Part shown: positions 1-64,000 of the stretch, one piece after another | Position numbering within the stretch: position 1 is the stretch's first letter | Layout of the letters: every line of letters starts with the position of its first letter | NCBI GenBank assembly: GCA_937880925.1 | Contig: CALGGB010000312.1 | Coordinates: 60 to 64,059, forward strand | DNA from: an uncultured Rhodospirillaceae bacterium | Lineage (GTDB): Bacteria; Pseudomonadota; Alphaproteobacteria; SP197 | Length of the DNA stretch: 64,000 nt | Reading direction: 5' to 3' | The notes under the pieces: model-generated | Database searches by the model: none | What the model was told of the DNA's origin: nothing | What the model saw: the letters and a program-made list of their open reading frames with translations, nothing else | Position numbers and translations under genes: made by a program

Positions 1-16
1 ACCCCCCAAAACATTT

Positions 17-340
17 ATGTACAAAACTCGTTTTGCCACCAACACCACAGCTCCCCAGGAAGTTGATATTGCTTGCGGCTTATTAGAATCCTACGTCTTG
101 GCTTTAGAATGTAAAGTTACCAATGATGAAACTAATTCGGTTAAAAGAATAAATGATGTTCTAAAGAAATCATCATCCTGGAAGGCGCATTGGGGGAGCT
201 TCGTAGAAACAGCTGCACTTCTTCAGGGCGTTATAAAACCGACCGATGTTCAGCGTCTAACAGACCAGGGAGTGCATGTTTTCTGGTCTCACGACCTAGA
301 GCGTTTTTCTGAATGGATTTCGGCCCGCACTGAATCCTAA
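17..340 (+). CDS. hypothetical protein encoded in an AT-rich island
   Basis: ORF of 107 aa lies in a ~340-nt segment of roughly 40% GC, against ~67% for the rest of the window. I recognise no conserved motif. The ORF may be truncated by the window edge. Confidence 0.3.
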
Positions 341-347
341 TATAAGC

Positions 348-1892
348 TTGTGTGGATTTGTTTCGTGCCGTACCGGTGCCGAAAACGCCCGGAGGGCACG
401 TTTGAACAGCGATTACCTTTACCGCCTGCGTGAGGAGTGGTTCGGCAACATCCGCGGAGATGTGCTGGCCGGGCTCGTGGTGGCGCTGGCGCTGATTCCT
501 GAAGCCATTGCCTTTTCCATCATCGCGGGCGTCGATCCCAAGGTCGGGCTTTACGCCAGCTTCTCGATCGCGGTGATCTCGTCCTTTGCCGGCGGGCGGC
601 CGGGGATGATCTCGGCGGCGACGGCGGCGACGGCCGTGCTGATGGTGACGCTGGTTGCCGATCACGGCCTGCAATACCTGCTGGCCGCCACGGTGCTGGC
701 CGGGCTGTTGCAGATGGTGATGGGCGCGCTGCGCCTGGGCCATCTGATGCGCTTCGTCTCGCGCTCGGTGCTGACCGGCTTCGTCAACGCGCTCGCCATC
801 CTCATCTTCATGGCGCAACTGCCCGAGCTGATCGGCGTGCCGTGGCTCACCTATGTGATGGTCGCGGGCGGGCTGGCGATCATCTACCTGTTCCCGCACG
901 TCACGAAAGCCATCCCCTCGCCGCTCGTCTGCATCGTCGTGCTGACCGCGCTGACCCTGGGGTTCGATCTGGACCTGCGCACCGTGGGCGACATGGGCGA
1001 ACTGCCCGTCACCCTGCCGGTGTTCCTGCTGCCCGACATCCCATTGACCCTGGAGACGCTGCTGATCGTGCTGCCCTATTCGGCGGCGATCGCGGTGGTC
1101 GGCCTGCTGGAATCGCTGATGACCGCCTCCATCGTCGACGAGCTGACTGACACATCCAGCAACAAGAACCGCGAGTGTATCGGCCAGGGCCTCTCCAATT
1201 TCTTCACCGGCTTCATCGGCGGCATGGCCGGCTGCGCCATGATCGGCCAGTCGGTCATCAACGTGAAATCGGGCGGGCGCGGGCGGCTCTCCACCTTCTG
1301 CGCCGGCATCTTCCTGCTGATCCTGTGCGTGGTGCTGGGCGATCAGGTGAGCCGCGTGCCCATGGCGGCGCTCGTGGCGATCATGATCATGGTCTCCATC
1401 GGCACCTTCTCCTGGACCTCGATCGCCAACCTGCGCCACCACCCGAGGAGCTCGTCCATCGTGATGCTGGCGACCGTCGTCACGGTGGTCGCCACGCACA
1501 ACCTGGCGATCGGCGTGCTGGTCGGCGTGCTGCTGTCGGGCATCTTCTTTTCCTGGAAGATCGCGCAGATCTTCCGCGTCACCTCGACGCTCTCGGAGGA
1601 CGGCATGACACGCACCTACGTGGTGGAGGGCCAGGTGTTCTTCGCCTCGGCCGACGCCTTCCTTGCCGCCTTCGACTTCCGCGAGGCGCTGGAGAAGGTG
1701 GTGATCGACGTTTCCCGCGCGCACATCTGGGACATCTCCAGCGTCGCCAGCCTCGACACCGTGGTGCTGAAGTTCCGCCGCGAGGGTGCCGAGGTGACGC
1801 TGATCGGGCTCAACGACGCCAGCGAGACGATCGTCGACCGGCTCGCCATCCATGACAAACTGGGCGCCATCGACCGCCTGATGGGGCACTGA
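348..1892 (+). CDS. SulP family inorganic anion (sulfate) permease with C-terminal STAS domain
   Basis: About 11 TM segments are followed by a STAS-like C-terminus (…[16 protein letters not shown]…). The N-terminal motif [25 protein letters not shown] is typical of SulP. The true start is probably the TTG at 402, preceded by GGAGGG; the ORF as given opens at a TTG at 348. Confidence 0.8.
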
Positions 1893-1894
1893 CC

Positions 1895-2749
1895 ATGACA
1901 CGCATCATCGCGCTGATCGACGGCTCGACCTATTCACGCAGCGTCTGCGACCATGCCGCGTGGATCGCGGCGCGCACGCAAGCCGGCATCGACCTGCTCC
2001 ATGTCCTGGGCCGGCGCGACACCGCCAGCGCGCCGGTCAATCTTTCGGGGAACCTCGACGCCAACACGCGCGACAGCCTGCTGGAAGAACTGGCGAGTCT
2101 CGACGAGCAGAAGGCCAAGCTGGCGCTGAAACGCGGCCGCCTGATCCTGGAGGATGCCCGCGCGCGTCTGGCCGAGGACGGCGTGGAGGAGGTCAGCGCC
2201 AGGCTGCGCCACGGCGATATCGTGGAGACCGTGCAGGAGTTCGAGGCCGGCGCCGATCTCATCGTCATCGGCAAGCGCGGCGAGGGCGCCGATTTCGCCC
2301 GCCTGCATCTGGGCAGCAACCTGGAACGGGTGGTGCGCGCCAGCCACAAGCCGGTGTTTGTCGCCTCGCGCGCCTTCAAGCCGATCGAGACCTGCCTGAT
2401 CGCCTTCGACGGCGGCACCAGCGCCATGAAGGCGATCGACCACGTCGCCGGCTCGGCCCTGTTTGCCGGCCTTGCCTGCCGCCTGCTGATGGTGGGCAGC
2501 GATGGGCCTGCCGCCCGGAAGAAGCTGGACGACGCCGCGGCCCTGCTGCGCGCCGGCGGTCATGACGTGGAGGCCAATATCCTTCCGGGCCAGCCCGATG
2601 CCGTGATCGCGGCCGAGGTCGAGGCCCGCGCCATCGGCCTGGTGGTGATGGGCGCCTATGGCCATTCACGCATCCGCAGCCTGATCATCGGCTCGACCAC
2701 CAGCGAGATGATCCGCTCCTGCCTGGTGCCGGTCATGCTGTTCCGCTGA
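1895..2749 (+). CDS. universal stress protein (tandem UspA domains)
   Basis: 284 aa with two Usp-like halves (IIALIDGS… and …LIAFDGGTSA…) and a C-terminal GSTTSEMIRSCLVPVMLFR motif. Confidence 0.75.
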   Translation: MTRIIALIDGSTYSRSVCDHAAWIAARTQAGIDLLHVLGRRDTASAPVNLSGNLDANTRDSLLEELASLDEQKAKLALKRGRLILEDARARLAEDGVEEVSARLRHGDIVETVQEFEAGADLIVIGKRGEGADFARLHLGSNLERVVRASHKPVFVASRAFKPIETCLIAFDGGTSAMKAIDHVAGSALFAGLACRLLMVGSDGPAARKKLDDAAALLRAGGHDVEANILPGQPDAVIAAEVEARAIGLVVMGAYGHSRIRSLIIGSTTSEMIRSCLVPVMLFR

Positions 2750-2767
2750 AACTCGCGTTCCTCCGTC

Positions 2768-2968
2768 CTACGCCGAACGACGCAGGGCGGACGGGTTGTC
2801 GTTGATCGCATCGAGCGTGGCCTCGCAAAGGCCCTCGCGGGTGAGGCCGATGTCGCGCAGGGTGCGCATGTCCATGCGTGCCGCGGCGATCCGGGAGCGG
2901 CGGCGGACGGCGGCGTGGCGGCGATGCTCGACCAGCATCACGACGCGGTCGAAAAACACGGGCAACAT
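2768..2968 (-). CDS. DUF1127 domain small protein
   Basis: 66-aa ORF containing the hallmark MRTLRDIGLTR motif of DUF1127 proteins. Confidence 0.55.
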   Translation of the reverse strand: MLPVFFDRVVMLVEHRRHAAVRRRSRIAAARMDMRTLRDIGLTREGLCEATLDAINDNPSALRRSA

Positions 2969-3152
2969 GGGAAGTCTCCTTGGGTTGGCGCCGGTACCGC
3001 TGCGGTCCCGACCGGGCCCTTATCGGCTCTGAGGGTTTCGGCCGGGCGTCGCCGTCCCGCCTTTGTTGTTTCAAATGTTTCCGGGGTCGTGCTGGCATAC
3101 CCCCGGTCGTCTAGGATCATCGCCAGCCCTAGCAGCAGCACCGGAGTGCGCC

Positions 3153-3548
3153 ATGCCCCATCTGATTCTCGAGTATTCGGAAAACCTGGAGGGCGAACTC
3201 GACATCGCCGCCATGGTCCGCACGGTCCATGCCGCGGGCTGCACCTGTCCCACGGTCGCCACCGCGGCGCTCAAGACCCGCGCCATCGGCTATCGCCACC
3301 AGCTCTGCGCCGACGGCGACCCCGCCTACCGCTTCGTCGCGCTCACCATGCGCCTGCTCAGCGGACGCAGCCCCGCCCAGAAACAGGAGATCGGCGACAT
3401 CCTTTACGGCGCCCTGCAGCAGGCAACCGCCGGGGTCGATCGCAGCGCGGGTTTTGCCCTGTCGCTGGAACTCGCCGACATGGACGGGGCGACCTACCGC
3501 AAGGAGAACAACTTCGAGGCCGTCTGGGCGGCCAGGGCAGCGCAATAG
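3153..3548 (+). CDS. 5-carboxymethyl-2-hydroxymuconate isomerase family protein
   Basis: Begins MPHLILEYSENLE, the characteristic CHMI N-terminus, and is ~131 aa. I use the ATG at 3153 as start; the longer ORF from 3063 has no support. Confidence 0.65.
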   Translation: MPHLILEYSENLEGELDIAAMVRTVHAAGCTCPTVATAALKTRAIGYRHQLCADGDPAYRFVALTMRLLSGRSPAQKQEIGDILYGALQQATAGVDRSAGFALSLELADMDGATYRKENNFEAVWAARAAQ

Positions 3549-3596
3549 CCTGATCCTATCTTGTGGTGGATTGGCATAGGGAAACAGTGACAGCCT

Positions 3597-4790
3597 TTGC
3601 GGCATCGCTCGCCATATGGGCACACATCCCTATCGAAGCCCGTTTCACCGCCCAGGAGTTCTGTTTTGGTTTCCCTCGACATTGCCGGTTCCTCCAAAAA
3701 GCCCCGTATCGTGGTGCGCAACCGCAGCGGCGACACCATCGACCTGCCCGCCTTGTGGCTGCGCGAGCGCGCCCAGGATGCCAGCCAGGTCGATGCGGTC
3801 ACCGGCCAGCGCCTGATGGATCCGCACATGCTGCCGCCCGACCTCAGCCTGTCCGAGGCGCGCTGGGTCGACGACCGGCTGCAGCTTTCCTTCAGCGACG
3901 GCTATCGCGGTACCTTCGATCCGGCACCCCTGCTGGCCGACATCGTGATGGACGACGGCTGTCCCGAAGCCGCGCCCTGGCATGCCGGCGACGTGCCGCA
4001 GGTGCGCGTTTCCTGGCCCGCGATCGCCGAGGACGACGCAGCCATGGCCGCGGCCCTGGAGCGCTTCCTGGCTTCCGGCTTCCTCATCCTCACCGGCACG
4101 CCCCGCAAGCCCGATGCCACCCTGGAGATCGCCGGGCGCTTCGGCACGGTGCGCGAGACCAATTTCGGGCGCCGCTTCGAGGTCGCCTCCAGGCCCGGCT
4201 CCAACGATCTGGCCTATCGCCCCGATGCGCTGGGACCCCATACCGACAACCCCTACCGCGTGCCGGTGCCGGGCATTCAGATCCTTCACTGCCTGGAGAA
4301 CGCCACTTCCGGCGGCCTCTCGACCCTGGCCGACAGCCTGAGCGCAGCCGCCATGCTGCGCGCCGAGGACCCCGAGGGTTTTGCCATGCTGGCCGAGATC
4401 CCGGTGCGTTTCCGTTTCCGCGACGAAGAGGCCGATCACGTCACCCTGCGCCCGGTGATCGAGACCGACGGCGAGGAGCGCATGACCGGGCTGCACTACA
4501 GCCCGCGCCTGGATTCCCTGCCGCTGCTCGAGGAGGCCGACCTGCAGATCTATCAGGGCGCGCGCAAGCGCCTGGCCGAGCTGCTGGCCGGGCCGGAACT
4601 GCAGATCCGCTTTGCCCTGCAGCCGGGCGAACTGCTGATGTTCGACAACAACCGCATCGTCCACGGCCGCACCGCCTTCGACCCCGAGGAAGGCCCGCGC
4701 CGCCTGATCGGCTGCTACATCGACCGCGACGGCCCGCGCAGCCTCTATCGTGTGCTGGCGGCCGGGCCGGGCCAGCGCAAGGCGGCCTGA
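3597..4790 (+). CDS. TauD/TfdA-family Fe(II)/2-oxoglutarate dioxygenase (gamma-butyrobetaine hydroxylase-like)
   Basis: A DUF971-like N-terminal domain precedes a TauD-fold C-terminus carrying the HTDNPY…HxD-type motif region (…LGPHTDNPYRVPVPGIQILHCLEN…). The start is uncertain. Confidence 0.65.
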   Translation: MRHRSPYGHTSLSKPVSPPRSSVLVSLDIAGSSKKPRIVVRNRSGDTIDLPALWLRERAQDASQVDAVTGQRLMDPHMLPPDLSLSEARWVDDRLQLSFSDGYRGTFDPAPLLADIVMDDGCPEAAPWHAGDVPQVRVSWPAIAEDDAAMAAALERFLASGFLILTGTPRKPDATLEIAGRFGTVRETNFGRRFEVASRPGSNDLAYRPDALGPHTDNPYRVPVPGIQILHCLENATSGGLSTLADSLSAAAMLRAEDPEGFAMLAEIPVRFRFRDEEADHVTLRPVIETDGEERMTGLHYSPRLDSLPLLEEADLQIYQGARKRLAELLAGPELQIRFALQPGELLMFDNNRIVHGRTAFDPEEGPRRLIGCYIDRDGPRSLYRVLAAGPGQRKAA

Positions 4791-4848
4791 GGCGGCGCGC
4801 CTTTTTTAAGGACTCGCGGGCGGGGCGGCGGCGCGGCAGGATGGGGCG

Positions 4849-5370
4849 ATGAGCGATGCGCCCCTGACCCTGACCCTGCCACTGCTGCCGCTGACCCGCG
4901 AGGCCTTTGCGCCCTTCGGCCAGGCCGTGCCGCGCCCCACAGGCGCCCCGACCTCCTTTGGCGAGAGCTTCGATTGCTGGTTCGGCGTCGGCACCCTCCA
5001 TGGTGCCGACCTGCGCCTGGGCCAGGTGGTTGCGCGACGGCCCTGCGACGGCCGCATCACGGCCATGGAGCGCCACCCCGACATCGAGATGCTGATGCCC
5101 GCGACCGGGCCGCTGATCCAGGTCGTGGCGCCCGGCCGCGACCTTGGCGATGCCCGGGAGCGGCCCTGCGCCGAGGAGGCGGTCGCCTTCCTGATCGAAC
5201 CCGGCGAGGCCGTGGTCGTGGCGCCCGGCGTGTGGCATGCCGCGGCCCTGCCGGCGGCCGGGGAAACCCTCTACTGGTTCGCGGGTCTGCCCCACGCGCC
5301 CGAGCCGGGCCGCCAGGACTGGCCGTGGATCGCCTTTGCCGGGGGTGCCGGCGTGCGCCTGCAGGACTGA
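4849..5370 (+). CDS. ureidoglycolate lyase (AllA) family cupin protein
   Basis: Carries LPL..EAFAPFG, ERHPD and GVWH motifs that align to AllA-type ureidoglycolate lyases; 173 aa. Confidence 0.55.
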   Translation: MSDAPLTLTLPLLPLTREAFAPFGQAVPRPTGAPTSFGESFDCWFGVGTLHGADLRLGQVVARRPCDGRITAMERHPDIEMLMPATGPLIQVVAPGRDLGDARERPCAEEAVAFLIEPGEAVVVAPGVWHAAALPAAGETLYWFAGLPHAPEPGRQDWPWIAFAGGAGVRLQD

Positions 5371-5450
5371 ACGGTCCGGCCGGCACGCATCTGGCACGGG
5401 GTGTGCAAGACGGACATCCCGTTCCCCAACAAGCCTTCAGGGAGAAACCC

Positions 5451-5957
5451 GTGAACCGATTCCTCGATCGCCTGAGCGCTCTTGCCGTTGCGCTGGTTAT
5501 TGCCTCAACCGCAATCCCGGCAACCGCCGCCGACCTGCCCGAACCCACCGGGGAGGTCATCCTGACCGTCAGCGATCGCGCCGGCGATACCGTGGCGCGT
5601 TTCGACCGTGCCATGCTGGAGGCCCTGCCCCAGACCACGGTGGCGACCTCGACCGACTGGACCGACGGCCAGCCGGTCTTCACCGGCCCCCTGGCACGTG
5701 ACGTGCTGGCCGCCGCGGGCGTCTCGGGCACCATCGTCGATGCCGGCGCGCTCAACGACTACCATGTCACCTTTCCCGCGGCCGACTTCGCCGACTGGGA
5801 CGTCATCCTGGCGATGACCATGGACGGCACGCCGCTTTCGGTGCGCGACAAAGGGCCGATCTGGATCGTCTATCCGCGCGACGATAATCCCGGACTCGCC
5901 AATCCGGAGGTCAACTCCCGCTGGGTCTGGCAGCTCCAGAGCCTGACCCTCGACTGA
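5451..5957 (+). CDS. periplasmic protein of unknown function (signal peptide), encoded immediately upstream of the hybrid sensor kinase
   Basis: GTG start with a GGAGA RBS 6 nt upstream. The N-terminus (NRFLDRLSALAVALVIASTAIPATAADLPEPTG) is a Sec signal peptide. The gene ends 4 nt before the kinase gene. Confidence 0.5.
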   Translation: MNRFLDRLSALAVALVIASTAIPATAADLPEPTGEVILTVSDRAGDTVARFDRAMLEALPQTTVATSTDWTDGQPVFTGPLARDVLAAAGVSGTIVDAGALNDYHVTFPAADFADWDVILAMTMDGTPLSVRDKGPIWIVYPRDDNPGLANPEVNSRWVWQLQSLTLD

Positions 5958-5961
5958 TCCC

Positions 5962-8508
5962 GTGACCGCGCCGCTCGCCACACGTCATCGCACGCTGCTG
6001 GGGGCGATCGCCCTCCTGCTGGTGGCGATGGCCGTGGCGGCCGGCACCCTGCTGGACCGCGAGCGGTCCATGCAGCAGCTTTCCAAGGAGCAGGTCTACT
6101 GGTCGGTCGCCCAGGCCGAAATCGAGCTTTACCGCTTCGTGACCGCGCTGGAGGCCTTCGGGCGGGGCGAACCCGGCATTGACCACGCGGATGTCGTGCA
6201 GCGCTTCGACATCTTCTGGAGCCGCATGGGCCTGTTCGAGGGCGGCGATATCGCACAGCGCGTCCTGTCCTTCGAAAATGCCGCCGAGGCCGTCGAGGCC
6301 GCCCGCCAGGTGATGATCGCCGAGGAAGCCGCGGTGATGAACCTGGAGGCCGGCAACGGGGCGAAAATCTCACGCCTGCACGAACGTTTCGAAGAGGCCG
6401 GCCTTGCACTCCATCGCCTGGCCGTGGCGGTGAACCAGGCCGAGATTGCCCTGCTCGCCGACCTCCGCGAACAGCTGCGCGCCGAGGTCTTTTCCCTGAT
6501 CGCCATCGTCGGCGGCATGGTCTCGGGCGGCGCCGTGCTCGTCCTGCTGCTGCTGCGCGAGAACCGGCGCAACCGGGCCCTGGCGCTGTTCAACCGCCAG
6601 TTCGTTGCCGCTTCCGATGCCTCGACCTCGGCCATCATGCTGTGCCGGCGTCAGGACGACCGCATGATCGTGGACTACGCCAACGCCGTCTTCCGGCGCC
6701 TGGCCGGCCAGGGCGAGGTCGTGGGGGCCGAACCTTCGATCCTCTTCTCGCGGCGCCTGAGCCCGGCCTTCACCGCTCCTCTGGAGGACGCGCTGGCGCG
6801 CGGTGAGCCGGTGGTCGGCCTTGACCTGCCGTTGGAGCGCGCCGGCACACGCCTGTGGCAGCGCCTGCAGGTGACGCCGGTAGCCGGCGACGAGGGCCGC
6901 ATCGATGCCCTGATGATCAAGATGGACGACGTCACCCCGGAAGTGGAGGGCCGGCGCCAGATCGAGGACGCGCGCGACGAGGCGATGCGCGCCAACGCCG
7001 CCAAGTCGCGCTTCGTCGCGGTGATGAGCCACGAGATTCGCACGCCCATGAACGGTGTGCTCGGCGCCCTGGGCCTGATCGCCCAGCGCAACCACGATGG
7101 CGAGCTCGACGGCCTGATCGGCACCGCGCAGGCCAGCGGCGAGGCCCTGCTCGCCATCCTCAACGACGTGCTCGACATCACGCGCATGGAGGCCGGCCAG
7201 CTTCGGCTCGATCCGGCGCCGCTCGACCTTGCCGGCCTGGTGCGCTCGGTCGCCGATGCCTGGTCGCCGCTCGCCGCCGAGAGGGGCGTTGCGCTGGTCT
7301 GGCATATGGCGCCGCAGGTGCCGCCCCATGTGACGGCCGACGCCGCCCGTCTGCGCCAGATGCTGGTCAACCTGGTCGCCAATGCCGTGAAGTTCACCGA
7401 CGCCGGACAGATCGCCATCGAGATCGCCATGAGCACAGGCTCACCGGCAACCGTGCGCTTCGAGGTGCGCGACAGCGGCCCTGGCATCGATCCCGCCGAT
7501 TTCGGCCGGCTGTTCCGCGAATATGACCAGATCGCCCAGCACGGGCGCGGCGGTACGGGTCTGGGCCTTGCCATCGTGCGGCGCCTGGCCGAGCTGATGG
7601 ACGGCAGCGTCGGCGTCGATTCGGTACCCGGCCAGGGCAGCACCTTCCATTTCGAGCTGCCCCTGCCGGCGGCGGAAGCCCCGCCCGCCCGCCCGGCACA
7701 GGCCGATTTCGCGCTGCAGGGCATCGACGTCCTGGTCGCCGAGGACAACGCGACCAACCGGCTGATCGTCTCCGAGATCCTCAAGGACCTGGGCTGCAGC
7801 GTGCGTCTGGCAACCAACGGCGCCGAGGCCGTGGCCATGGCCCGGGACCCGGTTCCCGACATCGTCCTGATGGACATCGCCATGCCGGAGATGGACGGCC
7901 ACGAGGCCCACGCCCGCCTGCGCGCCGCATCGGGCCGTCTTGCCCGCGTGCCGGTGGTGGCGCTGACCGCCTATGCCATGGCCGACGAGGTGGCAGGCTT
8001 CCTGGCCGAAGGCTTCGATGCCGTGCTGCCCAAGCCGGTGGGACGCGAGGCACTGGGCGAGACCCTGCAGCGCCTGGCCGGGCGGCCCGCGCCGGCGCCG
8101 GCGGCCTCTCCCGCAGCTTGCCCGGGAACCGCCGGCGCGGTCGACCGGGAGGTCCTGAACGCTCTGCTCGCCAGCCTGGGAAGCGAGACTTCCGCCCAGC
8201 TCGTCGGGAGTTTCCTTGACGATGTCGGCGCCGCCCTGATCCGTATCGAGGAAGCGCTCGGCGAGGGCAACCTCGCGCGGCTGGAACGCGACAGCCACAT
8301 TCTTTCGGGCCTTGCGCCGACCTTCGGCCTGATACCCCTGTCGCAGGCGGCGCGCGCCCTTAACCGCGCCTGCCGCGCAGGCGACCAGGAAACCGCCCTG
8401 GCCCAGGCCAGGCTGCTGGTGCCCTGCGGCCGGGAGGGTCTTGCCGCATTCCGCAAGGTGACCGTGGAGGCGGGTTTTGCGACACTGTCGCACGCCACCA
8501 CGGCATGA
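5962..8508 (+). CDS. hybrid sensor histidine kinase / response regulator with C-terminal Hpt domain
   Basis: Two TM segments flank a ~150-aa periplasmic loop. They are followed by a HisKA H-box (MSHEIRTPMNGVLG), HATPase_c N/G boxes, a REC domain (VLVAEDNATNRLIV…DIVLMDIAMPEMDG) and an Hpt-like C-terminus (…LERDSHILSGLAPTFGL). Confidence 0.9.
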   Translation: MTAPLATRHRTLLGAIALLLVAMAVAAGTLLDRERSMQQLSKEQVYWSVAQAEIELYRFVTALEAFGRGEPGIDHADVVQRFDIFWSRMGLFEGGDIAQRVLSFENAAEAVEAARQVMIAEEAAVMNLEAGNGAKISRLHERFEEAGLALHRLAVAVNQAEIALLADLREQLRAEVFSLIAIVGGMVSGGAVLVLLLLRENRRNRALALFNRQFVAASDASTSAIMLCRRQDDRMIVDYANAVFRRLAGQGEVVGAEPSILFSRRLSPAFTAPLEDALARGEPVVGLDLPLERAGTRLWQRLQVTPVAGDEGRIDALMIKMDDVTPEVEGRRQIEDARDEAMRANAAKSRFVAVMSHEIRTPMNGVLGALGLIAQRNHDGELDGLIGTAQASGEALLAILNDVLDITRMEAGQLRLDPAPLDLAGLVRSVADAWSPLAAERGVALVWHMAPQVPPHVTADAARLRQMLVNLVANAVKFTDAGQIAIEIAMSTGSPATVRFEVRDSGPGIDPADFGRLFREYDQIAQHGRGGTGLGLAIVRRLAELMDGSVGVDSVPGQGSTFHFELPLPAAEAPPARPAQADFALQGIDVLVAEDNATNRLIVSEILKDLGCSVRLATNGAEAVAMARDPVPDIVLMDIAMPEMDGHEAHARLRAASGRLARVPVVALTAYAMADEVAGFLAEGFDAVLPKPVGREALGETLQRLAGRPAPAPAASPAACPGTAGAVDREVLNALLASLGSETSAQLVGSFLDDVGAALIRIEEALGEGNLARLERDSHILSGLAPTFGLIPLSQAARALNRACRAGDQETALAQARLLVPCGREGLAAFRKVTVEAGFATLSHATTA

Positions 8509-8518
8509 CGGAGCGATC

Positions 8519-9928
<1,410 letters not shown>

Positions 9929-9940
9929 CCTCCCCGATCG

Positions 9941-9953
9941 TTGCATTCCGCAA
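9941..9953 (+). promoter_or_regulatory. candidate LuxO/NtrC-type activator binding site TTGCATTCCGCAA
   Basis: Matches the Vibrio LuxO box TTGCA-N3-TGCAA at 12 of 13 positions. It lies ~120 nt upstream of a sigma-54 promoter-like element. Confidence 0.4.
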
Positions 9954-10070
9954 AGTCCGGCGTTGCGAAGCGCCAAGCCGTGGCAGGTCGGGTGGCATCA
10001 GTCATGCCAACCTGATCGCTACCTCTCGGAAAACTGTAGATATTTCAACAATTTGAAGATTCGTGCCGTG

Positions 10071-10086
10071 TGGCACAGGACTTGAA
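10071..10086 (+). promoter_or_regulatory. sigma-54 (-24/-12) promoter-like element TGGCAC-N5-TTGAA
   Basis: TGGCACAGGACTTGAA has a perfect -24 GG context and a TTGA in place of the -12 TTGC. It sits ~75 nt upstream of the secreted-protein ORF and directly downstream of the luxO-like gene. Confidence 0.45.
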
Positions 10087-10161
10087 ACTCCCGTCACAAC
10101 CAAGCCGTCCCGGCTGGAAGACATCACGGCGCCGCACGGCGCTCTCAACGGGAGTACACAC

Positions 10162-10639
10162 CATGAAGACCTTCGTTTCGGCTACCGCCTTTGCCGCCTT
10201 TGTCGCGATCGCCGCCGGCTCGGCCATGGCCGACTCCTCAAAAAGCAGCACGGGCGATGTACGCCTGACCGGCACGATGCCCGCAATCTGCGAGATCGAC
10301 GTCGACACCAAGAACACCGCCATCGACATGCAGGAAGGCGCCAAGAAGCAGGTCGTCGCCGAGATCACCGAGACCTGCAACGACCACGAGGGCTACACGA
10401 TCAGCTTCACCTCGGAGAACGAGGGCAAGATCGTCCATGGCGAGAGCGGCCAGGGCATCGGCTACACCGTGAGCTACGACAGCGCCAGCAACAGCGCCCT
10501 CGACAAGAGCCTGATCGTGAACCGCGCCAAGGAAGGCTATGGCGTCGAGCATGACCTGATCGTCGACATGTCGGGCAGCAACGACCGCGTCGCCGGCACC
10601 TACCGCGACACCATCACGATCCAGATCGCCGCGAAGTAA
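10162..10639 (+). CDS. secreted protein, spore-coat-U (SCPU)/Csu-pilin-like domain
   Basis: A strong signal peptide (MKTFVSATAFAAFVAIAAGSAMA|D) and a GGGAG RBS are present. The size (~159 aa) and the C-terminal …AGTYRDTITIQIAAK resemble the SCPU-domain ending aGtYtDtvtvtv. Assignment is from memory of the family pattern. Confidence 0.45.
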
Positions 10640-10690
10640 GCGAGAACCCACCGGGTCGCCGTACCTCCCCCAACAGGTGCGACCCGGACC

Positions 10691-10772
10691 GGAGCCGCGG
10701 TTGCTCGCGCTGCCGCGGCTCCACACTACCGCGCCGCGGTCCCTCACCCGGGACCGCGGCGTCGGCCGTTTT
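10691..10772 (+). terminator. tandem GC-rich hairpins between convergent genes (bidirectional terminator region)
   Basis: GGAGCCGCGG-N12-CCGCGGCTCC is a 10-bp stem. It is followed by GCCGCGGTCCC-N6-GGGACCGCGGC and then gtcggccgTTTT. Confidence 0.5.
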
Positions 10773-10778
10773 GGGGGC

Positions 10779-11876
10779 TCAGTCTGCCCGGCCGCCGCGC
10801 ACGACGTAGTCGTAGCTCGCCGGCATGGGCAGGGCCGCCAGGCGGCCGAGGTCGCGGGCGGCATGAAACGGCCAGTAGGCGTCCATGAGCGAGGCGGTGG
10901 CGATCAGCGCCATGTCGGCCTCGCCCTTCTTGATGATGGCGTCGGCCTGCCCGGCCGTAGCGATCTGGCCGACTGCCGCGGTAGCGATCCCGGCCTCCGT
11001 GCGGATGCGGTGGGCGAACGGCACCTGGTAGCCCGGGCCGTAGGGGATGTCCTCCACCGGCACGGCGTAGCCCGAACTGCAGTCGATGAGGTCGACGCCT
11101 TCCTTTTTCATCATCTCGGCGAGCACCACGGAGTCCTCAAGGGTCCAGCCGCCTGGCGCCCAGTCGACGCAGGAGATGCGTACGGCCAGCGGCATGGCAT
11201 CGGGCATCACGGCGCGGCAGGCGCGCACCAGCTCCATGGGAAAGCGTGAGCGGCCCATGAAGTCGCCGCCCCAGCGGTCGCTGCGGTCGTTGACCAGCGG
11301 ACTCATGAACTGGTGGGCGAGATAGCCGTGGGCGGCATGAATCTCGATCATGTCGAAGCCTGCCGCGATGGACCGGCGCGCGGCCTCACCGAAAGCCGCG
11401 ATGACCTCGGCGATGCCGGCCTCATCCAGCGCCGTAGGCGTGTGGACAAGCGCGCCGCCCGGACCATCGAAGGGTCTGGCGACGCTGGAGACGGTCTGCC
11501 AGGCGCCCTCCTCGGCCGTGAGCGTGCGGTCGCCCTGCCAGGGCACAGTGGCATTGGACTTGCGCCCGGCATGGGCGATCTGCATGCAGCTTGCAGCACC
11601 ATTGGCCCGGATCGCCGCGGTGATCTGGGCCAGCTTCTCGATGTGATCGTCCTTCCAGATGCCAAGACAGCCCGGCGTAATGCGCCCGCGCGCCTCGACG
11701 CCCGAGGCCTCGGCGATCACCAGACCTGCGCCGCCCACGGCGCGGCTGGCCAGATGCACGAGGTGCCAGTCGCTGGCAAAGCCGTCATCCGAGACGTACT
11801 GGCACATCGGCGAGATGCCGATGCGGTTGCGCATCGTCAGGCCGCGCAGCGTGAGGGGAGCGAAGAGATCGGTCAT
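10779..11876 (-). CDS. NADH:flavin oxidoreductase, Old Yellow Enzyme family
   Basis: Starts MTDLFAPLTLRGLTMRNRIGISPMCQY, the OYE N-terminal signature, and HGAHGYLAHQFMSP is its active-site region. I take the ATG at 11876 (AGGAAC RBS) as start; the ORF from 11942 is an upstream extension. Confidence 0.85.
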   Translation of the reverse strand: MTDLFAPLTLRGLTMRNRIGISPMCQYVSDDGFASDWHLVHLASRAVGGAGLVIAEASGVEARGRITPGCLGIWKDDHIEKLAQITAAIRANGAASCMQIAHAGRKSNATVPWQGDRTLTAEEGAWQTVSSVARPFDGPGGALVHTPTALDEAGIAEVIAAFGEAARRSIAAGFDMIEIHAAHGYLAHQFMSPLVNDRSDRWGGDFMGRSRFPMELVRACRAVMPDAMPLAVRISCVDWAPGGWTLEDSVVLAEMMKKEGVDLIDCSSGYAVPVEDIPYGPGYQVPFAHRIRTEAGIATAAVGQIATAGQADAIIKKGEADMALIATASLMDAYWPFHAARDLGRLAALPMPASYDYVVRGGRAD

Positions 11877-12002
11877 GGGGGATGTTCCTGAAGGGACGGG
11901 CTGGGCGCACACCGATAACGCGCGACGGCGGGCCGCGTCCATCGCGGCATCGCGCGGCCACGGCCAAACGCGTTAAGGTGGCCGTCCCAGCGCGGAGCCG
12001 CC

Positions 12003-13301
12003 ATGAACGTTCCCAGCCGTCTTGAACGTCCCGCGACACGCCGCGGCCTGCTCGCATGGAGTCTGTTCGACTGGGCCAATTCGCCGACGCCGACCATCGT
12101 CATCACCTTCATCTTCGCACCTTATTTCGCGCGCGGCGTGGTCGGCGACGAGACCCGGGGGCTGGAGCTGTGGAGCTGGGGCATGGCGGCCTCGGCGCTG
12201 ATCATCGCGCTGATCTCGCCGATCACCGGCGCTATCGCCGACGCGGCTGGGCGGCGCAAACCCTGGGTCGGCGGCTTCACCGTGCTGACCGTGATCGCCA
12301 CCGCCCTGCTCTGGTTTGCCGAGCCCGATGCGGCCTGGACCATACCCGTGCTGGTCCTGGTGGTGCTGGTCAACATCGGCTTCGAGACCTCGACCGTCTT
12401 CTACAACGCCATGCTGCCCGATCTTGCCCCGCCCCATCGCATGGGCCGGCTTTCGGGCTGGGCCTGGGGGCTGGGTTATGCCGGCGGCATCGCCTGTCTG
12501 GCGCTGGCGCTGGTCGTCTTCATTCTGCCCGATCAGGCGCCCTTCGGCTTGGACGAGGTTCCATCGGGTGGTGTGCGTGTCGCGGCCCTGCTGGCGGCGG
12601 GCTGGCTGATCGTCTTTGGCTGGCCGATGTTCGTCTTCACGCCCGACCGCCCCAGTGCCCGGCTGCCCGTGACCACCGCGATCGCGCGGGGATGGCGGCG
12701 CCTGATCGAAACCGGGCGGGAGCTTTCCCGCCACAAGCAGATCCTGCGTTTCCTCGCCGCGCGCCTGCTCTACATCGACGGCCTCAACACGCTTTTTGCG
12801 CTCGGCGGCATCTATGCCGCCACGGCTTTTGCCATGACCGAGGAGGACGTGCTGATCTTCGCGGTCTGTCTCAACGTCACCGCCGGCCTGGGCGCGGCGG
12901 GTTTTGCCTGGCTTGACGACTGGCTGGGCCCCAAGCAGACCATCGTCATCGCCCTGCTCTGCCTTTGCGTCTGCGGCGGCGGCATCCTGATCGTGGAGGG
13001 TGTCACCTGGTTCTGGATCCTGGGCATGGCGCTGGGCATCTTCATCGGCCCGGTGCAATCGGCCAGCCGCAGCCTGATGGCGCGCATGGCCCCACCGGAG
13101 ATGACCGGCGAGATGTTCGGCTTCTTCGCGCTTTCGGGAAAGGTGACGAGCTTCATCGGCCCCCTGATGGTCGGCACCGTCACCGCGCTCTCCGGCAATG
13201 CGCGCCTGGGCATGAGCGTCATCGTCGTGCTGATGCTGGCGGGCCTTGCCATCCTGCTGACCGTGAAGGCGCCCAGGGGCCGCCGCGCCGCGCCGGAGTA
13301 G
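12003..13301 (+). CDS. MFS transporter (UMF1/Atg22-like family)
   Basis: 12 predicted TM helices. The N-terminus LAWSLFDWANSPTPTIVITFIFAPYF is typical of the UMF1 family. Confidence 0.75.
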   Translation: MNVPSRLERPATRRGLLAWSLFDWANSPTPTIVITFIFAPYFARGVVGDETRGLELWSWGMAASALIIALISPITGAIADAAGRRKPWVGGFTVLTVIATALLWFAEPDAAWTIPVLVLVVLVNIGFETSTVFYNAMLPDLAPPHRMGRLSGWAWGLGYAGGIACLALALVVFILPDQAPFGLDEVPSGGVRVAALLAAGWLIVFGWPMFVFTPDRPSARLPVTTAIARGWRRLIETGRELSRHKQILRFLAARLLYIDGLNTLFALGGIYAATAFAMTEEDVLIFAVCLNVTAGLGAAGFAWLDDWLGPKQTIVIALLCLCVCGGGILIVEGVTWFWILGMALGIFIGPVQSASRSLMARMAPPEMTGEMFGFFALSGKVTSFIGPLMVGTVTALSGNARLGMSVIVVLMLAGLAILLTVKAPRGRRAAPE

Positions 13302-13304
13302 GAC

Positions 13305-14528
13305 CTAGCCTTCGCCGCGCATGAGCCTGGGCAGGCGACCGACCGTGCCCATGGCATGGCGCATGAAGAGGCGCTTCAGCGGCGGAATCCGCTCGACGGC
13401 GCCGAGGCCCAGGTCGCGCGCCAGCGCCACGGGGGGGATCGCATTGGAGAACAGGCGGTTCAGCCCGTCGGTCACCGCCACCAGAGAGAAGGTATCGACA
13501 CGGCGGCGGCGCGCGTAGTCGGCAAGCGCCACGGCATCGCCGGGATCGAGGCCCAGGCGGCGGCTGTCGCCCAGCACCTCTGCCAGCACGGCGACATCGC
13601 GGATGCCGAGGTTGTAGCCCTGACCGGCGATGGGATGGATGCGATGGGCGGCATCGCCCACCAGCACCAGGCGTGGTGCGGTCGCATGATGCGCCAGCAC
13701 CAGGGTCAGCGGATAACTCCACACCGGCCCGGTGACCTTCAGGTCACCCAGGAAATCGCCGAAACGCCAGGCGATCTCCTCCAGAAAGGCTGCCGGTTCG
13801 AGCTGCAGCACGCGCTGCGCGATCGCGTCCTTCTCGGTCCAGACCAGCGAGGAGCGGTTGCCAGGCACAGGCAGGATCGCGAAGGGCCCACCGGGCAGAA
13901 AGCGCTCGTGCGCGATGCCGCGATGGTCGCGCTCGTACTCGACGGTGCAGACGATCCCGGTCTGGCCATAGGCGATGGTGCGGTGCCCGATGCCGGCCAT
14001 GGTGCGCACACCCGACATCGCGCCGTCGCAGGCCACGACCAGCGAACAACGCAGCACACGGCCGTCATCGATTGTCAGGTTTGCGCCCGTGCCGTCGCGC
14101 TCCATCGCGGTCACGCTGGCCGGCGCCAGCACGGTGATGCCCGGCTCGTCCGCCACGGCGGCATCGAGCGCGCGGCGGATATAGCGGTTCTCCAGGATGT
14201 AGCCCAGCGGATGGTCGCCGACGTCCTTGTGGTCGTAATGCAGGAACAGGGGCGCATCGCGGTCGCTGACGCGGATCTCCAGGATCGGCTGGGCATGGGG
14301 CACCATGGCGTCCCAGGCGCCCAGGTTATCCAGCACCAGCCTGGATCCCCAGGCGATGGAGGAGACACGGCCGTCGAAGCCGTCGCCCGAAAGCACGGCC
14401 GGCTCCTCACGCTCGATCATGGTCACGGAATGGCCCGCCCGGGCGAGTGCCAGGGACGCCGTCAGGCCGTTCATGCCGCCACCGACGACGGCGATATCGC
14501 TACGTTCGATCATGGCCCCATTCAACAC
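13305..14528 (-). CDS. FAD-dependent monooxygenase, UbiH/UbiF/Coq6 family
   Basis: GxGxxG FAD motif (DIAVVGGGMNGLTASLALARAGH) plus DG and GD motifs (ACDGAMSGVR; LVGDAAHRIHPIAGQG). Confidence 0.8.
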   Translation of the reverse strand: MLNGAMIERSDIAVVGGGMNGLTASLALARAGHSVTMIEREEPAVLSGDGFDGRVSSIAWGSRLVLDNLGAWDAMVPHAQPILEIRVSDRDAPLFLHYDHKDVGDHPLGYILENRYIRRALDAAVADEPGITVLAPASVTAMERDGTGANLTIDDGRVLRCSLVVACDGAMSGVRTMAGIGHRTIAYGQTGIVCTVEYERDHRGIAHERFLPGGPFAILPVPGNRSSLVWTEKDAIAQRVLQLEPAAFLEEIAWRFGDFLGDLKVTGPVWSYPLTLVLAHHATAPRLVLVGDAAHRIHPIAGQGYNLGIRDVAVLAEVLGDSRRLGLDPGDAVALADYARRRRVDTFSLVAVTDGLNRLFSNAIPPVALARDLGLGAVERIPPLKRLFMRHAMGTVGRLPRLMRGEG

Positions 14529-14613
14529 CCGCGGCGCCCCCGCGCCAAGCCGTCTGGTCGTCCCGCACCGGCGGTGCTAGGGAGGTTGCGCACCGGGCGG
14601 GGGAGATGAGGAC

Positions 14614-15975
14614 ATGGCGCAGCACTGGCACGAGATGACGGCAATGGCCCTGGGCGCTGGGATCGCCGCTGGCGCCGTCGACCCCGTGGACCTTGCCGAG
14701 AACTTCCTCGCGCGCATCGCCGAACACGACAGCGATCACCTGATCTTCATCCGCATGGACCCCGCGCGCACCCGCGCCGAGGCCATGGTGGCGCGCGAAC
14801 GGGCGAAGGCCGGCACCCGGCGCGGCCCGCTCGATGGCGTCCCCGTCTCCTGGAAGGACCTGGTCGATGTCGCGGGCATGGAGACGACCATGGCCGCCCG
14901 GGCGCTGGCCGGCCGCGTGCCCGAACACGACGCCCCGCTGCTTGTGCGCGCGACCAATGCCGGCATCGTCTTCCTCGGCAAGACCAACATGACCGAGTTC
15001 GCCTTCTCAGGGCTCGGCATCAACACCACCCACGGCACCCCGCCCAACGCGCGCGACCCGAAGACGCCACGCATCCCCGGCGGTTCCTCCTCCGGCGCAG
15101 GCGTGGCGGTCGCCAGCGGCCTCGGCCCCATCGGCATCGGCAGCGATACCGGCGGCTCCGTGCGCATCCCCGCCAGCCTCAACGGCGTCGTGGGGCTGAA
15201 GACCACCATCGGCGCGCTCGACACCACGGGCGTGCTGCCGCTCTCGCCCCTGCTCGACACCATCGGCCCGCTGACCGCCGATGTCGCCGACGCCGCGGCG
15301 ATGTGGTCCGTGCTCTCTGGCACGGCCATGGCCGACCTTGCCGGCGCCGACCTCAGGGGCCGCCTCTTCGTCGCGGTCGACGCGCCGCTGTGGAAGGACG
15401 TCGACCCCGGCGTCGACCGCGCCTGCCGCGCCGCCGTGGCGAAGCTGGAGGCCGCGGGCGCCCGCGTCGTCTGGCAGGATGTGCCGGAACTGGCCGAGGC
15501 CATGGAGGCGATGATCTCCATGGGCGGCCTCGTCACCGCCGACGCCTGGGCCTGCTGGGGCGGCCTCGTCGAATCCGACCCCACGGCGATCTACAAGTAC
15601 ATGCTGCCGCGCTTCCAGTCGGGCACGAAGCAGACCGGCTACGGCCTGCTGCGCCTGATGCGCCGCCTGGACGAACTATCGGCCAGCATGCACAGGAAGC
15701 TCGCCGGCTGCGACGCCATGATCGCCCCCACGGTTTCGGCGAGCCCGCCCGCCATCGCCGACCTGATCGACGACGAGGCTGCCTACACACGTGCCAACAT
15801 GATGGCCCTGCGCAACACCACGCCCGGCAACCTGACCCGGGTCTGCGCGCTGACCCTGCCCTGCGGCGCCGACGACAACGGCCTTCCCGCCGGCCTCATG
15901 CTGATGCAGCGCCCCAACCAGGAAGGCGCCCTGCTGCGGCTGGGCAAGGCGGTGGAAACGGCGCTGGCGGGATGA
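14614..15975 (+). CDS. amidase (amidase-signature family)
   Basis: The amidase signature stretch GGSSSGAGVAVASGLGPIGIGSDTGGSVRIPAS and a catalytic Ser-cisSer-Lys region are present. Confidence 0.85.
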   Translation: MAQHWHEMTAMALGAGIAAGAVDPVDLAENFLARIAEHDSDHLIFIRMDPARTRAEAMVARERAKAGTRRGPLDGVPVSWKDLVDVAGMETTMAARALAGRVPEHDAPLLVRATNAGIVFLGKTNMTEFAFSGLGINTTHGTPPNARDPKTPRIPGGSSSGAGVAVASGLGPIGIGSDTGGSVRIPASLNGVVGLKTTIGALDTTGVLPLSPLLDTIGPLTADVADAAAMWSVLSGTAMADLAGADLRGRLFVAVDAPLWKDVDPGVDRACRAAVAKLEAAGARVVWQDVPELAEAMEAMISMGGLVTADAWACWGGLVESDPTAIYKYMLPRFQSGTKQTGYGLLRLMRRLDELSASMHRKLAGCDAMIAPTVSASPPAIADLIDDEAAYTRANMMALRNTTPGNLTRVCALTLPCGADDNGLPAGLMLMQRPNQEGALLRLGKAVETALAG

Positions 15976-16922
15976 CCTCGCCCCACGACAACACACCCGC
16001 CGACCCGCGGGTCGAGGCAGCGCGCGAGTTTGCCCGGCCCGAGCCGCCGGGACGCCATCCGCACCTGATCGGCATCCTGCTGATGCTCGTGGGCCTGACG
16101 CTGATCACCAGCTCGGACGCGGTCGCCAAGTTGATGACGGAAGCGATGCCGGTCTTCCAGATCATGCTGTTCCAGGCCTGCGGTCTCGTCATCCTGGCGC
16201 CCCTTGTGGCGCGGCGAGTGAACCCGCTCGCCATCCTCGCCACGCCCGACCTGAAGCTGCAGATCGTGCGCTCGGTCTGCCAGCTCGCCAGCGGCCTCAG
16301 CTTCTATCACGGCCTGAAGGTGCTGCCCTTCGCCGACCTCGTCGCCATCCTCTTCATCGGGCCCCTGGTGCTGACCGCCATGGCCCATGTCGTGCTGGGC
16401 GAGCGCGCCGGGCCGCGCCGCTGGGCGGCCTGCGCGGTGGGCTTTGCCGGGGCGCTGGTGATCGCGCGCCCGGGCGGCGGCGGCATGGGCTGGGCGGCGC
16501 TGTGGCCGGCCGCGGCGGTGACCTTCTGGTCGGCCTACATCATCATCACGCGGCACATCTCGGCGCGCAATGGCACGGCCAACCTGATGCTGTGGGCCTC
16601 CCTTGCCTCCCTCGCGGTGCTGGCGGTGGTGGTCGTCACCGTGCCGGGCTCCTGGCAGATGCCGCAGGGCTGGCAGTGGCCGGCGCTGGCAGCCATCGCC
16701 CTGCTTTCGGCGGCAAGCAACGGCGTCACCATCCGCGCCTTTTCCATCGCGCCCGCCTCGCTTCTGGCACCCTTCTCCTATTTCGAGATCGTCGGCGCGA
16801 CCTTCTACGGCTACGTCATCTGGCACCACTTCCCCGACATCTGGACCTGGACCGGCACGGCGATCATCGTTGCGGCCGGGCTTTACGTTTACCGCCGCGA
16901 AGCCGCGGCGGCGCGGACGTGA
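15972..16922 (+). CDS. DMT superfamily transporter (EamA domains), paralog 1 of 3
   Basis: 10 TM helices with two EamA repeats. Its ATG overlaps the amidase stop (ATGA). Confidence 0.75.
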   Translation: MTSPHDNTPADPRVEAAREFARPEPPGRHPHLIGILLMLVGLTLITSSDAVAKLMTEAMPVFQIMLFQACGLVILAPLVARRVNPLAILATPDLKLQIVRSVCQLASGLSFYHGLKVLPFADLVAILFIGPLVLTAMAHVVLGERAGPRRWAACAVGFAGALVIARPGGGGMGWAALWPAAAVTFWSAYIIITRHISARNGTANLMLWASLASLAVLAVVVVTVPGSWQMPQGWQWPALAAIALLSAASNGVTIRAFSIAPASLLAPFSYFEIVGATFYGYVIWHHFPDIWTWTGTAIIVAAGLYVYRREAAAART

Positions 16923-17806
16923 CCGCTGCCACCCTGCCCGCGCGCACGCCGCTGCTGGGCATCGCGCTCTACATGGTCGCGATCACCCTGGTCGTGGCGG
17001 CCAACACCACGGGCAAGATCGCCATGGGCGGGCTGCCGGTGTGGCAGGTGGTGCTGGCCCAGGTCTCGGGCCTGTTCTTTGCCTCCATGCTGGTCGGGCG
17101 CACCCTGCGCGTCGACCGCCTGATCGGCGCGACACGGCAGCCCGGCCTGGAGGTCCTGAGGACCTGCTGCCAGATGGGGGCCGCGCTGTGTTTCTACATG
17201 GGCCTGCGCGCCATGCCGCTGGCCGACATCACAGGCATCACGCTGCTGCTGCCGCTGGCCATCACCGCACTGGCCGCGCTGACGCTCGACGAACAGGTTG
17301 GCTGGCGGCGCTGGTGCGCCTGCGGTGCGGGTCTTTTCGGCGCCCTGCTGATCGCCCGGCCGGGTTTCGAGGGCGCCCAGCCCGCGGCTCTCTGGCCCCT
17401 TGGCACCGTGGTGCTCTTTGCCTGCTACACCGTGCTGACGCGCCGACTGTCCTCTGAGGACTCGACGCCGACGCTGATGATCTGGGCCTCGCTTGCCACC
17501 GTCATCGTGCTGGGGCTGGCATCTCCCCTCTATTGGGTCTGGCCCACGCACGAGGGGTGGGCGGGTCTGGTCGGGGTCTGCATCTTCTCCGGCATCGCCA
17601 ACAGCGCACGGATCAAGGCGCTGGCCCTGGCGCCGGCCTCGCTGCTTGCCCCCTTCGGCTATACCCAGATCGCGACCGCAACAGTTGTCGGCTTCATCGT
17701 CTTCCACGAACTGCCCGACGGCCTTTCCTGGATCGGCATCGCCGTGGTGGTGGGCAGCGGCCTTTATGTCTGGCACCGTGAGCGCAGGAGAGAGGCACGA
17801 TCATGA
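16919..17806 (+). CDS. DMT superfamily transporter (EamA domains), paralog 2 of 3
   Basis: GTG start overlapping the preceding stop (GTGA). It is homologous to its neighbours (…WRRWCACGAGLFGALLIARPG…). Confidence 0.7.
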   Translation: MTAATLPARTPLLGIALYMVAITLVVAANTTGKIAMGGLPVWQVVLAQVSGLFFASMLVGRTLRVDRLIGATRQPGLEVLRTCCQMGAALCFYMGLRAMPLADITGITLLLPLAITALAALTLDEQVGWRRWCACGAGLFGALLIARPGFEGAQPAALWPLGTVVLFACYTVLTRRLSSEDSTPTLMIWASLATVIVLGLASPLYWVWPTHEGWAGLVGVCIFSGIANSARIKALALAPASLLAPFGYTQIATATVVGFIVFHELPDGLSWIGIAVVVGSGLYVWHRERRREARS

Positions 17807-18741
17807 GCGTACGACCGGGACTTCCGCCGGAGGCGGTGGGGCGGCCGCGGGATGCCGCGGGCAGCGTCGCCAATCCGCATCTGGCCGGCATCCTGCTGAT
17901 GCTGGCGGCGATTGTCCTGATCAACCTCAGCGACACCGCCGCCAAGCTCACCATCGACACGATCACGGTCTTCCAGGTTGCCCTGGTGCAGGTCCTGGGC
18001 CTGATGGCCTGCGGCATGATCGCCGCGCGCAGCGCCAACCTGCCGCGCATCATGGCGACCCCCAACTGGCGCATGCTGGTCGTGCGCTCGGCCTGCCAGT
18101 TCGGCGCCGGGCTCTGCTACTACAAGGGCCTGCAGCTGCTGCCGCTGGCCGATGTCATCGCCATCATCCTGCTGGGACCGCTGGCGACGACGGCGCTGGC
18201 CGCCCTGGTGCTGAAGGAACAGGTCGGACCGCGCCGCTGGGCGGCCTGTGTCGCGGGCCTGGTCGGGGCGATGCTGATCATCCGTCCGGGCATGGGCGCG
18301 GAGTCGGGCGGCATCGGCCTTGCGGCGTTGTGGCCCATGGGCTGCGTCACGCTCTATTCGATCTACGTCATCATGACGCGCCGGCTGTCGGCGACCAACC
18401 GCACCAGCACGCTGATGTGCTGGGGGGCGAGCGTGGGCACCGTGGTGTTGCTCGCGACCGCCCCGCTCTACTGGATCTGGCCGGACTGGACGATCTGGCT
18501 GGGCCTGGGCGCGGTGGCGGTGCTCTCGGGTGCCAGCAACGGCCTGCGCATCCGCGCCCTGGGTTTTGCCCCGGCCTCCGTCCTGGCGCCCTTCGGTTAT
18601 GCCGAGATCGTCGGCGGCACGATCCTGGGGCTGATCGTCTTCGGCACCTTCCCCGACGGCTGGTCCTGGGCCGGCATCGCCGTCATCGTCGGCGCCGGCC
18701 TCTACGTCTGGCACCGCGAACGCGCGAAGGCGCGGGCCTGA
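17803..18741 (+). CDS. DMT superfamily transporter (EamA domains), paralog 3 of 3
   Basis: ATGA overlap with the previous gene. It has the same architecture and conserved blocks as the other two (…PRRWAACVAGLVGAMLIIRPG…). Confidence 0.75.
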   Translation: MSVRPGLPPEAVGRPRDAAGSVANPHLAGILLMLAAIVLINLSDTAAKLTIDTITVFQVALVQVLGLMACGMIAARSANLPRIMATPNWRMLVVRSACQFGAGLCYYKGLQLLPLADVIAIILLGPLATTALAALVLKEQVGPRRWAACVAGLVGAMLIIRPGMGAESGGIGLAALWPMGCVTLYSIYVIMTRRLSATNRTSTLMCWGASVGTVVLLATAPLYWIWPDWTIWLGLGAVAVLSGASNGLRIRALGFAPASVLAPFGYAEIVGGTILGLIVFGTFPDGWSWAGIAVIVGAGLYVWHRERAKARA

Positions 18742-19095
18742 GGGACGTCCGCGGGCGGAGACGCACATCACCGACCGTCATCCCGGACAAGGCGCCCCCA
18801 ATCAAGTCGGGGGCAGGCTCCGCGCCGCAGATCCGGGACCTATGCCGGAACGCAATCAATGGCGCCGGCGCTTGTGTAGGCGTTCCGGCATGGGTCCCGG
18901 GTTCCGCGCTTCGCACGGCCCCGGGATGACGGGAGATCGAGGGGCGCGTACGCCGCGCATTCATGTGGCCTACCCCTGCCCCTCTGCCCGAGTCCTGTGC
19001 ATTGCACTGCACAATGAAACGGCAGGAGTCCTGACCTGCTCCGTCGCACGATTCCCAAGCCATTGATTCAACTTGCTCTTTTTTCCCGGCCGAAC

Positions 19096-19110
19096 TGGCA
19101 CATCGCTTGA
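19096..19110 (+). promoter_or_regulatory. sigma-54 promoter-like element TGGCAC-N5-TTGAA upstream of amtB
   Basis: TGGCACATCGCTTGAA lies ~85 nt upstream of the amtB ATG. It has the same deviant -12 (TTGA) as the element at 10071. Confidence 0.45.
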
Positions 19111-19195
19111 AATAGCGACTCCCGTCGGCTGCGCATGCTGCGCGGCCTATTCGGGGAGACAGCCGCAAAGAGCGGCATCACGGGGAGAAGACATC

Positions 19196-20506
19196 ATGCG
19201 CAAGTTCCTGCCACCCGGGCTCATCGCCCTTGCCGCTCTGCTGGTGCTGCCCTCGCTGGCGCACGCCGAGGTCGATGCTGAAACAGCCTACATCCTCAAT
19301 ACCTTCTCATTCCTGGTTAACGGCGCCCTGGTCATGTGGATGGCCGCCGGTTTCGCCATGCTGGAAGCCGGAATGGTGCGGACCAAGTCCGTGGCGACGA
19401 TCTGCCTCAAGAACGTCGTCCTCTTCGCGATCGCGGGCATCGCTTACTACGCCGTCGGTTACAACCTGATGTACGACGGGGTCGATGGGGGTTTCATCGG
19501 CTCGATCGGGCTCTGGGGGGCTAGCGACGAGGGCGCGGCAGAAGGCATCTTTGAAGGCTACGCCGCGTCCTCGGACTGGTTCTTCCAGATGGTCTTTGTC
19601 GCCACCGCCGCCTCGATCGTTTCGGGCGCGGTTGCCGAGCGGATCAAGCTGTGGTGCTTCCTGGCCTTCACCGCCGTTCTGACCGCGGTCATCTACCCCA
19701 TCGAGGGTGCATGGCAGTGGGGCGGCGGCTGGTTTTCCGAGATGGGTTTCTACGATTTTGCAGGCTCGACCATCGTGCATTCGACCGGCGGCTGGGCGGC
19801 GCTCACCGGCGTCCTGATCCTTGGCGCGCGTCGCGGCAAGTACGGCGAAAAGGGTGAGATCCGCCTGATGGCGCCCTCCTCCCTGCCGCTGGCAACCCTG
19901 GGTACCTTCATCCTTTGGCTGGGCTGGTTCGGCTTCAACGGCGGTTCGCAGCTTGCCCTGGGTTCGGGCATGGATGCGGTTGCCATGGCCAACATCTACG
20001 CCAACACCTGCGTTGCCGCGATGGGCGGCGTCGTGGTTGCGGCCATCGCCACCCAGCTCATCTACCGCAAGGTCGACCTGACCATGGTGCTCAACGGCGC
20101 GCTGGCGGGTCTCGTCTCGATCACGGCCGGTCCCGACACGCCGGGCCTGGGCGGCGCCATCCTGATCGGCGGCGTCGGTGCGGCGATCGTGATGGTCGGC
20201 GTGCCCCTGCTCGACAAGCTGAAGATCGACGACGTGGTGGGCGCCATTCCGGTCCATCTCTTCGCCGGCATCTGGGGCACCATGGCGGTTCCCCTCACCA
20301 ACCCCGACACGTCCTTTGTCACGCAAGGCATCGGTGTCGTGGCCATCGGCGCCTTTGTCGCCGTGGCCAGCGCCATCGTCTGGATGCTGCTGAAGGCCAC
20401 CGTCGGTCTGCGGGTTTCCGCCGAGGACGAGGAGACCGGTCTCGACCGGGTCGAACTCGGCATATCCGCCTATCCGGAGTTCAGCCGCGACTCGATCGCG
20501 GTCTGA
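19196..20506 (+). CDS. amtB: ammonium transporter AmtB
   Basis: Signal peptide is followed by the Amt signatures (…NGALVMWMAAGFAMLEAGMVRTKS…, …DFAGSTIVHSTGGWAALTGVLILGAR…) and 11 TM helices. Confidence 0.9.
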   Translation: MRKFLPPGLIALAALLVLPSLAHAEVDAETAYILNTFSFLVNGALVMWMAAGFAMLEAGMVRTKSVATICLKNVVLFAIAGIAYYAVGYNLMYDGVDGGFIGSIGLWGASDEGAAEGIFEGYAASSDWFFQMVFVATAASIVSGAVAERIKLWCFLAFTAVLTAVIYPIEGAWQWGGGWFSEMGFYDFAGSTIVHSTGGWAALTGVLILGARRGKYGEKGEIRLMAPSSLPLATLGTFILWLGWFGFNGGSQLALGSGMDAVAMANIYANTCVAAMGGVVVAAIATQLIYRKVDLTMVLNGALAGLVSITAGPDTPGLGGAILIGGVGAAIVMVGVPLLDKLKIDDVVGAIPVHLFAGIWGTMAVPLTNPDTSFVTQGIGVVAIGAFVAVASAIVWMLLKATVGLRVSAEDEETGLDRVELGISAYPEFSRDSIAV

Positions 20507-20539
20507 CCCTGCGGCATTTCTCCTGGCCGCAGATCACCT

Positions 20540-20581
20540 GGGCCCGCCCCCGCCATCCCCGGGGGGCGGGCCCCTTTTTCT
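20540..20581 (+). terminator. rho-independent terminator of amtB
   Basis: GGGCCCGCCCCC-gccatcc-GGGGGCGGGCCC is a 12-bp perfect stem, followed by CTTTTTCT. Confidence 0.8.
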
Positions 20582-20628
20582 GGCCGAGGCGAATCTGAAC
20601 GCCTGAGCCGCTCGTGGCGACCCAATCG

Positions 20629-21474
20629 TCAGCCATCGATCCCGAGAGTCTGAAGCAGCGCGTCATCGACGCCCGCACCGGGCAGTCCCCGCTCCCGCCG
20701 CAAGCGGGCCACCGCCGCCAGGGTGCGCGGCCCGATCAGGCCATCGGCCGCGCCGCATTCATCAAAACCGGCATCCTGAAGGGCGCGCTGCAGCGCCACC
20801 ACGGTTGCGGCAGGCCAGTCTCTCCTGTCCTGCCCCAGCACGCGCCTGACCTTCTCCAGCCACGCCCGCCGGTCCGCCAGGCCATGGCTGCCGCCGTTGA
20901 TTCGCCGGGTCAGCGCAACGAGATCGTCGCGGTCACAAAACCGGTTGAGACCGCGCCACGACCAGAAGCCGCAGGCAACCGCCAGGGCATGGTCCGGCGC
21001 GGCGGCAAGATCGGGGGCGGCCTCCAGATCGATCCCGGCGCGCCTTCCGGTTTCGCGGTAGGCCGCACGCCCGGTGAGCTGGATGTAGCCGCGGCCGCGG
21101 AACGCCCAGCCGTCGCCGGACGTCTCCCCGCCATTGCCCATGCGTCCGCCATAGACCCGGTTGGCGAGGCGCTCGGGCTGCCCGGCAAAGGGAGCGGCTT
21201 CCTCCGGCCCGGTAAAACGTGACGGCCAGACCGCGCACAGCCGTGCGGCGCTGTAGCGCAGGTTCTCCTCCAACGCGGTCAGTCCAGCCGATTCATGGCC
21301 GATCTGGGCAAGGAAAAACTCAAGGCGCGGACCCGTGATGGCGTGGCGCGCCAACAGGTCATCGCCTTGCCCGGCCATGGCATCCAGATGCGCCCGGACA
21401 CCACGGGGGAAAAGCGCCGCCAGGCGCGCGCGATCCAGCATCGTCAGTCCTTTCTCCATCGAGAGAAGGAACAA
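20629..21474 (-). CDS. glycoside hydrolase family 19 (phage-endolysin-like lysozyme/chitinase) with C-terminal peptidoglycan-binding domain
   Basis: GH19 catalytic block FFLAQIGHESAG … NRVYGGRMGNGGETSGDGWAFRGRGYIQLTGRAAY. The C-terminal PG_binding_1-like repeat is LQRALQDAGFD…DGLIGPRTLAAV. Confidence 0.6.
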   Translation of the reverse strand: MFLLSMEKGLTMLDRARLAALFPRGVRAHLDAMAGQGDDLLARHAITGPRLEFFLAQIGHESAGLTALEENLRYSAARLCAVWPSRFTGPEEAAPFAGQPERLANRVYGGRMGNGGETSGDGWAFRGRGYIQLTGRAAYRETGRRAGIDLEAAPDLAAAPDHALAVACGFWSWRGLNRFCDRDDLVALTRRINGGSHGLADRRAWLEKVRRVLGQDRRDWPAATVVALQRALQDAGFDECGAADGLIGPRTLAAVARLRRERGLPGAGVDDALLQTLGIDG

Positions 21475-21670
21475 ACTAGCAACATACCTGCGTCAGAGGC
21501 AAAATCGGCCGGCACGCGGCACCGGGGCCGGGCATCTGCCCACAAAGGAGGCCCAAGGCTTCAAGCGAATCACTAGGAGTCCAAGCTAATTAACGGACTC
21601 CAAACGATCATTTTGCCTCCGCCCTTTGGACCATGCTAAGGTCTGCTCCCAAGCGCACGGACGTCTTGCC

Positions 21671-22864
21671 ATGATCAGCGACCGTCTCGACCTGCTGACG
21701 GACTACCCCTTTCCCCGCCTCGACGCTCTGCTCGAGGGGTTGCCCCTGCCTGCGGGCGTGATCCAGCCCAACCCGATGTGGATCGGCGAGCCCAAACACG
21801 CCGTGCCCGAGCTGGTGAAGGCGCCGCTCGCCTCCCGCTTTGCCGACTACAACCGTTATCCCCCGATCGAGGGCACGCCCGGCCTGCGCGAGGCGATCGC
21901 TGCCTGGCTCGACCGCCGTTATCGCCTGCCGGAGGGTTTCATCGACCCCCACGGCGGCATGGTGATGCCGGTGGCGGGATCGCGCGAGGGCCTGTTCCTG
22001 ATCGCCCATGCCGCCGTGCCGGAAACCAAAAACGGCAAGCCGCCGGTCGCCATCGTGCCCAACCCGTTCTACCAGCCCTACAAGGGCGGTGCGGTGACCG
22101 CGGGCGCGGAGATCTTCTATCCGCCCTGCACGCGCCAGACCGATTTCCTGCCTGATCTGGATGCGATTCCCACCGGCATCCTGGAGCGCGCGGCGATCTT
22201 CTATCTGTGCTCGCCGGCCAATCCCCAGGGCACGGTAGCGAGCAAGGACTACCTCGCCCGCGCCGTGGCGCTGGCGCGCCGCCACGACTTCCTGCTCGTC
22301 TCCGACGAGTGCTACGCCGAGATCTACGACAAGACGCCGCCCACCGGCGCGCTGGAGGTCTGCGCCGAAACCGGGAGCCTGGCCAATGTCGTCGTCTCCC
22401 ATTCGCTGTCCAAGCGGTCGAGCTGCGCGGGCCTGAGGAGCGGCTTCATGGCCGGCGACCCGGCGTTCCTGAAGGCCTTCATCCGCCTGCGCAAATACGC
22501 CGCGGCCTCCTCCTCCTTTGCGACCTACGAGGCCGCCGAGGCGCTGTGGCGCGACGAGGCCCATGTCACCGCCAACCGCGATCTCTACCGCGCCAAGATC
22601 GACGTCGCCGAGCGCATCCTGGGCAACCGCTTCGGCTTCTACCGGCCTCCCGGCGGTTTCTTCCTGTGGCTCGACGTCGGCGACGGCGAGGCCGCGACGA
22701 AGAAGCTGTGGCGCGAGGCCGGCGTGAAGGTTCTGCCCGGCGCCTATCTCGCCGCAACCGGCGAGGGCGGCGCCAACGATGCCGCGCCCTATATCCGCGT
22801 GGCGCTGGTCAACGATCTCGAAACGACGCGCGCGGGGCTCGCCGCGATCGCAGAGACCTTGTGA
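21671..22864 (+). CDS. dapC: succinyldiaminopimelate aminotransferase (DapC-type class I aminotransferase)
   Basis: Starts [21 protein letters not shown], typical of DapC. The PLP-lysine region is [18 protein letters not shown] use the ATG at 21671. Confidence 0.7.
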
Positions 22865-22875
22865 GGAGCCCGGTC

Positions 22876-25338
22876 ATGGCCACCCGCACCGCACCCGCAC
22901 CCCGCCTCCGCCTGTTGCCCGACCCGGCCCTGGATTGGCTGAAGAAACGCACGACGGAGCTGGCCGGCGGCCTTTGCGCCGCGCTCGCCCTGTGGCTGCT
23001 GCTGGCGCTGGTTTCCTGGGAGCCGACCGACCCATCGTTCAACCGCGCCGCCGACGGCGCCGTGCTCAACCTTGCCGGCCGCGCCGGCGCCTATGGCGGC
23101 GAGGCGATGCTCGCCTGGTTTGGCCTGGCCGCGGGCCTGCCCGTGCTGGTGCTGGCGGCCTGGGCGCGCCGCCTGCTGGTGCGTCACCGCCTGCCGCGGC
23201 CCGTGCTCTCGGCACTGCTGACGCCGGTCGCCATGGTTCTGATCGGCCTTGCCCTGGCGCTGCTGGGCTGGCCCCGGCCCGATGGCCTGCCTGCCGGTGC
23301 CGCCGGCCTGATCGGCGGCCTCACGGCGATCCAGCTCGTGGAACTTCCCTGGCTTGCCACCGTGCCGCCGGCTCTGCCGGGCCTGCTCGCCCTGATCCTG
23401 GGCCTGACCGCCCTTGTCTTCGCCATGGCCCTGCCCTGGCGCGACGTCACCACCGCCGCGCGCACGGCCCAAAGCGGCAGCCGCATGCTGGCCGGCCATA
23501 TCTCGGCCTTCGCGCCGGTCGCTGCCGACGCCGCGCGCGGCAGCCTGGAGTGGCTCAAGGCGCGCCGCCTGGGCCAGATCGACGAGCGCGAGGACATCCC
23601 CGCGGGCAGCCAGCCGCCCGAGGAGGACGAGGACTGGGAGGAGGAGGACGAGGCCGAGGAGGCCGTCGAGGAAAGCGCCCCCGCCGCCCGTGGCCGTGCC
23701 GAACCCCGCCTGACCGGCCGCGCCAGCGCGCCCGAGAAGACCACCCGTGTCGCCCCGCGCCAGGATGTCGAAAAGCCGAAGAAAAAGAAGAAGCCGGTAC
23801 AGACCACCTTCGCCTTCGAGCCCGGCGAAGGTTTTGTCCTGCCGCCCATGGATCTGCTCTCGGAGGTCGACCAGAGCCAGAGGAAGAAGGTCGACGAGGA
23901 AGGCCTGGAGCAGAACGCACGCATGCTTGAAAGCGTGCTCAACGATTTCGGCATCCGTGGCGAGATCGTCGACGTGCGCCCCGGCCCCGTGGTCACGCTC
24001 TACGAACTGGAGCCCGAGGCCGGCATCCGCGCCAGCCGCGTCATCGGCCTGGCCGACGACATCGCGCGCAACATGTCGGCGGTCAGCGCCCGCGTCGCCG
24101 TGGTCCCGGGCCGCACCGTGCTGGGCATCGAGCTGCCCAACGTGCACCGCGAGACCGTGGCCCTGCGCGAGCTGCTGGAGGATGCGAGCTACACCAAGGG
24201 CGGGCCGAAGCTGCCCATTGCGCTCGGCAAGGAAATCTCCGGCGTGCCCGTGGTCGAGGACCTGGCGATGATGCCGCACCTGCTGGTCGCGGGCACCACG
24301 GGCTCGGGCAAGTCGGTTGCGGTCAACGCCATGATCCTGTCGCTGCTCTACAAGCTGACGCCCGAGGAATGCCGCCTGATCCTGATCGACCCGAAGATGC
24401 TGGAGCTTTCGGTCTACGACGACATCCCGCACCTGCTGGCGCCCGTGGTCACCGAGCCGGGCAAGGCCGTGATGGCGCTGAAGTGGACCGTGCGCGAGAT
24501 GGAGAACCGCTACCGCTCCATGCAGAAGGTCGGCGTGCGCAACATCGACGGTTTCAACAAGCGCGTCGCCGAGGCCGATGCCAAGGGCCTGGCGCTGACC
24601 CGCACCGTGCAGACCGGCTTCAACGCCGAGAGCGGCGAGCCGGTGTTCGAGGAAGAGGTCATCGCCGACAAGAAACTGCCCTACATCGTCGTCGTGGTCG
24701 ACGAGATGGCCGACCTGATGCTGGTCGCCGGGCGCGACATCGAGGGCGCCATCCAGCGCCTGGCCCAGATGGCGCGCGCCGCGGGCATCCACATCGTGAT
24801 GGCGACGCAACGCCCCTCGGTCGACGTCATCACCGGCACGATCAAGGCCAACTTCCCGAGCCGCGTCAGCTTCCACGTCACCAGCAAGATCGACAGCCGC
24901 ACGATCCTGGGCGACCAGGGCGCCGAGCAGCTTCTGGGCAAGGGCGACATGCTGTTCATGCGCGGCGGCGGACGCGTCACGCGCATCCACGGCCCCTTCG
25001 TCGGCGACGACGAGGTCCAGCAGGTCACCGCCTACCTGAGGAGCCAGGGCAAACCCGACTACATCGAATCCATCACCGAGGAGACCTTCGAGAACGCCAT
25101 GGAGATCGGCGGCTTCGATTCGGGAAGCGACGGCAAGGAGCAGCAGCTCTACGACCAGGCCGTGTTCCTGGTGACGCGCGAGCAGAAGGCCTCCACCAGC
25201 TTCATCCAGCGCCACCTGAAGATCGGCTACAACCGGGCGGCCAGCATCATCGAGCAGATGGAGCGCGAGGGTGTGGTCAGCCCCGCCAACCACGTCGGCA
25301 AGCGCGAGGTCCTGGCGGGCGCCCCGCCGGAGCGTTGA
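22876..25338 (+). CDS. ftsK: DNA translocase FtsK
   Basis: The N-terminal membrane domain and a Pro/Glu-rich linker are followed by the FtsK motor. Walker A is [11 protein letters not shown]. The C-terminal gamma winged-helix is …[38 protein letters not shown]. Confidence 0.9.
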
Positions 25339-25429
25339 GGTGCGGGCGGTGACGGCGCAACTCGGCGAAGCAGTCACGGCCTGCGACAATCGTCACTGGC
25401 GCCCACAATTCCGGGCAAAATTCCGTTGA

Positions 25430-26434
25430 TTGGCCCAGCAGCCCCTTGCCGTTGCCCGTTCGCGGGAGCAGAACGGTTCAGGGGCGATTCACCGGGCGTT
25501 TGACGCGATGTTCCAGATTTACCTGCCGATTGCGGAGATGTCGGTCGACATCTTCCTGCTGCTCGGCATGGGTGGGGTGATCGGCTTCCTTTCGGGACTC
25601 TTCGGCGTCGGCGGCGGATTCCTGATCACACCTCTGCTGATCTTCATCGGCGTGCCCCCGCCCGTGGCCGTGGGCTCCTCGGTCAACCAGGTCGTGGCGG
25701 CCTCGGTTTCGGGCGCCATCGCCCATTGGCGGCGCGGCAACATCGACTTCAAGATGGGCACCGTGCTGCTGGTCGGCGGCGTCGCCGGGTCGCTTGCCGG
25801 TATCCTGCTGTTCAACATTCTGGAATCCCTTGGTCAGATCGACCTGGTGATCCAGCTTTCCTACGTCGTCATGCTGGGCGGCGTCGGCGCATTGATGCTG
25901 GTGGAATCGGGCCGCGCCATCCTGATGCGCCGGCGCGGCGGCGGCGGGCGGCGCAAGAAACACGTCCACACCTGGATCCACGGCCTGCCCCTGAAGATGC
26001 GCTTCCGCACCTCCAGGCTCTACATCTCGGCCCTGCTTCCGCTGGGCATCGGGTTCGCCGTGGGTATCCTTGCCGCCCTGATGGGCGTGGGCGGCGGCTT
26101 CTTCCTGGTGCCCGCGATGATCTATCTGCTGGGCATGCCGGTCTCCATCGTGATCGGCACCTCGCTCTACCAGATCACCGTGGTCGCGGGCGCCACCACC
26201 TTCCTGCATGCGGTCTCGGGCCAGACGGTCGATGTCGTGCTGGCAGGCCTGCTGACCCTGGGCGCGGTCGTGGGCGCCCAGCTCGGCACCCGCTTCGGCG
26301 CGGGCCTGAAAGGCGAGGAGCTGCGCGGCCTGCTTGCCATGCTGGTGCTGATCGTCTGCGGCGCCCTGTTCTGGGAGCTGGTCGCCCCGCCGACGGAGTT
26401 CTTCAACCTCTCCACCCTGACGGTGTCGCCGTGA
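25430..26434 (+). CDS. TSUP family membrane protein (sulfite exporter TauE/SafE)
   Basis: Two repeats of the GxGGG TSUP motif (LFGVGGGFLITP and LMGVGGGFFLVP). The true start is probably an internal Met near 25508. Confidence 0.75.
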   Translation: MAQQPLAVARSREQNGSGAIHRAFDAMFQIYLPIAEMSVDIFLLLGMGGVIGFLSGLFGVGGGFLITPLLIFIGVPPPVAVGSSVNQVVAASVSGAIAHWRRGNIDFKMGTVLLVGGVAGSLAGILLFNILESLGQIDLVIQLSYVVMLGGVGALMLVESGRAILMRRRGGGGRRKKHVHTWIHGLPLKMRFRTSRLYISALLPLGIGFAVGILAALMGVGGGFFLVPAMIYLLGMPVSIVIGTSLYQITVVAGATTFLHAVSGQTVDVVLAGLLTLGAVVGAQLGTRFGAGLKGEELRGLLAMLVLIVCGALFWELVAPPTEFFNLSTLTVSP

Positions 26435-27180
26435 ACGCCCGCGCAGCCCTTCTGGCCCTTTGCCTGGCCGCCCTCTGCGCGCTGGGCCCCGGCCGCGCGG
26501 GGGCCCAGGAACTCGTCGCCGACCTGTCGGACCATCTCATCGCCATCGATTCCGAGTTCACCGGCACCGACCTGCTGGTCTTCGGCGCGATCGAGGGCGA
26601 GGGCGACATCGTCGTCCTGGTCCGTGGACCACGCTCCAGCGTGGTGGTGCGTGAGAAGGCCCGCGTCTTCGGCATCTGGCTCAACGCCAGCTCGGTCACC
26701 TTCGACAACGTGCCGTCCTTTTATGCTCTGGCGACCTCTCGGCCGCCCGAAGAGATGCTCGATGCCGACATGCGCCGGCTCAACGAGATCGGCCTCGACC
26801 AGCTTCGCCTGGAACCCGAACCGGGCACCGACATCGCCGACATCGCCGATTTCCGTGATGCCCTGGTCCACCTGCGCCAGAAAATCGGCCTCTACAGCTC
26901 CGAGCCAGGCAAGGTGAGCTTCCTGGGGCCGCGCCTGTTCCGCACGGCCATTCACTTCCCCGCCGCCGTGCCGGTGGGGCGTTACACGGTGGATGTCATT
27001 CTGGTGCGCGACGGCCAGGTGGTGCAGTCCTTCAGCCCGCCGCTGACCGTCGACAAGGCGGGCCTTGGCGCCGATATCTTCGACTTCGCCCACAACGACG
27101 CGGCGCTCTACGGCCTGCTGGCGGTGATCGGCGCGGCGATCGCCGGTTTCCTGGGCAGCCTGCTGTTCCGCCGTCCCTGA
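26431..27180 (+). CDS. TIGR02186-type conserved hypothetical protein, partner of the TSUP gene
   Basis: GTG start overlapping the TSUP stop (GTGA). It has a signal peptide and a C-terminal TM segment. The family assignment is from recalled synteny only. Confidence 0.5.
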   Translation: MNARAALLALCLAALCALGPGRAGAQELVADLSDHLIAIDSEFTGTDLLVFGAIEGEGDIVVLVRGPRSSVVVREKARVFGIWLNASSVTFDNVPSFYALATSRPPEEMLDADMRRLNEIGLDQLRLEPEPGTDIADIADFRDALVHLRQKIGLYSSEPGKVSFLGPRLFRTAIHFPAAVPVGRYTVDVILVRDGQVVQSFSPPLTVDKAGLGADIFDFAHNDAALYGLLAVIGAAIAGFLGSLLFRRP

Positions 27181-27339
27181 GGCCTGTGCGCCGCGGCGCA
27201 GCCAGACGGCGACAGGGCCCGGCGCCATCGGTTATCATGCGGAGGTCGCATTGCAGTGCCGGGAACGCCGCCTGCCTCTGCGAAGGCCGCACGACGGGCA
27301 AGGCCCGGCGGCAACGGTTCAACCACGCACCGGGACTCC

Positions 27340-27846
27340 ATGAGCGACGACACATCGACTGCCACCTCCCGCGCCAGCCATGTTGCCGGGCAGGTCAAGT
27401 TCCTCGTCTGCGTCGATGGCTCGCCGCCGTCCAAGGTGGCGGTCCACTATGCCTGCAAGCGGGCCAAGAACACCGAAGGGCGCGTCGCCCTGCTCCACGT
27501 CGTGCAGCCCGCCGACTTCCGCCAGTGGTCGGGCGTCGAGGAAATGATGCGCGAGGAACGCCGTGGCGAAGCCGAGGCCCTGCTCCAGGACCTGGCCGCC
27601 GACGTCAACGGCTGGGCCGGGATCATGCCGGAGCTGATGGTCCGCGAGGGCCGCATCGGCGACGAGATTCTCTCGGTGATCGATGAGGACCGCAGCATCG
27701 ACCTGTTGTGCGTGGGCTCCAATCCGGCGGAAGGGCGCGGCAAGCTGGTTTCCTTCCTGGCCGGACATCTGGCCGGAAGGCTGACGATCCCGCTGATCAT
27801 CGTGCCCGGCACGCTCTCGGACGAGCAGATCGTCAACATCACCTGA
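27340..27846 (+). CDS. universal stress protein (single UspA domain)
   Basis: FLVCVDGSPPSKVAVHYA … and a C-terminal …LVSFLAGHLAGRLTIPLIIVPG Usp motif. Confidence 0.7.
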   Translation: MSDDTSTATSRASHVAGQVKFLVCVDGSPPSKVAVHYACKRAKNTEGRVALLHVVQPADFRQWSGVEEMMREERRGEAEALLQDLAADVNGWAGIMPELMVREGRIGDEILSVIDEDRSIDLLCVGSNPAEGRGKLVSFLAGHLAGRLTIPLIIVPGTLSDEQIVNIT

Positions 27847-28042
27847 GGCGGCCGGAGCCCTGCGCGGGACGCATGCCCGCCATGCGCGGGACGCCGCCGT
27901 TCCATGTTTGTCCTTGACCCTGTGACCGGGATCACTAAGTGATGACCACGCGCGAACCTTATCCCGGGTTGGCGCATTCATGCTGGCGGGGAGGTCCATC
28001 CTTGCCGCGGCCCCTGACGGCCCGATCGAACGGAGTCCTGTC

Positions 28043-28597
28043 GTGTTTATCCAGACCGAAGATACGCCCAATCCCGCGACGCTGAAGTTCCTGCCCGGCC
28101 GGGCGGTGATGACCAGCGGCAGCGCTGATTTTGCCGACGCCAGCGCCGCGGAGGTCTCGCCCCTGGCGCGCCGCCTGTTCGACGTCGAGAACGTCGAGGG
28201 TGTCTTCCTGGGCGGCGATTTCGTCTCGGTGACCAAGGCCGAAAGCGGCGACTGGCGCCTGATGAAACCGGCCCTGCTGGGCGTCATCATGGAGCACTTC
28301 ATCTCCGGCAAGCCGGTGATCGAGGGCAGCGCCGTGGCGGCCGAAGAGAGCTTCGGCGAAGACGACGCCGAGATCGTCTCCCAGATCAAGGAGCTGCTGG
28401 AAACCCGCGTGCGTCCCGCCGTCGCCAACGACGGCGGCGACATCGTGTTCCGCTCCTATGACAAGGGCATCGTTCACCTGGTGATGCAGGGCGCCTGTGC
28501 CGGCTGCCCCAGCTCCACCATGACATTGAAAATGGGCATCGAGAATTTGCTCAAACACTACATTCCCGAGGTCGTGGAGGTTCGCCCGGTCCAGTAG
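28043..28597 (+). CDS. NifU-family Fe-S cluster assembly protein (Nfu-N + NifU C-terminal domain)
   Basis: GTG start giving MFIQTEDTPNPATLKF, the Nfu N-terminal signature. The C-terminal CAGCPSS is the CxxC motif. Confidence 0.8.
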   Translation: MFIQTEDTPNPATLKFLPGRAVMTSGSADFADASAAEVSPLARRLFDVENVEGVFLGGDFVSVTKAESGDWRLMKPALLGVIMEHFISGKPVIEGSAVAAEESFGEDDAEIVSQIKELLETRVRPAVANDGGDIVFRSYDKGIVHLVMQGACAGCPSSTMTLKMGIENLLKHYIPEVVEVRPVQ

Positions 28598-28673
28598 CGA
28601 GCCGGGCTGCTCCCTTGCCGGCGATCGGGGGATCGCCGGGCACGACCTGCAGCGCGCAGGGGGAAGAGACGAC

Positions 28674-29606
28674 ATGTTGAAACGACTTTTGTTGGGTGCG
28701 GCCCTGGTTGCCGTGGCCATGCCTGCGGAGTCCGCCAATGTGGCCTGGCCGGGAGCACCCGTTGCCACGCTCGATCAGGCTGACGCCGCGGCTGTTCTGC
28801 CCACCCGTTCCCGCGCTGGGGATACGGCGGTGTTGCCCCGGGGCGATGCGGCGACGCTCGATGCCCTGCTTTCGGCAGCCGGGCTGCGCGTCGCCCAGGT
28901 CCGCAGCGGCGCCAGCGCCGTGCCGCGGCTCTATGTCGAATCCATGCCCACCGACATGGCCCAGATCGACCAGGCCGCCGAGCGCAAGCGCATCTTCATC
29001 AAGGTCATGCTGCCGCTGGTCCTGGCGGCCAACGAGCGTCTGATCGCCGACCGCGCCGAGATCGCCTATCTCTCCAGCCGCATGGAAATGGGCGATGCCC
29101 TGAGCGAACCCGAAGCCCGCTGGCTCGCGGCCATGCTGGAGCTGTTCCATGTCGAGGACGGCGATCTGGCCGAACTGCTCGCGCGCGTCGATGTCATCCC
29201 GCCATCCCTGGCGCTGGCCCAGGCCGCCCAGGAATCGGGCTGGGGCACCTCGCGCTTTGCCCATGAGGGCAATGCCGTGTTCGGCCAGCGCACCTGGGAA
29301 GAGGGTGCCGGCATCGCCCCCGAAGGGCTCAACGATCCCGGTTTCGAAGTCCAGGCCTTCAACGGCCTGAAGGATTCGGTCTTTGCCTATCTGGTGAACC
29401 TCAACCGCCACCCGGCCTACCAGCACCTGCGCGAATTGCGCACGGCGATGCGTGAAGAAGGCATCGAGCCCGACGGCATCACCCTGGCCGCGGGCCTGGA
29501 CGACTATGCCGAGGAGCCCGATTACATCGGCAAGATCCGCGCCCTGATCAGCGTCAACAACCTGACCGATTTCGACGGCGCCCGCCTGGCAGACGCCGCC
29601 GACTGA
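28674..29606 (+). CDS. glucosaminidase-domain (Bax-like) protein, secreted
   Basis: Signal peptide plus a mannosyl-glycoprotein endo-beta-N-acetylglucosaminidase block: LALAQAAQESGWGTSRFAHEGNAVFGQ. Confidence 0.65.
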   Translation: MLKRLLLGAALVAVAMPAESANVAWPGAPVATLDQADAAAVLPTRSRAGDTAVLPRGDAATLDALLSAAGLRVAQVRSGASAVPRLYVESMPTDMAQIDQAAERKRIFIKVMLPLVLAANERLIADRAEIAYLSSRMEMGDALSEPEARWLAAMLELFHVEDGDLAELLARVDVIPPSLALAQAAQESGWGTSRFAHEGNAVFGQRTWEEGAGIAPEGLNDPGFEVQAFNGLKDSVFAYLVNLNRHPAYQHLRELRTAMREEGIEPDGITLAAGLDDYAEEPDYIGKIRALISVNNLTDFDGARLADAAD

Positions 29607-29636
29607 TCGCTGGCGGCGCGCTCCTGGCGCAGGTTC

Positions 29637-30707
29637 CTACTCCTCGCCGCCGGGCACCAGGAAGGGCATGCCGAACCAGCGGAAGCGGCCGTCGGCCGTC
29701 GGCAGCGTGCAGTTGAGGCGCGAGCGGCCCGGCGGGAAGGGCCGCGCCAGGCGAACCTCCACGCGCCGCCCCAGCAGTTCCAGCGAAAGACTGTCATCGT
29801 GCGAGGCAAAGCAGGCCAGGCGGTCGAGCCGGCCGGCGCTTTCGCCGACCGTAAAGCCGATGGCCGGCGGATTGGCCGTGCCCGAACCCGGCTGGATCAG
29901 CATGTCGGGCGGCAGCACGTCACTCACCTCCAATGGCAGCGCGTCGATGATCGTATCGAAGCGGTCGGGTTCGCCGTAACGCTCGTTGAGGGCAAAGCGC
30001 GGCAGGGTGAACATGTCGCTGCCGGCTGTCGCCACACCCGAGTACTGGCCGAAGGCCGCGATGTAGCCGGCATCCTCGACCATGGCGGCAAGCTCGGCGC
30101 TGTATTCCCCGTAAGGGTAGGCAAAGACCTCGGGCACATGGCCCAGTTCGGACAGGAAGGCCGCCGTCATGCGCGCGAGGTCCTCCTCCATGGCGCCACG
30201 CCCCTGCACCGCCATGTGGGCGTGGCTCGCGCTGTGGGCGCCGATCGTGACACCGGCATCCTCCATGACGCGCAGTTCGTCCCAGGTCAGGGCGCCGGGT
30301 ACCTGGCCCACCGCATCGGTGTTGACGAAGATCGTGAAGGGCAGGCCGGCGGCCTGCAGGCGCGGAAAGGCTTCCGTGTAGATCGAGCGATAGGCGTCAT
30401 CGATGGTGATCGCGACCGTACGGTCGGGCAGCACTGTGCCATCGCGCAGCGCCGCGACGACCTCGTCCAGCGGCAGGACGTGGTAGGCCCCGGAGGTCAG
30501 CTTGGCGATGTGCTCGTCGAACTGGGCCAGACGAATGCTGGTCGAGGGATAGGCGTCTTCGCCGAAGCGGTGGTACATCAGAACAACGGCGCCGCTGGGG
30601 GACGTGGCGGCCGACTGGGCGGCGGCGCGCATACCGCCCCCGGCCATGGCCGCCGCGACCACCAGGCAGCAAGCCGCCACCCGCAGACAAGAAGAGGCAG
30701 AACCCAT
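29637..30707 (-). CDS. polysaccharide deacetylase (CE4) family protein, secreted
   Basis: Signal peptide MGSASSCLRVAACCLVVAAAMAGG when started at 30707. CE4 motifs are TIDDAY, HSASHAHM and LTWDEL. Confidence 0.65.
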   Translation of the reverse strand: MGSASSCLRVAACCLVVAAAMAGGGMRAAAQSAATSPSGAVVLMYHRFGEDAYPSTSIRLAQFDEHIAKLTSGAYHVLPLDEVVAALRDGTVLPDRTVAITIDDAYRSIYTEAFPRLQAAGLPFTIFVNTDAVGQVPGALTWDELRVMEDAGVTIGAHSASHAHMAVQGRGAMEEDLARMTAAFLSELGHVPEVFAYPYGEYSAELAAMVEDAGYIAAFGQYSGVATAGSDMFTLPRFALNERYGEPDRFDTIIDALPLEVSDVLPPDMLIQPGSGTANPPAIGFTVGESAGRLDRLACFASHDDSLSLELLGRRVEVRLARPFPPGRSRLNCTLPTADGRFRWFGMPFLVPGGEE

Positions 30708-31290
30708 GGGCCCTCTGAACGATACCGCCCTCGACACCCTGTTCCGCAAGGCGCGCACGTTCCATCGCTGGAGCGACCGCCCGGTCGAGGACACCACGCT
30801 GAAAGCACTGTGGGACCTGGCACGCATGGGTCCGACCAGCGCCAATTGCTCGCCCATACGCATCGTCTTCGTCAAAAGCGCCTCCGCCAAGGAACGCCTG
30901 CGTCCCCATGTTGCGGAGGGCAATATCGCATCCGTCATGTCTGCCCCCGTGACAGCCATCTTGGCCCACGATCTCGACTTTTACGAGCGTCTGCCCGAAC
31001 TGTTCAATGCCGATGCCGTGAGCTGGTTCAAGGGCAAGCCCGGCGCCGAACCGACCGCCTTCCGCAACGGCAGCCTGCAGGGCGCTTATGTCATGCTGGC
31101 GGCCCGCGCCCTGGGCCTGGATTGCGGCCCCATGTCGGGCTTTGACAACGCGGGGGTCGATGGCGCGTTCCTGGGCCATCAGCCGCGCTGGCGCTCCAAC
31201 TTCATCTGCAACCTTGGTTATGGCGACGAGCCGGACATGCGTCCGCGCAACCCGCGCCTGGCCTTCGATGAGGCCTGCGCCATTGTCTGA
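30706..31290 (+). CDS. nitroreductase family protein (RutE-like malonic semialdehyde reductase)
   Basis: MGPLNDTALDTLFRKARTFHRWSDRPV… matches the RutE/YdjA-type nitroreductase N-terminus. 194 aa from the ATG at 30706. Confidence 0.7.
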   Translation: MGPLNDTALDTLFRKARTFHRWSDRPVEDTTLKALWDLARMGPTSANCSPIRIVFVKSASAKERLRPHVAEGNIASVMSAPVTAILAHDLDFYERLPELFNADAVSWFKGKPGAEPTAFRNGSLQGAYVMLAARALGLDCGPMSGFDNAGVDGAFLGHQPRWRSNFICNLGYGDEPDMRPRNPRLAFDEACAIV

Positions 31291-31297
31291 ATCTGCC

Positions 31298-31852
31298 TCA
31301 GCCCATCATCGCGGTGCCGGCCGCCCGGTCGGAGAGCACCGGCAGGCGGCGTGGCGCAAAGAGCTGGTAGTGCCACCATTCGTTGACGTACCAGTCGAAG
31401 CCCGCTGCGGTCATGATGCCCAGCAGCAGCAGCCGATTGGCCCGCTGCTGCGGAGTCGGTGTGGTTGCGTCGTGGTGGCCGTTGGGCGTGAGATCGTCGA
31501 CCGGGCCGCCCATGTCGATTTCGGCGCCGGCGGCATCGATCAGCGTGACGTCGACCGCCGCACCGCGGCTGTGGGGCGAACCGCGCCGGGGATCGGCGAC
31601 ATAGGCCGGGTCCGGTGTGTGGTTCCACAACGCCCATTGCGCTTCGGACGGACGAAAGGCATCGGTTATCTTCAGGCGCAGACCCTGGACCGCGGCGTGA
31701 TCGATCGCCTTGCGCAGGCAGGCGGCAGCCTCGGGATGCAGCCAGCAGCGCGGGTTGGCGTAGATCGCCCTGCCCATGAAGTTGTCGGCGTGGCCATAGA
31801 CCAGATCGACCTCCACATCCCATTCCGGCGGGGCGATTGCGACCAGCAGCAT
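31298..31852 (-). CDS. ddpX: D-alanyl-D-alanine dipeptidase (VanX/DdpX, peptidase M15D)
   Basis: SEAQWALWN…HSRGAAVDVTLID…EWWHY are the VanX-type Zn ligand and catalytic motifs. The start is the ATG at 31852. Confidence 0.75.
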   Translation of the reverse strand: MLLVAIAPPEWDVEVDLVYGHADNFMGRAIYANPRCWLHPEAAACLRKAIDHAAVQGLRLKITDAFRPSEAQWALWNHTPDPAYVADPRRGSPHSRGAAVDVTLIDAAGAEIDMGGPVDDLTPNGHHDATTPTPQQRANRLLLLGIMTAAGFDWYVNEWWHYQLFAPRRLPVLSDRAAGTAMMG

Positions 31853-31908
31853 GAAGGCTTCTCCCAGGCATGGCGTGGGGAGGCTATCACGGCGCGGGGC
31901 CGCTTCGC

Positions 31909-33027
31909 ATGAGGGTGCTCGCACTCGACACCTGCCTTGCCTCCTGCTCGGTCGCCCTGGCCGAGGACGGTAATGTCGCGGCCTTTGCCGCCGAGCCGAT
32001 GCGGCGGGGCCATGCCGAGCGCATCGTGCCCATGGTGCAGGAGGTGATGGCGCGGGCCGGCCGTGATTTCGGCGATCTTGACCTGATGGCCGTCACCGTG
32101 GGGCCCGGGAGCTTTACCGGCGTGCGCGTGGGCCTTGCCGCCGCGCGCGCCATGGCCATGGTGGCGTGCAGGCCGCTTGCCGGCTTCGGTGTGCTGGAGG
32201 CGCTGGCCCATGCCGTGCCCGCCGAACGGCTGGAGGGGCAGCGCCTGCTGGTCGCCCTCGATGCCCAGCGCGGCGAACTCTACCTGCAGGACTTCGATGC
32301 CCGCCGCCGGGCCCTGGCCCCGGCCCGGCTCGGCAACCGGCTGGACCTTGTCGCGCCCCTGGAACCTTGCCTGGTGGTGGGCGACGGCGCCGGCGCCTTT
32401 GCCGGATTCGCCGGCTGCACCATCGACGAGAGTGTCCTTCTGCCCGATGCGCGCGCCGTTGCGGCCCTGGCCATACAACGTTACGGCTCCGGCGGCATGG
32501 GCCTGCCCGAAGCCATGCCCGCGCCGGTCTATCTGCGCGAGGCCGATGCCAAGCGGCCCGATGATGTCGCGCCGGTGGTGCTGCGCCGCGAGGGCGCAGA
32601 GGCCGCCGGGGTGCTCGCCGAGCTTCACGCGCGGTGCATGGACGATCCCTGGAGCGAGGCCTTTCTCGCCAGGTTCCTGGCCCAGGACGGCGCCGTTGCG
32701 ATTCTGGCGCGCCTGCGCAGCGATGACACGCCGGTGGGCTTTGCCCTGCTGCGCACCGTCGCCGACGAGGCCGAGCTGCTTTCCATCGGCGTGCTGCCGC
32801 AGCGGCGGCGCGAGGGCATCGCGCAGCGCCTGCTGGCGGGCTGCTACGACCGCTGCCGGGCCGGCGCCATTGTCCGCCTGCACCTGGAGGTGGCCGAGGA
32901 CAACACGCCCGCCCGCCAGCTCTATGCCCGCGCCGGCTACCTGCCGGTGGGCCGCCGCAAGGGTTACTACGCGCGCGATGAGGGCGACCCGGTCGACGCC
33001 CTGACCCTGGCGCGCGCCGTACCCTGA
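31909..33027 (+). CDS. tsaB: tRNA threonylcarbamoyladenosine protein TsaB fused in-frame to a RimI-like GNAT acetyltransferase domain
   Basis: Residues 1-~230 are TsaB/YeaZ (MRVLALDTCLASCSVAL…GPGSFTGVRVGLAAARAMA). The C-terminal ~150 aa are GNAT (…ELLSIGVLPQRRREGIAQRLL…LEVAEDNTPARQLYARAGY). No in-frame stop or ATG separates the two parts. Confidence 0.7.
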   Translation: MRVLALDTCLASCSVALAEDGNVAAFAAEPMRRGHAERIVPMVQEVMARAGRDFGDLDLMAVTVGPGSFTGVRVGLAAARAMAMVACRPLAGFGVLEALAHAVPAERLEGQRLLVALDAQRGELYLQDFDARRRALAPARLGNRLDLVAPLEPCLVVGDGAGAFAGFAGCTIDESVLLPDARAVAALAIQRYGSGGMGLPEAMPAPVYLREADAKRPDDVAPVVLRREGAEAAGVLAELHARCMDDPWSEAFLARFLAQDGAVAILARLRSDDTPVGFALLRTVADEAELLSIGVLPQRRREGIAQRLLAGCYDRCRAGAIVRLHLEVAEDNTPARQLYARAGYLPVGRRKGYYARDEGDPVDALTLARAVP

Positions 33028-33036
33028 GGCCGGACC

Positions 33037-33309
33037 TCAGCCCTGCGTGGCCATCGCGCAGCGCGCCGCGCCGCTCTCGGCGACCGGCACGATCTCGAAG
33101 CGGGCAAGGTCGCACCAGGCGGCGACCCAGCGCTGCAGCAGGGTGACATCCTCGCAGGCCATGACCTGAAAGCAGCGACCGAGATCGGCCGAAACCCAGC
33201 TTGCGACATAGTCGAGGCCCTCCGGCATCTGCCGGCCGCGCTCTTCCAGGCGGCGGTAGATCGCCGCGGCGTCGCCATTGTTGAAGTGCTCGATCACCAT
33301 GAACTGCAT
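33037..33309 (-). CDS. DUF3303-like small protein
   Basis: MQFMVIEHFNNGDAAAIYRRLEERGRQMPEGLDYVASWV resembles the DUF3303 family pattern, from memory. Confidence 0.45.
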   Translation of the reverse strand: MQFMVIEHFNNGDAAAIYRRLEERGRQMPEGLDYVASWVSADLGRCFQVMACEDVTLLQRWVAAWCDLARFEIVPVAESGAARCAMATQG

Positions 33310-33418
33310 GCCATCGTCCTCACGCCAGATCCCCGCAATGACCGGCACAGGAGCATTCCGGAGCCGCCGAACAAGATCTTGACTGTGTGCTTACGTCATG
33401 TCCTGCATCCATTCCGGT

Positions 33419-33715
33419 CTAGCGTACGCGCAGGCGCAGTCGCCAGACGCCGGAATCCCCGGACTCTTGAACCAGCGAGAGAACTTCGTGGCCATGTTCC
33501 TTCACGGAACGGGGAACATTCGACAATGGCTCGCCGTCATTGAGGCGAACTTCGGCAACCTGCCCCGATTCCATGCGTTCGATAAGGAGTTTTGTCTTCA
33601 CGAACGTCAAAGGGCAGACATCGCTTGTAATGTCCAAGAAAACATCGTAATTCACATCTTCCTCATCTTGAGCGCATGTGGTGTTGCCTGCGGTGCCTGT
33701 CACTGGATGTTCCAC
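33419..33715 (-). CDS. TusA-like sulfurtransferase (SirA/YedF fold)
   Basis: Conserved CPxP motif (DITSDVCPLTFVKTK). The gene sits in a locally lower-GC stretch, divergent from mucR. Confidence 0.5.
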   Translation of the reverse strand: MEHPVTGTAGNTTCAQDEEDVNYDVFLDITSDVCPLTFVKTKLLIERMESGQVAEVRLNDGEPLSNVPRSVKEHGHEVLSLVQESGDSGVWRLRLRVR

Positions 33716-33771
33716 TGTGTCAAATTGAGAATCAACAACCTTAGCACGAACTTTATGACAAGGAGACGACC

Positions 33772-34188
33772 ATGCCCGGTTCCGCCGAGCTGCTCGAGCT
33801 GACCACGGAAATCGTCGCGGCCCACGTCGCGAACAACGAGATCTCCGCGGGCGACCTGCCCGGATTGATTGAACAGGTTTACGGCGCCCTTGCCCGTATC
33901 GCTTCCGGTAACATGCCGGCTGCGGTTGCCGAGCGTCCCGAACCTGCCGTGTCGATCAAGAAGTCCATTGCTCCCGACTATATCGTTTGTCTGGAGGACG
34001 GAAAGAAGCTGAAGATGCTGAAGCGCTACATCAAGACGCGCTACGATCTGACGCCCGATGAATACCGCGCCCGCTGGGGCCTGCCCTCGGACTATCCCAT
34101 GGTTGCCCCCAACTACGCTGCCCAGCGCAGCGAACTGGCCAAGAAGATCGGCCTGGGCAGCCGCGGCGGCCGCCGCAAGCGCGTCTGA
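33772..34188 (+). CDS. mucR: MucR/Ros family zinc-finger transcriptional regulator
   Basis: SIKKSIAPDYIVCLEDGKKLKMLKRYIKTRYDLTPDEYRARWGLPSDYPMVAPNYAAQRSELAKKIGLG is the Ros/MucR C2H2-like domain almost verbatim. An AT-rich upstream region fits MucR autoregulation. Confidence 0.85.
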   Translation: MPGSAELLELTTEIVAAHVANNEISAGDLPGLIEQVYGALARIASGNMPAAVAERPEPAVSIKKSIAPDYIVCLEDGKKLKMLKRYIKTRYDLTPDEYRARWGLPSDYPMVAPNYAAQRSELAKKIGLGSRGGRRKRV

Positions 34189-34331
34189 TCCAGGCCGCGC
34201 GGGCCGGCCATCGGGCCCCTTGCGGAGAGCTTCCGCGAAGGGTTCACGGCGGGTCCTGCAGAAGTTAGAGTCGGCGCGTCGCCACCGGGCGGCGCGCCGA
34301 TCTTTTTTCTCAAGGGTCGGGTCAGGACAGG

Positions 34332-34763
34332 GTGATGAATTCACGCATCGAACAGGCTTGCATCGACAAGGGTCTGAAGATGACCGAGCAGCGGCGGGTC
34401 ATCGCGCAGATTCTTTCGGAGGCCGAAGACCATCCCGATGTCGAGGAGGTCTATCGCCGTGCCAGCGAGGTCGATCAGAAGATATCGCTGGCCACGGTCT
34501 ATCGCACCCTGCGCCTGTTCGAGGACAACAGCATCATCCAGAGCCACGATTTCGGCGGCGGGCGCGCCCGCTATGAGGCCAGCGACGACGACACGCATCA
34601 CGATCACCTGATCGATGTCGAGACCGGCAAGGTGATCGAGTTCTTCGATGAGGAACTGGAGGCGCTGCAGGAGAAGATCGCCAAGCGTCTGGGTTACCGC
34701 ATCGTCGATCACAAGCTCGAACTGTTCTGCCTGCCGCTGAAGCGACGGGGTGGCCATGACTGA
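34332..34763 (+). CDS. irr: Fur family transcriptional regulator, Irr-like
   Basis: Fur-fold DNA-binding helix (LATVYRTLRLFEDNSII) and the HHDH metal/heme motif (DDDTHHDHLID). Confidence 0.7.
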   Translation: MMNSRIEQACIDKGLKMTEQRRVIAQILSEAEDHPDVEEVYRRASEVDQKISLATVYRTLRLFEDNSIIQSHDFGGGRARYEASDDDTHHDHLIDVETGKVIEFFDEELEALQEKIAKRLGYRIVDHKLELFCLPLKRRGGHD

Positions 34764-34784
34764 GATCACGGTCCCCCGGCAGGC

Positions 34785-35621
34785 ATGAACGATCCCAAAA
34801 TGCAGGACGCCGCCCCGCTTGATGCCGGCATCCGGCTCGGGCCCTTCGAGCTGCGCATGGCGCGCGACGAGGCCGATGTCCTTGCCGTCCAGCGCCTTCG
34901 CTACCGCGTCTTCTATGAGGAGATGAAGGCCCGGCCCATCGGCACGATGGAAGCGGAGAGACGCGACTTCGATGCCTTCGACGAGATCTGCGATCACCTG
35001 CTGGTGACCGATTCCAAGCGCAGCGGCGAGGAGGCCGTGGTCGGCACCTATCGCCTGCTGCGCCGCTCCGTGGCCGAGCGTCACGGCCGCTTCTACACGG
35101 AAGACGAATACGACATCTCCAAGCTGCTGGCCGTCGAAGGCGAACTGGTGGAGCTGGGGCGCAGTTGCGTCGACATGAACTACCGCGCCGGCGCGGTGGT
35201 GCAGGCGCTGCTGCGCGGCCTGGTCGCCTATGTCACCCAGTACGACATCGGCCTGATGTTCGGCTGTGCCAGCCTGCACGGCACCGATCCGGACGAGCTG
35301 GCCCTGCCGCTTTCCCATCTCCACCACCATCTGCGCGCGCCCGAGCACCTGCGCGCCCGGGCCCTGGAGAGCCGCTACGTCGAGATGAACCGCCTGCCGA
35401 TCGAGGCGGTCGATCCCAAGGCGGGTGCGGCCAGCCTGCCGCCCCTGATCAAGGGTTACGCGCGCGCAGGCTGCCGCTTTGGCGACGGCGCCGTGATCGA
35501 CGAGCAGTTCAACACCACCGACGTCTGCGTGGTGCTCGATCTGAAGGCGGCCGACGACAAGTACCGCGCCCGCTACAGCCGCGACGAACAGGAGCAGGCC
35601 GAGGGCGCGGAGGAGGCATGA
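34785..35621 (+). CDS. olsB: ornithine-acyl-ACP N-acyltransferase OlsB (GNAT-like)
   Basis: Hemolysin-like GNAT fold (…LAVQRLRYRVFYEEM…GTYRLL…ELGRSCVD…). The gene is immediately followed by an acyltransferase gene with overlapping ATGA. Confidence 0.75.
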   Translation: MNDPKMQDAAPLDAGIRLGPFELRMARDEADVLAVQRLRYRVFYEEMKARPIGTMEAERRDFDAFDEICDHLLVTDSKRSGEEAVVGTYRLLRRSVAERHGRFYTEDEYDISKLLAVEGELVELGRSCVDMNYRAGAVVQALLRGLVAYVTQYDIGLMFGCASLHGTDPDELALPLSHLHHHLRAPEHLRARALESRYVEMNRLPIEAVDPKAGAASLPPLIKGYARAGCRFGDGAVIDEQFNTTDVCVVLDLKAADDKYRARYSRDEQEQAEGAEEA

Positions 35622-36487
35622 ACGTCACCCTGGCTGTCGTTCGCCTGCTGTTTTATGTCGGCCTGACCCTGCCCTGCATGCCGATCCAGGCGGTTCTGGT
35701 GGCGATCGGCGCGCGCGCCTCGGTCGGTTTCGCCCAGGGGTATCATCGCCTCGTCTGCCGCATCTTCGGCATCCGCCTGGACGTGCGCGGACGTGTCGCC
35801 AGACAGAAGCCGCTGCTGATCGTGGCCAACCACACCTCCTATCTCGACATCGAGATCCTGGGCGCCCTGGTGCGCGGCAGTTTCGTCGCCAAGGCCGAAG
35901 TCGCGACCTGGCCCATGTTCGGCTGGCTGGCCAAGCTGCAGCGCACCGTCTTCGTCGACCGCCGCCCGACCCAGGCCGGAAAGCAGAAGGACGCCATCAC
36001 CGCCCGCCTGGAAAAGGGCGAACGGCTGATCCTGTTCCCCGAAGGCACGACCAGCGACGGCAACCGGGTGCTGCCCTTCAAGCGCGCCCTGTTCGCGGTC
36101 GCCCAGCAGCGCATCGACGACAAGCCGCTGGCCGTGCAGCCGGTCTCCATCGCCTACTCCGGTTTCTCCAACCTGCCGATGGACCGCGACATGCGGCCGA
36201 CCTTTGCCTGGTACGGCGACATGGAACTGATGCCCCATGCCTGGCGCTTTCTGGGCGCGGGCACCCTGACCGTGGTCGTGCAGTTCCATCCTGCCGTGAC
36301 CATTGAGGATGCCGGCGGCGACCGGCGCAAGCTAGCCGAGATGTGCGAGGAGACGGTTTCCGATGGCGTTTCGGTGGCTCTGGCCGGAGCCCTGCCCGCC
36401 AAGACGCAGCGCCGGTTCGCCAGCCTGCGGCGCAAGGCCGGCGGCAAGGATGGCGGCAAGACCGCCGAACCTTCCGTCCGGGGCTGA
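35617..36487 (+). CDS. olsA: lyso-ornithine lipid O-acyltransferase OlsA (PlsC family)
   Basis: PlsC HX4D motif (VANHTSYLDI) and the FPEGTTS motif. Its ATG overlaps the olsB stop. Confidence 0.75.
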
Positions 36488-36733
36488 ACCGGAGCGCCGC
36501 AACAGGGCGTCATCGCGCCGTCGCAGTGATCTGGCACAAGGCTGCCACGCGGGCTTGTCAATTGACTCTGCCTGCGGGGCTAAGGCATTCTCGACCCTTC
36601 TCCCCGGCAATCCCGCGCGGGGCAGCAACGTGTCAGCAGGCGCATTCTTGTCAGGCGAACTTTCGTCGGCCGCATGAGCGACACCACACGCACGAACAGG
36701 CGACGCCGCTAGGCGTCGACAGCGCGACCCCGC

Positions 36734-38107
36734 TTGCCAAAGAAACTCTTCATCAAGACCTATGGCTGCCAGATGAACGTCTACGACTCCGGTCGTATGG
36801 CCGATCTGCTGGCGCCGCTCGGCTATGAATCCACGCTCTCGCCCGAGGGCGCGGACCTGGTCATCCTCAACACCTGCCACATCCGCGAGAAGGCCGCAGA
36901 GAAGGTCTATTCCGAACTCGGCCGGCTGCGTCCGCTGAAGGAAGAGCGTGCGCAGAGGGGCGGGCGCATGATGATCGCCGTGGCCGGCTGCGTCGCCCAG
37001 GCCGAGGGCGAGGAGATGATCCGCCGCGCCCCCGTGGTCGACCTGGTCGTCGGGCCGCAGACCTATCACCGCCTGCCCGAGCTGGTCGCACGCGCCCACC
37101 GCAGCGCCGGCGCCGTGCTCGATACCGACTTCCCGCCCGAATCGAAGTTCGACCACCTGCCCGAAACCCAGGCGGTGGATGGGCCCACGGCCTTCCTCTC
37201 GATCCAGGAGGGTTGCGACAAGTTCTGCACCTTCTGCGTCGTGCCCTATACGCGCGGCGCGGAGTTCTCGCGTCCCGCCGGCGCAATCCTCACCGAAGCG
37301 CGCCGCCTCGTTGCCTCGGGCGTGGTCGAGCTCACCCTGCTGGGCCAGAACGTCAACGCCTGGCATGGCGAGGGCACCGACGGCGGTCCCTGGAGCTTCG
37401 GCCGCCTGCTGCGGGCGCTCGCCGACGTGCCGGGGCTGGAGCGGCTGCGTTACACCACCTCCCACCCGCGCGACATGGACGACGACCTGATCGCGGCCCA
37501 TGGCGAGCTGGAACAGTTGATGCCTTACCTGCACCTGCCGGTGCAGTCGGGTTCCGACAGCATCCTGAAGGCGATGAACCGGCGTCACACCGCTGACGAC
37601 TATCGCCGTCTGGTCGAGCGCATCCGTAAGGCGCGCGCCGACATCGCCATGTCCTGCGATTTCATCGTCGGCTTCCCCGGCGAAAGCGATGCCGATTTCG
37701 CCGCGACGCTCAAGCTTGTGAGCGACGTCGGCTATGCCTCGGCCTTTACCTTCAAGTACAGCCCGCGCCCGGGAACACCGGCGGCCGGCGAGAACCTGCA
37801 GGTGCCCGAGAACGTCAAGAGCGAGCGCCTGGCCGCGCTGCAGCAGCTTCTGGGCGCCCAGCACGATGCCTTCAACCACGCCACGGTCGGACGCACCCTG
37901 CCGGTGCTCTTCGAAAGGGTCGGGCGCCGTCAGGGTCAGCTCATCGGCCGTTCGCCCTATCTCCAGGCGGTTTATGCCATGGCCGACGGCGACCTGATGG
38001 GCCGCATCGTTCCGGTCACCATTCTCGAGGCCAAGCCCAATTCGCTGGCCGGCGTTCTTGCGCCCTCGGGCGCTGCTGTGAGCCACCATGCGGAGGTCGG
38101 CGCGTGA
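36734..38107 (+). CDS. miaB: tRNA-2-methylthio-N6-dimethylallyladenosine synthase MiaB
   Basis: TTG start giving [15 protein letters not shown]. The radical-SAM CxxxCxxC (CDKFCTFC) and a TRAM domain are present. Confidence 0.9.
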
Positions 38108-39084
38108 AAAGCGGTGAGGCCGGCGGCGCCACGCCGCGTTACCTTTCGTTCGACGACAACGGCCTTGTCCCCCAGCTTTTCGGCGACCACGACCGCCACC
38201 TGGCGCGCATCGAACAACGCCTGGGGGTGGCGCTGTCATCCCGCGGCAACCAGATCGCCGTCTCCGGCCCGGAGGGTTCGGCCGATACGGCGGTGGCGGT
38301 GCTCAACGCGCTCTACGCGCGGCTCAAGACCGGCCTTCCGGTATCGCTGGCCGAGGTCGATGCCGCCGTGCGCATCGCCAACGAACCCGCGGTCGAGGGC
38401 GAACCGACCAACCTGATCGAGATCAAGACGCCCAAGCGGCGCATCACGCCGCGCTCGCGCAACCAGGCGCGATATCTCCAGACCCTGGCCGACAACGAGC
38501 TGGTCTTTGCCTTAGGCCCGGCGGGTACCGGCAAGACCTATCTGGCCGTCGCGATGGCGGTTGCCATGATGGAGGCCGGGCGCGTCGACCGCATCGTGCT
38601 GTCGCGCCCCGCGGTCGAGGCCGGCGAACGCCTGGGCTTTCTGCCCGGCGATCTGCGCGAGAAGGTGGATCCCTACCTGCGTCCGCTCTACGACGCCCTG
38701 CACGACATGCTTCCGGGCGAAAAGGTCGCGCGCAAGCTCGCCAGCGACGACATCGAGGTCGCCCCGCTTGCCTTCATGCGCGGCCGCACGCTGTCCAATG
38801 CCTTTGTCATCCTGGACGAGGCGCAGAACACCTCGGCCGTGCAGATGAAGATGTTCCTGACGCGCCTGGGCGAGAACGCGCGCATGGTCGTCACCGGCGA
38901 CCTCAGCCAGATCGATCTGCCGCCGGGCCAGACCTCGGGCCTGGCCGACGCCCTGGACGTGCTGAAGGATGTCGAGGGCATCGCCATGGTGCGTTTCACC
39001 CATGTCGACGTGGTGCGCCACGAGCTGGTGACGCGCATCGTGCAGGCCTATGACGGGCGCCCCAAGCAGGGCAATACACGCTGA
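38104..39084 (+). CDS. ybeZ: PhoH-like ATPase (YbeZ)
   Basis: Walker [13 protein letters not shown] and the PhoH family blocks. It is in the conserved miaB-ybeZ-ybeY-ybeX-lnt order. Confidence 0.9.
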
Positions 39085-39626
39085 TGGACACGGGCTCTCC
39101 CTCCAGTACGACCGCCAGGCGGGCGGGGCCGATCACGATCGATCTGGCGCTGGACGACCCTGCCTGGCTCGAGGATCTGCCCGACGCGGAGGCGCTGGCC
39201 ACGCGTGCGGCAACCGCGGCCCTGGATGCCGCCTGCCCCGGCCCCGCACTGGCCATGGCCCTGGTGCTTTCCGACGATGCCCGGCTGCAAGAGCTGAACC
39301 GCCAGTGGCGCGCCATCGACAAGCCGACCAACGTGCTCTCCTTTCCCGCACAGGAGCTGGTTGCGGGCCAGACGCCGCGACGCGAACCGGGCATGCCCGC
39401 GGAGCTGGCGATCGAACTGGGCGATGTCATCGTCGCGCACGCCACGATGAAACGCGAGGCGCGGGAGGCCGCGCGGCCTCTTGGGCATCATCTCTGCCAT
39501 CTGGTGGTGCACGGGACCCTGCACCTGGTGGGCTACGACCATGAGGCCGATGACGAGGCCGACTTGATGGAAACCATGGAACGCAACGTGCTGGCCGGGC
39601 TCGGCATCCCGGACCCATACGTCTGA
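39084..39626 (+). CDS. ybeY: rRNA maturation endoribonuclease YbeY
   Basis: HLVVHGTLHLVGYDHE is the H3xH5xH zinc motif. Confidence 0.9.
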   Translation: MDTGSPSSTTARRAGPITIDLALDDPAWLEDLPDAEALATRAATAALDAACPGPALAMALVLSDDARLQELNRQWRAIDKPTNVLSFPAQELVAGQTPRREPGMPAELAIELGDVIVAHATMKREAREAARPLGHHLCHLVVHGTLHLVGYDHEADDEADLMETMERNVLAGLGIPDPYV

Positions 39627-39636
39627 GGAGAAAACG

Positions 39637-40515
39637 GTGGCCGATCGATCTACGAGCAATGGTGGATCCCAGGCGGGGTTCACCGGCTGGCTGCGCCGCC
39701 TGATCGGCGGGCGTGGCGGCGAGAGCCTGCGCGAGACCGTGGAGGAGTTGCTGGAGGGTTACGAGGAGGACGGCGAACGTCTCTCGGACACGGAACGGTC
39801 GATGCTGGTCAACCTGCTGAAGTTCGGCGAACTGCGGGTCGACGACATCATGGTGCCGCGTGCCGATATCGTGGCCCTGGAGGAGGCGACCCCGCTGCAG
39901 GGCGTTGTTGAGCAGGTGAGGAAGGAAGGCCACTCGCGCCTGCCGGTCTATCGCGAGACGCTCGACGATGTCGTCGGCATGATTCATGTCCGCGACCTGC
40001 TCGATTGCTGGGGTGCGGAACCGCCGGGCCCGGCGCTTTCCAGCCTGGTGCGCCAGGTGCTGTTTGTTCCGCCCTCGATGCCGGTGCTTGATCTGCTGAT
40101 CAAGATGCGGAGTTCGCGCATCCATATGGCGCTGGTGGTCGACGAATACGGCGGCATCGACGGACTGGCGACCATTGAGGATCTGGTCGAGCCGATCGTC
40201 GGCGAGATCTGGGACGAACACGATACCGACGATCAGGACCATCTCGTCGAGCGGCCCGGCGGCGTTCTGGAGGCCAGTGCGCGCACCACGGTCGAGGAAC
40301 TGGAGGAGCGCACCGGCATTGACCTGCTGCCCGAGGATCGCGAGGAGGACATCGACACCCTGGGCGGCCTGGTGGTCGATATGCTGGGCCGCGTCCCGGC
40401 ACGCGGTGAACTGATCCGCCACGAGAGCGGCATGGAGTTCGAAATCGTCGATGCCGACCCGCGCCGCATCAAGCGCCTGCGCGTGCGCGGAGCCCCGCCC
40501 AGGCCTGATGCCTGA
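39637..40515 (+). CDS. corC: CBS-pair/CorC-HlyC domain protein (CorC/YbeX)
   Basis: Tandem CBS domains and a C-terminal transporter-associated domain (…LIRHESGMEFEIVDADPRRIKRLRVR). Confidence 0.85.
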   Translation: MADRSTSNGGSQAGFTGWLRRLIGGRGGESLRETVEELLEGYEEDGERLSDTERSMLVNLLKFGELRVDDIMVPRADIVALEEATPLQGVVEQVRKEGHSRLPVYRETLDDVVGMIHVRDLLDCWGAEPPGPALSSLVRQVLFVPPSMPVLDLLIKMRSSRIHMALVVDEYGGIDGLATIEDLVEPIVGEIWDEHDTDDQDHLVERPGGVLEASARTTVEELEERTGIDLLPEDREEDIDTLGGLVVDMLGRVPARGELIRHESGMEFEIVDADPRRIKRLRVRGAPPRPDA

Positions 40516-42100
40516 GTCCGCTGCGAAGGTCCCGGGGCTCGACGGTTTGCCCGAGTGGCTGGCCGCCTTGGGCGGCTGGCGCCGGCTGGGCCTGGCGCTG
40601 CTGCTGGGTGTGCTTCTGGCCACGGCCATGCCGCCCTTCTACGTGCTGCCCGGCGCCATGGTGGCTCTCACAGGGTTCGTCTGGCTGCTCGACGGCGCGG
40701 CGACGGCGCGGCGGGCCTTTCTCGACGGCTGGGCTTTCGGTGCGGGCTTCAGCGGCGCGGGCCTTTACTGGATCGCAAACGCCTTGCTGGTCGATGCTGC
40801 CGCCTTTGGCTGGATGGTGCCGTTTGCCCTGCTGGCGATAGCCTTCGGGTTTGGCCTGTTCGCCGCATTTGCCGCGTGCCTGGCGCGCATCTGGCCGCGC
40901 GGCGCCGGCCGCATCCTTGCCTTTGCCGCCGCCTGGCTCATTCTGGAGTGGCTGCGAAGCTGGATTCTGACCGGGTTTCCCTGGAACCTGCTGGGTACCG
41001 CCTTGGCAGTCGCCCCGGAGTTGCTGCAGACCGCCGCCTGGGGCGGGCCGTGGCTGCTTTCGGCCCTGGTTCTGGCGGCGGCCTTGTTGCCGGCCCTGGC
41101 GGTTGGCGCGCCTGCGCCCCGCAGACGCCGGGCCATGTTTGGCGGCCTGCTCGCCAGCCTTGTCCTGCTCGCCGGGTTGTTCGGGCTGGGCGCATGGCGC
41201 ATGGCGCAGTTCCCGGCAACCTATGCGTCCGGCATCACCCTGCGGCTGGTGCAACCCGCCATCGACCAGGCGGAGAAGTGGCGCAGCACCCTGCGGGATT
41301 CGCATTTTGCGACGCATATTGATCTCAGTTTGTCGCAATCTGCAGTTGTGCCGGATCTGGTGATCTGGCCGGAGGCTGCGATTCCATGGCAACTGCTGGC
41401 CGATCCCGCCGAACGTGCACGGGCCGGCAGTGTGCTGAGAGGGGATGGCCTGCTGCTTGCCGGCGGTGTGCGTTTCGAGCGTGATGCCGGCGGCATCCCA
41501 CTTCCCTTCAACAGCCTGATCGCGCTTGACCGTGATGGCGACCCGGTCGCGTTCTACGACAAGCGCCACCTGGTGCCCTTCGGTGAATACGTTCCCCTGC
41601 GCGGCCTGCTGCCCATCGACAAGATGACCCCGGGTGCGATCGACTTCATTTCGGGCACCGGCCCGGAAGTGCTGGCGCTTGGAAAAATCCCGCCGTTTCG
41701 CCCACTTATCTGTTACGAGGTGATCTTTCCCGGAGAAATCCAGGGGCAGGCCGCGCGGCCCGACTGGCTGCTCAACATCACCAACGACGGCTGGTACGGC
41801 GTCTCCACCGGACCCTATCAGCACTTCCAGGCCGCACGGATGCGCGCCGTGGAGCAGGGCCTGCCGCTCGTGCGGGCGGCCAACAACGGCATTTCCGGCG
41901 TCATCGACCCGGTCGGCCGGGTCCTGGCGCACCTCCCGCTCAACGCCGTGGGCGTGCTCGATGCGCCCCTTCCCGCACCCCTTTCCGGCCCGACGCTCTA
42001 TGCCCGGCTGGGCGACTGGACCCTGCTTGCCGTTCTGTTTCCTGCAATCCTCCACTTGGCGTGGCGCTTGCGTTGTCTGCGACGTGAGGACGACCGGTAG
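40508..42100 (+). CDS. lnt: apolipoprotein N-acyltransferase Lnt
   Basis: N-terminal multi-TM region followed by a CN-hydrolase domain (…ICYEVIFPGE…NDGWYG…). I use the ATG at 40508, which overlaps the corC end. Confidence 0.85.
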   Translation: MPESAAKVPGLDGLPEWLAALGGWRRLGLALLLGVLLATAMPPFYVLPGAMVALTGFVWLLDGAATARRAFLDGWAFGAGFSGAGLYWIANALLVDAAAFGWMVPFALLAIAFGFGLFAAFAACLARIWPRGAGRILAFAAAWLILEWLRSWILTGFPWNLLGTALAVAPELLQTAAWGGPWLLSALVLAAALLPALAVGAPAPRRRRAMFGGLLASLVLLAGLFGLGAWRMAQFPATYASGITLRLVQPAIDQAEKWRSTLRDSHFATHIDLSLSQSAVVPDLVIWPEAAIPWQLLADPAERARAGSVLRGDGLLLAGGVRFERDAGGIPLPFNSLIALDRDGDPVAFYDKRHLVPFGEYVPLRGLLPIDKMTPGAIDFISGTGPEVLALGKIPPFRPLICYEVIFPGEIQGQAARPDWLLNITNDGWYGVSTGPYQHFQAARMRAVEQGLPLVRAANNGISGVIDPVGRVLAHLPLNAVGVLDAPLPAPLSGPTLYARLGDWTLLAVLFPAILHLAWRLRCLRREDDR

Positions 42101-42234
42101 GGCGAATTGCGCAACCGGGCGGTGCTGGCATCGCCCCATTGAATTGCGTATCGCTTCGCGCCGACGGCCAGGTGCGGGGCCGACCCGTCCGACGCAGCCG
42201 ATGAACGGGAACAGGCAAGGAAAACGGAATCATT

Positions 42235-42651
42235 ATGGCAAGCAAACCCAATCCGATCGACGTGCATGTCGGCGGCCGCGTGCGGCTTCGCCGGACCCTT
42301 CTGGGCATGAGCCAGGAGAAGCTGGCCCAGGCGCTCGGCCTGACCTTCCAGCAGATCCAGAAGTACGAGCGCGGCGCCAACCGGATCGGTTCCAGCCGCC
42401 TGTTCAAGCTGTCGCAGATCCTCGACGTGCCGGTCAGCTTCTTCTTCGACGACATGACCGCCGTCACGGCGACCGAAGGCGGGGCCACCGCCCCGGCCGA
42501 TGCGCCCGAGGATCCCTCCGGCCCCGATACCCTGACCAAGCGCGAGACTCTGGAACTGGTGCGCGCCTATTACCGCATCCCCGACGAGCGGCTGCGCCGC
42601 AAGGTCTTCGAGCTGGTCAAGGCCGCAGGCCCCAAGGACGCCGAGGCCTGA
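42235..42651 (+). CDS. XRE-family helix-turn-helix transcriptional regulator (alphaproteobacterial conserved, between lnt and metK)
   Basis: HTH block LRRTLLGMSQEKLAQALGLTFQQIQKYERGANRI and an acidic Pro-rich C-terminus. Confidence 0.7.
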   Translation: MASKPNPIDVHVGGRVRLRRTLLGMSQEKLAQALGLTFQQIQKYERGANRIGSSRLFKLSQILDVPVSFFFDDMTAVTATEGGATAPADAPEDPSGPDTLTKRETLELVRAYYRIPDERLRRKVFELVKAAGPKDAEA

Positions 42652-42654
42652 TCG

Positions 42655-42700
42655 AAAAGGGTGCTCGCGCGGGCCCAAGGGCCCGCCAACACCCCTTTTT
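42655..42700 (+). terminator. rho-independent terminator after the HTH regulator gene
   Basis: AAGGGTG…GCGGGCCCaaGGGCCCGC…CACCCCTTTTT is a nested GC hairpin followed by a T5 run. Confidence 0.7.
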
Positions 42701-42798
42701 GCCCTTGACCCGACCTTCGCCGATGGGGGAGTGTCCGGCTGTCCTTGCGCGCCCGCGCAGGGTTGAGCCGTTGTGTTTCAATGCCATGGGAGGATTGG

Positions 42799-43962
42799 GT
42801 GGCCAGGAAATCTTACCTGTTCACGAGTGAGTCGGTCTCGGAAGGCCATCCCGACAAGGTTTGCGACCGCATCAGCGATGCCGTGGTCGATGCCTATCTG
42901 GCCGCCGACCCGCACGCCCGTGTCGCCTGCGAAACCCTGACCACGACCAACCTGATCGTGATCGCCGGCGAGGTCCGCGGACCCCACGAGGTGATCGGGC
43001 GCGTCGAGGAACTGGCGCGCAATGCGGTCAAGGCGATCGGCTACGAACAGGACGGCTTCCACTGGAAGAATGCCAAGGTCCAGGTCCACCTGCACGAGCA
43101 GTCGGTCGACATCGCCCAGGGCGTGGACTCCGGCGGCAACAAGGCCGAGGGCGCCGGCGACCAGGGCATCATGTTTGGCTACGCCTGCCGCGAGACCGAG
43201 GCGCTGATGCCCGCGCCGATCCACTTCTCCCACCAGATCCTGAAGAAGCTGGCCGAGGCCCGCCACGCCGGCAAGGTCAAGCTCGGTCCCGACAGCAAGA
43301 GCCAGGTGACCCTGGAATATCACGACGGCAAGCCGGTGCGCGCGACCTCCGTGGTCGTCTCGACCCAGCACGACGAGGACCTCTCCACCGACCAGGTGCG
43401 CGAGATCGTGCGCCCCTATGTCGAGAGCGTGCTGCCCGCCGGCTGGATGTGCCCGGAGGACCGTTTCTACGTCAACCCGACCGGCCGCTTCGTCATCGGC
43501 GGCCCGGACGGCGACGCCGGCCTGACCGGACGCAAGATCATCGTCGACACCTATGGCGGTGCCGCACCCCACGGCGGCGGCGCCTTCTCGGGCAAGGACC
43601 CCTCGAAGGTCGACCGCTCGGCGGCCTATGCCTGCCGCTACCTCGCCAAGAACGTCGTTGCCGCCGGCCTGGCCGACAAGTGCACGATCCAGATCTCCTA
43701 CGCCATCGGCATTGCCGATCCGCTGTCGGTCTATGTCGACACCCATGGCACGACGCAGGTCGACGAGGCGCGCATCGAAACCACCCTGCGCGAGGTCATG
43801 GACCTGACACCGCGCGGCATCCGCAACCACCTCAGCCTCGACCGCCCGATCTACGAGCGGACCGCGGCCTATGGCCACTTCGGCCGCGCGCCCGAGGCCG
43901 ACGGCGGTTTCTCCTGGGAAAAGACGGATCTGGCCGACGCGCTCAAGAGCGCGCTCGCCTAG
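42799..43962 (+). CDS. metK: S-adenosylmethionine synthetase MetK
   Basis: GTG start giving (M)[32 protein letters not shown] and DTYGG motifs are present. Confidence 0.9.
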
Positions 43963-43971
43963 AGGCTTTTC

Positions 43972-44694
43972 ATGAACGACCGGCCGCATCCGCCCACGGT
44001 CGATGCCCGCGGGCAGGATCGGCGTGTCTATGGCCGCCGCAAGGGCCATGACCTGACGCCCCGGCGCCAGGGTCTGGTCGATGACCTGCTGCCCCGGTTG
44101 CGCCCCGAGATCGGCGCCGACGGCAGCGTCGATCTCAAGGGCCCGGTCGCCGGGCGCGACCGGTTGTGGCTGGAGATCGGCTTTGGCGGCGGCGAGCACC
44201 TGGCCTGGCAGGCTGCCGCCAATCCCGATGTCACCGTGATCGGCGCCGAACCCTATCTCAACGGTGTGGCCAGCCTGCTCGCCACGGTCGATGACGACAG
44301 GCTTGCCAACGTGCGCATCATCGATGACGACGTGCGGCCCCTTCTGGAAAGCCTGGCCCCGGCGTCGCTTGAACGCATCTTCGTGCTCTTCCCCGATCCC
44401 TGGCCCAAGGCGCGCCATCACAAGCGGCGCATCGTGAACACCTGGACCACCGAGCGTTTCGCCGAGCTGCTGGTCGATGGCGGCGAGCTGCGCCTGGGCA
44501 CCGACATCATGGACTATGCGCGCTGGATGATGGCGACGGTCTGGCCCCATCCCGCCTTTGCCTGGACCGCGCGCCGCCCGGGCGACTGGAAGAACCGGCC
44601 CGACGACTGGCCGGGCACGCGCTACGAGGCCAAGGCGCGCAAGGCCGGCCGCACGCCCGTGTTCATGACCTTCCGGCGCAAGCCGCGGGCCTGA
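43972..44694 (+). CDS. trmB: tRNA (guanine46-N7)-methyltransferase TrmB
   Basis: EIGFGGGEH SAM-binding motif and LFPDPWPKARHHKRR. Confidence 0.9.
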   Translation: MNDRPHPPTVDARGQDRRVYGRRKGHDLTPRRQGLVDDLLPRLRPEIGADGSVDLKGPVAGRDRLWLEIGFGGGEHLAWQAAANPDVTVIGAEPYLNGVASLLATVDDDRLANVRIIDDDVRPLLESLAPASLERIFVLFPDPWPKARHHKRRIVNTWTTERFAELLVDGGELRLGTDIMDYARWMMATVWPHPAFAWTARRPGDWKNRPDDWPGTRYEAKARKAGRTPVFMTFRRKPRA

Positions 44695-44710
44695 AGCCGG
44701 GCAGCCGAAC

Positions 44711-45595
44711 TCAGCTCTGTGCCGACTTCCTGACCACCCAGCGCGGCCGGAAGGAGCGCGCCTGGGTGATCTGGGCAAGGAAGGCGGGCAGCGAGCCGGT
44801 CTCCCAGAGATGGCCGAGCGGGCTGTGGTCCTTCACGCCCGGGATCGGCAGCGTCTGGGCGCCGAGAATTCCTGCAAAATGCTCGGCTTGAACGCGGTCG
44901 ATCCTGTGGTCGCGGGTATAGACGAAGACGATCTCTGGATGGTTGGCCGTGCAGCAGGCGCAGATCGGGTCGTAGGCATGGGCCGGGCCGTCGCCCTCCA
45001 GCAAACGCGTCACGTCCCAGGCGGCCCGGCCACCGATGCAGATCGTGCGGTTGGCCCCGGCCATCAGACCGAACCAGACCGACGGCAGGCCGCCCATGCT
45101 GGCGCCGATGGCAACCACGCGCTTGTAGCTGGCGGCAGGAAAATCCCGCTGCACGGCGGCGACGAGGCCCGGGAAGTCCTTCCCATAACCCGGCAGGCCG
45201 CCGCGGAAATGGTGCTTGGCGGGATCCGCCAGGATCAGGATATCGAAGGATTCCGGCGCCAGGCACTGCACGAAACCGACATTGGGGATCATCAGCCGGC
45301 CCAGCCGGCCGGCAAAGCCCACCAGCAGGGTCTTGGCCGCACTGGGATAGGCGGGATCGCTGAACAGCAGGACATCGGCCGCAATCCGGTTGCGCTGGAA
45401 GCTGCGCGGTTCCTGGCCCGCCATCCTGCGGGTGACGCTGCGCCTGGCGTAGGCCGCGGCCAACTCGGGATCGTCCAGGCGACGGCCCAGTTCGGCGTAT
45501 TCCATCGGCGTCAGCATGTCCTCGATCTGGTTGAAGACCATGCCGCGGCGCCGGGATTCGGCCCCGGTCAGGCGCTCAAGCGCCAGATCAAGCAT
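44711..45595 (-). CDS. alpha/beta-hydrolase-fold protein (putative thioesterase/hydrolase), last gene of the ACP-P450 operon
   Basis: GxSxG nucleophile elbow (VVAIGASMGGL). It overlaps the upstream ACP gene by 8 nt. There is no closer family assignment. Confidence 0.45.
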   Translation of the reverse strand: MLDLALERLTGAESRRRGMVFNQIEDMLTPMEYAELGRRLDDPELAAAYARRSVTRRMAGQEPRSFQRNRIAADVLLFSDPAYPSAAKTLLVGFAGRLGRLMIPNVGFVQCLAPESFDILILADPAKHHFRGGLPGYGKDFPGLVAAVQRDFPAASYKRVVAIGASMGGLPSVWFGLMAGANRTICIGGRAAWDVTRLLEGDGPAHAYDPICACCTANHPEIVFVYTRDHRIDRVQAEHFAGILGAQTLPIPGVKDHSPLGHLWETGSLPAFLAQITQARSFRPRWVVRKSAQS

Positions 45596-45869
45596 CGGCG
45601 CGGTTCGCCGCGATGTAACCGACCAGGCCGTCGAGCGTCTCCAGTTCGGGCAGCAGTTCAGGATCGAGTTCGATGCCGACGGCCTCCTCGATCTCCATCA
45701 GCACTTCCAGGGTCGAAAGGCTGTCGAGTTCCAGGTCGGCAAAGACGATCACGCGCTCGGGCTCGTCGCGCAGGCGGGCATAGGCCGGGTCGTTGAGCAG
45801 TCCGATGGAGCGGTGCAGCGCCTCGATCGCGAGCAATCGGATGGCCGGGCGGTCGAGCGTTGCGGTCAC
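45588..45869 (-). CDS. acyl carrier protein (discrete, non-AcpP)
   Basis: 93 aa, acidic, with the phosphopantetheine attachment motif DLELDSLSTLEV. Confidence 0.75.
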   Translation of the reverse strand: MTATLDRPAIRLLAIEALHRSIGLLNDPAYARLRDEPERVIVFADLELDSLSTLEVLMEIEEAVGIELDPELLPELETLDGLVGYIAANRADA

Positions 45870-46891
45870 GGGCAGACCTCCAGGTCAAGGCGGGCGGGAA
45901 TGGCGAAGATGTCGTCGACGCGGGCCTGGCAATCCAGCGCGCCCACGGTGGTGGGCAGACCGCGCAGATAGAGACCGATCGCGGCCCAGGCCTCCAGCGC
46001 GATCGGGCGGCCAAGACAGGTATGCGCACCGGCGCCGAAGAACTGGGCGCGCTCACGCGGGTCGGCGGTCTCCCCGAAGGCACGCAGCATGATGCGCACC
46101 CGGTCCCCGGGCGCCAGCGTCAGACCCTCCACGATCGCGGACTCGTGCGCCATACGCTCGATGTAGGGCACACCCGTGGAGGAGGGCAGATCGGGCCAGT
46201 CGAGCGCGGCGAAAGGCATCCCCTGCCCCGCCGCCAGCACGTCGCGCAGGCTGTAGGCCAGGGTGCCGGTGAGCGCATCGCGCCCCAGGATCATCATGGC
46301 GAGCTTCTGGCCGACATCGGCCTGGTCGCTGACGCCGGATGCCTCGATCCGGGCGCGCGGGGCGGCAACCTCGGCCTCGGCGCGCTTGCGCTTGGCGATG
46401 CCCATGCCGCGGCTGAAGATGCGCGAGATCAGGGAATCGGCATCGAAGCCGGTGTCCGCCACGGCAATCAGCGCACCCATGAAATCGGCGACGAAGGGCT
46501 CCACCGCCTGCGCCATCAGCTCCACCTGGCCGGGCTGCCCAAGACAACCGAAATGCAGGGCGACCCGCTCCGCCATGGTCGAGAGCACGGCGCTGCGTCG
46601 CCGCGCGAGCTGGCCCGCGATCGCCTTGCGCGCGTTCGCATGCTGAGGTCCGTGCAGGCACAACGGGATGTGGCCGAAGGCCAGGCGCAGGTTGGAGAAA
46701 TCCAGCCCGAAGCGCTCCTCAAGCTCGCCATAGAGTTCGACATAGGGCGGCGGGCTGAGCGAACCATGGGTCAGGAAGGCCCGGCAGGCGGCCGCCTCAT
46801 CGACGACCCACGCACCGAGCCTTGCGTCCCAGGTCGCCGCCTCGCCTTGCTTATCCTCGATGACACTCACCTGTTCACCCCACGCACCCAA
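45866..46891 (-). CDS. cytochrome P450 family protein (short, ~341 aa)
   Basis: C-terminal Cys-pocket FGAGAHTCLG (FxxGxHxCxG) and an ExxR-like K-helix. It is ~60 aa shorter than typical P450s. Its stop overlaps the ACP start (ATGA). Confidence 0.65.
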   Translation of the reverse strand: MGAWGEQVSVIEDKQGEAATWDARLGAWVVDEAAACRAFLTHGSLSPPPYVELYGELEERFGLDFSNLRLAFGHIPLCLHGPQHANARKAIAGQLARRRSAVLSTMAERVALHFGCLGQPGQVELMAQAVEPFVADFMGALIAVADTGFDADSLISRIFSRGMGIAKRKRAEAEVAAPRARIEASGVSDQADVGQKLAMMILGRDALTGTLAYSLRDVLAAGQGMPFAALDWPDLPSSTGVPYIERMAHESAIVEGLTLAPGDRVRIMLRAFGETADPRERAQFFGAGAHTCLGRPIALEAWAAIGLYLRGLPTTVGALDCQARVDDIFAIPARLDLEVCP

Positions 46892-46979
46892 CGGCTGCTG
46901 TCAGGTGCCCTAGAGCGGATCACGATTCCGCAGAAAGATGATTTGCTCTAGGCCAATCTCGGCAGGATAGCAGGGGGAG

Positions 46980-47849
46980 TCAAACGCGCTCTGCCAGCGT
47001 GGCGCGTGCGGTCATCGCTAGTCCGCCCTGCGGCGTCTCCGCCCAGAGTTCCAGTTCGCCCGCCCCGGCGGGCTTGCCGCGCAGCACGAAGGGCGCGGTA
47101 TCGAACAGCGGCGCCACCGCGCGGAAGGAAAAAGCCGCCAGCGTCCGGCCGCCGCCATGCTCCAGCGCCAGGTCGGCGAGCAGGGTGGCGGTCAGCGGGC
47201 CGTGGAAGACGAGGCCGGGATAACCCTCGACATCGCGGCAGTAGTCGCGGTCGTAGTGGATGCGGTGGCCGTTGAAGGTGAGCGCGGAGTAGCGGAACAG
47301 CAGCACCGGCGAGGGTGTCACCGTGCGGGAGAAGACGGCATCGCCCGGGGGCGCCTGGGGTACGAGCGCCGGTGCACCTGGTGCCGGGTCCTCGCGATAG
47401 ACGATGTCGTGCTCCTCCCAGAAGCGTTCGGCGCCATCGGGGCCGGCAAGGCCGTGGCGCACGGTGACGAAACACAGGGCACCGGTGCGGCCGTGTTTGA
47501 CGGTGACATCGCGGATCGTGGAGTGGCGCATGACCGCCTCGCCCAGACGCAGCGGCGCCGAGAAACCAAAACGTCCTCCGGCCCACATGCGCCGGGGCAG
47601 GTCGACTGGCGGCAGGAATCCGCCGCGCCGGGCATGGCCGTCGCGGCCCAGACCGGAAAGCGCGACCGCCTCGTTGAAGTAGATCCAGTGCCACAGCGGC
47701 GGCAGGGCATCGCCCTCGGCGGGCTCCTGCCTGTGATCGAGCGTCGCGGCCATGCGCCGTGCCTGGCCCACGGCCAGAACATCCTGGTGCCTCTCGCTGC
47801 GCCCGATCCAGCCGCGCAGGACCTCCTCATCGGTCGTGGAAGTATTCAT
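46980..47849 (-). CDS. MaoC-family hot-dog (R)-hydratase/dehydratase (FAS1-like dehydratase N-domain + MaoC domain)
   Basis: PLWHWIYF…WAGGRF in the N-terminal half. The C-terminal half is hot-dog-like (…FHGPLTATLLADLA…). Confidence 0.55.
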   Translation of the reverse strand: MNTSTTDEEVLRGWIGRSERHQDVLAVGQARRMAATLDHRQEPAEGDALPPLWHWIYFNEAVALSGLGRDGHARRGGFLPPVDLPRRMWAGGRFGFSAPLRLGEAVMRHSTIRDVTVKHGRTGALCFVTVRHGLAGPDGAERFWEEHDIVYREDPAPGAPALVPQAPPGDAVFSRTVTPSPVLLFRYSALTFNGHRIHYDRDYCRDVEGYPGLVFHGPLTATLLADLALEHGGGRTLAAFSFRAVAPLFDTAPFVLRGKPAGAGELELWAETPQGGLAMTARATLAERV

Positions 47850-49177
47850 CGGCCTGGCCCTTCCATCAGGTCACGGAACCGGAAGGCCAGCGTGGCATCG
47901 CCGTGCAGCAACAGTGCCAGCAGGCGCGCATCACCGCCGCAATCAAGGAACTTTGCACCCACAGCATCGCTGTCCATCGGCTTGGCAAGACCGCCGCGGA
48001 CATCGGCGATGGTGGCGCTCGTTGTGCTGCCGTCGGCCATGGTCAGGCTGACGCTGTCGGGATGGGCCGGGCTCATGTCCTCCAACTCGCCATCCACCGT
48101 GTAGGCATCGATCGCAAGGCGCGTCATCAGGCCGCGCACGCGATTGTCGCGCAGCGCCTCCTCCTCGAAGGTCGCGGGCCCGATGGTCCCATGGACCAGG
48201 GCAGCGGCAACGCAGTAACGCACGCTGAAGCGGGCCTGCGCCGCGTTCCGGGGATCGAGGAAGCCGGCGACGCGGAAGAACGGTTCGGGCAGGGCGATGG
48301 TGCCTGCATGAACCGCCCCGGCATCAAAACCCGGTGCGGCGGCAAGCTGCAGGGCCGCCTCGATGGCGCGATGGGTGTAGGCGCAACTTGGCCAGGGCTT
48401 GCGCAGGGCCGGATCGGTCTCCATCGCACTGGGGCCGCAGGGCATGGCCGACCCACCCGCGCCATAGAGCGCCAGGAAGCCGTGCGGTCCCTCGCCCAGG
48501 GTGGCGTTGGCACTGACACCGGCCTCGACCAGCAGGGCCGCCTCCAGGCCGGCGCGGGCCGCAAGACCGGCATGAACCGGCTTGGCATGGCTGCCGAACT
48601 GCAGCTTCAGCCCGCCCGAGGAACTGCTCGCCAGGGCGAGCGCCATGGCGGTCTGCGCACCATCCAGCCCGAGCAGGCGCGCGGCCCCGGCGGCCGCACC
48701 GATCGGCCCGATGGTCGCGGTGGCGTGCCAGCCCGCCAGGTAGTGGTTGTAGCCGCCCAGCGCGCGGCCGCAGCAGACGATGGCGTCGTAGCCCGCCAGA
48801 TAGGCCGCCAGCAGCGAACCCAGGGAAACCTGGCGCAGGTTCGAAAGCGCCATCAGGCCGGGCACGATGGGTGCGCTGGGATGGGTCGAGCCGGGGATTT
48901 CATAATCGTCAAAATCCAGCACATGGGCCGCCGCGCCGTTGACCAGCGCCGCGGCACCGGCGGCAAGCGTTACGCCCGGCACGATGGTCGCGGCCGGGCC
49001 GCCGGCACCCGAGCGCGCCATGGCCTGCGCGATCACGCCGGGAAGCGGGTCGCTGCGCGCCGCCAGCATGCAGGCCAGCGTGTCGATGAGGCAAAGGCGC
49101 GCCTGCAACACGGCTTCGGGCACCGACGCCAGGCTCGCCACACGCGCGCCCAGCGCGGCAAAGAACGGTTCGCTCAT
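47846..49177 (-). CDS. MmgE/PrpD family protein (2-methylcitrate dehydratase-like)
   Basis: 443 aa with the MmgE/PrpD N-terminal motif (…LCLIDTLACMLAARSDP…). It overlaps the MaoC gene by 4 nt. Confidence 0.75.
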   Translation of the reverse strand: MSEPFFAALGARVASLASVPEAVLQARLCLIDTLACMLAARSDPLPGVIAQAMARSGAGGPAATIVPGVTLAAGAAALVNGAAAHVLDFDDYEIPGSTHPSAPIVPGLMALSNLRQVSLGSLLAAYLAGYDAIVCCGRALGGYNHYLAGWHATATIGPIGAAAGAARLLGLDGAQTAMALALASSSSGGLKLQFGSHAKPVHAGLAARAGLEAALLVEAGVSANATLGEGPHGFLALYGAGGSAMPCGPSAMETDPALRKPWPSCAYTHRAIEAALQLAAAPGFDAGAVHAGTIALPEPFFRVAGFLDPRNAAQARFSVRYCVAAALVHGTIGPATFEEEALRDNRVRGLMTRLAIDAYTVDGELEDMSPAHPDSVSLTMADGSTTSATIADVRGGLAKPMDSDAVGAKFLDCGGDARLLALLLHGDATLAFRFRDLMEGPGR

Positions 49178-49193
49178 GCTCTTTCCCTAAACT

Positions 49194-50201
49194 CTAGCGC
49201 GGGGCGGCGGCACGCGGCTTGCGCTGGGCCTTCATGATGCGCGCTGTTGCTTCTGGCGTCCCATCGTGAAAGCTGCCCGCCCAGAGATCGCCCGGAACGA
49301 CGCCGGTGCCGTAGTTGCAGTTGAAGTAACGATGATGGAGCTGGTGGTAGTAGCTCGCCAGATCGATCACCTTGCGCCCCTTCACCTGAAGATCGGCAAA
49401 GCCGATGTGGCTGGTGATACCACCCAGCACCAGGTGGTTGAAGAGATAGAACATGTGGATCGGGTGGCTGACGATCACCAGGTGGATAAGCGTGCTGCTG
49501 AAATAGAGCAGGTGTTCCAGCGGGTGCATGGCAAGGCCCGACCAGGGCCCGACCGCGATGTTCTTGTGGTGGATGGCGTGTGCAAAGCGATAGAGCGGCG
49601 GCCAGTGTAGCAGCCGGTGGATGAGGTAGAAGTGCGCCGATTCCCAGAGGTACAGCAGGGGAAAGAGCGCGGCGAACCACAACGGATTCGCCGCCCAGCC
49701 CAGCAGCGGCGTAAGGCCGGACGCCCAGGCCCAGAGTAGCAGGCATTGCAGGCTCGTCCAAAGGACGACACCGCTTGCCAGCGTCAGGAACATGTTGTCG
49801 AGGACCTGGTCGCGCCACAGGAACTTCGTGTCGTCGCGGGCAAGATCACGCCCGGAATAGCGGTGGTGGCTGCCCTGGCGCCCCAGGGTGTGGAAGTAGA
49901 GGTGCAGGCCGCCGGCGTAGGCAATCGTCAGCCCCAGATTGAGCGCCAGCAGGTGCAGCATCCAGCCGGGCGCAAGGCTCGCACAATCGGTGAGATCCGG
50001 TGCGAGCCAGAACCAGATGACCAGCGCCAGGCCAACATAGAGCGCCTCCAGCGACAGGACATAACCCCGGCCCAGCAACCAGGTGAGCGCGGCCAGAGGC
50101 CGCGGCGGCCAGGAAAGGAACCCTGGTCCCGGCGTGATGGGGACATCAGGCTGGAAGGCCCAGGCGGGGGCAGTGGGGGCGGACGGCTTGGCGCGCTTCA
50201 T
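49194..50201 (-). CDS. fatty acid hydroxylase / sterol desaturase superfamily membrane protein
   Basis: His boxes HRLLHW, HAIHH and HQLHHRY, plus TM helices. I use the ATG at 50201 (MKRAKPSAPT); the upstream extension of the ORF is Ser/Arg-rich and unsupported. Confidence 0.7.
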   Translation of the reverse strand: MKRAKPSAPTAPAWAFQPDVPITPGPGFLSWPPRPLAALTWLLGRGYVLSLEALYVGLALVIWFWLAPDLTDCASLAPGWMLHLLALNLGLTIAYAGGLHLYFHTLGRQGSHHRYSGRDLARDDTKFLWRDQVLDNMFLTLASGVVLWTSLQCLLLWAWASGLTPLLGWAANPLWFAALFPLLYLWESAHFYLIHRLLHWPPLYRFAHAIHHKNIAVGPWSGLAMHPLEHLLYFSSTLIHLVIVSHPIHMFYLFNHLVLGGITSHIGFADLQVKGRKVIDLASYYHQLHHRYFNCNYGTGVVPGDLWAGSFHDGTPEATARIMKAQRKPRAAAPR

Positions 50202-50310
50202 CGTGCAATGCTCCAGGGTGCCCGGCTTGTCCGGGCATCGCAGCATTCTGTGACCGGCCATGGCTTCTTGACCATGCATGGAATTCTGATGATCGTCATT
50301 CCCCGGAGGA

Positions 50311-51240
50311 ATGACGGTGCGCCCCAAACTGCCTTCCCTGCCTGCTCTTGCCGCCTTCGAGGCGGCGGTGCGCCATGGTTCCTTCACGCTGGCCGCGCGC
50401 GAACGCAACGTGCAGCAGCCCGCGATCAGCCGGCGCATCGCCGAGCTGGAAGACGAACTGGGGGTCACCCTGTTTGATCGTACCCGTCCGAACCTGCGCC
50501 TGACCGCCGACGGCGAACGTCTGGCTGCCGCGGTCGGCCACGGCCTGGGTCACATCGCGCAGGCGGTCGCCCTGATTCGCGAGCGCGGCGCGCGGCCCGG
50601 TCTGGTGGTCGACGTCACCATCGGCTTTGCCAGTTGCTGGCTGCTGGCGCGTATGGCGGGCTTCCGGGCCCTCTATCCCGACATCGAGATTCAGGTCACG
50701 ACCCGCGACGGCAACCGCGCCTTCGATGCCGAGCGCAGCGACGTCATCGTGCTGTTCAGCGATGACGAGGAACCGGGCGCCATCAACCGCAAGATTTTCG
50801 GCGAGACCCTGTTTCCGGTCGCCAGCCCGGCACTGGACACGGCAGGCCCGGCCATGACGCCGGACGACCTGCTGCAATCGCGCCTGCTCTTCCTGCGCGA
50901 TCGCATGCACGGCGGCGACTGGGCCCTGCTGCTGGAGGACAAGGGGTTGGCCGCCCCGGCGCCGCAGGCCGACGCCGAGTTCAACAGCTACATCGTCTAT
51001 CTGCAGGCGATCCTCAACGGCGAGGGTATCGGGCTGGGCTGGTCACACCTGATGGACGACCTGCTGGCCGCCGGGCGGCTGCAGCGTGTCGGCACCCTGG
51101 CGCGCACGACGCCGCGCGGCTACGTCTGCGTTCTGCCCGCAGGCAGGACGCCGCGCCCGGAGGCGCTTGCCTTTGTCGACTGGGTGACCGCGCAGGCCGG
51201 GGCGGCCACGTCAGCGGTCAGGGCTCCAGGAAGCCCATGA
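50311..51240 (+). CDS. LysR family transcriptional regulator, divergent from the hydroxylase operon
   Basis: LysR HTH ([40 protein letters not shown]) plus a substrate-binding domain. Confidence 0.85.
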
Positions 51241-52210
51241 TCTCCTCGACCTGCTTCTGGATCGGCTCGGCGATGGCGCGCGCCCGTTCGGCGCCGTCGC
51301 GCAGCACGCCGTCAACGTAAGCAGGATCGCCCATCAGGCGCTTCATCTCCTCGCCGATCGGGCCGAGCTTCTCGACCGCAAGGTCGGTGAGTTCGCCCTT
51401 GAAGGCACTGAACTGGGCATCGGCGAACTTCTCGACCACGGCCTGGCGCGTGCTGTCGGCAAGGGCGGCGTAGATGGTGATCAGGTTGGCCGCCTCGGGG
51501 CGGTTCTCCTGATCGTAGGTGACGCCGGGTTCGCTGTCGGTGCGCGCCTTGCGGAACTTCTGGGCGATGGCGTCGCGCCCGTCGGTGAGGTTGATGCGCG
51601 AATACTCGCTGACATCGGACTTCGACATCTTCTTGGTGCCGTCGCGCAGCGACATGACGCGCGTCGCCTCGCCCGTGATCACGGGCTCGGGCAGGGGGAA
51701 GAACTCCGCGCCGTACTGGCGGTTGAAGGCGCCGGCGATGTCGCGCGCCAGTTCCAGATGCTGCTTCTGGTCCTCGCCCACGGGGACGTGGGTGGCGTGA
51801 TAACCTAGGATGTCGGCGGCCATCAGCACGGGATAGCCGTAAAGCCCCAGGCTCGCCTGATCCTTCTGCTTGCCGGCCTTCTCCTTGAACTGGGTCATGC
51901 GGTTGAGCCAGCCCAGCGGCGTCAGGCATGAGAGCATCCAGGCAAGCTGGCTGTGCATGCGCACGCGGCTCTGGTTGAAGATGACGCAGCGTTTGGGGTC
52001 AAGGCCCGCGGCAAGGAAACCCGCGGTCACTTCGCGCGTGGCGCGGCGCAGTTCGTCGGGCTCGTAGGGCAGCGTGATCGCGTGCAGATCGACGATGCAG
52101 TAGATGCCCTCGAAATCGTCCTGCATGGCCACGAAGCGCTTCAACGCCCCGAGGTAATTGCCAAGGTGCAGGTTGCCGGTCGGCTGGATGCCGGAAAAGA
52201 CCCGGTTCAT
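51218..52210 (-). CDS. trpS: tryptophan--tRNA ligase TrpS
   Basis: [21 protein letters not shown] (HIGH motif region) and KMSKS (KMSKSD). Start is the ATG at 52210; the gene is 331 aa. Confidence 0.9.
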
Positions 52211-52323
52211 GTCTGGCTCCGTTGCGCGATGGCGCGCGTGATCAGGTGTGGGAAGGCGCGCGTCATCAGGTCCGCGATGGCGGGCGTTATCGTATGCGCC
52301 CGGTGGACGGTCAAGCAGGCCGC

Positions 52324-53001
52324 TCAGGCCAAGGGCGGGCGGCGACCGAAGATCGCCGTGCCGACGCGGACATGGGTCGCACCGAAGGCGACGGCCACGG
52401 CATAGTCGCCCGACATGCCCATGGAAAGCTGGACGAGATCGTTGCGCCTGGCGATCTCCGCCAGCAGGGCAAAGTGGTGGCTGGGTTCCTCTTCCACCGG
52501 GGGGATGCACATCAGGCCGACGACATTGAGCCCGGCCTCCCGCGCCGCCGCCACCAGGGCGTCGGTCTCCTCGGGCAGGCAGCCGGCCTTCTGGGGCTCC
52601 TCTCCAGTGTTGACCTGGACGAAGCAGGCGGGATGACGGTCCTGCTTCTCCACCTCCTTGGCCAGTGCCTTGACCAACTTCTCACGGTCGATGCTCTCGA
52701 TGACATCGAAGAGCGCGACGGCTTCCCTGGCCTTGTTGGTCTGCAGCGGGCCGATCAGGTGGAGCTCGATATCGGGAAAGCGCGCCTTCAGCGCCGGCCA
52801 CTTGGCCTCGGCCTCCTGCACGCGGTTCTCGCCGAAGACACGCTGGCCGGCTTCCAGAGCGGGGAGGATGCGTTCGGCCTCATGGGTCTTGGAGACCGCG
52901 ACCAGCGTCACGGCATCGCCATCGCGGCCGGCATCGCGCGCGGCCTGCGCGATCTCGGCCTGTACGGCGGCAAGGTTTTCGGCGACGTCCTGATTGCTCA
53001 T
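52324..53001 (-). CDS. yggS: YggS family pyridoxal-phosphate homeostasis protein
   Basis: The PLP-lysine region [13 protein letters not shown] and the overall YggS/PROSC pattern. Its ATG overlaps the stop of the last sulfotransferase gene (ATGA). Confidence 0.85.
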
Positions 53002-53834
53002 GCTTCCTCGTCCAGATAGCCAAAGCGGCGCATTACCGCGCCGTGGTCGGCCTCGATGCGTGCGCGCTGCTTGTCGCTGAGGATAGCGCGCCAGCCGCCC
53101 GAACGTCCCTTGCGGAAGAACTTCTCCTGCTTTTCCGAACGCTCGCCGAAGCCCTTGCGGCTTTCCTGGCGCGTCAGCTTGTCGAAGGCGGTGTTCTCGA
53201 TCGCTTTCCTGACCACCGAGGCCGGCACATCCAGATGGAGGAAGGTCACGACCTGGCCGAAGGTCTGCTTGGGCCGGGCGAGCATGTCCTCGTAGCGCAC
53301 ATGGGTCACCGTCGCGCCCTCCTGAGCCGTCCAGCTCGAGACGTGCTGCGACCAGGTGCCGAGGAACTCCGCCACGCCCTTGTCCCCGACCTCGGTCATG
53401 GCGTCGGCCGTCGCCATGCTCTCGATCGTGGAGTCGATGGTGACGCCCAGGTGATCGGCATAGGAGACCACGACGTCGCGCGGGTCGCGCACGATGTAGA
53501 TCGCGCCCAGGGTGAGATCGGGATCGTGACTGGGCGTGCCCGAGAGGCCCGTGAGCATGGAGTGGGTCTTGACCAGCACGGTGCCGGGTCTGCTTTCGGC
53601 CATGGCGCGCTGCACGCGCGGGCGCAGGCGCACCACATCCTCGGCGTCCATCTCCTCCCAGGGTTTGGTAAGGAAAGGTTCGTAGTAGCGCCGCCCGGCA
53701 TCCATCATCGCGGTCCTGGAGATGGCGTTGAGATCGAGCGGTCCGCCGCGGTCATGGATGACGTTGTGCAGGAAGGCGCGCATCCAGGTGTTGCCGGATT
53801 TGGGATAACTCGCCAGCCAGAGAATCTTGCCCAT
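52998..53834 (-). CDS. PAPS-dependent sulfotransferase family protein, paralog 1 of 10 (subtype B)
   Basis: Starts MGKILWLASYPKSGNTW (5'-PSB motif) and has a VKTH catalytic His, IVRDPRDV (3'-PB) and FFRKGRSGGWR. Start is the internal Met of ORF 52998..53930, overlapping the stop of paralog 2 (TGATG). Confidence 0.85.
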   Translation of the reverse strand: MGKILWLASYPKSGNTWMRAFLHNVIHDRGGPLDLNAISRTAMMDAGRRYYEPFLTKPWEEMDAEDVVRLRPRVQRAMAESRPGTVLVKTHSMLTGLSGTPSHDPDLTLGAIYIVRDPRDVVVSYADHLGVTIDSTIESMATADAMTEVGDKGVAEFLGTWSQHVSSWTAQEGATVTHVRYEDMLARPKQTFGQVVTFLHLDVPASVVRKAIENTAFDKLTRQESRKGFGERSEKQEKFFRKGRSGGWRAILSDKQRARIEADHGAVMRRFGYLDEEA

Positions 53835-54670
53835 CACACAGCCTCGGGCAGGTAGCCGAAACGCGCCATCTGCTGGCCGTGGCGATCGATGATGCGCTGG
53901 GCCTGTTCGCTCGTGAGGTCGCGGCGCCATGCGCCAACCCCGCCGCCCCCGAAAAAACGCCTCTTCTCGCTGGCACTCTCGACAAACCCCTCCTCGCGCT
54001 CCTGGTCGCGCAGGTTTTCGATATCGCTGTGGGCAATGGCACGCTCAAGCCGTTCGGACGGCACATCCAGGCCCAGGAATCGGGTCAGGCCGCCGAAGGC
54101 GGCGACCGGGTCGGCGACCATGTCCTCGTAGCGCATGACATGGATGCGGGGATGGGGTTGCTGCGTCCAGCTCTTCACGTTCTGCGACCAGCCGCCCTGG
54201 AGATAGGGAAACACATCGCGGAAACGTTTGGTCACGTAGTCCTTGCGCGCCATCACCTCGATCGTCTGGTCGATGGTCGTGCCGTTGTGCCGGGCATAGG
54301 ACTGGGCGACATCCAGCGGATTGCGCACGATGTAGATCGCGCCCGAGAGCACATCCTGGGCAAACGGCGGCACGCCTTCCCAGGGCAGCAATGCGGCATG
54401 GGTCTTCATGAAGATGGTGTCGGGACCCAGCCCCGCGACATGGCGCTGGGCGGCATGGCGCAGGCGCGCGACATGTTCGTAGGACCAGGTGCTGTCGTCG
54501 CTGTCATCGACCGCGCGGTACCATTCGCCTGCGGTGTCGCCGGTCGAGAGCTTGCCGATCTCGGCCAGCGGCACGGGTTCCTTGCTGTTGGTGAACAGGT
54601 TGACGAGGAAGATCCGCGTCCAGGTGTTGCCCGATTTCGGGTAGCTGGCCAGCATCAGAAGATTGCCCAT
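53834..54670 (-). CDS. PAPS-dependent sulfotransferase family protein, paralog 2 of 10 (subtype A)
   Basis: MGNLLMLASYPKSGNTW, MKTHAAL, IVRNPLDV, FFGGGGVGAWRRDL, C-terminal MARFGYLPEAV. Confidence 0.85.
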   Translation of the reverse strand: MGNLLMLASYPKSGNTWTRIFLVNLFTNSKEPVPLAEIGKLSTGDTAGEWYRAVDDSDDSTWSYEHVARLRHAAQRHVAGLGPDTIFMKTHAALLPWEGVPPFAQDVLSGAIYIVRNPLDVAQSYARHNGTTIDQTIEVMARKDYVTKRFRDVFPYLQGGWSQNVKSWTQQPHPRIHVMRYEDMVADPVAAFGGLTRFLGLDVPSERLERAIAHSDIENLRDQEREEGFVESASEKRRFFGGGGVGAWRRDLTSEQAQRIIDRHGQQMARFGYLPEAV

Positions 54671-54679
54671 GGTCGGCTC

Positions 54680-55516
54680 CTAACGCTCCCCGGGAAGGTA
54701 GTCGAAGCGCGCCATCTGCTCGCCATGGCTCTTCACGATGGCATCGACCTGCGCCGCGCTCAGGGCCTCGCGCCAGCCGCCGGCACGGCCGGAGCGGAAG
54801 AATCGATCCTGTGCCGGCGTGCGCTCGACGAACCCTGCCCTGGCCTCCATCGCGGCGACCTTGTCGAAGGCGGCGTTGTCAGCCGCCCTGCGCACGCTCG
54901 CCTCGTCGGTCTCGATACGCATGAAGCGGGCAAGGGCAAGGAAGCTTCCGGCCGGGTCGGCCAGCATGTCTTCGTAACGCATGACATGGAGCTGGGGTGA
55001 GGCCTGGGTCGTCCAGCTTGCGACATGCTGGGACCAGGAACCCATGACCTCGTTGACATTGGTGGCGTTGGTCGGCGTGCGGAACATGCTCTGGCCCATC
55101 AGCGCGATAATGGCGTCGATCTCCACGCCCTGGTGATGGGCATAGGAGACCGCGACATCAAGCGGATTGCGCACGACATAGATCGCGCCGTGGCTGACCG
55201 CCATGTTGATCGACGGCACGCCGTGGTCGCGCACGAAGGCGCTGTGGGTCTTGACCGGAACGATGCCGGGGCCGGTGGCGGCGATGCGCTCCTGAACCTT
55301 GGGGCGCATGCGCGCGATCTCGGCCGGGCTCCATTGCTGCCAGGGTCGCCGATCGACAAGCGCGAACCCCGCCGTGCCCGGTTCGGCGAGCGTTGCCTCC
55401 CCGACCCGGTTGATGTCGACCGGTGCGCCATCGCCCTTCAGCAGATTGGCAAGGAAGATGCGGACCCAGGTGTTGCCCGACTTGGGGTAGCTGGCGAGCC
55501 AGAGAATGCGTCCCAT
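54680..55516 (-). CDS. PAPS-dependent sulfotransferase family protein, paralog 3 of 10 (subtype B)
   Basis: MGRILWLASYPKSGNTW, VKTHSAF, VVRNPLDV, FFRSGRAGGWR, C-terminal MARFDYLPGER. Confidence 0.85.
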   Translation of the reverse strand: MGRILWLASYPKSGNTWVRIFLANLLKGDGAPVDINRVGEATLAEPGTAGFALVDRRPWQQWSPAEIARMRPKVQERIAATGPGIVPVKTHSAFVRDHGVPSINMAVSHGAIYVVRNPLDVAVSYAHHQGVEIDAIIALMGQSMFRTPTNATNVNEVMGSWSQHVASWTTQASPQLHVMRYEDMLADPAGSFLALARFMRIETDEASVRRAADNAAFDKVAAMEARAGFVERTPAQDRFFRSGRAGGWREALSAAQVDAIVKSHGEQMARFDYLPGER

Positions 55517-55518
55517 GG

Positions 55519-56379
55519 CTACCAGCCCTCCGGCACGTAGCCGAAGCGGGTCATCTGCGCCCGGTGGCGCGCAACGATGGCGCGGGCCTCTGCCTCGGGC
55601 AGGTCGCGCTTCCAGGCATCGACGCCGCCACGTCCGAAGAAGGCCTGCTCACCCCCCTTGCCGAACAGGTTCTTCGTACCGCTGCGGCCGAACTCGCCGT
55701 CGCGCGTTTCCAGTTCCTTGAGCACCGGCAGTGCGCTGTTGGCAAGCGCCCGCTCGAAGCGTTCTCCAGTCGCCTCAAGCCCCAGGAACCGGCAGATGCC
55801 GCCGAAGCCCTCCTGAGGCTTCGCCACTATGTCCTCGTAACGCACGACATGAAGGCGGGGATGGGGCTTTGCGGTCCAGCTCGCGACATGCTGGGACCAG
55901 CCGCCCAGGAGATACTCCACCTCATCGGCCGAACGCGTGAGCATGAAATCGCGCGTGCCCATGGTTTCGACCATGCGCGCGGTGGCGACCTTGCTGTGGC
56001 GGGCATAGGACGGCGCCACGTCGAGCGGGTTGCGCACGATGCAGATGGCGCCGGCCATCAGTTTGGGCGCGAACGGCGGCAGTCCCGCCATCGGCAACAG
56101 TGCGGCATGGGTCTTCATGAAGGCGGTATCGGGCACCATGCCGGCAATATTCTCCTGCACCCGGTGGCGCATCGCGGCGACCTCGCCGGTGGTCCAGGCG
56201 GAGGGATCGCGCGCGTCAAGCTGGCGGTACCAGACCATGGCGACGTCGGAGGCCGAAAAGCGGCTGGCCTCCGAAGGCAGGATCGGCTCGGAGCGGTTGG
56301 CAAACAGGTTGGCAAGGAAGATGCGAAGCCAGGTGTTGCCGGACTTGGGGTAGCTCGCGAGATAGACGATGGCCGACAT
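55519..56379 (-). CDS. PAPS-dependent sulfotransferase family protein, paralog 4 of 10 (subtype A)
   Basis: MSAIVYLASYPKSGNTW, MKTHAAL, IVRNPLDV, FFGRGGVDAWKRDL, C-terminal MTRFGYVPEGW. Confidence 0.85.
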   Translation of the reverse strand: MSAIVYLASYPKSGNTWLRIFLANLFANRSEPILPSEASRFSASDVAMVWYRQLDARDPSAWTTGEVAAMRHRVQENIAGMVPDTAFMKTHAALLPMAGLPPFAPKLMAGAICIVRNPLDVAPSYARHSKVATARMVETMGTRDFMLTRSADEVEYLLGGWSQHVASWTAKPHPRLHVVRYEDIVAKPQEGFGGICRFLGLEATGERFERALANSALPVLKELETRDGEFGRSGTKNLFGKGGEQAFFGRGGVDAWKRDLPEAEARAIVARHRAQMTRFGYVPEGW

Positions 56380-56388
56380 GGCGACAGC

Positions 56389-57225
56389 CTACCAGCCATC
56401 GGGCAGATAGCCGAAACGGGCCATCTGGACACGGTGGCGCGCCACGATGCGGCGCGCCTGGGCTTCACTGAGATCGCGGCGCCAGGCATCGACACCGCCA
56501 CCGCCGAAAAAGGGCGTCGTCTCGTCTGGCCGTTCGGCGAAACCGTCGCGCGCCTCCATGGTGCGCAGCAGATTGATATCGCTGTTGGCGATGGCGCGCT
56601 CGAGGCGTTCGGGTGCGATGTCGAGACCCAGGAAACGCGCGACGCTGCCGAAGACCGAACGCGGCTGGGTGACCATGTCCTCGTAGCGCAGGACGTGGAT
56701 GCGCCGGTTCTTCTCGCGCGTCCAGCTCGCCACGTTCTGCGACCAGCCGCCCTGAAGATAGGGCAACACGCCCTTGGCGCGTGGCGGCACATAGTCCGCC
56801 CGCTCCATGACGTTGATGATGTTGTCGATGGGGATGGCGCTGTGGCGGGCATAGGAGGGCGCGATGTCGAGCGGATTGCGCACGATGCAGATCGCTCCCA
56901 GCGTCACCTCCGGGGCAAGCGGGGGCAGGCCGGCCATCGGGGCGAGCGCGGCGTGGGTTTTGACAAAGGCGGTGTCGGGTGTCTGCGCCGCGATGTAGCG
57001 CTGGACGTCATGGCGCAGCCTGGCGATATCCGCCAGGGTCCAGCTTGCCGGGTCGCGCTTGTCGACTTTTGTGTACCAGATCTCGGTGTTGTCGGCGGTT
57101 GTCCTTTCGCTGACCAGGTCCAGGGGGACAGGCTCGTCGCTGTCGCTGTAGAGGTTGAGCAGGAACAGGCGCAGCCAGGTGTTGCCGGACTTGGGGTAGG
57201 AGGCCAGGAAGACGATGTTGCCCAC
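56389..57225 (-). CDS. PAPS-dependent sulfotransferase family protein, paralog 5 of 10 (subtype A)
   Basis: MGNIVFLASYPKSGNTW, VKTHAAL, IVRNPLDI, FFGGGGVDAWRRDL, C-terminal MARFGYLPDGW. Confidence 0.85.
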   Translation of the reverse strand: MGNIVFLASYPKSGNTWLRLFLLNLYSDSDEPVPLDLVSERTTADNTEIWYTKVDKRDPASWTLADIARLRHDVQRYIAAQTPDTAFVKTHAALAPMAGLPPLAPEVTLGAICIVRNPLDIAPSYARHSAIPIDNIINVMERADYVPPRAKGVLPYLQGGWSQNVASWTREKNRRIHVLRYEDMVTQPRSVFGSVARFLGLDIAPERLERAIANSDINLLRTMEARDGFAERPDETTPFFGGGGVDAWRRDLSEAQARRIVARHRVQMARFGYLPDGW

Positions 57226-57228
57226 GGT

Positions 57229-58065
57229 TCAGCCTTCTTCGGGCAGATAGCCGAAGCGGGCCATCTGCGCGTGATGCTTCTCGACGACGCGGGCAACCTG
57301 TTGGGAGCTCAGCACATCGCGCCAGCCCCCGGCCCGGCCTTCGCGAAAGAAGCTCTTCTGGATTTTCGTCTTTTCCCAGAAACCGGAGCGTTCCTCCTGG
57401 CGGCGCAGTTCCTTGAACGAGGCGTTCTTGATCGCCTTGCGCAGCGCCTGGCGCGTCACCGGGATGCCGAGAAACTTCACCAGTCCGCCAAAGGCCGTCT
57501 GGGGATCGGCCAGCATGTCCTCGTAACGCATGACGTGGAGACCGGGATTGGGCCGGGCCGTCCAGCTTTCGACATGCTGGCTCCAGTTGCCCATGGGTTC
57601 GGCAACCGTGGTGTGGGTGGTGGGCGGCTCGTGGTTGTCGAGATTGAGTACCTCGATCGCCTTGTCGATCGGCAGGCCCTGGTGATCGGCAAAGGAAGGC
57701 ACGACATCGAGCGGATTGCGCACCAGGTAGATCGCGCCCGCTGTGACCGAAAGGTTGATCGTGGGATGTCCGTGGGCCTGCATGACCGCCAGGTGGGTCT
57801 TGGAGAACAGGTTGCCGGGCTGGGTCGAGGCGATCCAGGCCTGCACCCGGGGGCGCAGGGCGGCGACCTGCGCGGGTGTCCATTCCTGCCAGGGACGTTC
57901 CTCGAAGCGCACGAAGTTGGCTGTGGCCGCCTCGTTGGACGAAAGCTTGTCCATCTTGTTGATGTCGTAGGCACCGTCGCCACCAGCAAACAGGTTGTGC
58001 AGGAAGGCCCGCGTCCAGGTGTTGCCGGATTTCGGGTAGGACGCGATCCAGACGATCTTGCCCAT
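57229..58065 (-). CDS. PAPS-dependent sulfotransferase family protein, paralog 6 of 10 (subtype B)
   Basis: MGKIVWIASYPKSGNTW, SKTHLAV, LVRNPLDV, FFREGRAGGWR, C-terminal MARFGYLPEEG. Start is the internal Met of ORF 57229..58164. Confidence 0.85.
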   Translation of the reverse strand: MGKIVWIASYPKSGNTWTRAFLHNLFAGGDGAYDINKMDKLSSNEAATANFVRFEERPWQEWTPAQVAALRPRVQAWIASTQPGNLFSKTHLAVMQAHGHPTINLSVTAGAIYLVRNPLDVVPSFADHQGLPIDKAIEVLNLDNHEPPTTHTTVAEPMGNWSQHVESWTARPNPGLHVMRYEDMLADPQTAFGGLVKFLGIPVTRQALRKAIKNASFKELRRQEERSGFWEKTKIQKSFFREGRAGGWRDVLSSQQVARVVEKHHAQMARFGYLPEEG

Positions 58066-58067
58066 GA

Positions 58068-58907
58068 TCAGGCCTCCTCTGGCAGGTAGCCGAAGCGGGC
58101 CATCTGCTCGCGGTGATCGGCGATCACGCGGGCGGCCTGCCGGGCCGTCAGTTCCTGTCGCCACTGCCCGGCCGTACCCTTGCGGAAGAACGCCTTCTGA
58201 TGGGCCGGTTTTTCGGAGAAACCGTGTTCTTCTTCCTGCTTGCGCAGGCTCTTGAACGAAGCGTGTTCGATGGCGCGTTCAATCCGCTTGCGATCGAAGC
58301 GCTGGCCCAGATAGCCGGTGATGCCGGTGAAGGTTTTCACCGGCTGCTCCAGCAGATCCTCGTAGCGCATGACATGGACCCCCCGGTTCGTCTGGCCCGT
58401 CCAGCTTGCGACGTGCTGGGACCAGCTTGCCATGTGCTCGCTGACATTGCGTTCGTTGGTCGGCGTCGAGAACCCATCCGTTCCCATGATGGCGATGGCG
58501 GTATCGACGGCACAGGCCTGGAAGTCGGCAAAGGAAAGCACGATGTCGAGCGGGTTGCGCACGATGTAGATCGCCCCGGCGCTGACCGCCATGTTGACGG
58601 TTGGATGGCCGTTGATCGTGGTCAGCGCGTTGTGGGTCTTGCAGAAGACTGTGCCCTCTGCGCTGTCGGCGATCATCTTGTGGACGCGCGGGCGCATGCG
58701 CGCGATGTCGGCGGCCTTCCATTGCGCCGGCGGGCGCGGATCGGCGATGCGGTACCAGCCGATCGCCGATTCACCCTGGGCGAACATGCCGCTGGGACGG
58801 TCGACCGCCAGCGGCCGGGCGGCATCGTGCATCAGGTTGTCGAGGAAGGCGCGCACCCAGGTGTTGCCGGACTTGGGGTAGGAGGCGAGCCAGACGATGT
58901 TGCTCAC
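58068..58907 (-). CDS. PAPS-dependent sulfotransferase family protein, paralog 7 of 10 (subtype B)
   Basis: MSNIVWLASYPKSGNTW, CKTHNAL, IVRNPLDI, FFRKGTAGQWR, C-terminal MARFGYLPEEA. Confidence 0.85.
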   Translation of the reverse strand: MSNIVWLASYPKSGNTWVRAFLDNLMHDAARPLAVDRPSGMFAQGESAIGWYRIADPRPPAQWKAADIARMRPRVHKMIADSAEGTVFCKTHNALTTINGHPTVNMAVSAGAIYIVRNPLDIVLSFADFQACAVDTAIAIMGTDGFSTPTNERNVSEHMASWSQHVASWTGQTNRGVHVMRYEDLLEQPVKTFTGITGYLGQRFDRKRIERAIEHASFKSLRKQEEEHGFSEKPAHQKAFFRKGTAGQWRQELTARQAARVIADHREQMARFGYLPEEA

Positions 58908-59752
58908 GATGCCTCCCCTTGGGCCAGATAACCAAAGCGGGCCATCTGTTTGCCGTGGTCTGCGGCGATGCGGGCCGCCTGCTCCTGCGTGAGACTGTCG
59001 CGCCAGCCGCCGGCGACGCCGCGGCGGAAGAAACGCTCCTGGGCGGGCGAGCGTTCGTCGAAGCCGTCGCGGTCCTCCAGGGCACGCATGGTGGCAAAGG
59101 AGGTGTTGGCGATGGCGCGGTTGATCCGTTCCAGCGAGGCATCGAGCTTCAGGAAGTCGACCACCGCGCCGAAGGCCTTTTTCGGATTGGCATGGAGATC
59201 CTCGTAGCGCACGACGTGGATGGCGGGACTGGGCCGGGCGGTCCAGCTCGCGACATGCTGGGACCAGCTTCCCATCGGTTCGGCGACCTGGTTGTCACCC
59301 GCGGGCACCTCCAGGTTGGCGGTCGCCAGCGACGTGATGGCGGCGTCCACGGTGATGCCATGAAAGTCGGCAAAGGAAAGGGCGACATCGCGGGGATCGC
59401 GCACGATGTAGAGCGCACCGGCGGTGACCGACATCTCGATCGTGGGCACGCCGTGGATCAGAAGCAGCGGCAGGTGAGTCTTGCAGAAGACGCTGCCCGG
59501 ATGGGAGGCGGCGATGGTCTTCTGCACGGCAGGGCGCATGCGCGCGAGCTCGGCAGAGGTCCATTGTGTCGGCGGGCGGCGGTCCAGTGTCTGGTACCAG
59601 TGCAGGGAGGATGCGCTGGCCGAAATTCGGCCACCACGCGTGGCCGACAGCGGCAACGGCTTTTCGGCATCGGCGAAGATGTGATGCAGGAACGCGCGCA
59701 GCCAGGTGTTGCCAGACTTCTGATAGGAGGAAAGCCAGATGATGTTACCCAT
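58904..59752 (-). CDS. PAPS-dependent sulfotransferase family protein, paralog 8 of 10 (subtype B, variant PSB motif SYQKSGNTW)
   Basis: MGNIIWLSSYQKSGNTW (P to Q in the 5'-PSB loop), CKTHLPL, IVRDPRDV, FFRRGVAGGWR. It overlaps paralog 7 by 4 nt. Confidence 0.8.
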   Translation of the reverse strand: MGNIIWLSSYQKSGNTWLRAFLHHIFADAEKPLPLSATRGGRISASASSLHWYQTLDRRPPTQWTSAELARMRPAVQKTIAASHPGSVFCKTHLPLLLIHGVPTIEMSVTAGALYIVRDPRDVALSFADFHGITVDAAITSLATANLEVPAGDNQVAEPMGSWSQHVASWTARPSPAIHVVRYEDLHANPKKAFGAVVDFLKLDASLERINRAIANTSFATMRALEDRDGFDERSPAQERFFRRGVAGGWRDSLTQEQAARIAADHGKQMARFGYLAQGEAS

Positions 59753-59791
59753 GGCCCGGCCCCCCGCACGCGCGGTGATCGCTGCGACACC

Positions 59792-60643
59792 TCACCCGTC
59801 GTACCCTTCGGGGATGTAGCCGAAGCGGGCCATCTGCTCGCGGTGTACGGCGACGACCCGGTGAATCTGCTCAGGGCTGAGCACATCGCGCCAGCCGCCG
59901 GCGCGGCCTTCGCGGAAGAAATGTTGCTGGGCGGCCGAGCGTTCGGGGAAGCCTTCGGTTTCCTCCTGCTTGCGCAGCTCCTTGAAGTCGGAGTGGCGCA
60001 CGGCCCGCTCCAGGCGCTCTTCGGTGGCTTCCAGGCGCAGGAAGGCTGTCACCTTGCGGAAGGTGCCTACGGGATCGGCGATCAGATCCTCGTAGCGCAC
60101 GATGTGGAGACCGGGCCCGGGTCTGGCGGTCCAGCTCAGGACGTTCTGCGACCAGCTTCCCAGGACCTCGTTGATGCCCTCGTCGACCCGCGGCATGACC
60201 AGGCTGTCGGTCGCCATCAGGGTGATCGCCTTGTCGATCGTGATGCCTTCGAAATCGGCGAACGAGATCGCCACGTCGAGCGGATTGCGCACGATGTAGA
60301 TCGCCCCGGTGGAAACCTGCAGGTTGACCGTGGGATGGCCGGCGATGCGCATGACCGGCGCGTGGATCTTGCAGAAGACGGTGCCCTGGTGGCCCTCGGC
60401 GATCAGCTTCTGGGCCGGTGCACGCATGCGGTCGATGTCGGCCACACTCCACTTCTCGGGTGGGCGCGGATCGAGCGGCAGGAACCATTTCAGGGTCGTT
60501 GCGGCCGTGGTGATGCCGCCGCCGCCCATTTCCTTCAGCGGCAGGGGCTCGCGCGCATTGGTGAACAGGTTGTGCAGCAGCGCGCGCATCCAGGTGTTGC
60601 CGGATTTCGGGTAGGAGGCCAGCCAGATGATGTTGCCCATCAC
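59792..60643 (-). CDS. PAPS-dependent sulfotransferase family protein, paralog 9 of 10 (subtype B)
   Basis: MMGNIIWLASYPKSGNTW, CKIHAPV, IVRNPLDV, FFREGRAGGWR. Either Met may be the start; the second gives an ATGA-type overlap with paralog 10. Confidence 0.85.
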   Translation of the reverse strand: MMGNIIWLASYPKSGNTWMRALLHNLFTNAREPLPLKEMGGGGITTAATTLKWFLPLDPRPPEKWSVADIDRMRAPAQKLIAEGHQGTVFCKIHAPVMRIAGHPTVNLQVSTGAIYIVRNPLDVAISFADFEGITIDKAITLMATDSLVMPRVDEGINEVLGSWSQNVLSWTARPGPGLHIVRYEDLIADPVGTFRKVTAFLRLEATEERLERAVRHSDFKELRKQEETEGFPERSAAQQHFFREGRAGGWRDVLSPEQIHRVVAVHREQMARFGYIPEGYDG

Positions 60644-61488
60644 GCCACCGCCGAGTGGTCAGCCTTGAGATAGCCAAAGCGCTGCATCTGGATGCGATGG
60701 CGCTGCTCGATGGCCCGTGCCAGTTCGCCCGCCAGCTCGCGCCGCCAGGCGCCGGCCACGCCCTTGCGGAAGAAGCGGTCCGCATGGCCGGGGCGCTCGC
60801 GGAAGCCGCGCTTCTTCTCCTGATCGGCAAGCGCCTTGAAGGAACTGTTGCGCAGCGCCGCATTGAGCCTGGGCGCAGGCACATCCAGGCCCAGGAACCG
60901 GGTGACGCCGGTGAAACACCTGATGGTGTCGCGCAGCATGTCCTCGTAGCGCACGACATGGAGTCCCGGACTCGCCTGCGCGGTCCAGCTTTCGACATGC
61001 TGGGACCAGCTCCCGATGACATCGGGCATCATGGCGGCGCTGGCGTCGGTGTGCGCGTTGTCAGTGGCCATCAGTTCGACGATGCGTTCGTGGGACTGAC
61101 CCAGGTGATGGGCAAAGGAAAGCGCGACATCGCGGGGATCGCGCACGATGTAGATCGCGCCGGCGGTGACACCCATGTCGATGGTGTCGGCGCCGTAGAT
61201 GTGCAGCAAGGCGCTGTGGGTCTTGACGAAGCGGGAGCCCGAGGCCGCCCCGGCGAGGCTCTGCTGGACCTTGCCGCGCAGACCGATCGCCTGCTCGACC
61301 GTCAGGCTGTCGGCCGGCTTGCCCGCGATTCCGGCGTAGAGCGCGGGATCGACATCGCCCCCGGTCAGTTCGTCGAGCCGGTTGATGTCATGCGGCGACG
61401 GCGCGGCCAGCATCAGGTTGTGCAGGAAGGCGCGCATCCAGGTGTTTCCCGACTTCGGGTAGGAGGCGAGCCAGACGATTTTTCCCAT
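60640..61488 (-). CDS. PAPS-dependent sulfotransferase family protein, paralog 10 of 10 (subtype B), first gene of the array
   Basis: MGKIVWLASYPKSGNTW, VKTHSAL, IVRDPRDV, FFRKGVAGAWR, C-terminal MQRFGYLKADHSAVA. Confidence 0.85.
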   Translation of the reverse strand: MGKIVWLASYPKSGNTWMRAFLHNLMLAAPSPHDINRLDELTGGDVDPALYAGIAGKPADSLTVEQAIGLRGKVQQSLAGAASGSRFVKTHSALLHIYGADTIDMGVTAGAIYIVRDPRDVALSFAHHLGQSHERIVELMATDNAHTDASAAMMPDVIGSWSQHVESWTAQASPGLHVVRYEDMLRDTIRCFTGVTRFLGLDVPAPRLNAALRNSSFKALADQEKKRGFRERPGHADRFFRKGVAGAWRRELAGELARAIEQRHRIQMQRFGYLKADHSAVA

Positions 61489-61599
61489 GATTCCCGGCGT
61501 TTGGCTGCGGCGGAGTGAGCCGGGACATCTAGCATGAAGGCGGCCGCAGGGGCCAGCCCCGGACCATCATGATGCTCCGCGCCATCCCGGACGCAGGGC

Positions 61600-61630
61600 A
61601 AAAAGAAAGGGGCGGTCCGAAGACCGCCCC
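61600..61630 (-). terminator. rho-independent terminator of the porin gene (minus strand)
   Basis: On the minus strand GGGGCGGTC-ttcg-GACCGCCCC is followed by TTTCTTTTT. It separates the porin gene from the sulfotransferase array. Confidence 0.75.
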
Positions 61631-61653
61631 TTCCCGATCGGATCTGGTGAAGC

Positions 61654-62859
61654 TTAGAAGCTCACCATGATGCCGGCACCAGCGAAGTACGAGTCGTACT
61701 CCCGGCTGGCAGCGCCATCGTTGAACTGATCGAAGCCGACAGTACCGGTGACGGCAATGCCCGGGCCCATGTCGTACTGGGCCTGGACGCGGTAGGCATC
61801 GAACTTGTCGGTGACACCATTACCCGCACCGGCAATCGGACCGGCCGCGACGCCAAGGGCGCCCGGAGCGAAATCGGTCTCAGCGTGCAGCCAGTAAGCA
61901 CCCATCGACCAGGCGCCGTCCGACCAGTACGCAATACCGAGGTCCATCGCCCACTGATCGGTGCCCGCGAAGCCACGCATGTTGGACACGTTCAGGTACG
62001 AACCACCGAAGCCCCAGTTGCCGTAGTACAGAACCAGGCCGGCGTTGTAGGCCTCATGATCCTTGGCCTGGATGCTCGGGCTGACCGTGCTGCCGACTGC
62101 CTGGTCATAACCCAGGGCAACCGTCACGCCCAGATCGCCGATCTCGCCGTCGTAACGGCCGGCAATCGACCACTCTTCGGCCAGCGCGGGAGCGGTACCG
62201 GTGCTCGCCGTGCGGGTGCCGAGGAAGTAACCGCCGCCCGAACGGGCTTCGCCCTGGCTCGGCGCATAGCTGATGCCGAACTGGAAGCCGTTGAAGACCG
62301 GGGTGAAGTACATCAGCTGCGCATCGTCGCCCGTCATACCGGGGAAGGTCGCGAACGTGGCATAGCCAGCGCCAGCGGCCGTACGGCCGGTTGCCGAGAA
62401 GAACTGCGACAGACCGTTGGTGAAGACGGTCGCCGAGTTCGCCCCGAACAGGTAGTTCAGGTAGGGAGCCGCGGTCGCCATCGAGTACGACACGGGATCG
62501 TCGTTGCCGACACGGAACGTACCGAACGAGCCCTCGAGGTAGACGTAGGTCTCGTCCTGCTGGTCGCCCTGGGTCTCACCCTCGAGCTCGAAGCGGACAC
62601 CAACCTCGAGACCATTGTCGAGGACGGTCTTGCCCTTGAACTGGATCTCGCCGTCGAAGACGATGCGGTTGTCGTAGCGGTTGAAACCGGGCTGTGCCGG
62701 CAGGGATGCCGTCGCGGCGTTCGAATCGTTGTCGCCGATCCAGGTAGCCCAATTCTGATAGCCACCAACGTTCAGCTCGATCGGATCGGCCGCCTGCGCC
62801 TGCTGCGCGACGAGACCCGCCGAGACAAGCGCCGTGGTTCCAAGAAGAACCTTCTTCAT
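61654..62859 (-). CDS. outer-membrane porin (alphaproteobacterial porin family)
   Basis: Signal peptide MKKVLLGTTALVSAGLVAQQAQA, a Gly/Tyr-rich amphipathic beta-strand pattern and a C-terminal …GAGIMVSF with terminal Phe. I use the ATG at 62859. Confidence 0.7.
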   Translation of the reverse strand: MKKVLLGTTALVSAGLVAQQAQAADPIELNVGGYQNWATWIGDNDSNAATASLPAQPGFNRYDNRIVFDGEIQFKGKTVLDNGLEVGVRFELEGETQGDQQDETYVYLEGSFGTFRVGNDDPVSYSMATAAPYLNYLFGANSATVFTNGLSQFFSATGRTAAGAGYATFATFPGMTGDDAQLMYFTPVFNGFQFGISYAPSQGEARSGGGYFLGTRTASTGTAPALAEEWSIAGRYDGEIGDLGVTVALGYDQAVGSTVSPSIQAKDHEAYNAGLVLYYGNWGFGGSYLNVSNMRGFAGTDQWAMDLGIAYWSDGAWSMGAYWLHAETDFAPGALGVAAGPIAGAGNGVTDKFDAYRVQAQYDMGPGIAVTGTVGFDQFNDGAASREYDSYFAGAGIMVSF

Positions 62860-63224
62860 TTGCGCAAACCTCCTAGGACTGCTCATTTGCCAAGCGTCTT
62901 TCCAGGATTGGAAAGAAGACCGATGTCCGATCCCCCGATCCCCTGCCCTGTTGTTCCCTTCGCGGGAAACGCCAGTGCAGGGGCCTCAATATCGAAGTGA
63001 CCGTCTGCCGGTTTCGCGAGCACAAGCTAACAAGCCGGGCACCGGTGCTCCACAGCAAAAGCGGGGTGTTGTGGTCTTTGCGGCGCACTGTTGCATTCTT
63101 GCACCAGAAGGTGGCCCGGAAACGGCCGCATTATATAGGTGATATGGCGCTTGCCCGCACGGCGCTCCTGCGCCAAGGTGCGGCCGTCCACAGCCTAGGG
63201 CCTGCGTTGACCTTGTCCAGCATC

Positions 63225-63806
63225 GTGTTTCCGTTCGAATCGCTTCGCCGCATCCTGACGCGGAGCGGTCTAGTCCTGCCGCTGGCTGCCGCCGGCCTGC
63301 TGTTCGTGCTTTCGGGTTGCAGCACGGCCACCTACGACGGCATCGAGGATACGACGCGTTGTCCGGAGGGCCGCTGCCCCGATGTCGACGATCCCAACCG
63401 CCAGACCGTGTTCGGCACGGGCGGCATCGGTACCCTGTTCTCGGACGGCGACTCGGCCGATCAGGGCGGTGGCGGCAGCGGCATCGGCGTCAACGCCTTC
63501 CTGTGGCGCGCTTCGCTCGACACCTTCGCGTTCCTGCCGCCGTTTTCGGCCGATCCGCTGGGCGGCGTCATTATTTATGACTGGTACGCGCCGGCCGAGA
63601 CCCCTGGCGAACGCCTGAAGGTGACGGTCTATATCCTCGACACCCGGCTGCGCGCCGATGCGGTGCAGGTCAATGTCTTCCGCCAGCTCCGCGGCGCCGA
63701 CGGCAGCTGGTACGACGCCGCGGTCGAGGAAGGCACCAATGCCGCGCTCGAGGACGCCATTCTCACCCGCGCCCGCCAGCTCCGCATCGCACAGCTCGGC
63801 CAGTAA
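63225..63806 (+). CDS. DUF3035-like lipoprotein
   Basis: Lipobox LAAAGLLFVLSGC in the lipoprotein signal. A Gly-rich region and a conserved C-terminal domain (…YILDTRLRADAVQVNVFRQ…) follow. The start is uncertain: I chose the GTG at 63225, and the ORF is open from 62997. Confidence 0.5.
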   Translation: MFPFESLRRILTRSGLVLPLAAAGLLFVLSGCSTATYDGIEDTTRCPEGRCPDVDDPNRQTVFGTGGIGTLFSDGDSADQGGGGSGIGVNAFLWRASLDTFAFLPPFSADPLGGVIIYDWYAPAETPGERLKVTVYILDTRLRADAVQVNVFRQLRGADGSWYDAAVEEGTNAALEDAILTRARQLRIAQLGQ

Positions 63807-63916
63807 GGCCCGCAGGCAGACCCATCGCGCCACGCGGCCATCGCCTGTTGGCGTCGGCGCTGCGCATGGTTTAGCTTGCGCCACCCCGCAACAGATGAAG
63901 GCCGCGCCGCACCGTC

Positions 63917-64000
63917 ATGGCACGTGAACGCTACAATTTCCGCGAGGCCGAGCCCCGCTGGCAGAAGGCGTGGGAGGCGGCCGGCAGCTTCGAGGCCGGG
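63917..64000 (+). CDS. leuS: leucine--tRNA ligase LeuS, N-terminal fragment (continues beyond window)
   Basis: MARERYNFREAEPRWQKAWEAAGSFEAG matches the LeuS N-terminus (ERYN.REAEP.WQ). Confidence 0.6.
   Translation, partial: MARERYNFREAEPRWQKAWEAAGSFEAG

Follow-up and report, generated by a model that had tools for sequence, protein, structure and literature searches.

An uncultured soil-type alphaproteobacterium carries ten tandem sulfotransferase genes in which two sets of C-terminal motifs are interleaved. How was such an array assembled, and do the two motif sets mark two kinds of acceptor? A reading of the sequence without database searches (the sequence-only reading) had attributed the interleaving to ancient segmental duplication of multi-gene units followed by divergence and had predicted at least two acceptor specificities, an interpretation that our analysis partly supported. 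"The window" refers below to the whole 64-kb stretch of DNA that was analyzed.

Organization of the sulfotransferase locus

The existence of a ten-copy array with two C-terminal motif sets was confirmed by ORF listing and alignment. The ten Sulfotransfer_1 genes are co-oriented on the minus strand (52998-61488) and encode proteins of 278-286 aa, each of which matched PF00685 in a Pfam search (E 1e-24 to 1e-34). The same array was recovered in 20 independently assembled metagenome contigs, which excludes an assembly artifact. The genes were numbered S1 to S10 by ascending coordinate, and transcription runs the opposite way, from S10 to S1 (Table 1). The raw ORFs of S1 and S6 (310/311 aa) are N-terminal over-extensions; translation really begins at the MGKI(L/V)W methionines, each of which adjoins or overlaps the stop codon upstream. 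DNA identity between paralogs is 60-80%, and long near-identical stretches are absent.

Table 1. Features of the sulfotransferase locus in the window, with orthologs or closest relatives of each copy and bootstrap support where given
Feature	Position	Strand	Motifs and matches	Orthologs or closest relatives
yggS (PLP-binding protein)	52324-53001	-	TIGR00044, E 1.2e-50	
S1, last sulfotransferase, orthogroup 10	52998-53834	-	FFRKGRSGGW, VKTHSMLTG	L086_10, L088_09, L089_08, L091_08 (100%)
S2, A-type, between orthogroups 8 and 10	53834-54670	-	FFGGGGVGAW at 53927-53956; MKTHAALLP; Arg127 codon at 54290-54292	L086_09, P0001-P0005 (91%)
S3, orthogroup 8	54680-55516	-	FFRSGRAGGW, VKTHSAFVR	L086_08, L088_08, L089_07, L091_07 (100%; 65-80% identity)
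S4, A-type	55519-56379	-	FFGRGGVDAW at 55612-55641, directly preceded by 8-residue insertion NLFGKGGE (55648-55671); MKTHAALLP	P0021, P0029 (100%); no L086 counterpart
S5, A-type	56389-57225	-	FFGGGGVDAW at 56482-56511; VKTHAALAP; Arg at Ser+3, 56845-56847	
S6, orthogroup 5, modeled B-type representative	57229-58065	-	FFREGRAGGW, SKTHLAVMQ	L086_06, L088_05, L089_05, L091_05
S7	58068-58907	-	FFRKGTAGQW, CKTHNALTT; PF00685	L086_05 (100%; 86% identity)
S8, SYQKSGNTW in 5'-phosphosulfate-binding loop	58904-59752	-	Gln codon at 59720-59722; top Pfam score among the ten	L086_04
S9, KIH-type orthogroup	59792-60640	-	FFREGRAGGW, CKIHAPVMR; PF00685	L086_02 and L086_03 (100%)
S10, first gene of array, orthogroup 1	60640-61488	-	FFRKGVAGAW, VKTHSALLH; PF00685, E 4.8e-27	L086_01, L088_01, L089_01 (1:1; 99%)
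Porin intrinsic terminator, between porin and S10	61600-61633	-	GGGGCGGTC-TTCG-GACCGCCCC, then TTTCTTTTT	
Outer-membrane porin, immediately upstream of array	61654-62886	-	Pfam Porin_4 in precomputed gene calls	

Intergenic distances across the array range from -4 to 39 nt; the S10 stop is overlapped by 1 nt by the S9 start, and S7 and S8 overlap by 4 nt. The S1 stop in turn overlaps the start of yggS by 4 nt, and yggS is predicted to be translationally coupled to the array end. The porin terminator, identified from the sequence itself, forms a hairpin in the predicted fold and is kept in three related arrays (L086, L088, and L089) with compensatory stem changes. No minus-strand terminator-like site was found within the array, and a search of the stretch from the porin terminator to S10 revealed no promoter-like site. 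Given the short gaps and the lack of an internal minus-strand terminator, S10 through S1 and yggS are predicted to be co-transcribed as a single operon.

The porin gene and yggS border the array, which is part of the core genome. Of 79 genome loci, 35 had a porin gene beside the sulfotransferase gene(s) and 29 had yggS after them; yggS also followed in every related array. The porin-sulfotransferase-yggS module is widespread in Alphaproteobacteria. In the lineage of the window, the locus order is DUF3576, porin, sulfotransferases (8-11 copies), and yggS. Neither an acceptor nor genes for PAPS synthesis or scaffold biosynthesis were found within the 64-kb window.

Two motif sets among the ten copies

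Three copies, S2, S4, and S5 (hereafter A), share FFG.GGV.AW and KTHAAL.P, and the remaining seven (hereafter B) have FFR[KSER]G....WR. The C-terminal block of the A copies reads FFGGGGVGAWRRDL in S2, FFGRGGVDAWKRDL in S4, and FFGGGGVDAWRRDL in S5. The plus-strand order reported earlier, B-A-B-A-A-B-B-B-B-B, is correct and is reversed in transcription. Its motif strings needed some correction: FFR.G....W holds in all seven B copies, but the proposed FFR.G.AGGWR is exact only in S3, S6, S8, and S9 (S1 has RSGGW, S7 has TAGQW, and S10 has VAGAW), and S2 and S4 match MKTHAALLP exactly, whereas S5 reads VKTHAALAP.

The SYQKSGNTW noted earlier in S8 is present. Among 258 family members, only S8 and its ortholog L086_04, both with Gln, have a residue other than Pro there, and by this comparison the Gln is a fixed, conserved character of the orthogroup rather than a sign of decay. 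Residues retained in all ten copies were the PSB-loop Lys, the catalytic Lys-x-His motif, and Arg/Ser in the 3'-PB motif.

Orthology and duplication history of the array

Collinear arrays were identified in relatives, with 10 genes in L086, nine in L088, eight in L089, at least eight in L091, and 10-11 on a JGI contig. Neighbor-joining trees with simple corrected distances were built for sets of 139 and 265 sequences. S2, S4, S5, and their orthologs formed one clade with 100% bootstrap support in both, so that the shared A motifs are not due to chance; the A subtype also occurs in other organisms. The bipartition that the sequence-only reading expected was recovered on the A side alone. The B-motif genes fell into at least six deep orthogroups, all of them matched by collinear 1:1 orthologs in the L086, L088, L089, and L091 arrays (bootstrap 78-100%), and the A clade was nested within their diversity, as sister to the B-motif position-2 gene of L088/L089 (83%). 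Orthogroups 5 and 8 were also sisters (81%); deep nodes between orthogroups were weak, with bootstrap values of 25-83%.

Every B gene was more similar to its orthologs in distant arrays (52-70% identity) than to its paralogs in the window (45-54%), and the A genes showed the reverse. The B duplications therefore predate the split from L088/L089/L091 and the A duplications postdate it, and the B neighbors of the A copies were not duplicated with them. In L088, L089, and L091, A is represented by just one gene, which lies between genes of the KTHLAV and KTHSAFV types, and the position of S2, between orthogroups 8 and 10, is empty in all three. The A copies of the window/L086 lineage form a clade of their own (87%). 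The ancestral A position, after orthogroup 5, is that of S5. Positional orthology within the A clade is not clean: L086_07 clusters with S2-type genes and not with S5. On these comparisons, the A/B interleaving is the product of late single-gene duplications confined to the window/L086 lineage. Gene conversion, or copying of an A-orthogroup 8 pair with later loss of the extra orthogroup 8 gene, would be a conceivable alternative history.

The C-terminal block and PAPS binding

The C-terminal block (FFrkGragaW) aligned with FMRKGMAGDW of SULT1A. Position 241 in our alignment is the equivalent of Arg257 of SULT1A1, the residue that in SULTs contacts the 3'-phosphate of PAPS. Every A sequence has Gly in place of this Arg, and S4 and S5 also have Asp in place of the second Gly of GxxG. 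GxxGxxK/region IV is a PAPS-binding region (PMC4199319), and by alignment the C-terminal block is this region and not the acceptor pocket.

Loss of Arg241 was matched by a change elsewhere. Arg or Lys occupied position 127, three residues after the 3'-phosphate-binding Ser (Ser+3), in 41 of 42 sequences without Arg241, compared with 4 of 217 with it; the local context is SYARH in A and SYADH or SFADF in B. The combined loss and gain arose independently at least four times, and there are plausible intermediates. Such recurrence indicates that selection has maintained a positive charge at the 3'-phosphate site. The covariation, read against known SULT structures, suggests that Arg127 takes over the contact with the 3'-phosphate. 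By analogy with Teg14, a PAPS-dependent enzyme, the A enzymes probably remain PAPS-dependent. Because the block is region IV and the Arg loss is compensated, it is no predictor of two acceptor specificities, contrary to the earlier proposal.

Selection, fold, and candidate acceptor loops

Comparison with L086 orthologs gave dN/dS values of 0.14-0.40 for all copies, which are rough since dS was 0.5-0.9, near saturation. S10 (0.16) and S8 (0.18) were at the low end, and the A genes (0.30-0.40) evolved at roughly double the rate of most B genes, their identity to L086 being 59-68% as against 77-87%. These ratios point to purifying selection on all ten copies. AF2 models of S2 and S6 had pLDDT values of 94.3 and 96.8, respectively. 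The top Foldseek match was Teg12 (TM 0.66-0.69; PDB 3mgb), followed by cytosolic SULTs, and the top PDB sequence matches were Teg12, Teg14, and SULT1A. Positions constant within but differing between orthogroups were concentrated at aa 38-52, 92, and 129-157. These variable loops suggest many acceptor specificities, about seven or more, rather than two.

Proposed history and alternative explanations

We consider it probable that the locus is an operon of ten cytosolic, PAPS-dependent O-sulfotransferases of the SULT/Teg12 structural type, an old array in which a single orthogroup, A, was recently copied, and which accounts for roughly 7-10 sulfations. At least seven orthogroups would already have been present, in a set order, in the common ancestor of this Rhodospirillales-like lineage, among them A, then a lone gene flanked by orthogroups 5 and 8. 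The window/L086 lineage would later have copied A by single-gene events, with one copy landing between orthogroups 8 and 10 (S2) and a further copy in tandem (S4/S5), giving the apparent interleaving. The FFG.G signature lacks the region IV Arg, and Arg at Ser+3 would supply the charge instead. Acceptor or regiospecificity is probably set by variable loops at aa ~38-52, ~92-100, and ~129-157, which differ between all orthogroups, so that the operon would probably yield some seven to ten distinct sulfations instead of two. The "second subtype" is one of at least seven old lineages, recently copied, and would mark no two-way split in substrate choice.

Duplication of a multi-gene segment (e.g., B-A) followed by divergence into two subtypes with two acceptor specificities is highly improbable and already largely refuted. 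L088, L089, and L091 have a single A gene yet both B genes that flank S2 (orthogroups 8 and 10), S1 and S3 are only 44% identical and not sisters, and the gaps around S2 (-1 to 9 nt) hold no lost-gene remnant. A is indeed a well-supported clade with its own motifs, but B comprises at least six lineages as divergent from each other as from A, and its genes are nearer to their counterparts in the distant arrays than to any paralog in the window. The A-orthogroup 8-A order could formally come from duplication of an A-orthogroup 8 unit with loss of one orthogroup 8 gene, and the non-adjacent deep sister pairs would fit a very old block duplication. It is also improbable, if somewhat less so, that the A copies lost normal PAPS binding and use another donor (e.g., APS) or act as non-catalytic regulatory paralogs. 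The Gly at position 241, the Asp in S4 and S5, the faster evolution of A, and the lower confidence of the region IV loop in the S2 model (pLDDT 76-87, compared with 94-95 in S6) would fit such a loss. However, the PSB-loop Lys, catalytic His, and Arg116/Ser124 of the 3'-PB motif are intact, dN/dS is far below 1, the basic Ser+3 residue recurs, and PAPS-dependent Teg14 has the same arrangement.

Unlikely, but to be taken seriously, is a birth-and-death "detoxification battery" of promiscuous, overlapping phenol/alcohol sulfotransferases, like the mammalian SULT1/SULT2 clusters, in place of dedicated enzymes that modify related cellular acceptors regiospecifically. The structural neighbors are xenobiotic/small-molecule SULTs, scaffold-biosynthesis genes are absent nearby, and copy number varies from 8 to 11, with lineage-specific gains (S4, S2, and L086_03) and one split gene on the JGI contig. 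Such turnover sits poorly with the way most copies remain strictly collinear and 1:1 orthologous down to ~80% TrpRS identity, the tight packing in one operon with some overlapping stops and starts, and the purifying selection on every copy, which together suggest non-redundant, co-expressed functions.

Comparison with known sulfotransferase systems

By gene context, the array can be compared with PAPS-dependent cytoplasmic sulfotransferases of Gram-negative bacteria, some of them Alphaproteobacteria: S. meliloti LpsS/NodH, M. loti KpsS, the cyanobacterial synechan Xss, and methanobactin MbnS. Their genes lie beside glycosyltransferase, export, or precursor-peptide genes, none of which is present here. 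Some bacterial clusters for sulfation of envelope or secreted products hold more than one sulfotransferase (PMC8205485, PMC3621798); no array of ten-gene size was found in the literature searched.

Eukaryotic SULT1/SULT2 and plant SOTs likewise belong to PF00685 and share four regions, PKSGxTW, KTH, RNxxDxxxS, and FxRKGxxGxW[KR] (PMC4199319). These enzymes also form tandem multi-paralog families differing in acceptor specificity, but their genes are independently regulated rather than in one operon, identity is ~20%, and the array proteins are ~15 residues shorter N-terminally.

The best sequence and structure matches were Teg12, Teg13, and Teg14 of the eDNA TEG cluster and StaL of Streptomyces toyocaensis (profile E ~1e-25), which share the N-terminal (M)xxIxWIASYPK(A/S)GNTW with the array proteins. 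Identity is only ~20-24%, and these genes occur as one to three paralogs in actinomycete NRPS biosynthetic clusters, whereas the ten genes here have no NRPS or other scaffold gene, and seven have the eukaryote-like RxG region IV. Two features recall A: Arg lies at Ser+3 in both Teg12 and Teg14, and region IV of Teg14 reads FVGEG, which puts Gly at the Arg257 equivalent. The Teg paralogs are adjacent, and each sulfates a different position of one scaffold (PMC11727664).

Ten tandem sulfotransferase genes with conserved catalytic residues

All ten products of S1-S10, the tandem genes numbered by ascending coordinate, matched PF00685 (Sulfotransfer_1) over their full length (profile positions 4-255) at 87-119 bits, against a cut-off of 22. 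NCBIfam gave no match for the sulfotransferases, and tblastn matches on plasmids named only a generic "sulfotransferase domain-containing protein," which offered no functional hint. The 5'-phosphosulfate-binding (PSB) loop reads SYPKSGNTW in nine copies and SYQKSGNTW in S8, with Lys12 and Thr16 in all ten. Lys89 and His91 are also invariant (the S9 motif reads K-I-H) and lie in the KTH motif, the one with the catalytic His (His108 of SULT1A1). The R[ND]PxDxxxS 3'-phosphate-binding motif is present in 10/10 copies with Arg116 and Ser124 kept, and is the Arg130/Ser138 3'-phosphate motif. The role of this motif has been described (PMC4199319). G243, W248, and R/K249 of region IV are kept in every copy. 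The PAPS loop starts at residue 9 and none of the ten proteins has an N-terminal extension; they are therefore cytosolic. A divergent homolog found at another locus, L035 5094-5930, has VSTH for VKTH (the catalytic-site Lys is gone), and FFQHA for FFRxG; its branch is very long, and it could be a paralog that has been inactivated.

S2, S4, and S5 (the A copies) carry an FFG.GGV.AW block, and the other seven (the B copies) carry FFR.G....W. In the alignment of the ten copies, the motifs, gene order, and SYQ variant were found much as the sequence-only reading had described them, with small inexactnesses: the MKTHAALLP ascribed to the A copies is VKTHAALAP in S5, and S1, S7, and S10 each depart by one residue from FFR.G.AGGWR. 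Pairwise identity among the ten paralogs is 38-59%, the A copies sharing 53-59% with each other and 38-47% with the rest.

All ten copies are constrained, and the A copies are evolving about twice as fast. Relative to orthologs in the related array L086, dN/dS was 0.14-0.20 in most B genes and 0.30-0.40 in the A genes and S1; for comparison, yggS gave 0.13 and the porin gene 0.30. Among 258 sequences, the Pro-to-Gln change of S8 is shared only with its ortholog L086_04; it is a fixed character of that orthogroup. Decay of S8 was rejected on this conservation, its dN/dS of 0.18, and the best Pfam score of the ten.

Features of the sulfotransferase array and of other genes discussed (window coordinates)
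Feature	Position	Strand	Description
S1-S10	52998-61488	minus	ten consecutive genes, 278-286 codons (ORF listing and alignment)
yggS	52324-53001	minus	PLP-homeostasis gene; start overlapped 4 nt by the S1 stop
Porin_4 gene	61654-62886	minus	directly upstream of the array
Intrinsic terminator of the porin gene	61600-61633	minus	9-bp GC stem, UUCG-type loop, T-run
Codon for Arg at Ser+3, S2	54290-54292	minus
Codon for Arg at Ser+3, S4	55999-56001	minus
Codon for Arg at Ser+3, S5	56845-56847	minus
FFG.G block, S2	53927-53956	minus
FFG.G block, S4	55612-55641	minus
FFG.G block, S5	56482-56511	minus
Insertion in S4	55648-55671		8 residues, NLFGK(G/D)GE, directly before FFGRGGV
Acetyltransf_5 gene	34785-35621		OlsB-like lyso-ornithine-lipid acyltransferase family
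Orphan cluster	44711-50468	minus	downstream of trpS

Operon organization and genomic neighborhood

The array is transcribed from S10 to S1 with spacings of -4 to 39 nt between genes, including several stop/start overlaps, and the terminator scan found no minus-strand terminator-like site within it. The strong terminator of the porin gene was seen by eye and in the predicted fold and was not reported by the consensus terminator scan; it is kept, with compensatory stem changes, in the related arrays L086 (~3020-3060), L088 (~4720-4760), and L089 (~5580-5620). Given the short or overlapping gaps, the lack of an internal terminator, the S1-yggS overlap, and the porin gene's own terminator, the array is most simply read as a single operon (S10...S1-yggS) that follows a porin gene terminated independently of it.

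Porin, DUF3576, leuS, yggS, trpS, and further housekeeping genes neighbor the array, and the remaining window is ordinary core chromosome (FtsK, NifU, MiaB, PhoH, YbeY, Lnt, MetK, TrmB, TrpRS, and a two-component system). No PAPS-synthesis, NRPS, other scaffold, glycosyltransferase, or export genes were found in the 64-kb window, and next to the arrays of the window, L086, L088, L089, and L091 there were no glycosyltransferase, polysaccharide export, or LPS-core genes. A polysaccharide deacetylase and a glucosaminidase are encoded in the window, more than 20 kb from the array. Rfam gave no match anywhere in the window, whether for a riboswitch or for a known RNA upstream of the array.

Two other features of the region were recorded. 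The Acetyltransf_5 gene suggests that the host makes ornithine-type lipids, with no link to the array established. The small orphan cluster, present also in L086 (13470-18526) and not found beside the arrays of L088 and L089, encodes a LysR regulator, a fatty-acid hydroxylase-family protein, an MmgE/PrpD-like protein, a hotdog dehydratase, an acyl-carrier protein, and 341-aa and 294-aa proteins without a Pfam match.

Related arrays and the origin of the A copies

Other uncultured bacteria carry arrays collinear with S1-S10 in the same setting (leuS - DUF3576, porin, sulfotransferases, yggS), with 10 genes in L086, at least eight in L091, nine in L088, eight in L089 (a 5.5-Mb genome), and 10-11 in a JGI contig. 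The TrpRS of the window is 97% identical to that of L086, ~80% to that of L089, 81% to that of a Rhodospirillales MAG, and 70% to those of Stellaceae and Tistrella; the last two comparisons are the basis of the window's taxonomic placement. In the JGI contig, one array gene is broken in two, with products of 92 aa and 143 aa (9296-9574 and 9559-9990); it resembles a copy that is frameshifted or decaying, a sign of some birth-and-death turnover in the array.

Neighbor-joining (NJ) trees (200-500 bootstraps) grouped the A genes of every array together at 100%, so the A copies are a real clade, as had been proposed. The B copies did not form the second subtype that had been claimed alongside it. 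The remaining genes of the array belong to at least six distinct orthogroups (OGs), each with 1:1 orthologs and 78-100% bootstrap. The A clade is nested among these, its sister being the B-motif gene at position 2 of L088 and L089 (83%), and every outgroup copy, whether from other Alphaproteobacteria or from Gammaproteobacteria, has the B motif. B is thus the ancestral, paraphyletic state rather than a subtype.

L088, L089, and L091 each have exactly one A gene, located between the KTHLAV-type (OG5) and KTHSAFV-type (OG8) genes. The A copies found in the window and in L086 (S2/L086_09, S4, S5, and L086_07 types) group together as a separate clade (87%), with the single-copy A genes as its sister group (80%). 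Every B gene is 52-70% identical to its ortholog in L091, L088, or L089 versus 45-54% to any window paralog, and every A gene is 55-59% identical to another window A gene versus 49-54% to the A genes of those three arrays. These comparisons, the single A gene of those arrays, and the window/L086 A clade point to two late single-gene gains of A, which would have produced the B-A-B-A-A order within a pre-existing ordered array by placing S2 between OG8 and OG10 and S4 beside S5.

The interleaving had been ascribed to ancient segmental duplication of a multi-gene unit. That origin was rejected on both orthology and timing: S1 and S3 are not sisters, each having orthologs in single-A arrays, and the A genes duplicated after all of the B splits. 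A narrower version, in which an A-OG8 unit was copied and the extra OG8 gene then lost, could in principle account for S2, but such a loss left no trace, the spacers on either side of S2 being -1 and 9 nt. Recent gene conversion or assembly collapse was likewise rejected, as paralogs share only 60-80% DNA identity without long identical tracts, and the ten-gene array is present in 20 contigs of independent metagenome assemblies. Within the A clade, L086_07 groups with the S2 type (89%), so position and phylogeny disagree in part, which implies some turnover or gene conversion among the A copies. Our verdict is that the observation holds and that its evolutionary and functional reading has to be corrected: the locus is probably a single old operon comprising at least seven lineages of sulfotransferase, and one lineage appears to have rewired its PAPS site and to have been amplified recently.

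A proposed relocation of an arginine at the PAPS site

The profile of the ten copies (erFFrkGragaWrreL) aligned to SPFMRKGMAGDWKTTF of SULT1A, which identifies the C-terminal block, by alignment, as region IV of SULT-type enzymes. Kakuta et al. reportedly found in 1997 that the region IV residues Arg257, Lys258, and Gly259 touch the PAPS 3'-phosphate in the mouse and human structures. Region IV is a PAPS-binding, P-loop-related GxxGxxK segment (PMC4199319). The A/B difference would thus lie on the donor side of the active site and not in the acceptor pocket.

The region IV Arg (Arg257-equivalent) is present in the seven B copies and replaced by Gly in S2, S4, and S5. Nine positions set the A clade apart (A92, P96, M97, R127, R149, Q158, G160, G241, and R263 in S2 numbering). 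Position 127 is Ser+3, counted from the 3'-phosphate-binding Ser, and the segment reads SYARH in A and S[YF]A[DH][HF] in B. Across 259 family members, Arg or Lys occupies position 127 in 41 of the 42 sequences in which 241 is not Arg, and in only 4 of the 217 in which it is. The single exception in the first group, L035_5094, is without the catalytic Lys as well. Loss of Arg241 has at least four independent origins on the tree (the A clade, L078, the L066/L072/L077 clade, and the gammaproteobacterial L069). L062 and L046, which account for two of the four double-basic sequences, are the sisters of L069 and possible intermediates; they fit an order in which the new basic residue was gained first and Arg241 was lost later.

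In the A enzymes, the positive charge for the 3'-phosphate would therewith have moved from Arg241 to the Ser+3 Arg. We infer from this relocation that the Ser+3 Arg contacts the 3'-phosphate and that A enzymes still use PAPS. The profile alignment shows Arg at Ser+3 in both Teg12 and Teg14, and region IV of Teg14 reads FVGEG. The covariation offers a specific, testable guide to interpreting PAPS-site variants among PF00685 sequences, and it warns against equating loss of the "RKG" arginine with loss of function or treating it as a marker of specificity. The insertion in S4, found also in its orthologs P0021 and P0029, looks in the protein like a second, degenerate copy of the motif (LFGKGGE versus FFGRGGV); the similarity in DNA is weak.

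Structure models and predicted acceptor specificity

AF2 models (pLDDT 94.3 for S2 and 96.8 for S6) predict the SULT alpha/beta fold for both proteins, with pLDDT in the Gly-rich region IV loop of 76-87 in S2 versus 94-95 in S6. Foldseek returned 111 PDB matches to the S2 model at E <= 0.001, and the 50 listed were all sulfotransferases or the homologous retinol dehydratase. The best among those listed was Teg12 (TM 0.66-0.69, 23% identity), followed by cytosolic SULTs, retinol dehydratase, StaL, and plant SOTs. These neighbors are all small-molecule or peptide-phenol sulfotransferases.

Positions conserved within orthogroups and different between them cluster at residues 38-52 (PSB helix to helix 3), 92 (after the catalytic His), and 129-157 (before the WSQ helix), which we take to be the variable, acceptor-lining loops of SULTs and Teg12. 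The two interleaved subtypes had been read as predicting at least two acceptor specificities. A two-way split of this kind does not follow from a donor-side difference, and the loop pattern separates all orthogroups, not A from B alone, so that about seven or more specificities or regiospecificities are predicted for the array.

The porin-sulfotransferase-yggS module in other bacteria

A GTDB scan (one genome per species, the window's species absent, best match 48% identity) yielded 79 loci, mostly with one or two copies and with a maximum of five. Porin_4 adjoins the sulfotransferase gene(s) in 35 of the 79 and yggS follows in 29, the usual layout being DUF3576(-) porin(+) ST(+)n yggS(+). The module is conserved in many families of Alphaproteobacteria, with examples in Parvibaculum, Kiloniella, Pelagibius, Sneathiella, Rhodobiaceae, Reyranellaceae, Dongiaceae, and others (loci L009, L013, L015, L020, L022, L024, L026, L028, L030, L036, L040, L045, L049, L065, L068, L072, and L077, among others).

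Porin-sulfotransferase units are co-duplicated in L008, L011, L023, and L040. Near-identical units flank five tyrosine-recombinase genes in L011 (1370-3320 and 10086-11980) and form an inverted pair beside a YhgA-like transposase in L008 (2337-6926), which suggests that mobile elements are able to move or copy it. Since these duplications are recent and lie beside transposase or integrase genes, they are weak evidence for functional coupling of porin and sulfotransferase; co-duplication was not accepted as proof, L040 alone looking old.

No description of a porin-sulfotransferase-yggS module or of large bacterial sulfotransferase arrays was found in the literature searched. It is conceivable, though in our estimate improbable, that the Porin_4-sulfotransferase(-yggS) module, with one to five sulfotransferase genes in many alphaproteobacterial families and 8-11 here, is an undescribed envelope-linked sulfation system, that its co-expressed paralogs each sulfate their own position on one shared acceptor made by the cell (a lipid or glycan of the envelope, a peptide, or the porin itself), and that the repeated arginine relocation is a general, previously unnoticed alternative architecture of SULT-type enzymes, one that Teg14 and probably Teg12 also have. 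Taken whole, the locus, 8-11 conserved cytosolic sulfotransferases between porin and yggS, is a more interesting object than the A/B split. Identifying the acceptor would bring to light a sulfated metabolite or envelope constituent of a widespread group of soil and marine bacteria, and would provide biocatalysis with a set of regio- or substrate-specific sulfotransferases diversified in nature.

SULT-type sulfotransferases of bacteria are known mainly as single tailoring enzymes of natural-product clusters. This locus differs in being a core-genome operon of eight to eleven enzymes, kept collinear and under purifying selection across an uncultured Rhodospirillales-like lineage, in a position common to many Alphaproteobacteria. 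Polysaccharide and LPS sulfotransferase loci adjoin glycosyltransferase, export, and LPS-core genes, whereas the window array does not. Glycopeptide-tailoring sulfotransferases (the group of Teg12, Teg13, Teg14, and StaL) give its top PDB matches by both sequence profile and Foldseek, at only 20-24% identity, which denotes resemblance and not membership; the Teg and StaL enzymes act on a heptapeptide aglycone within glycopeptide NRPS clusters, whereas the array has no NRPS within 64 kb. For co-located paralogs with distinct positions of action, the closest precedent is the Teg12, Teg13, and Teg14 trio, which sulfate residues 3, 6, and 4, respectively, of one aglycone (PMC11727664).
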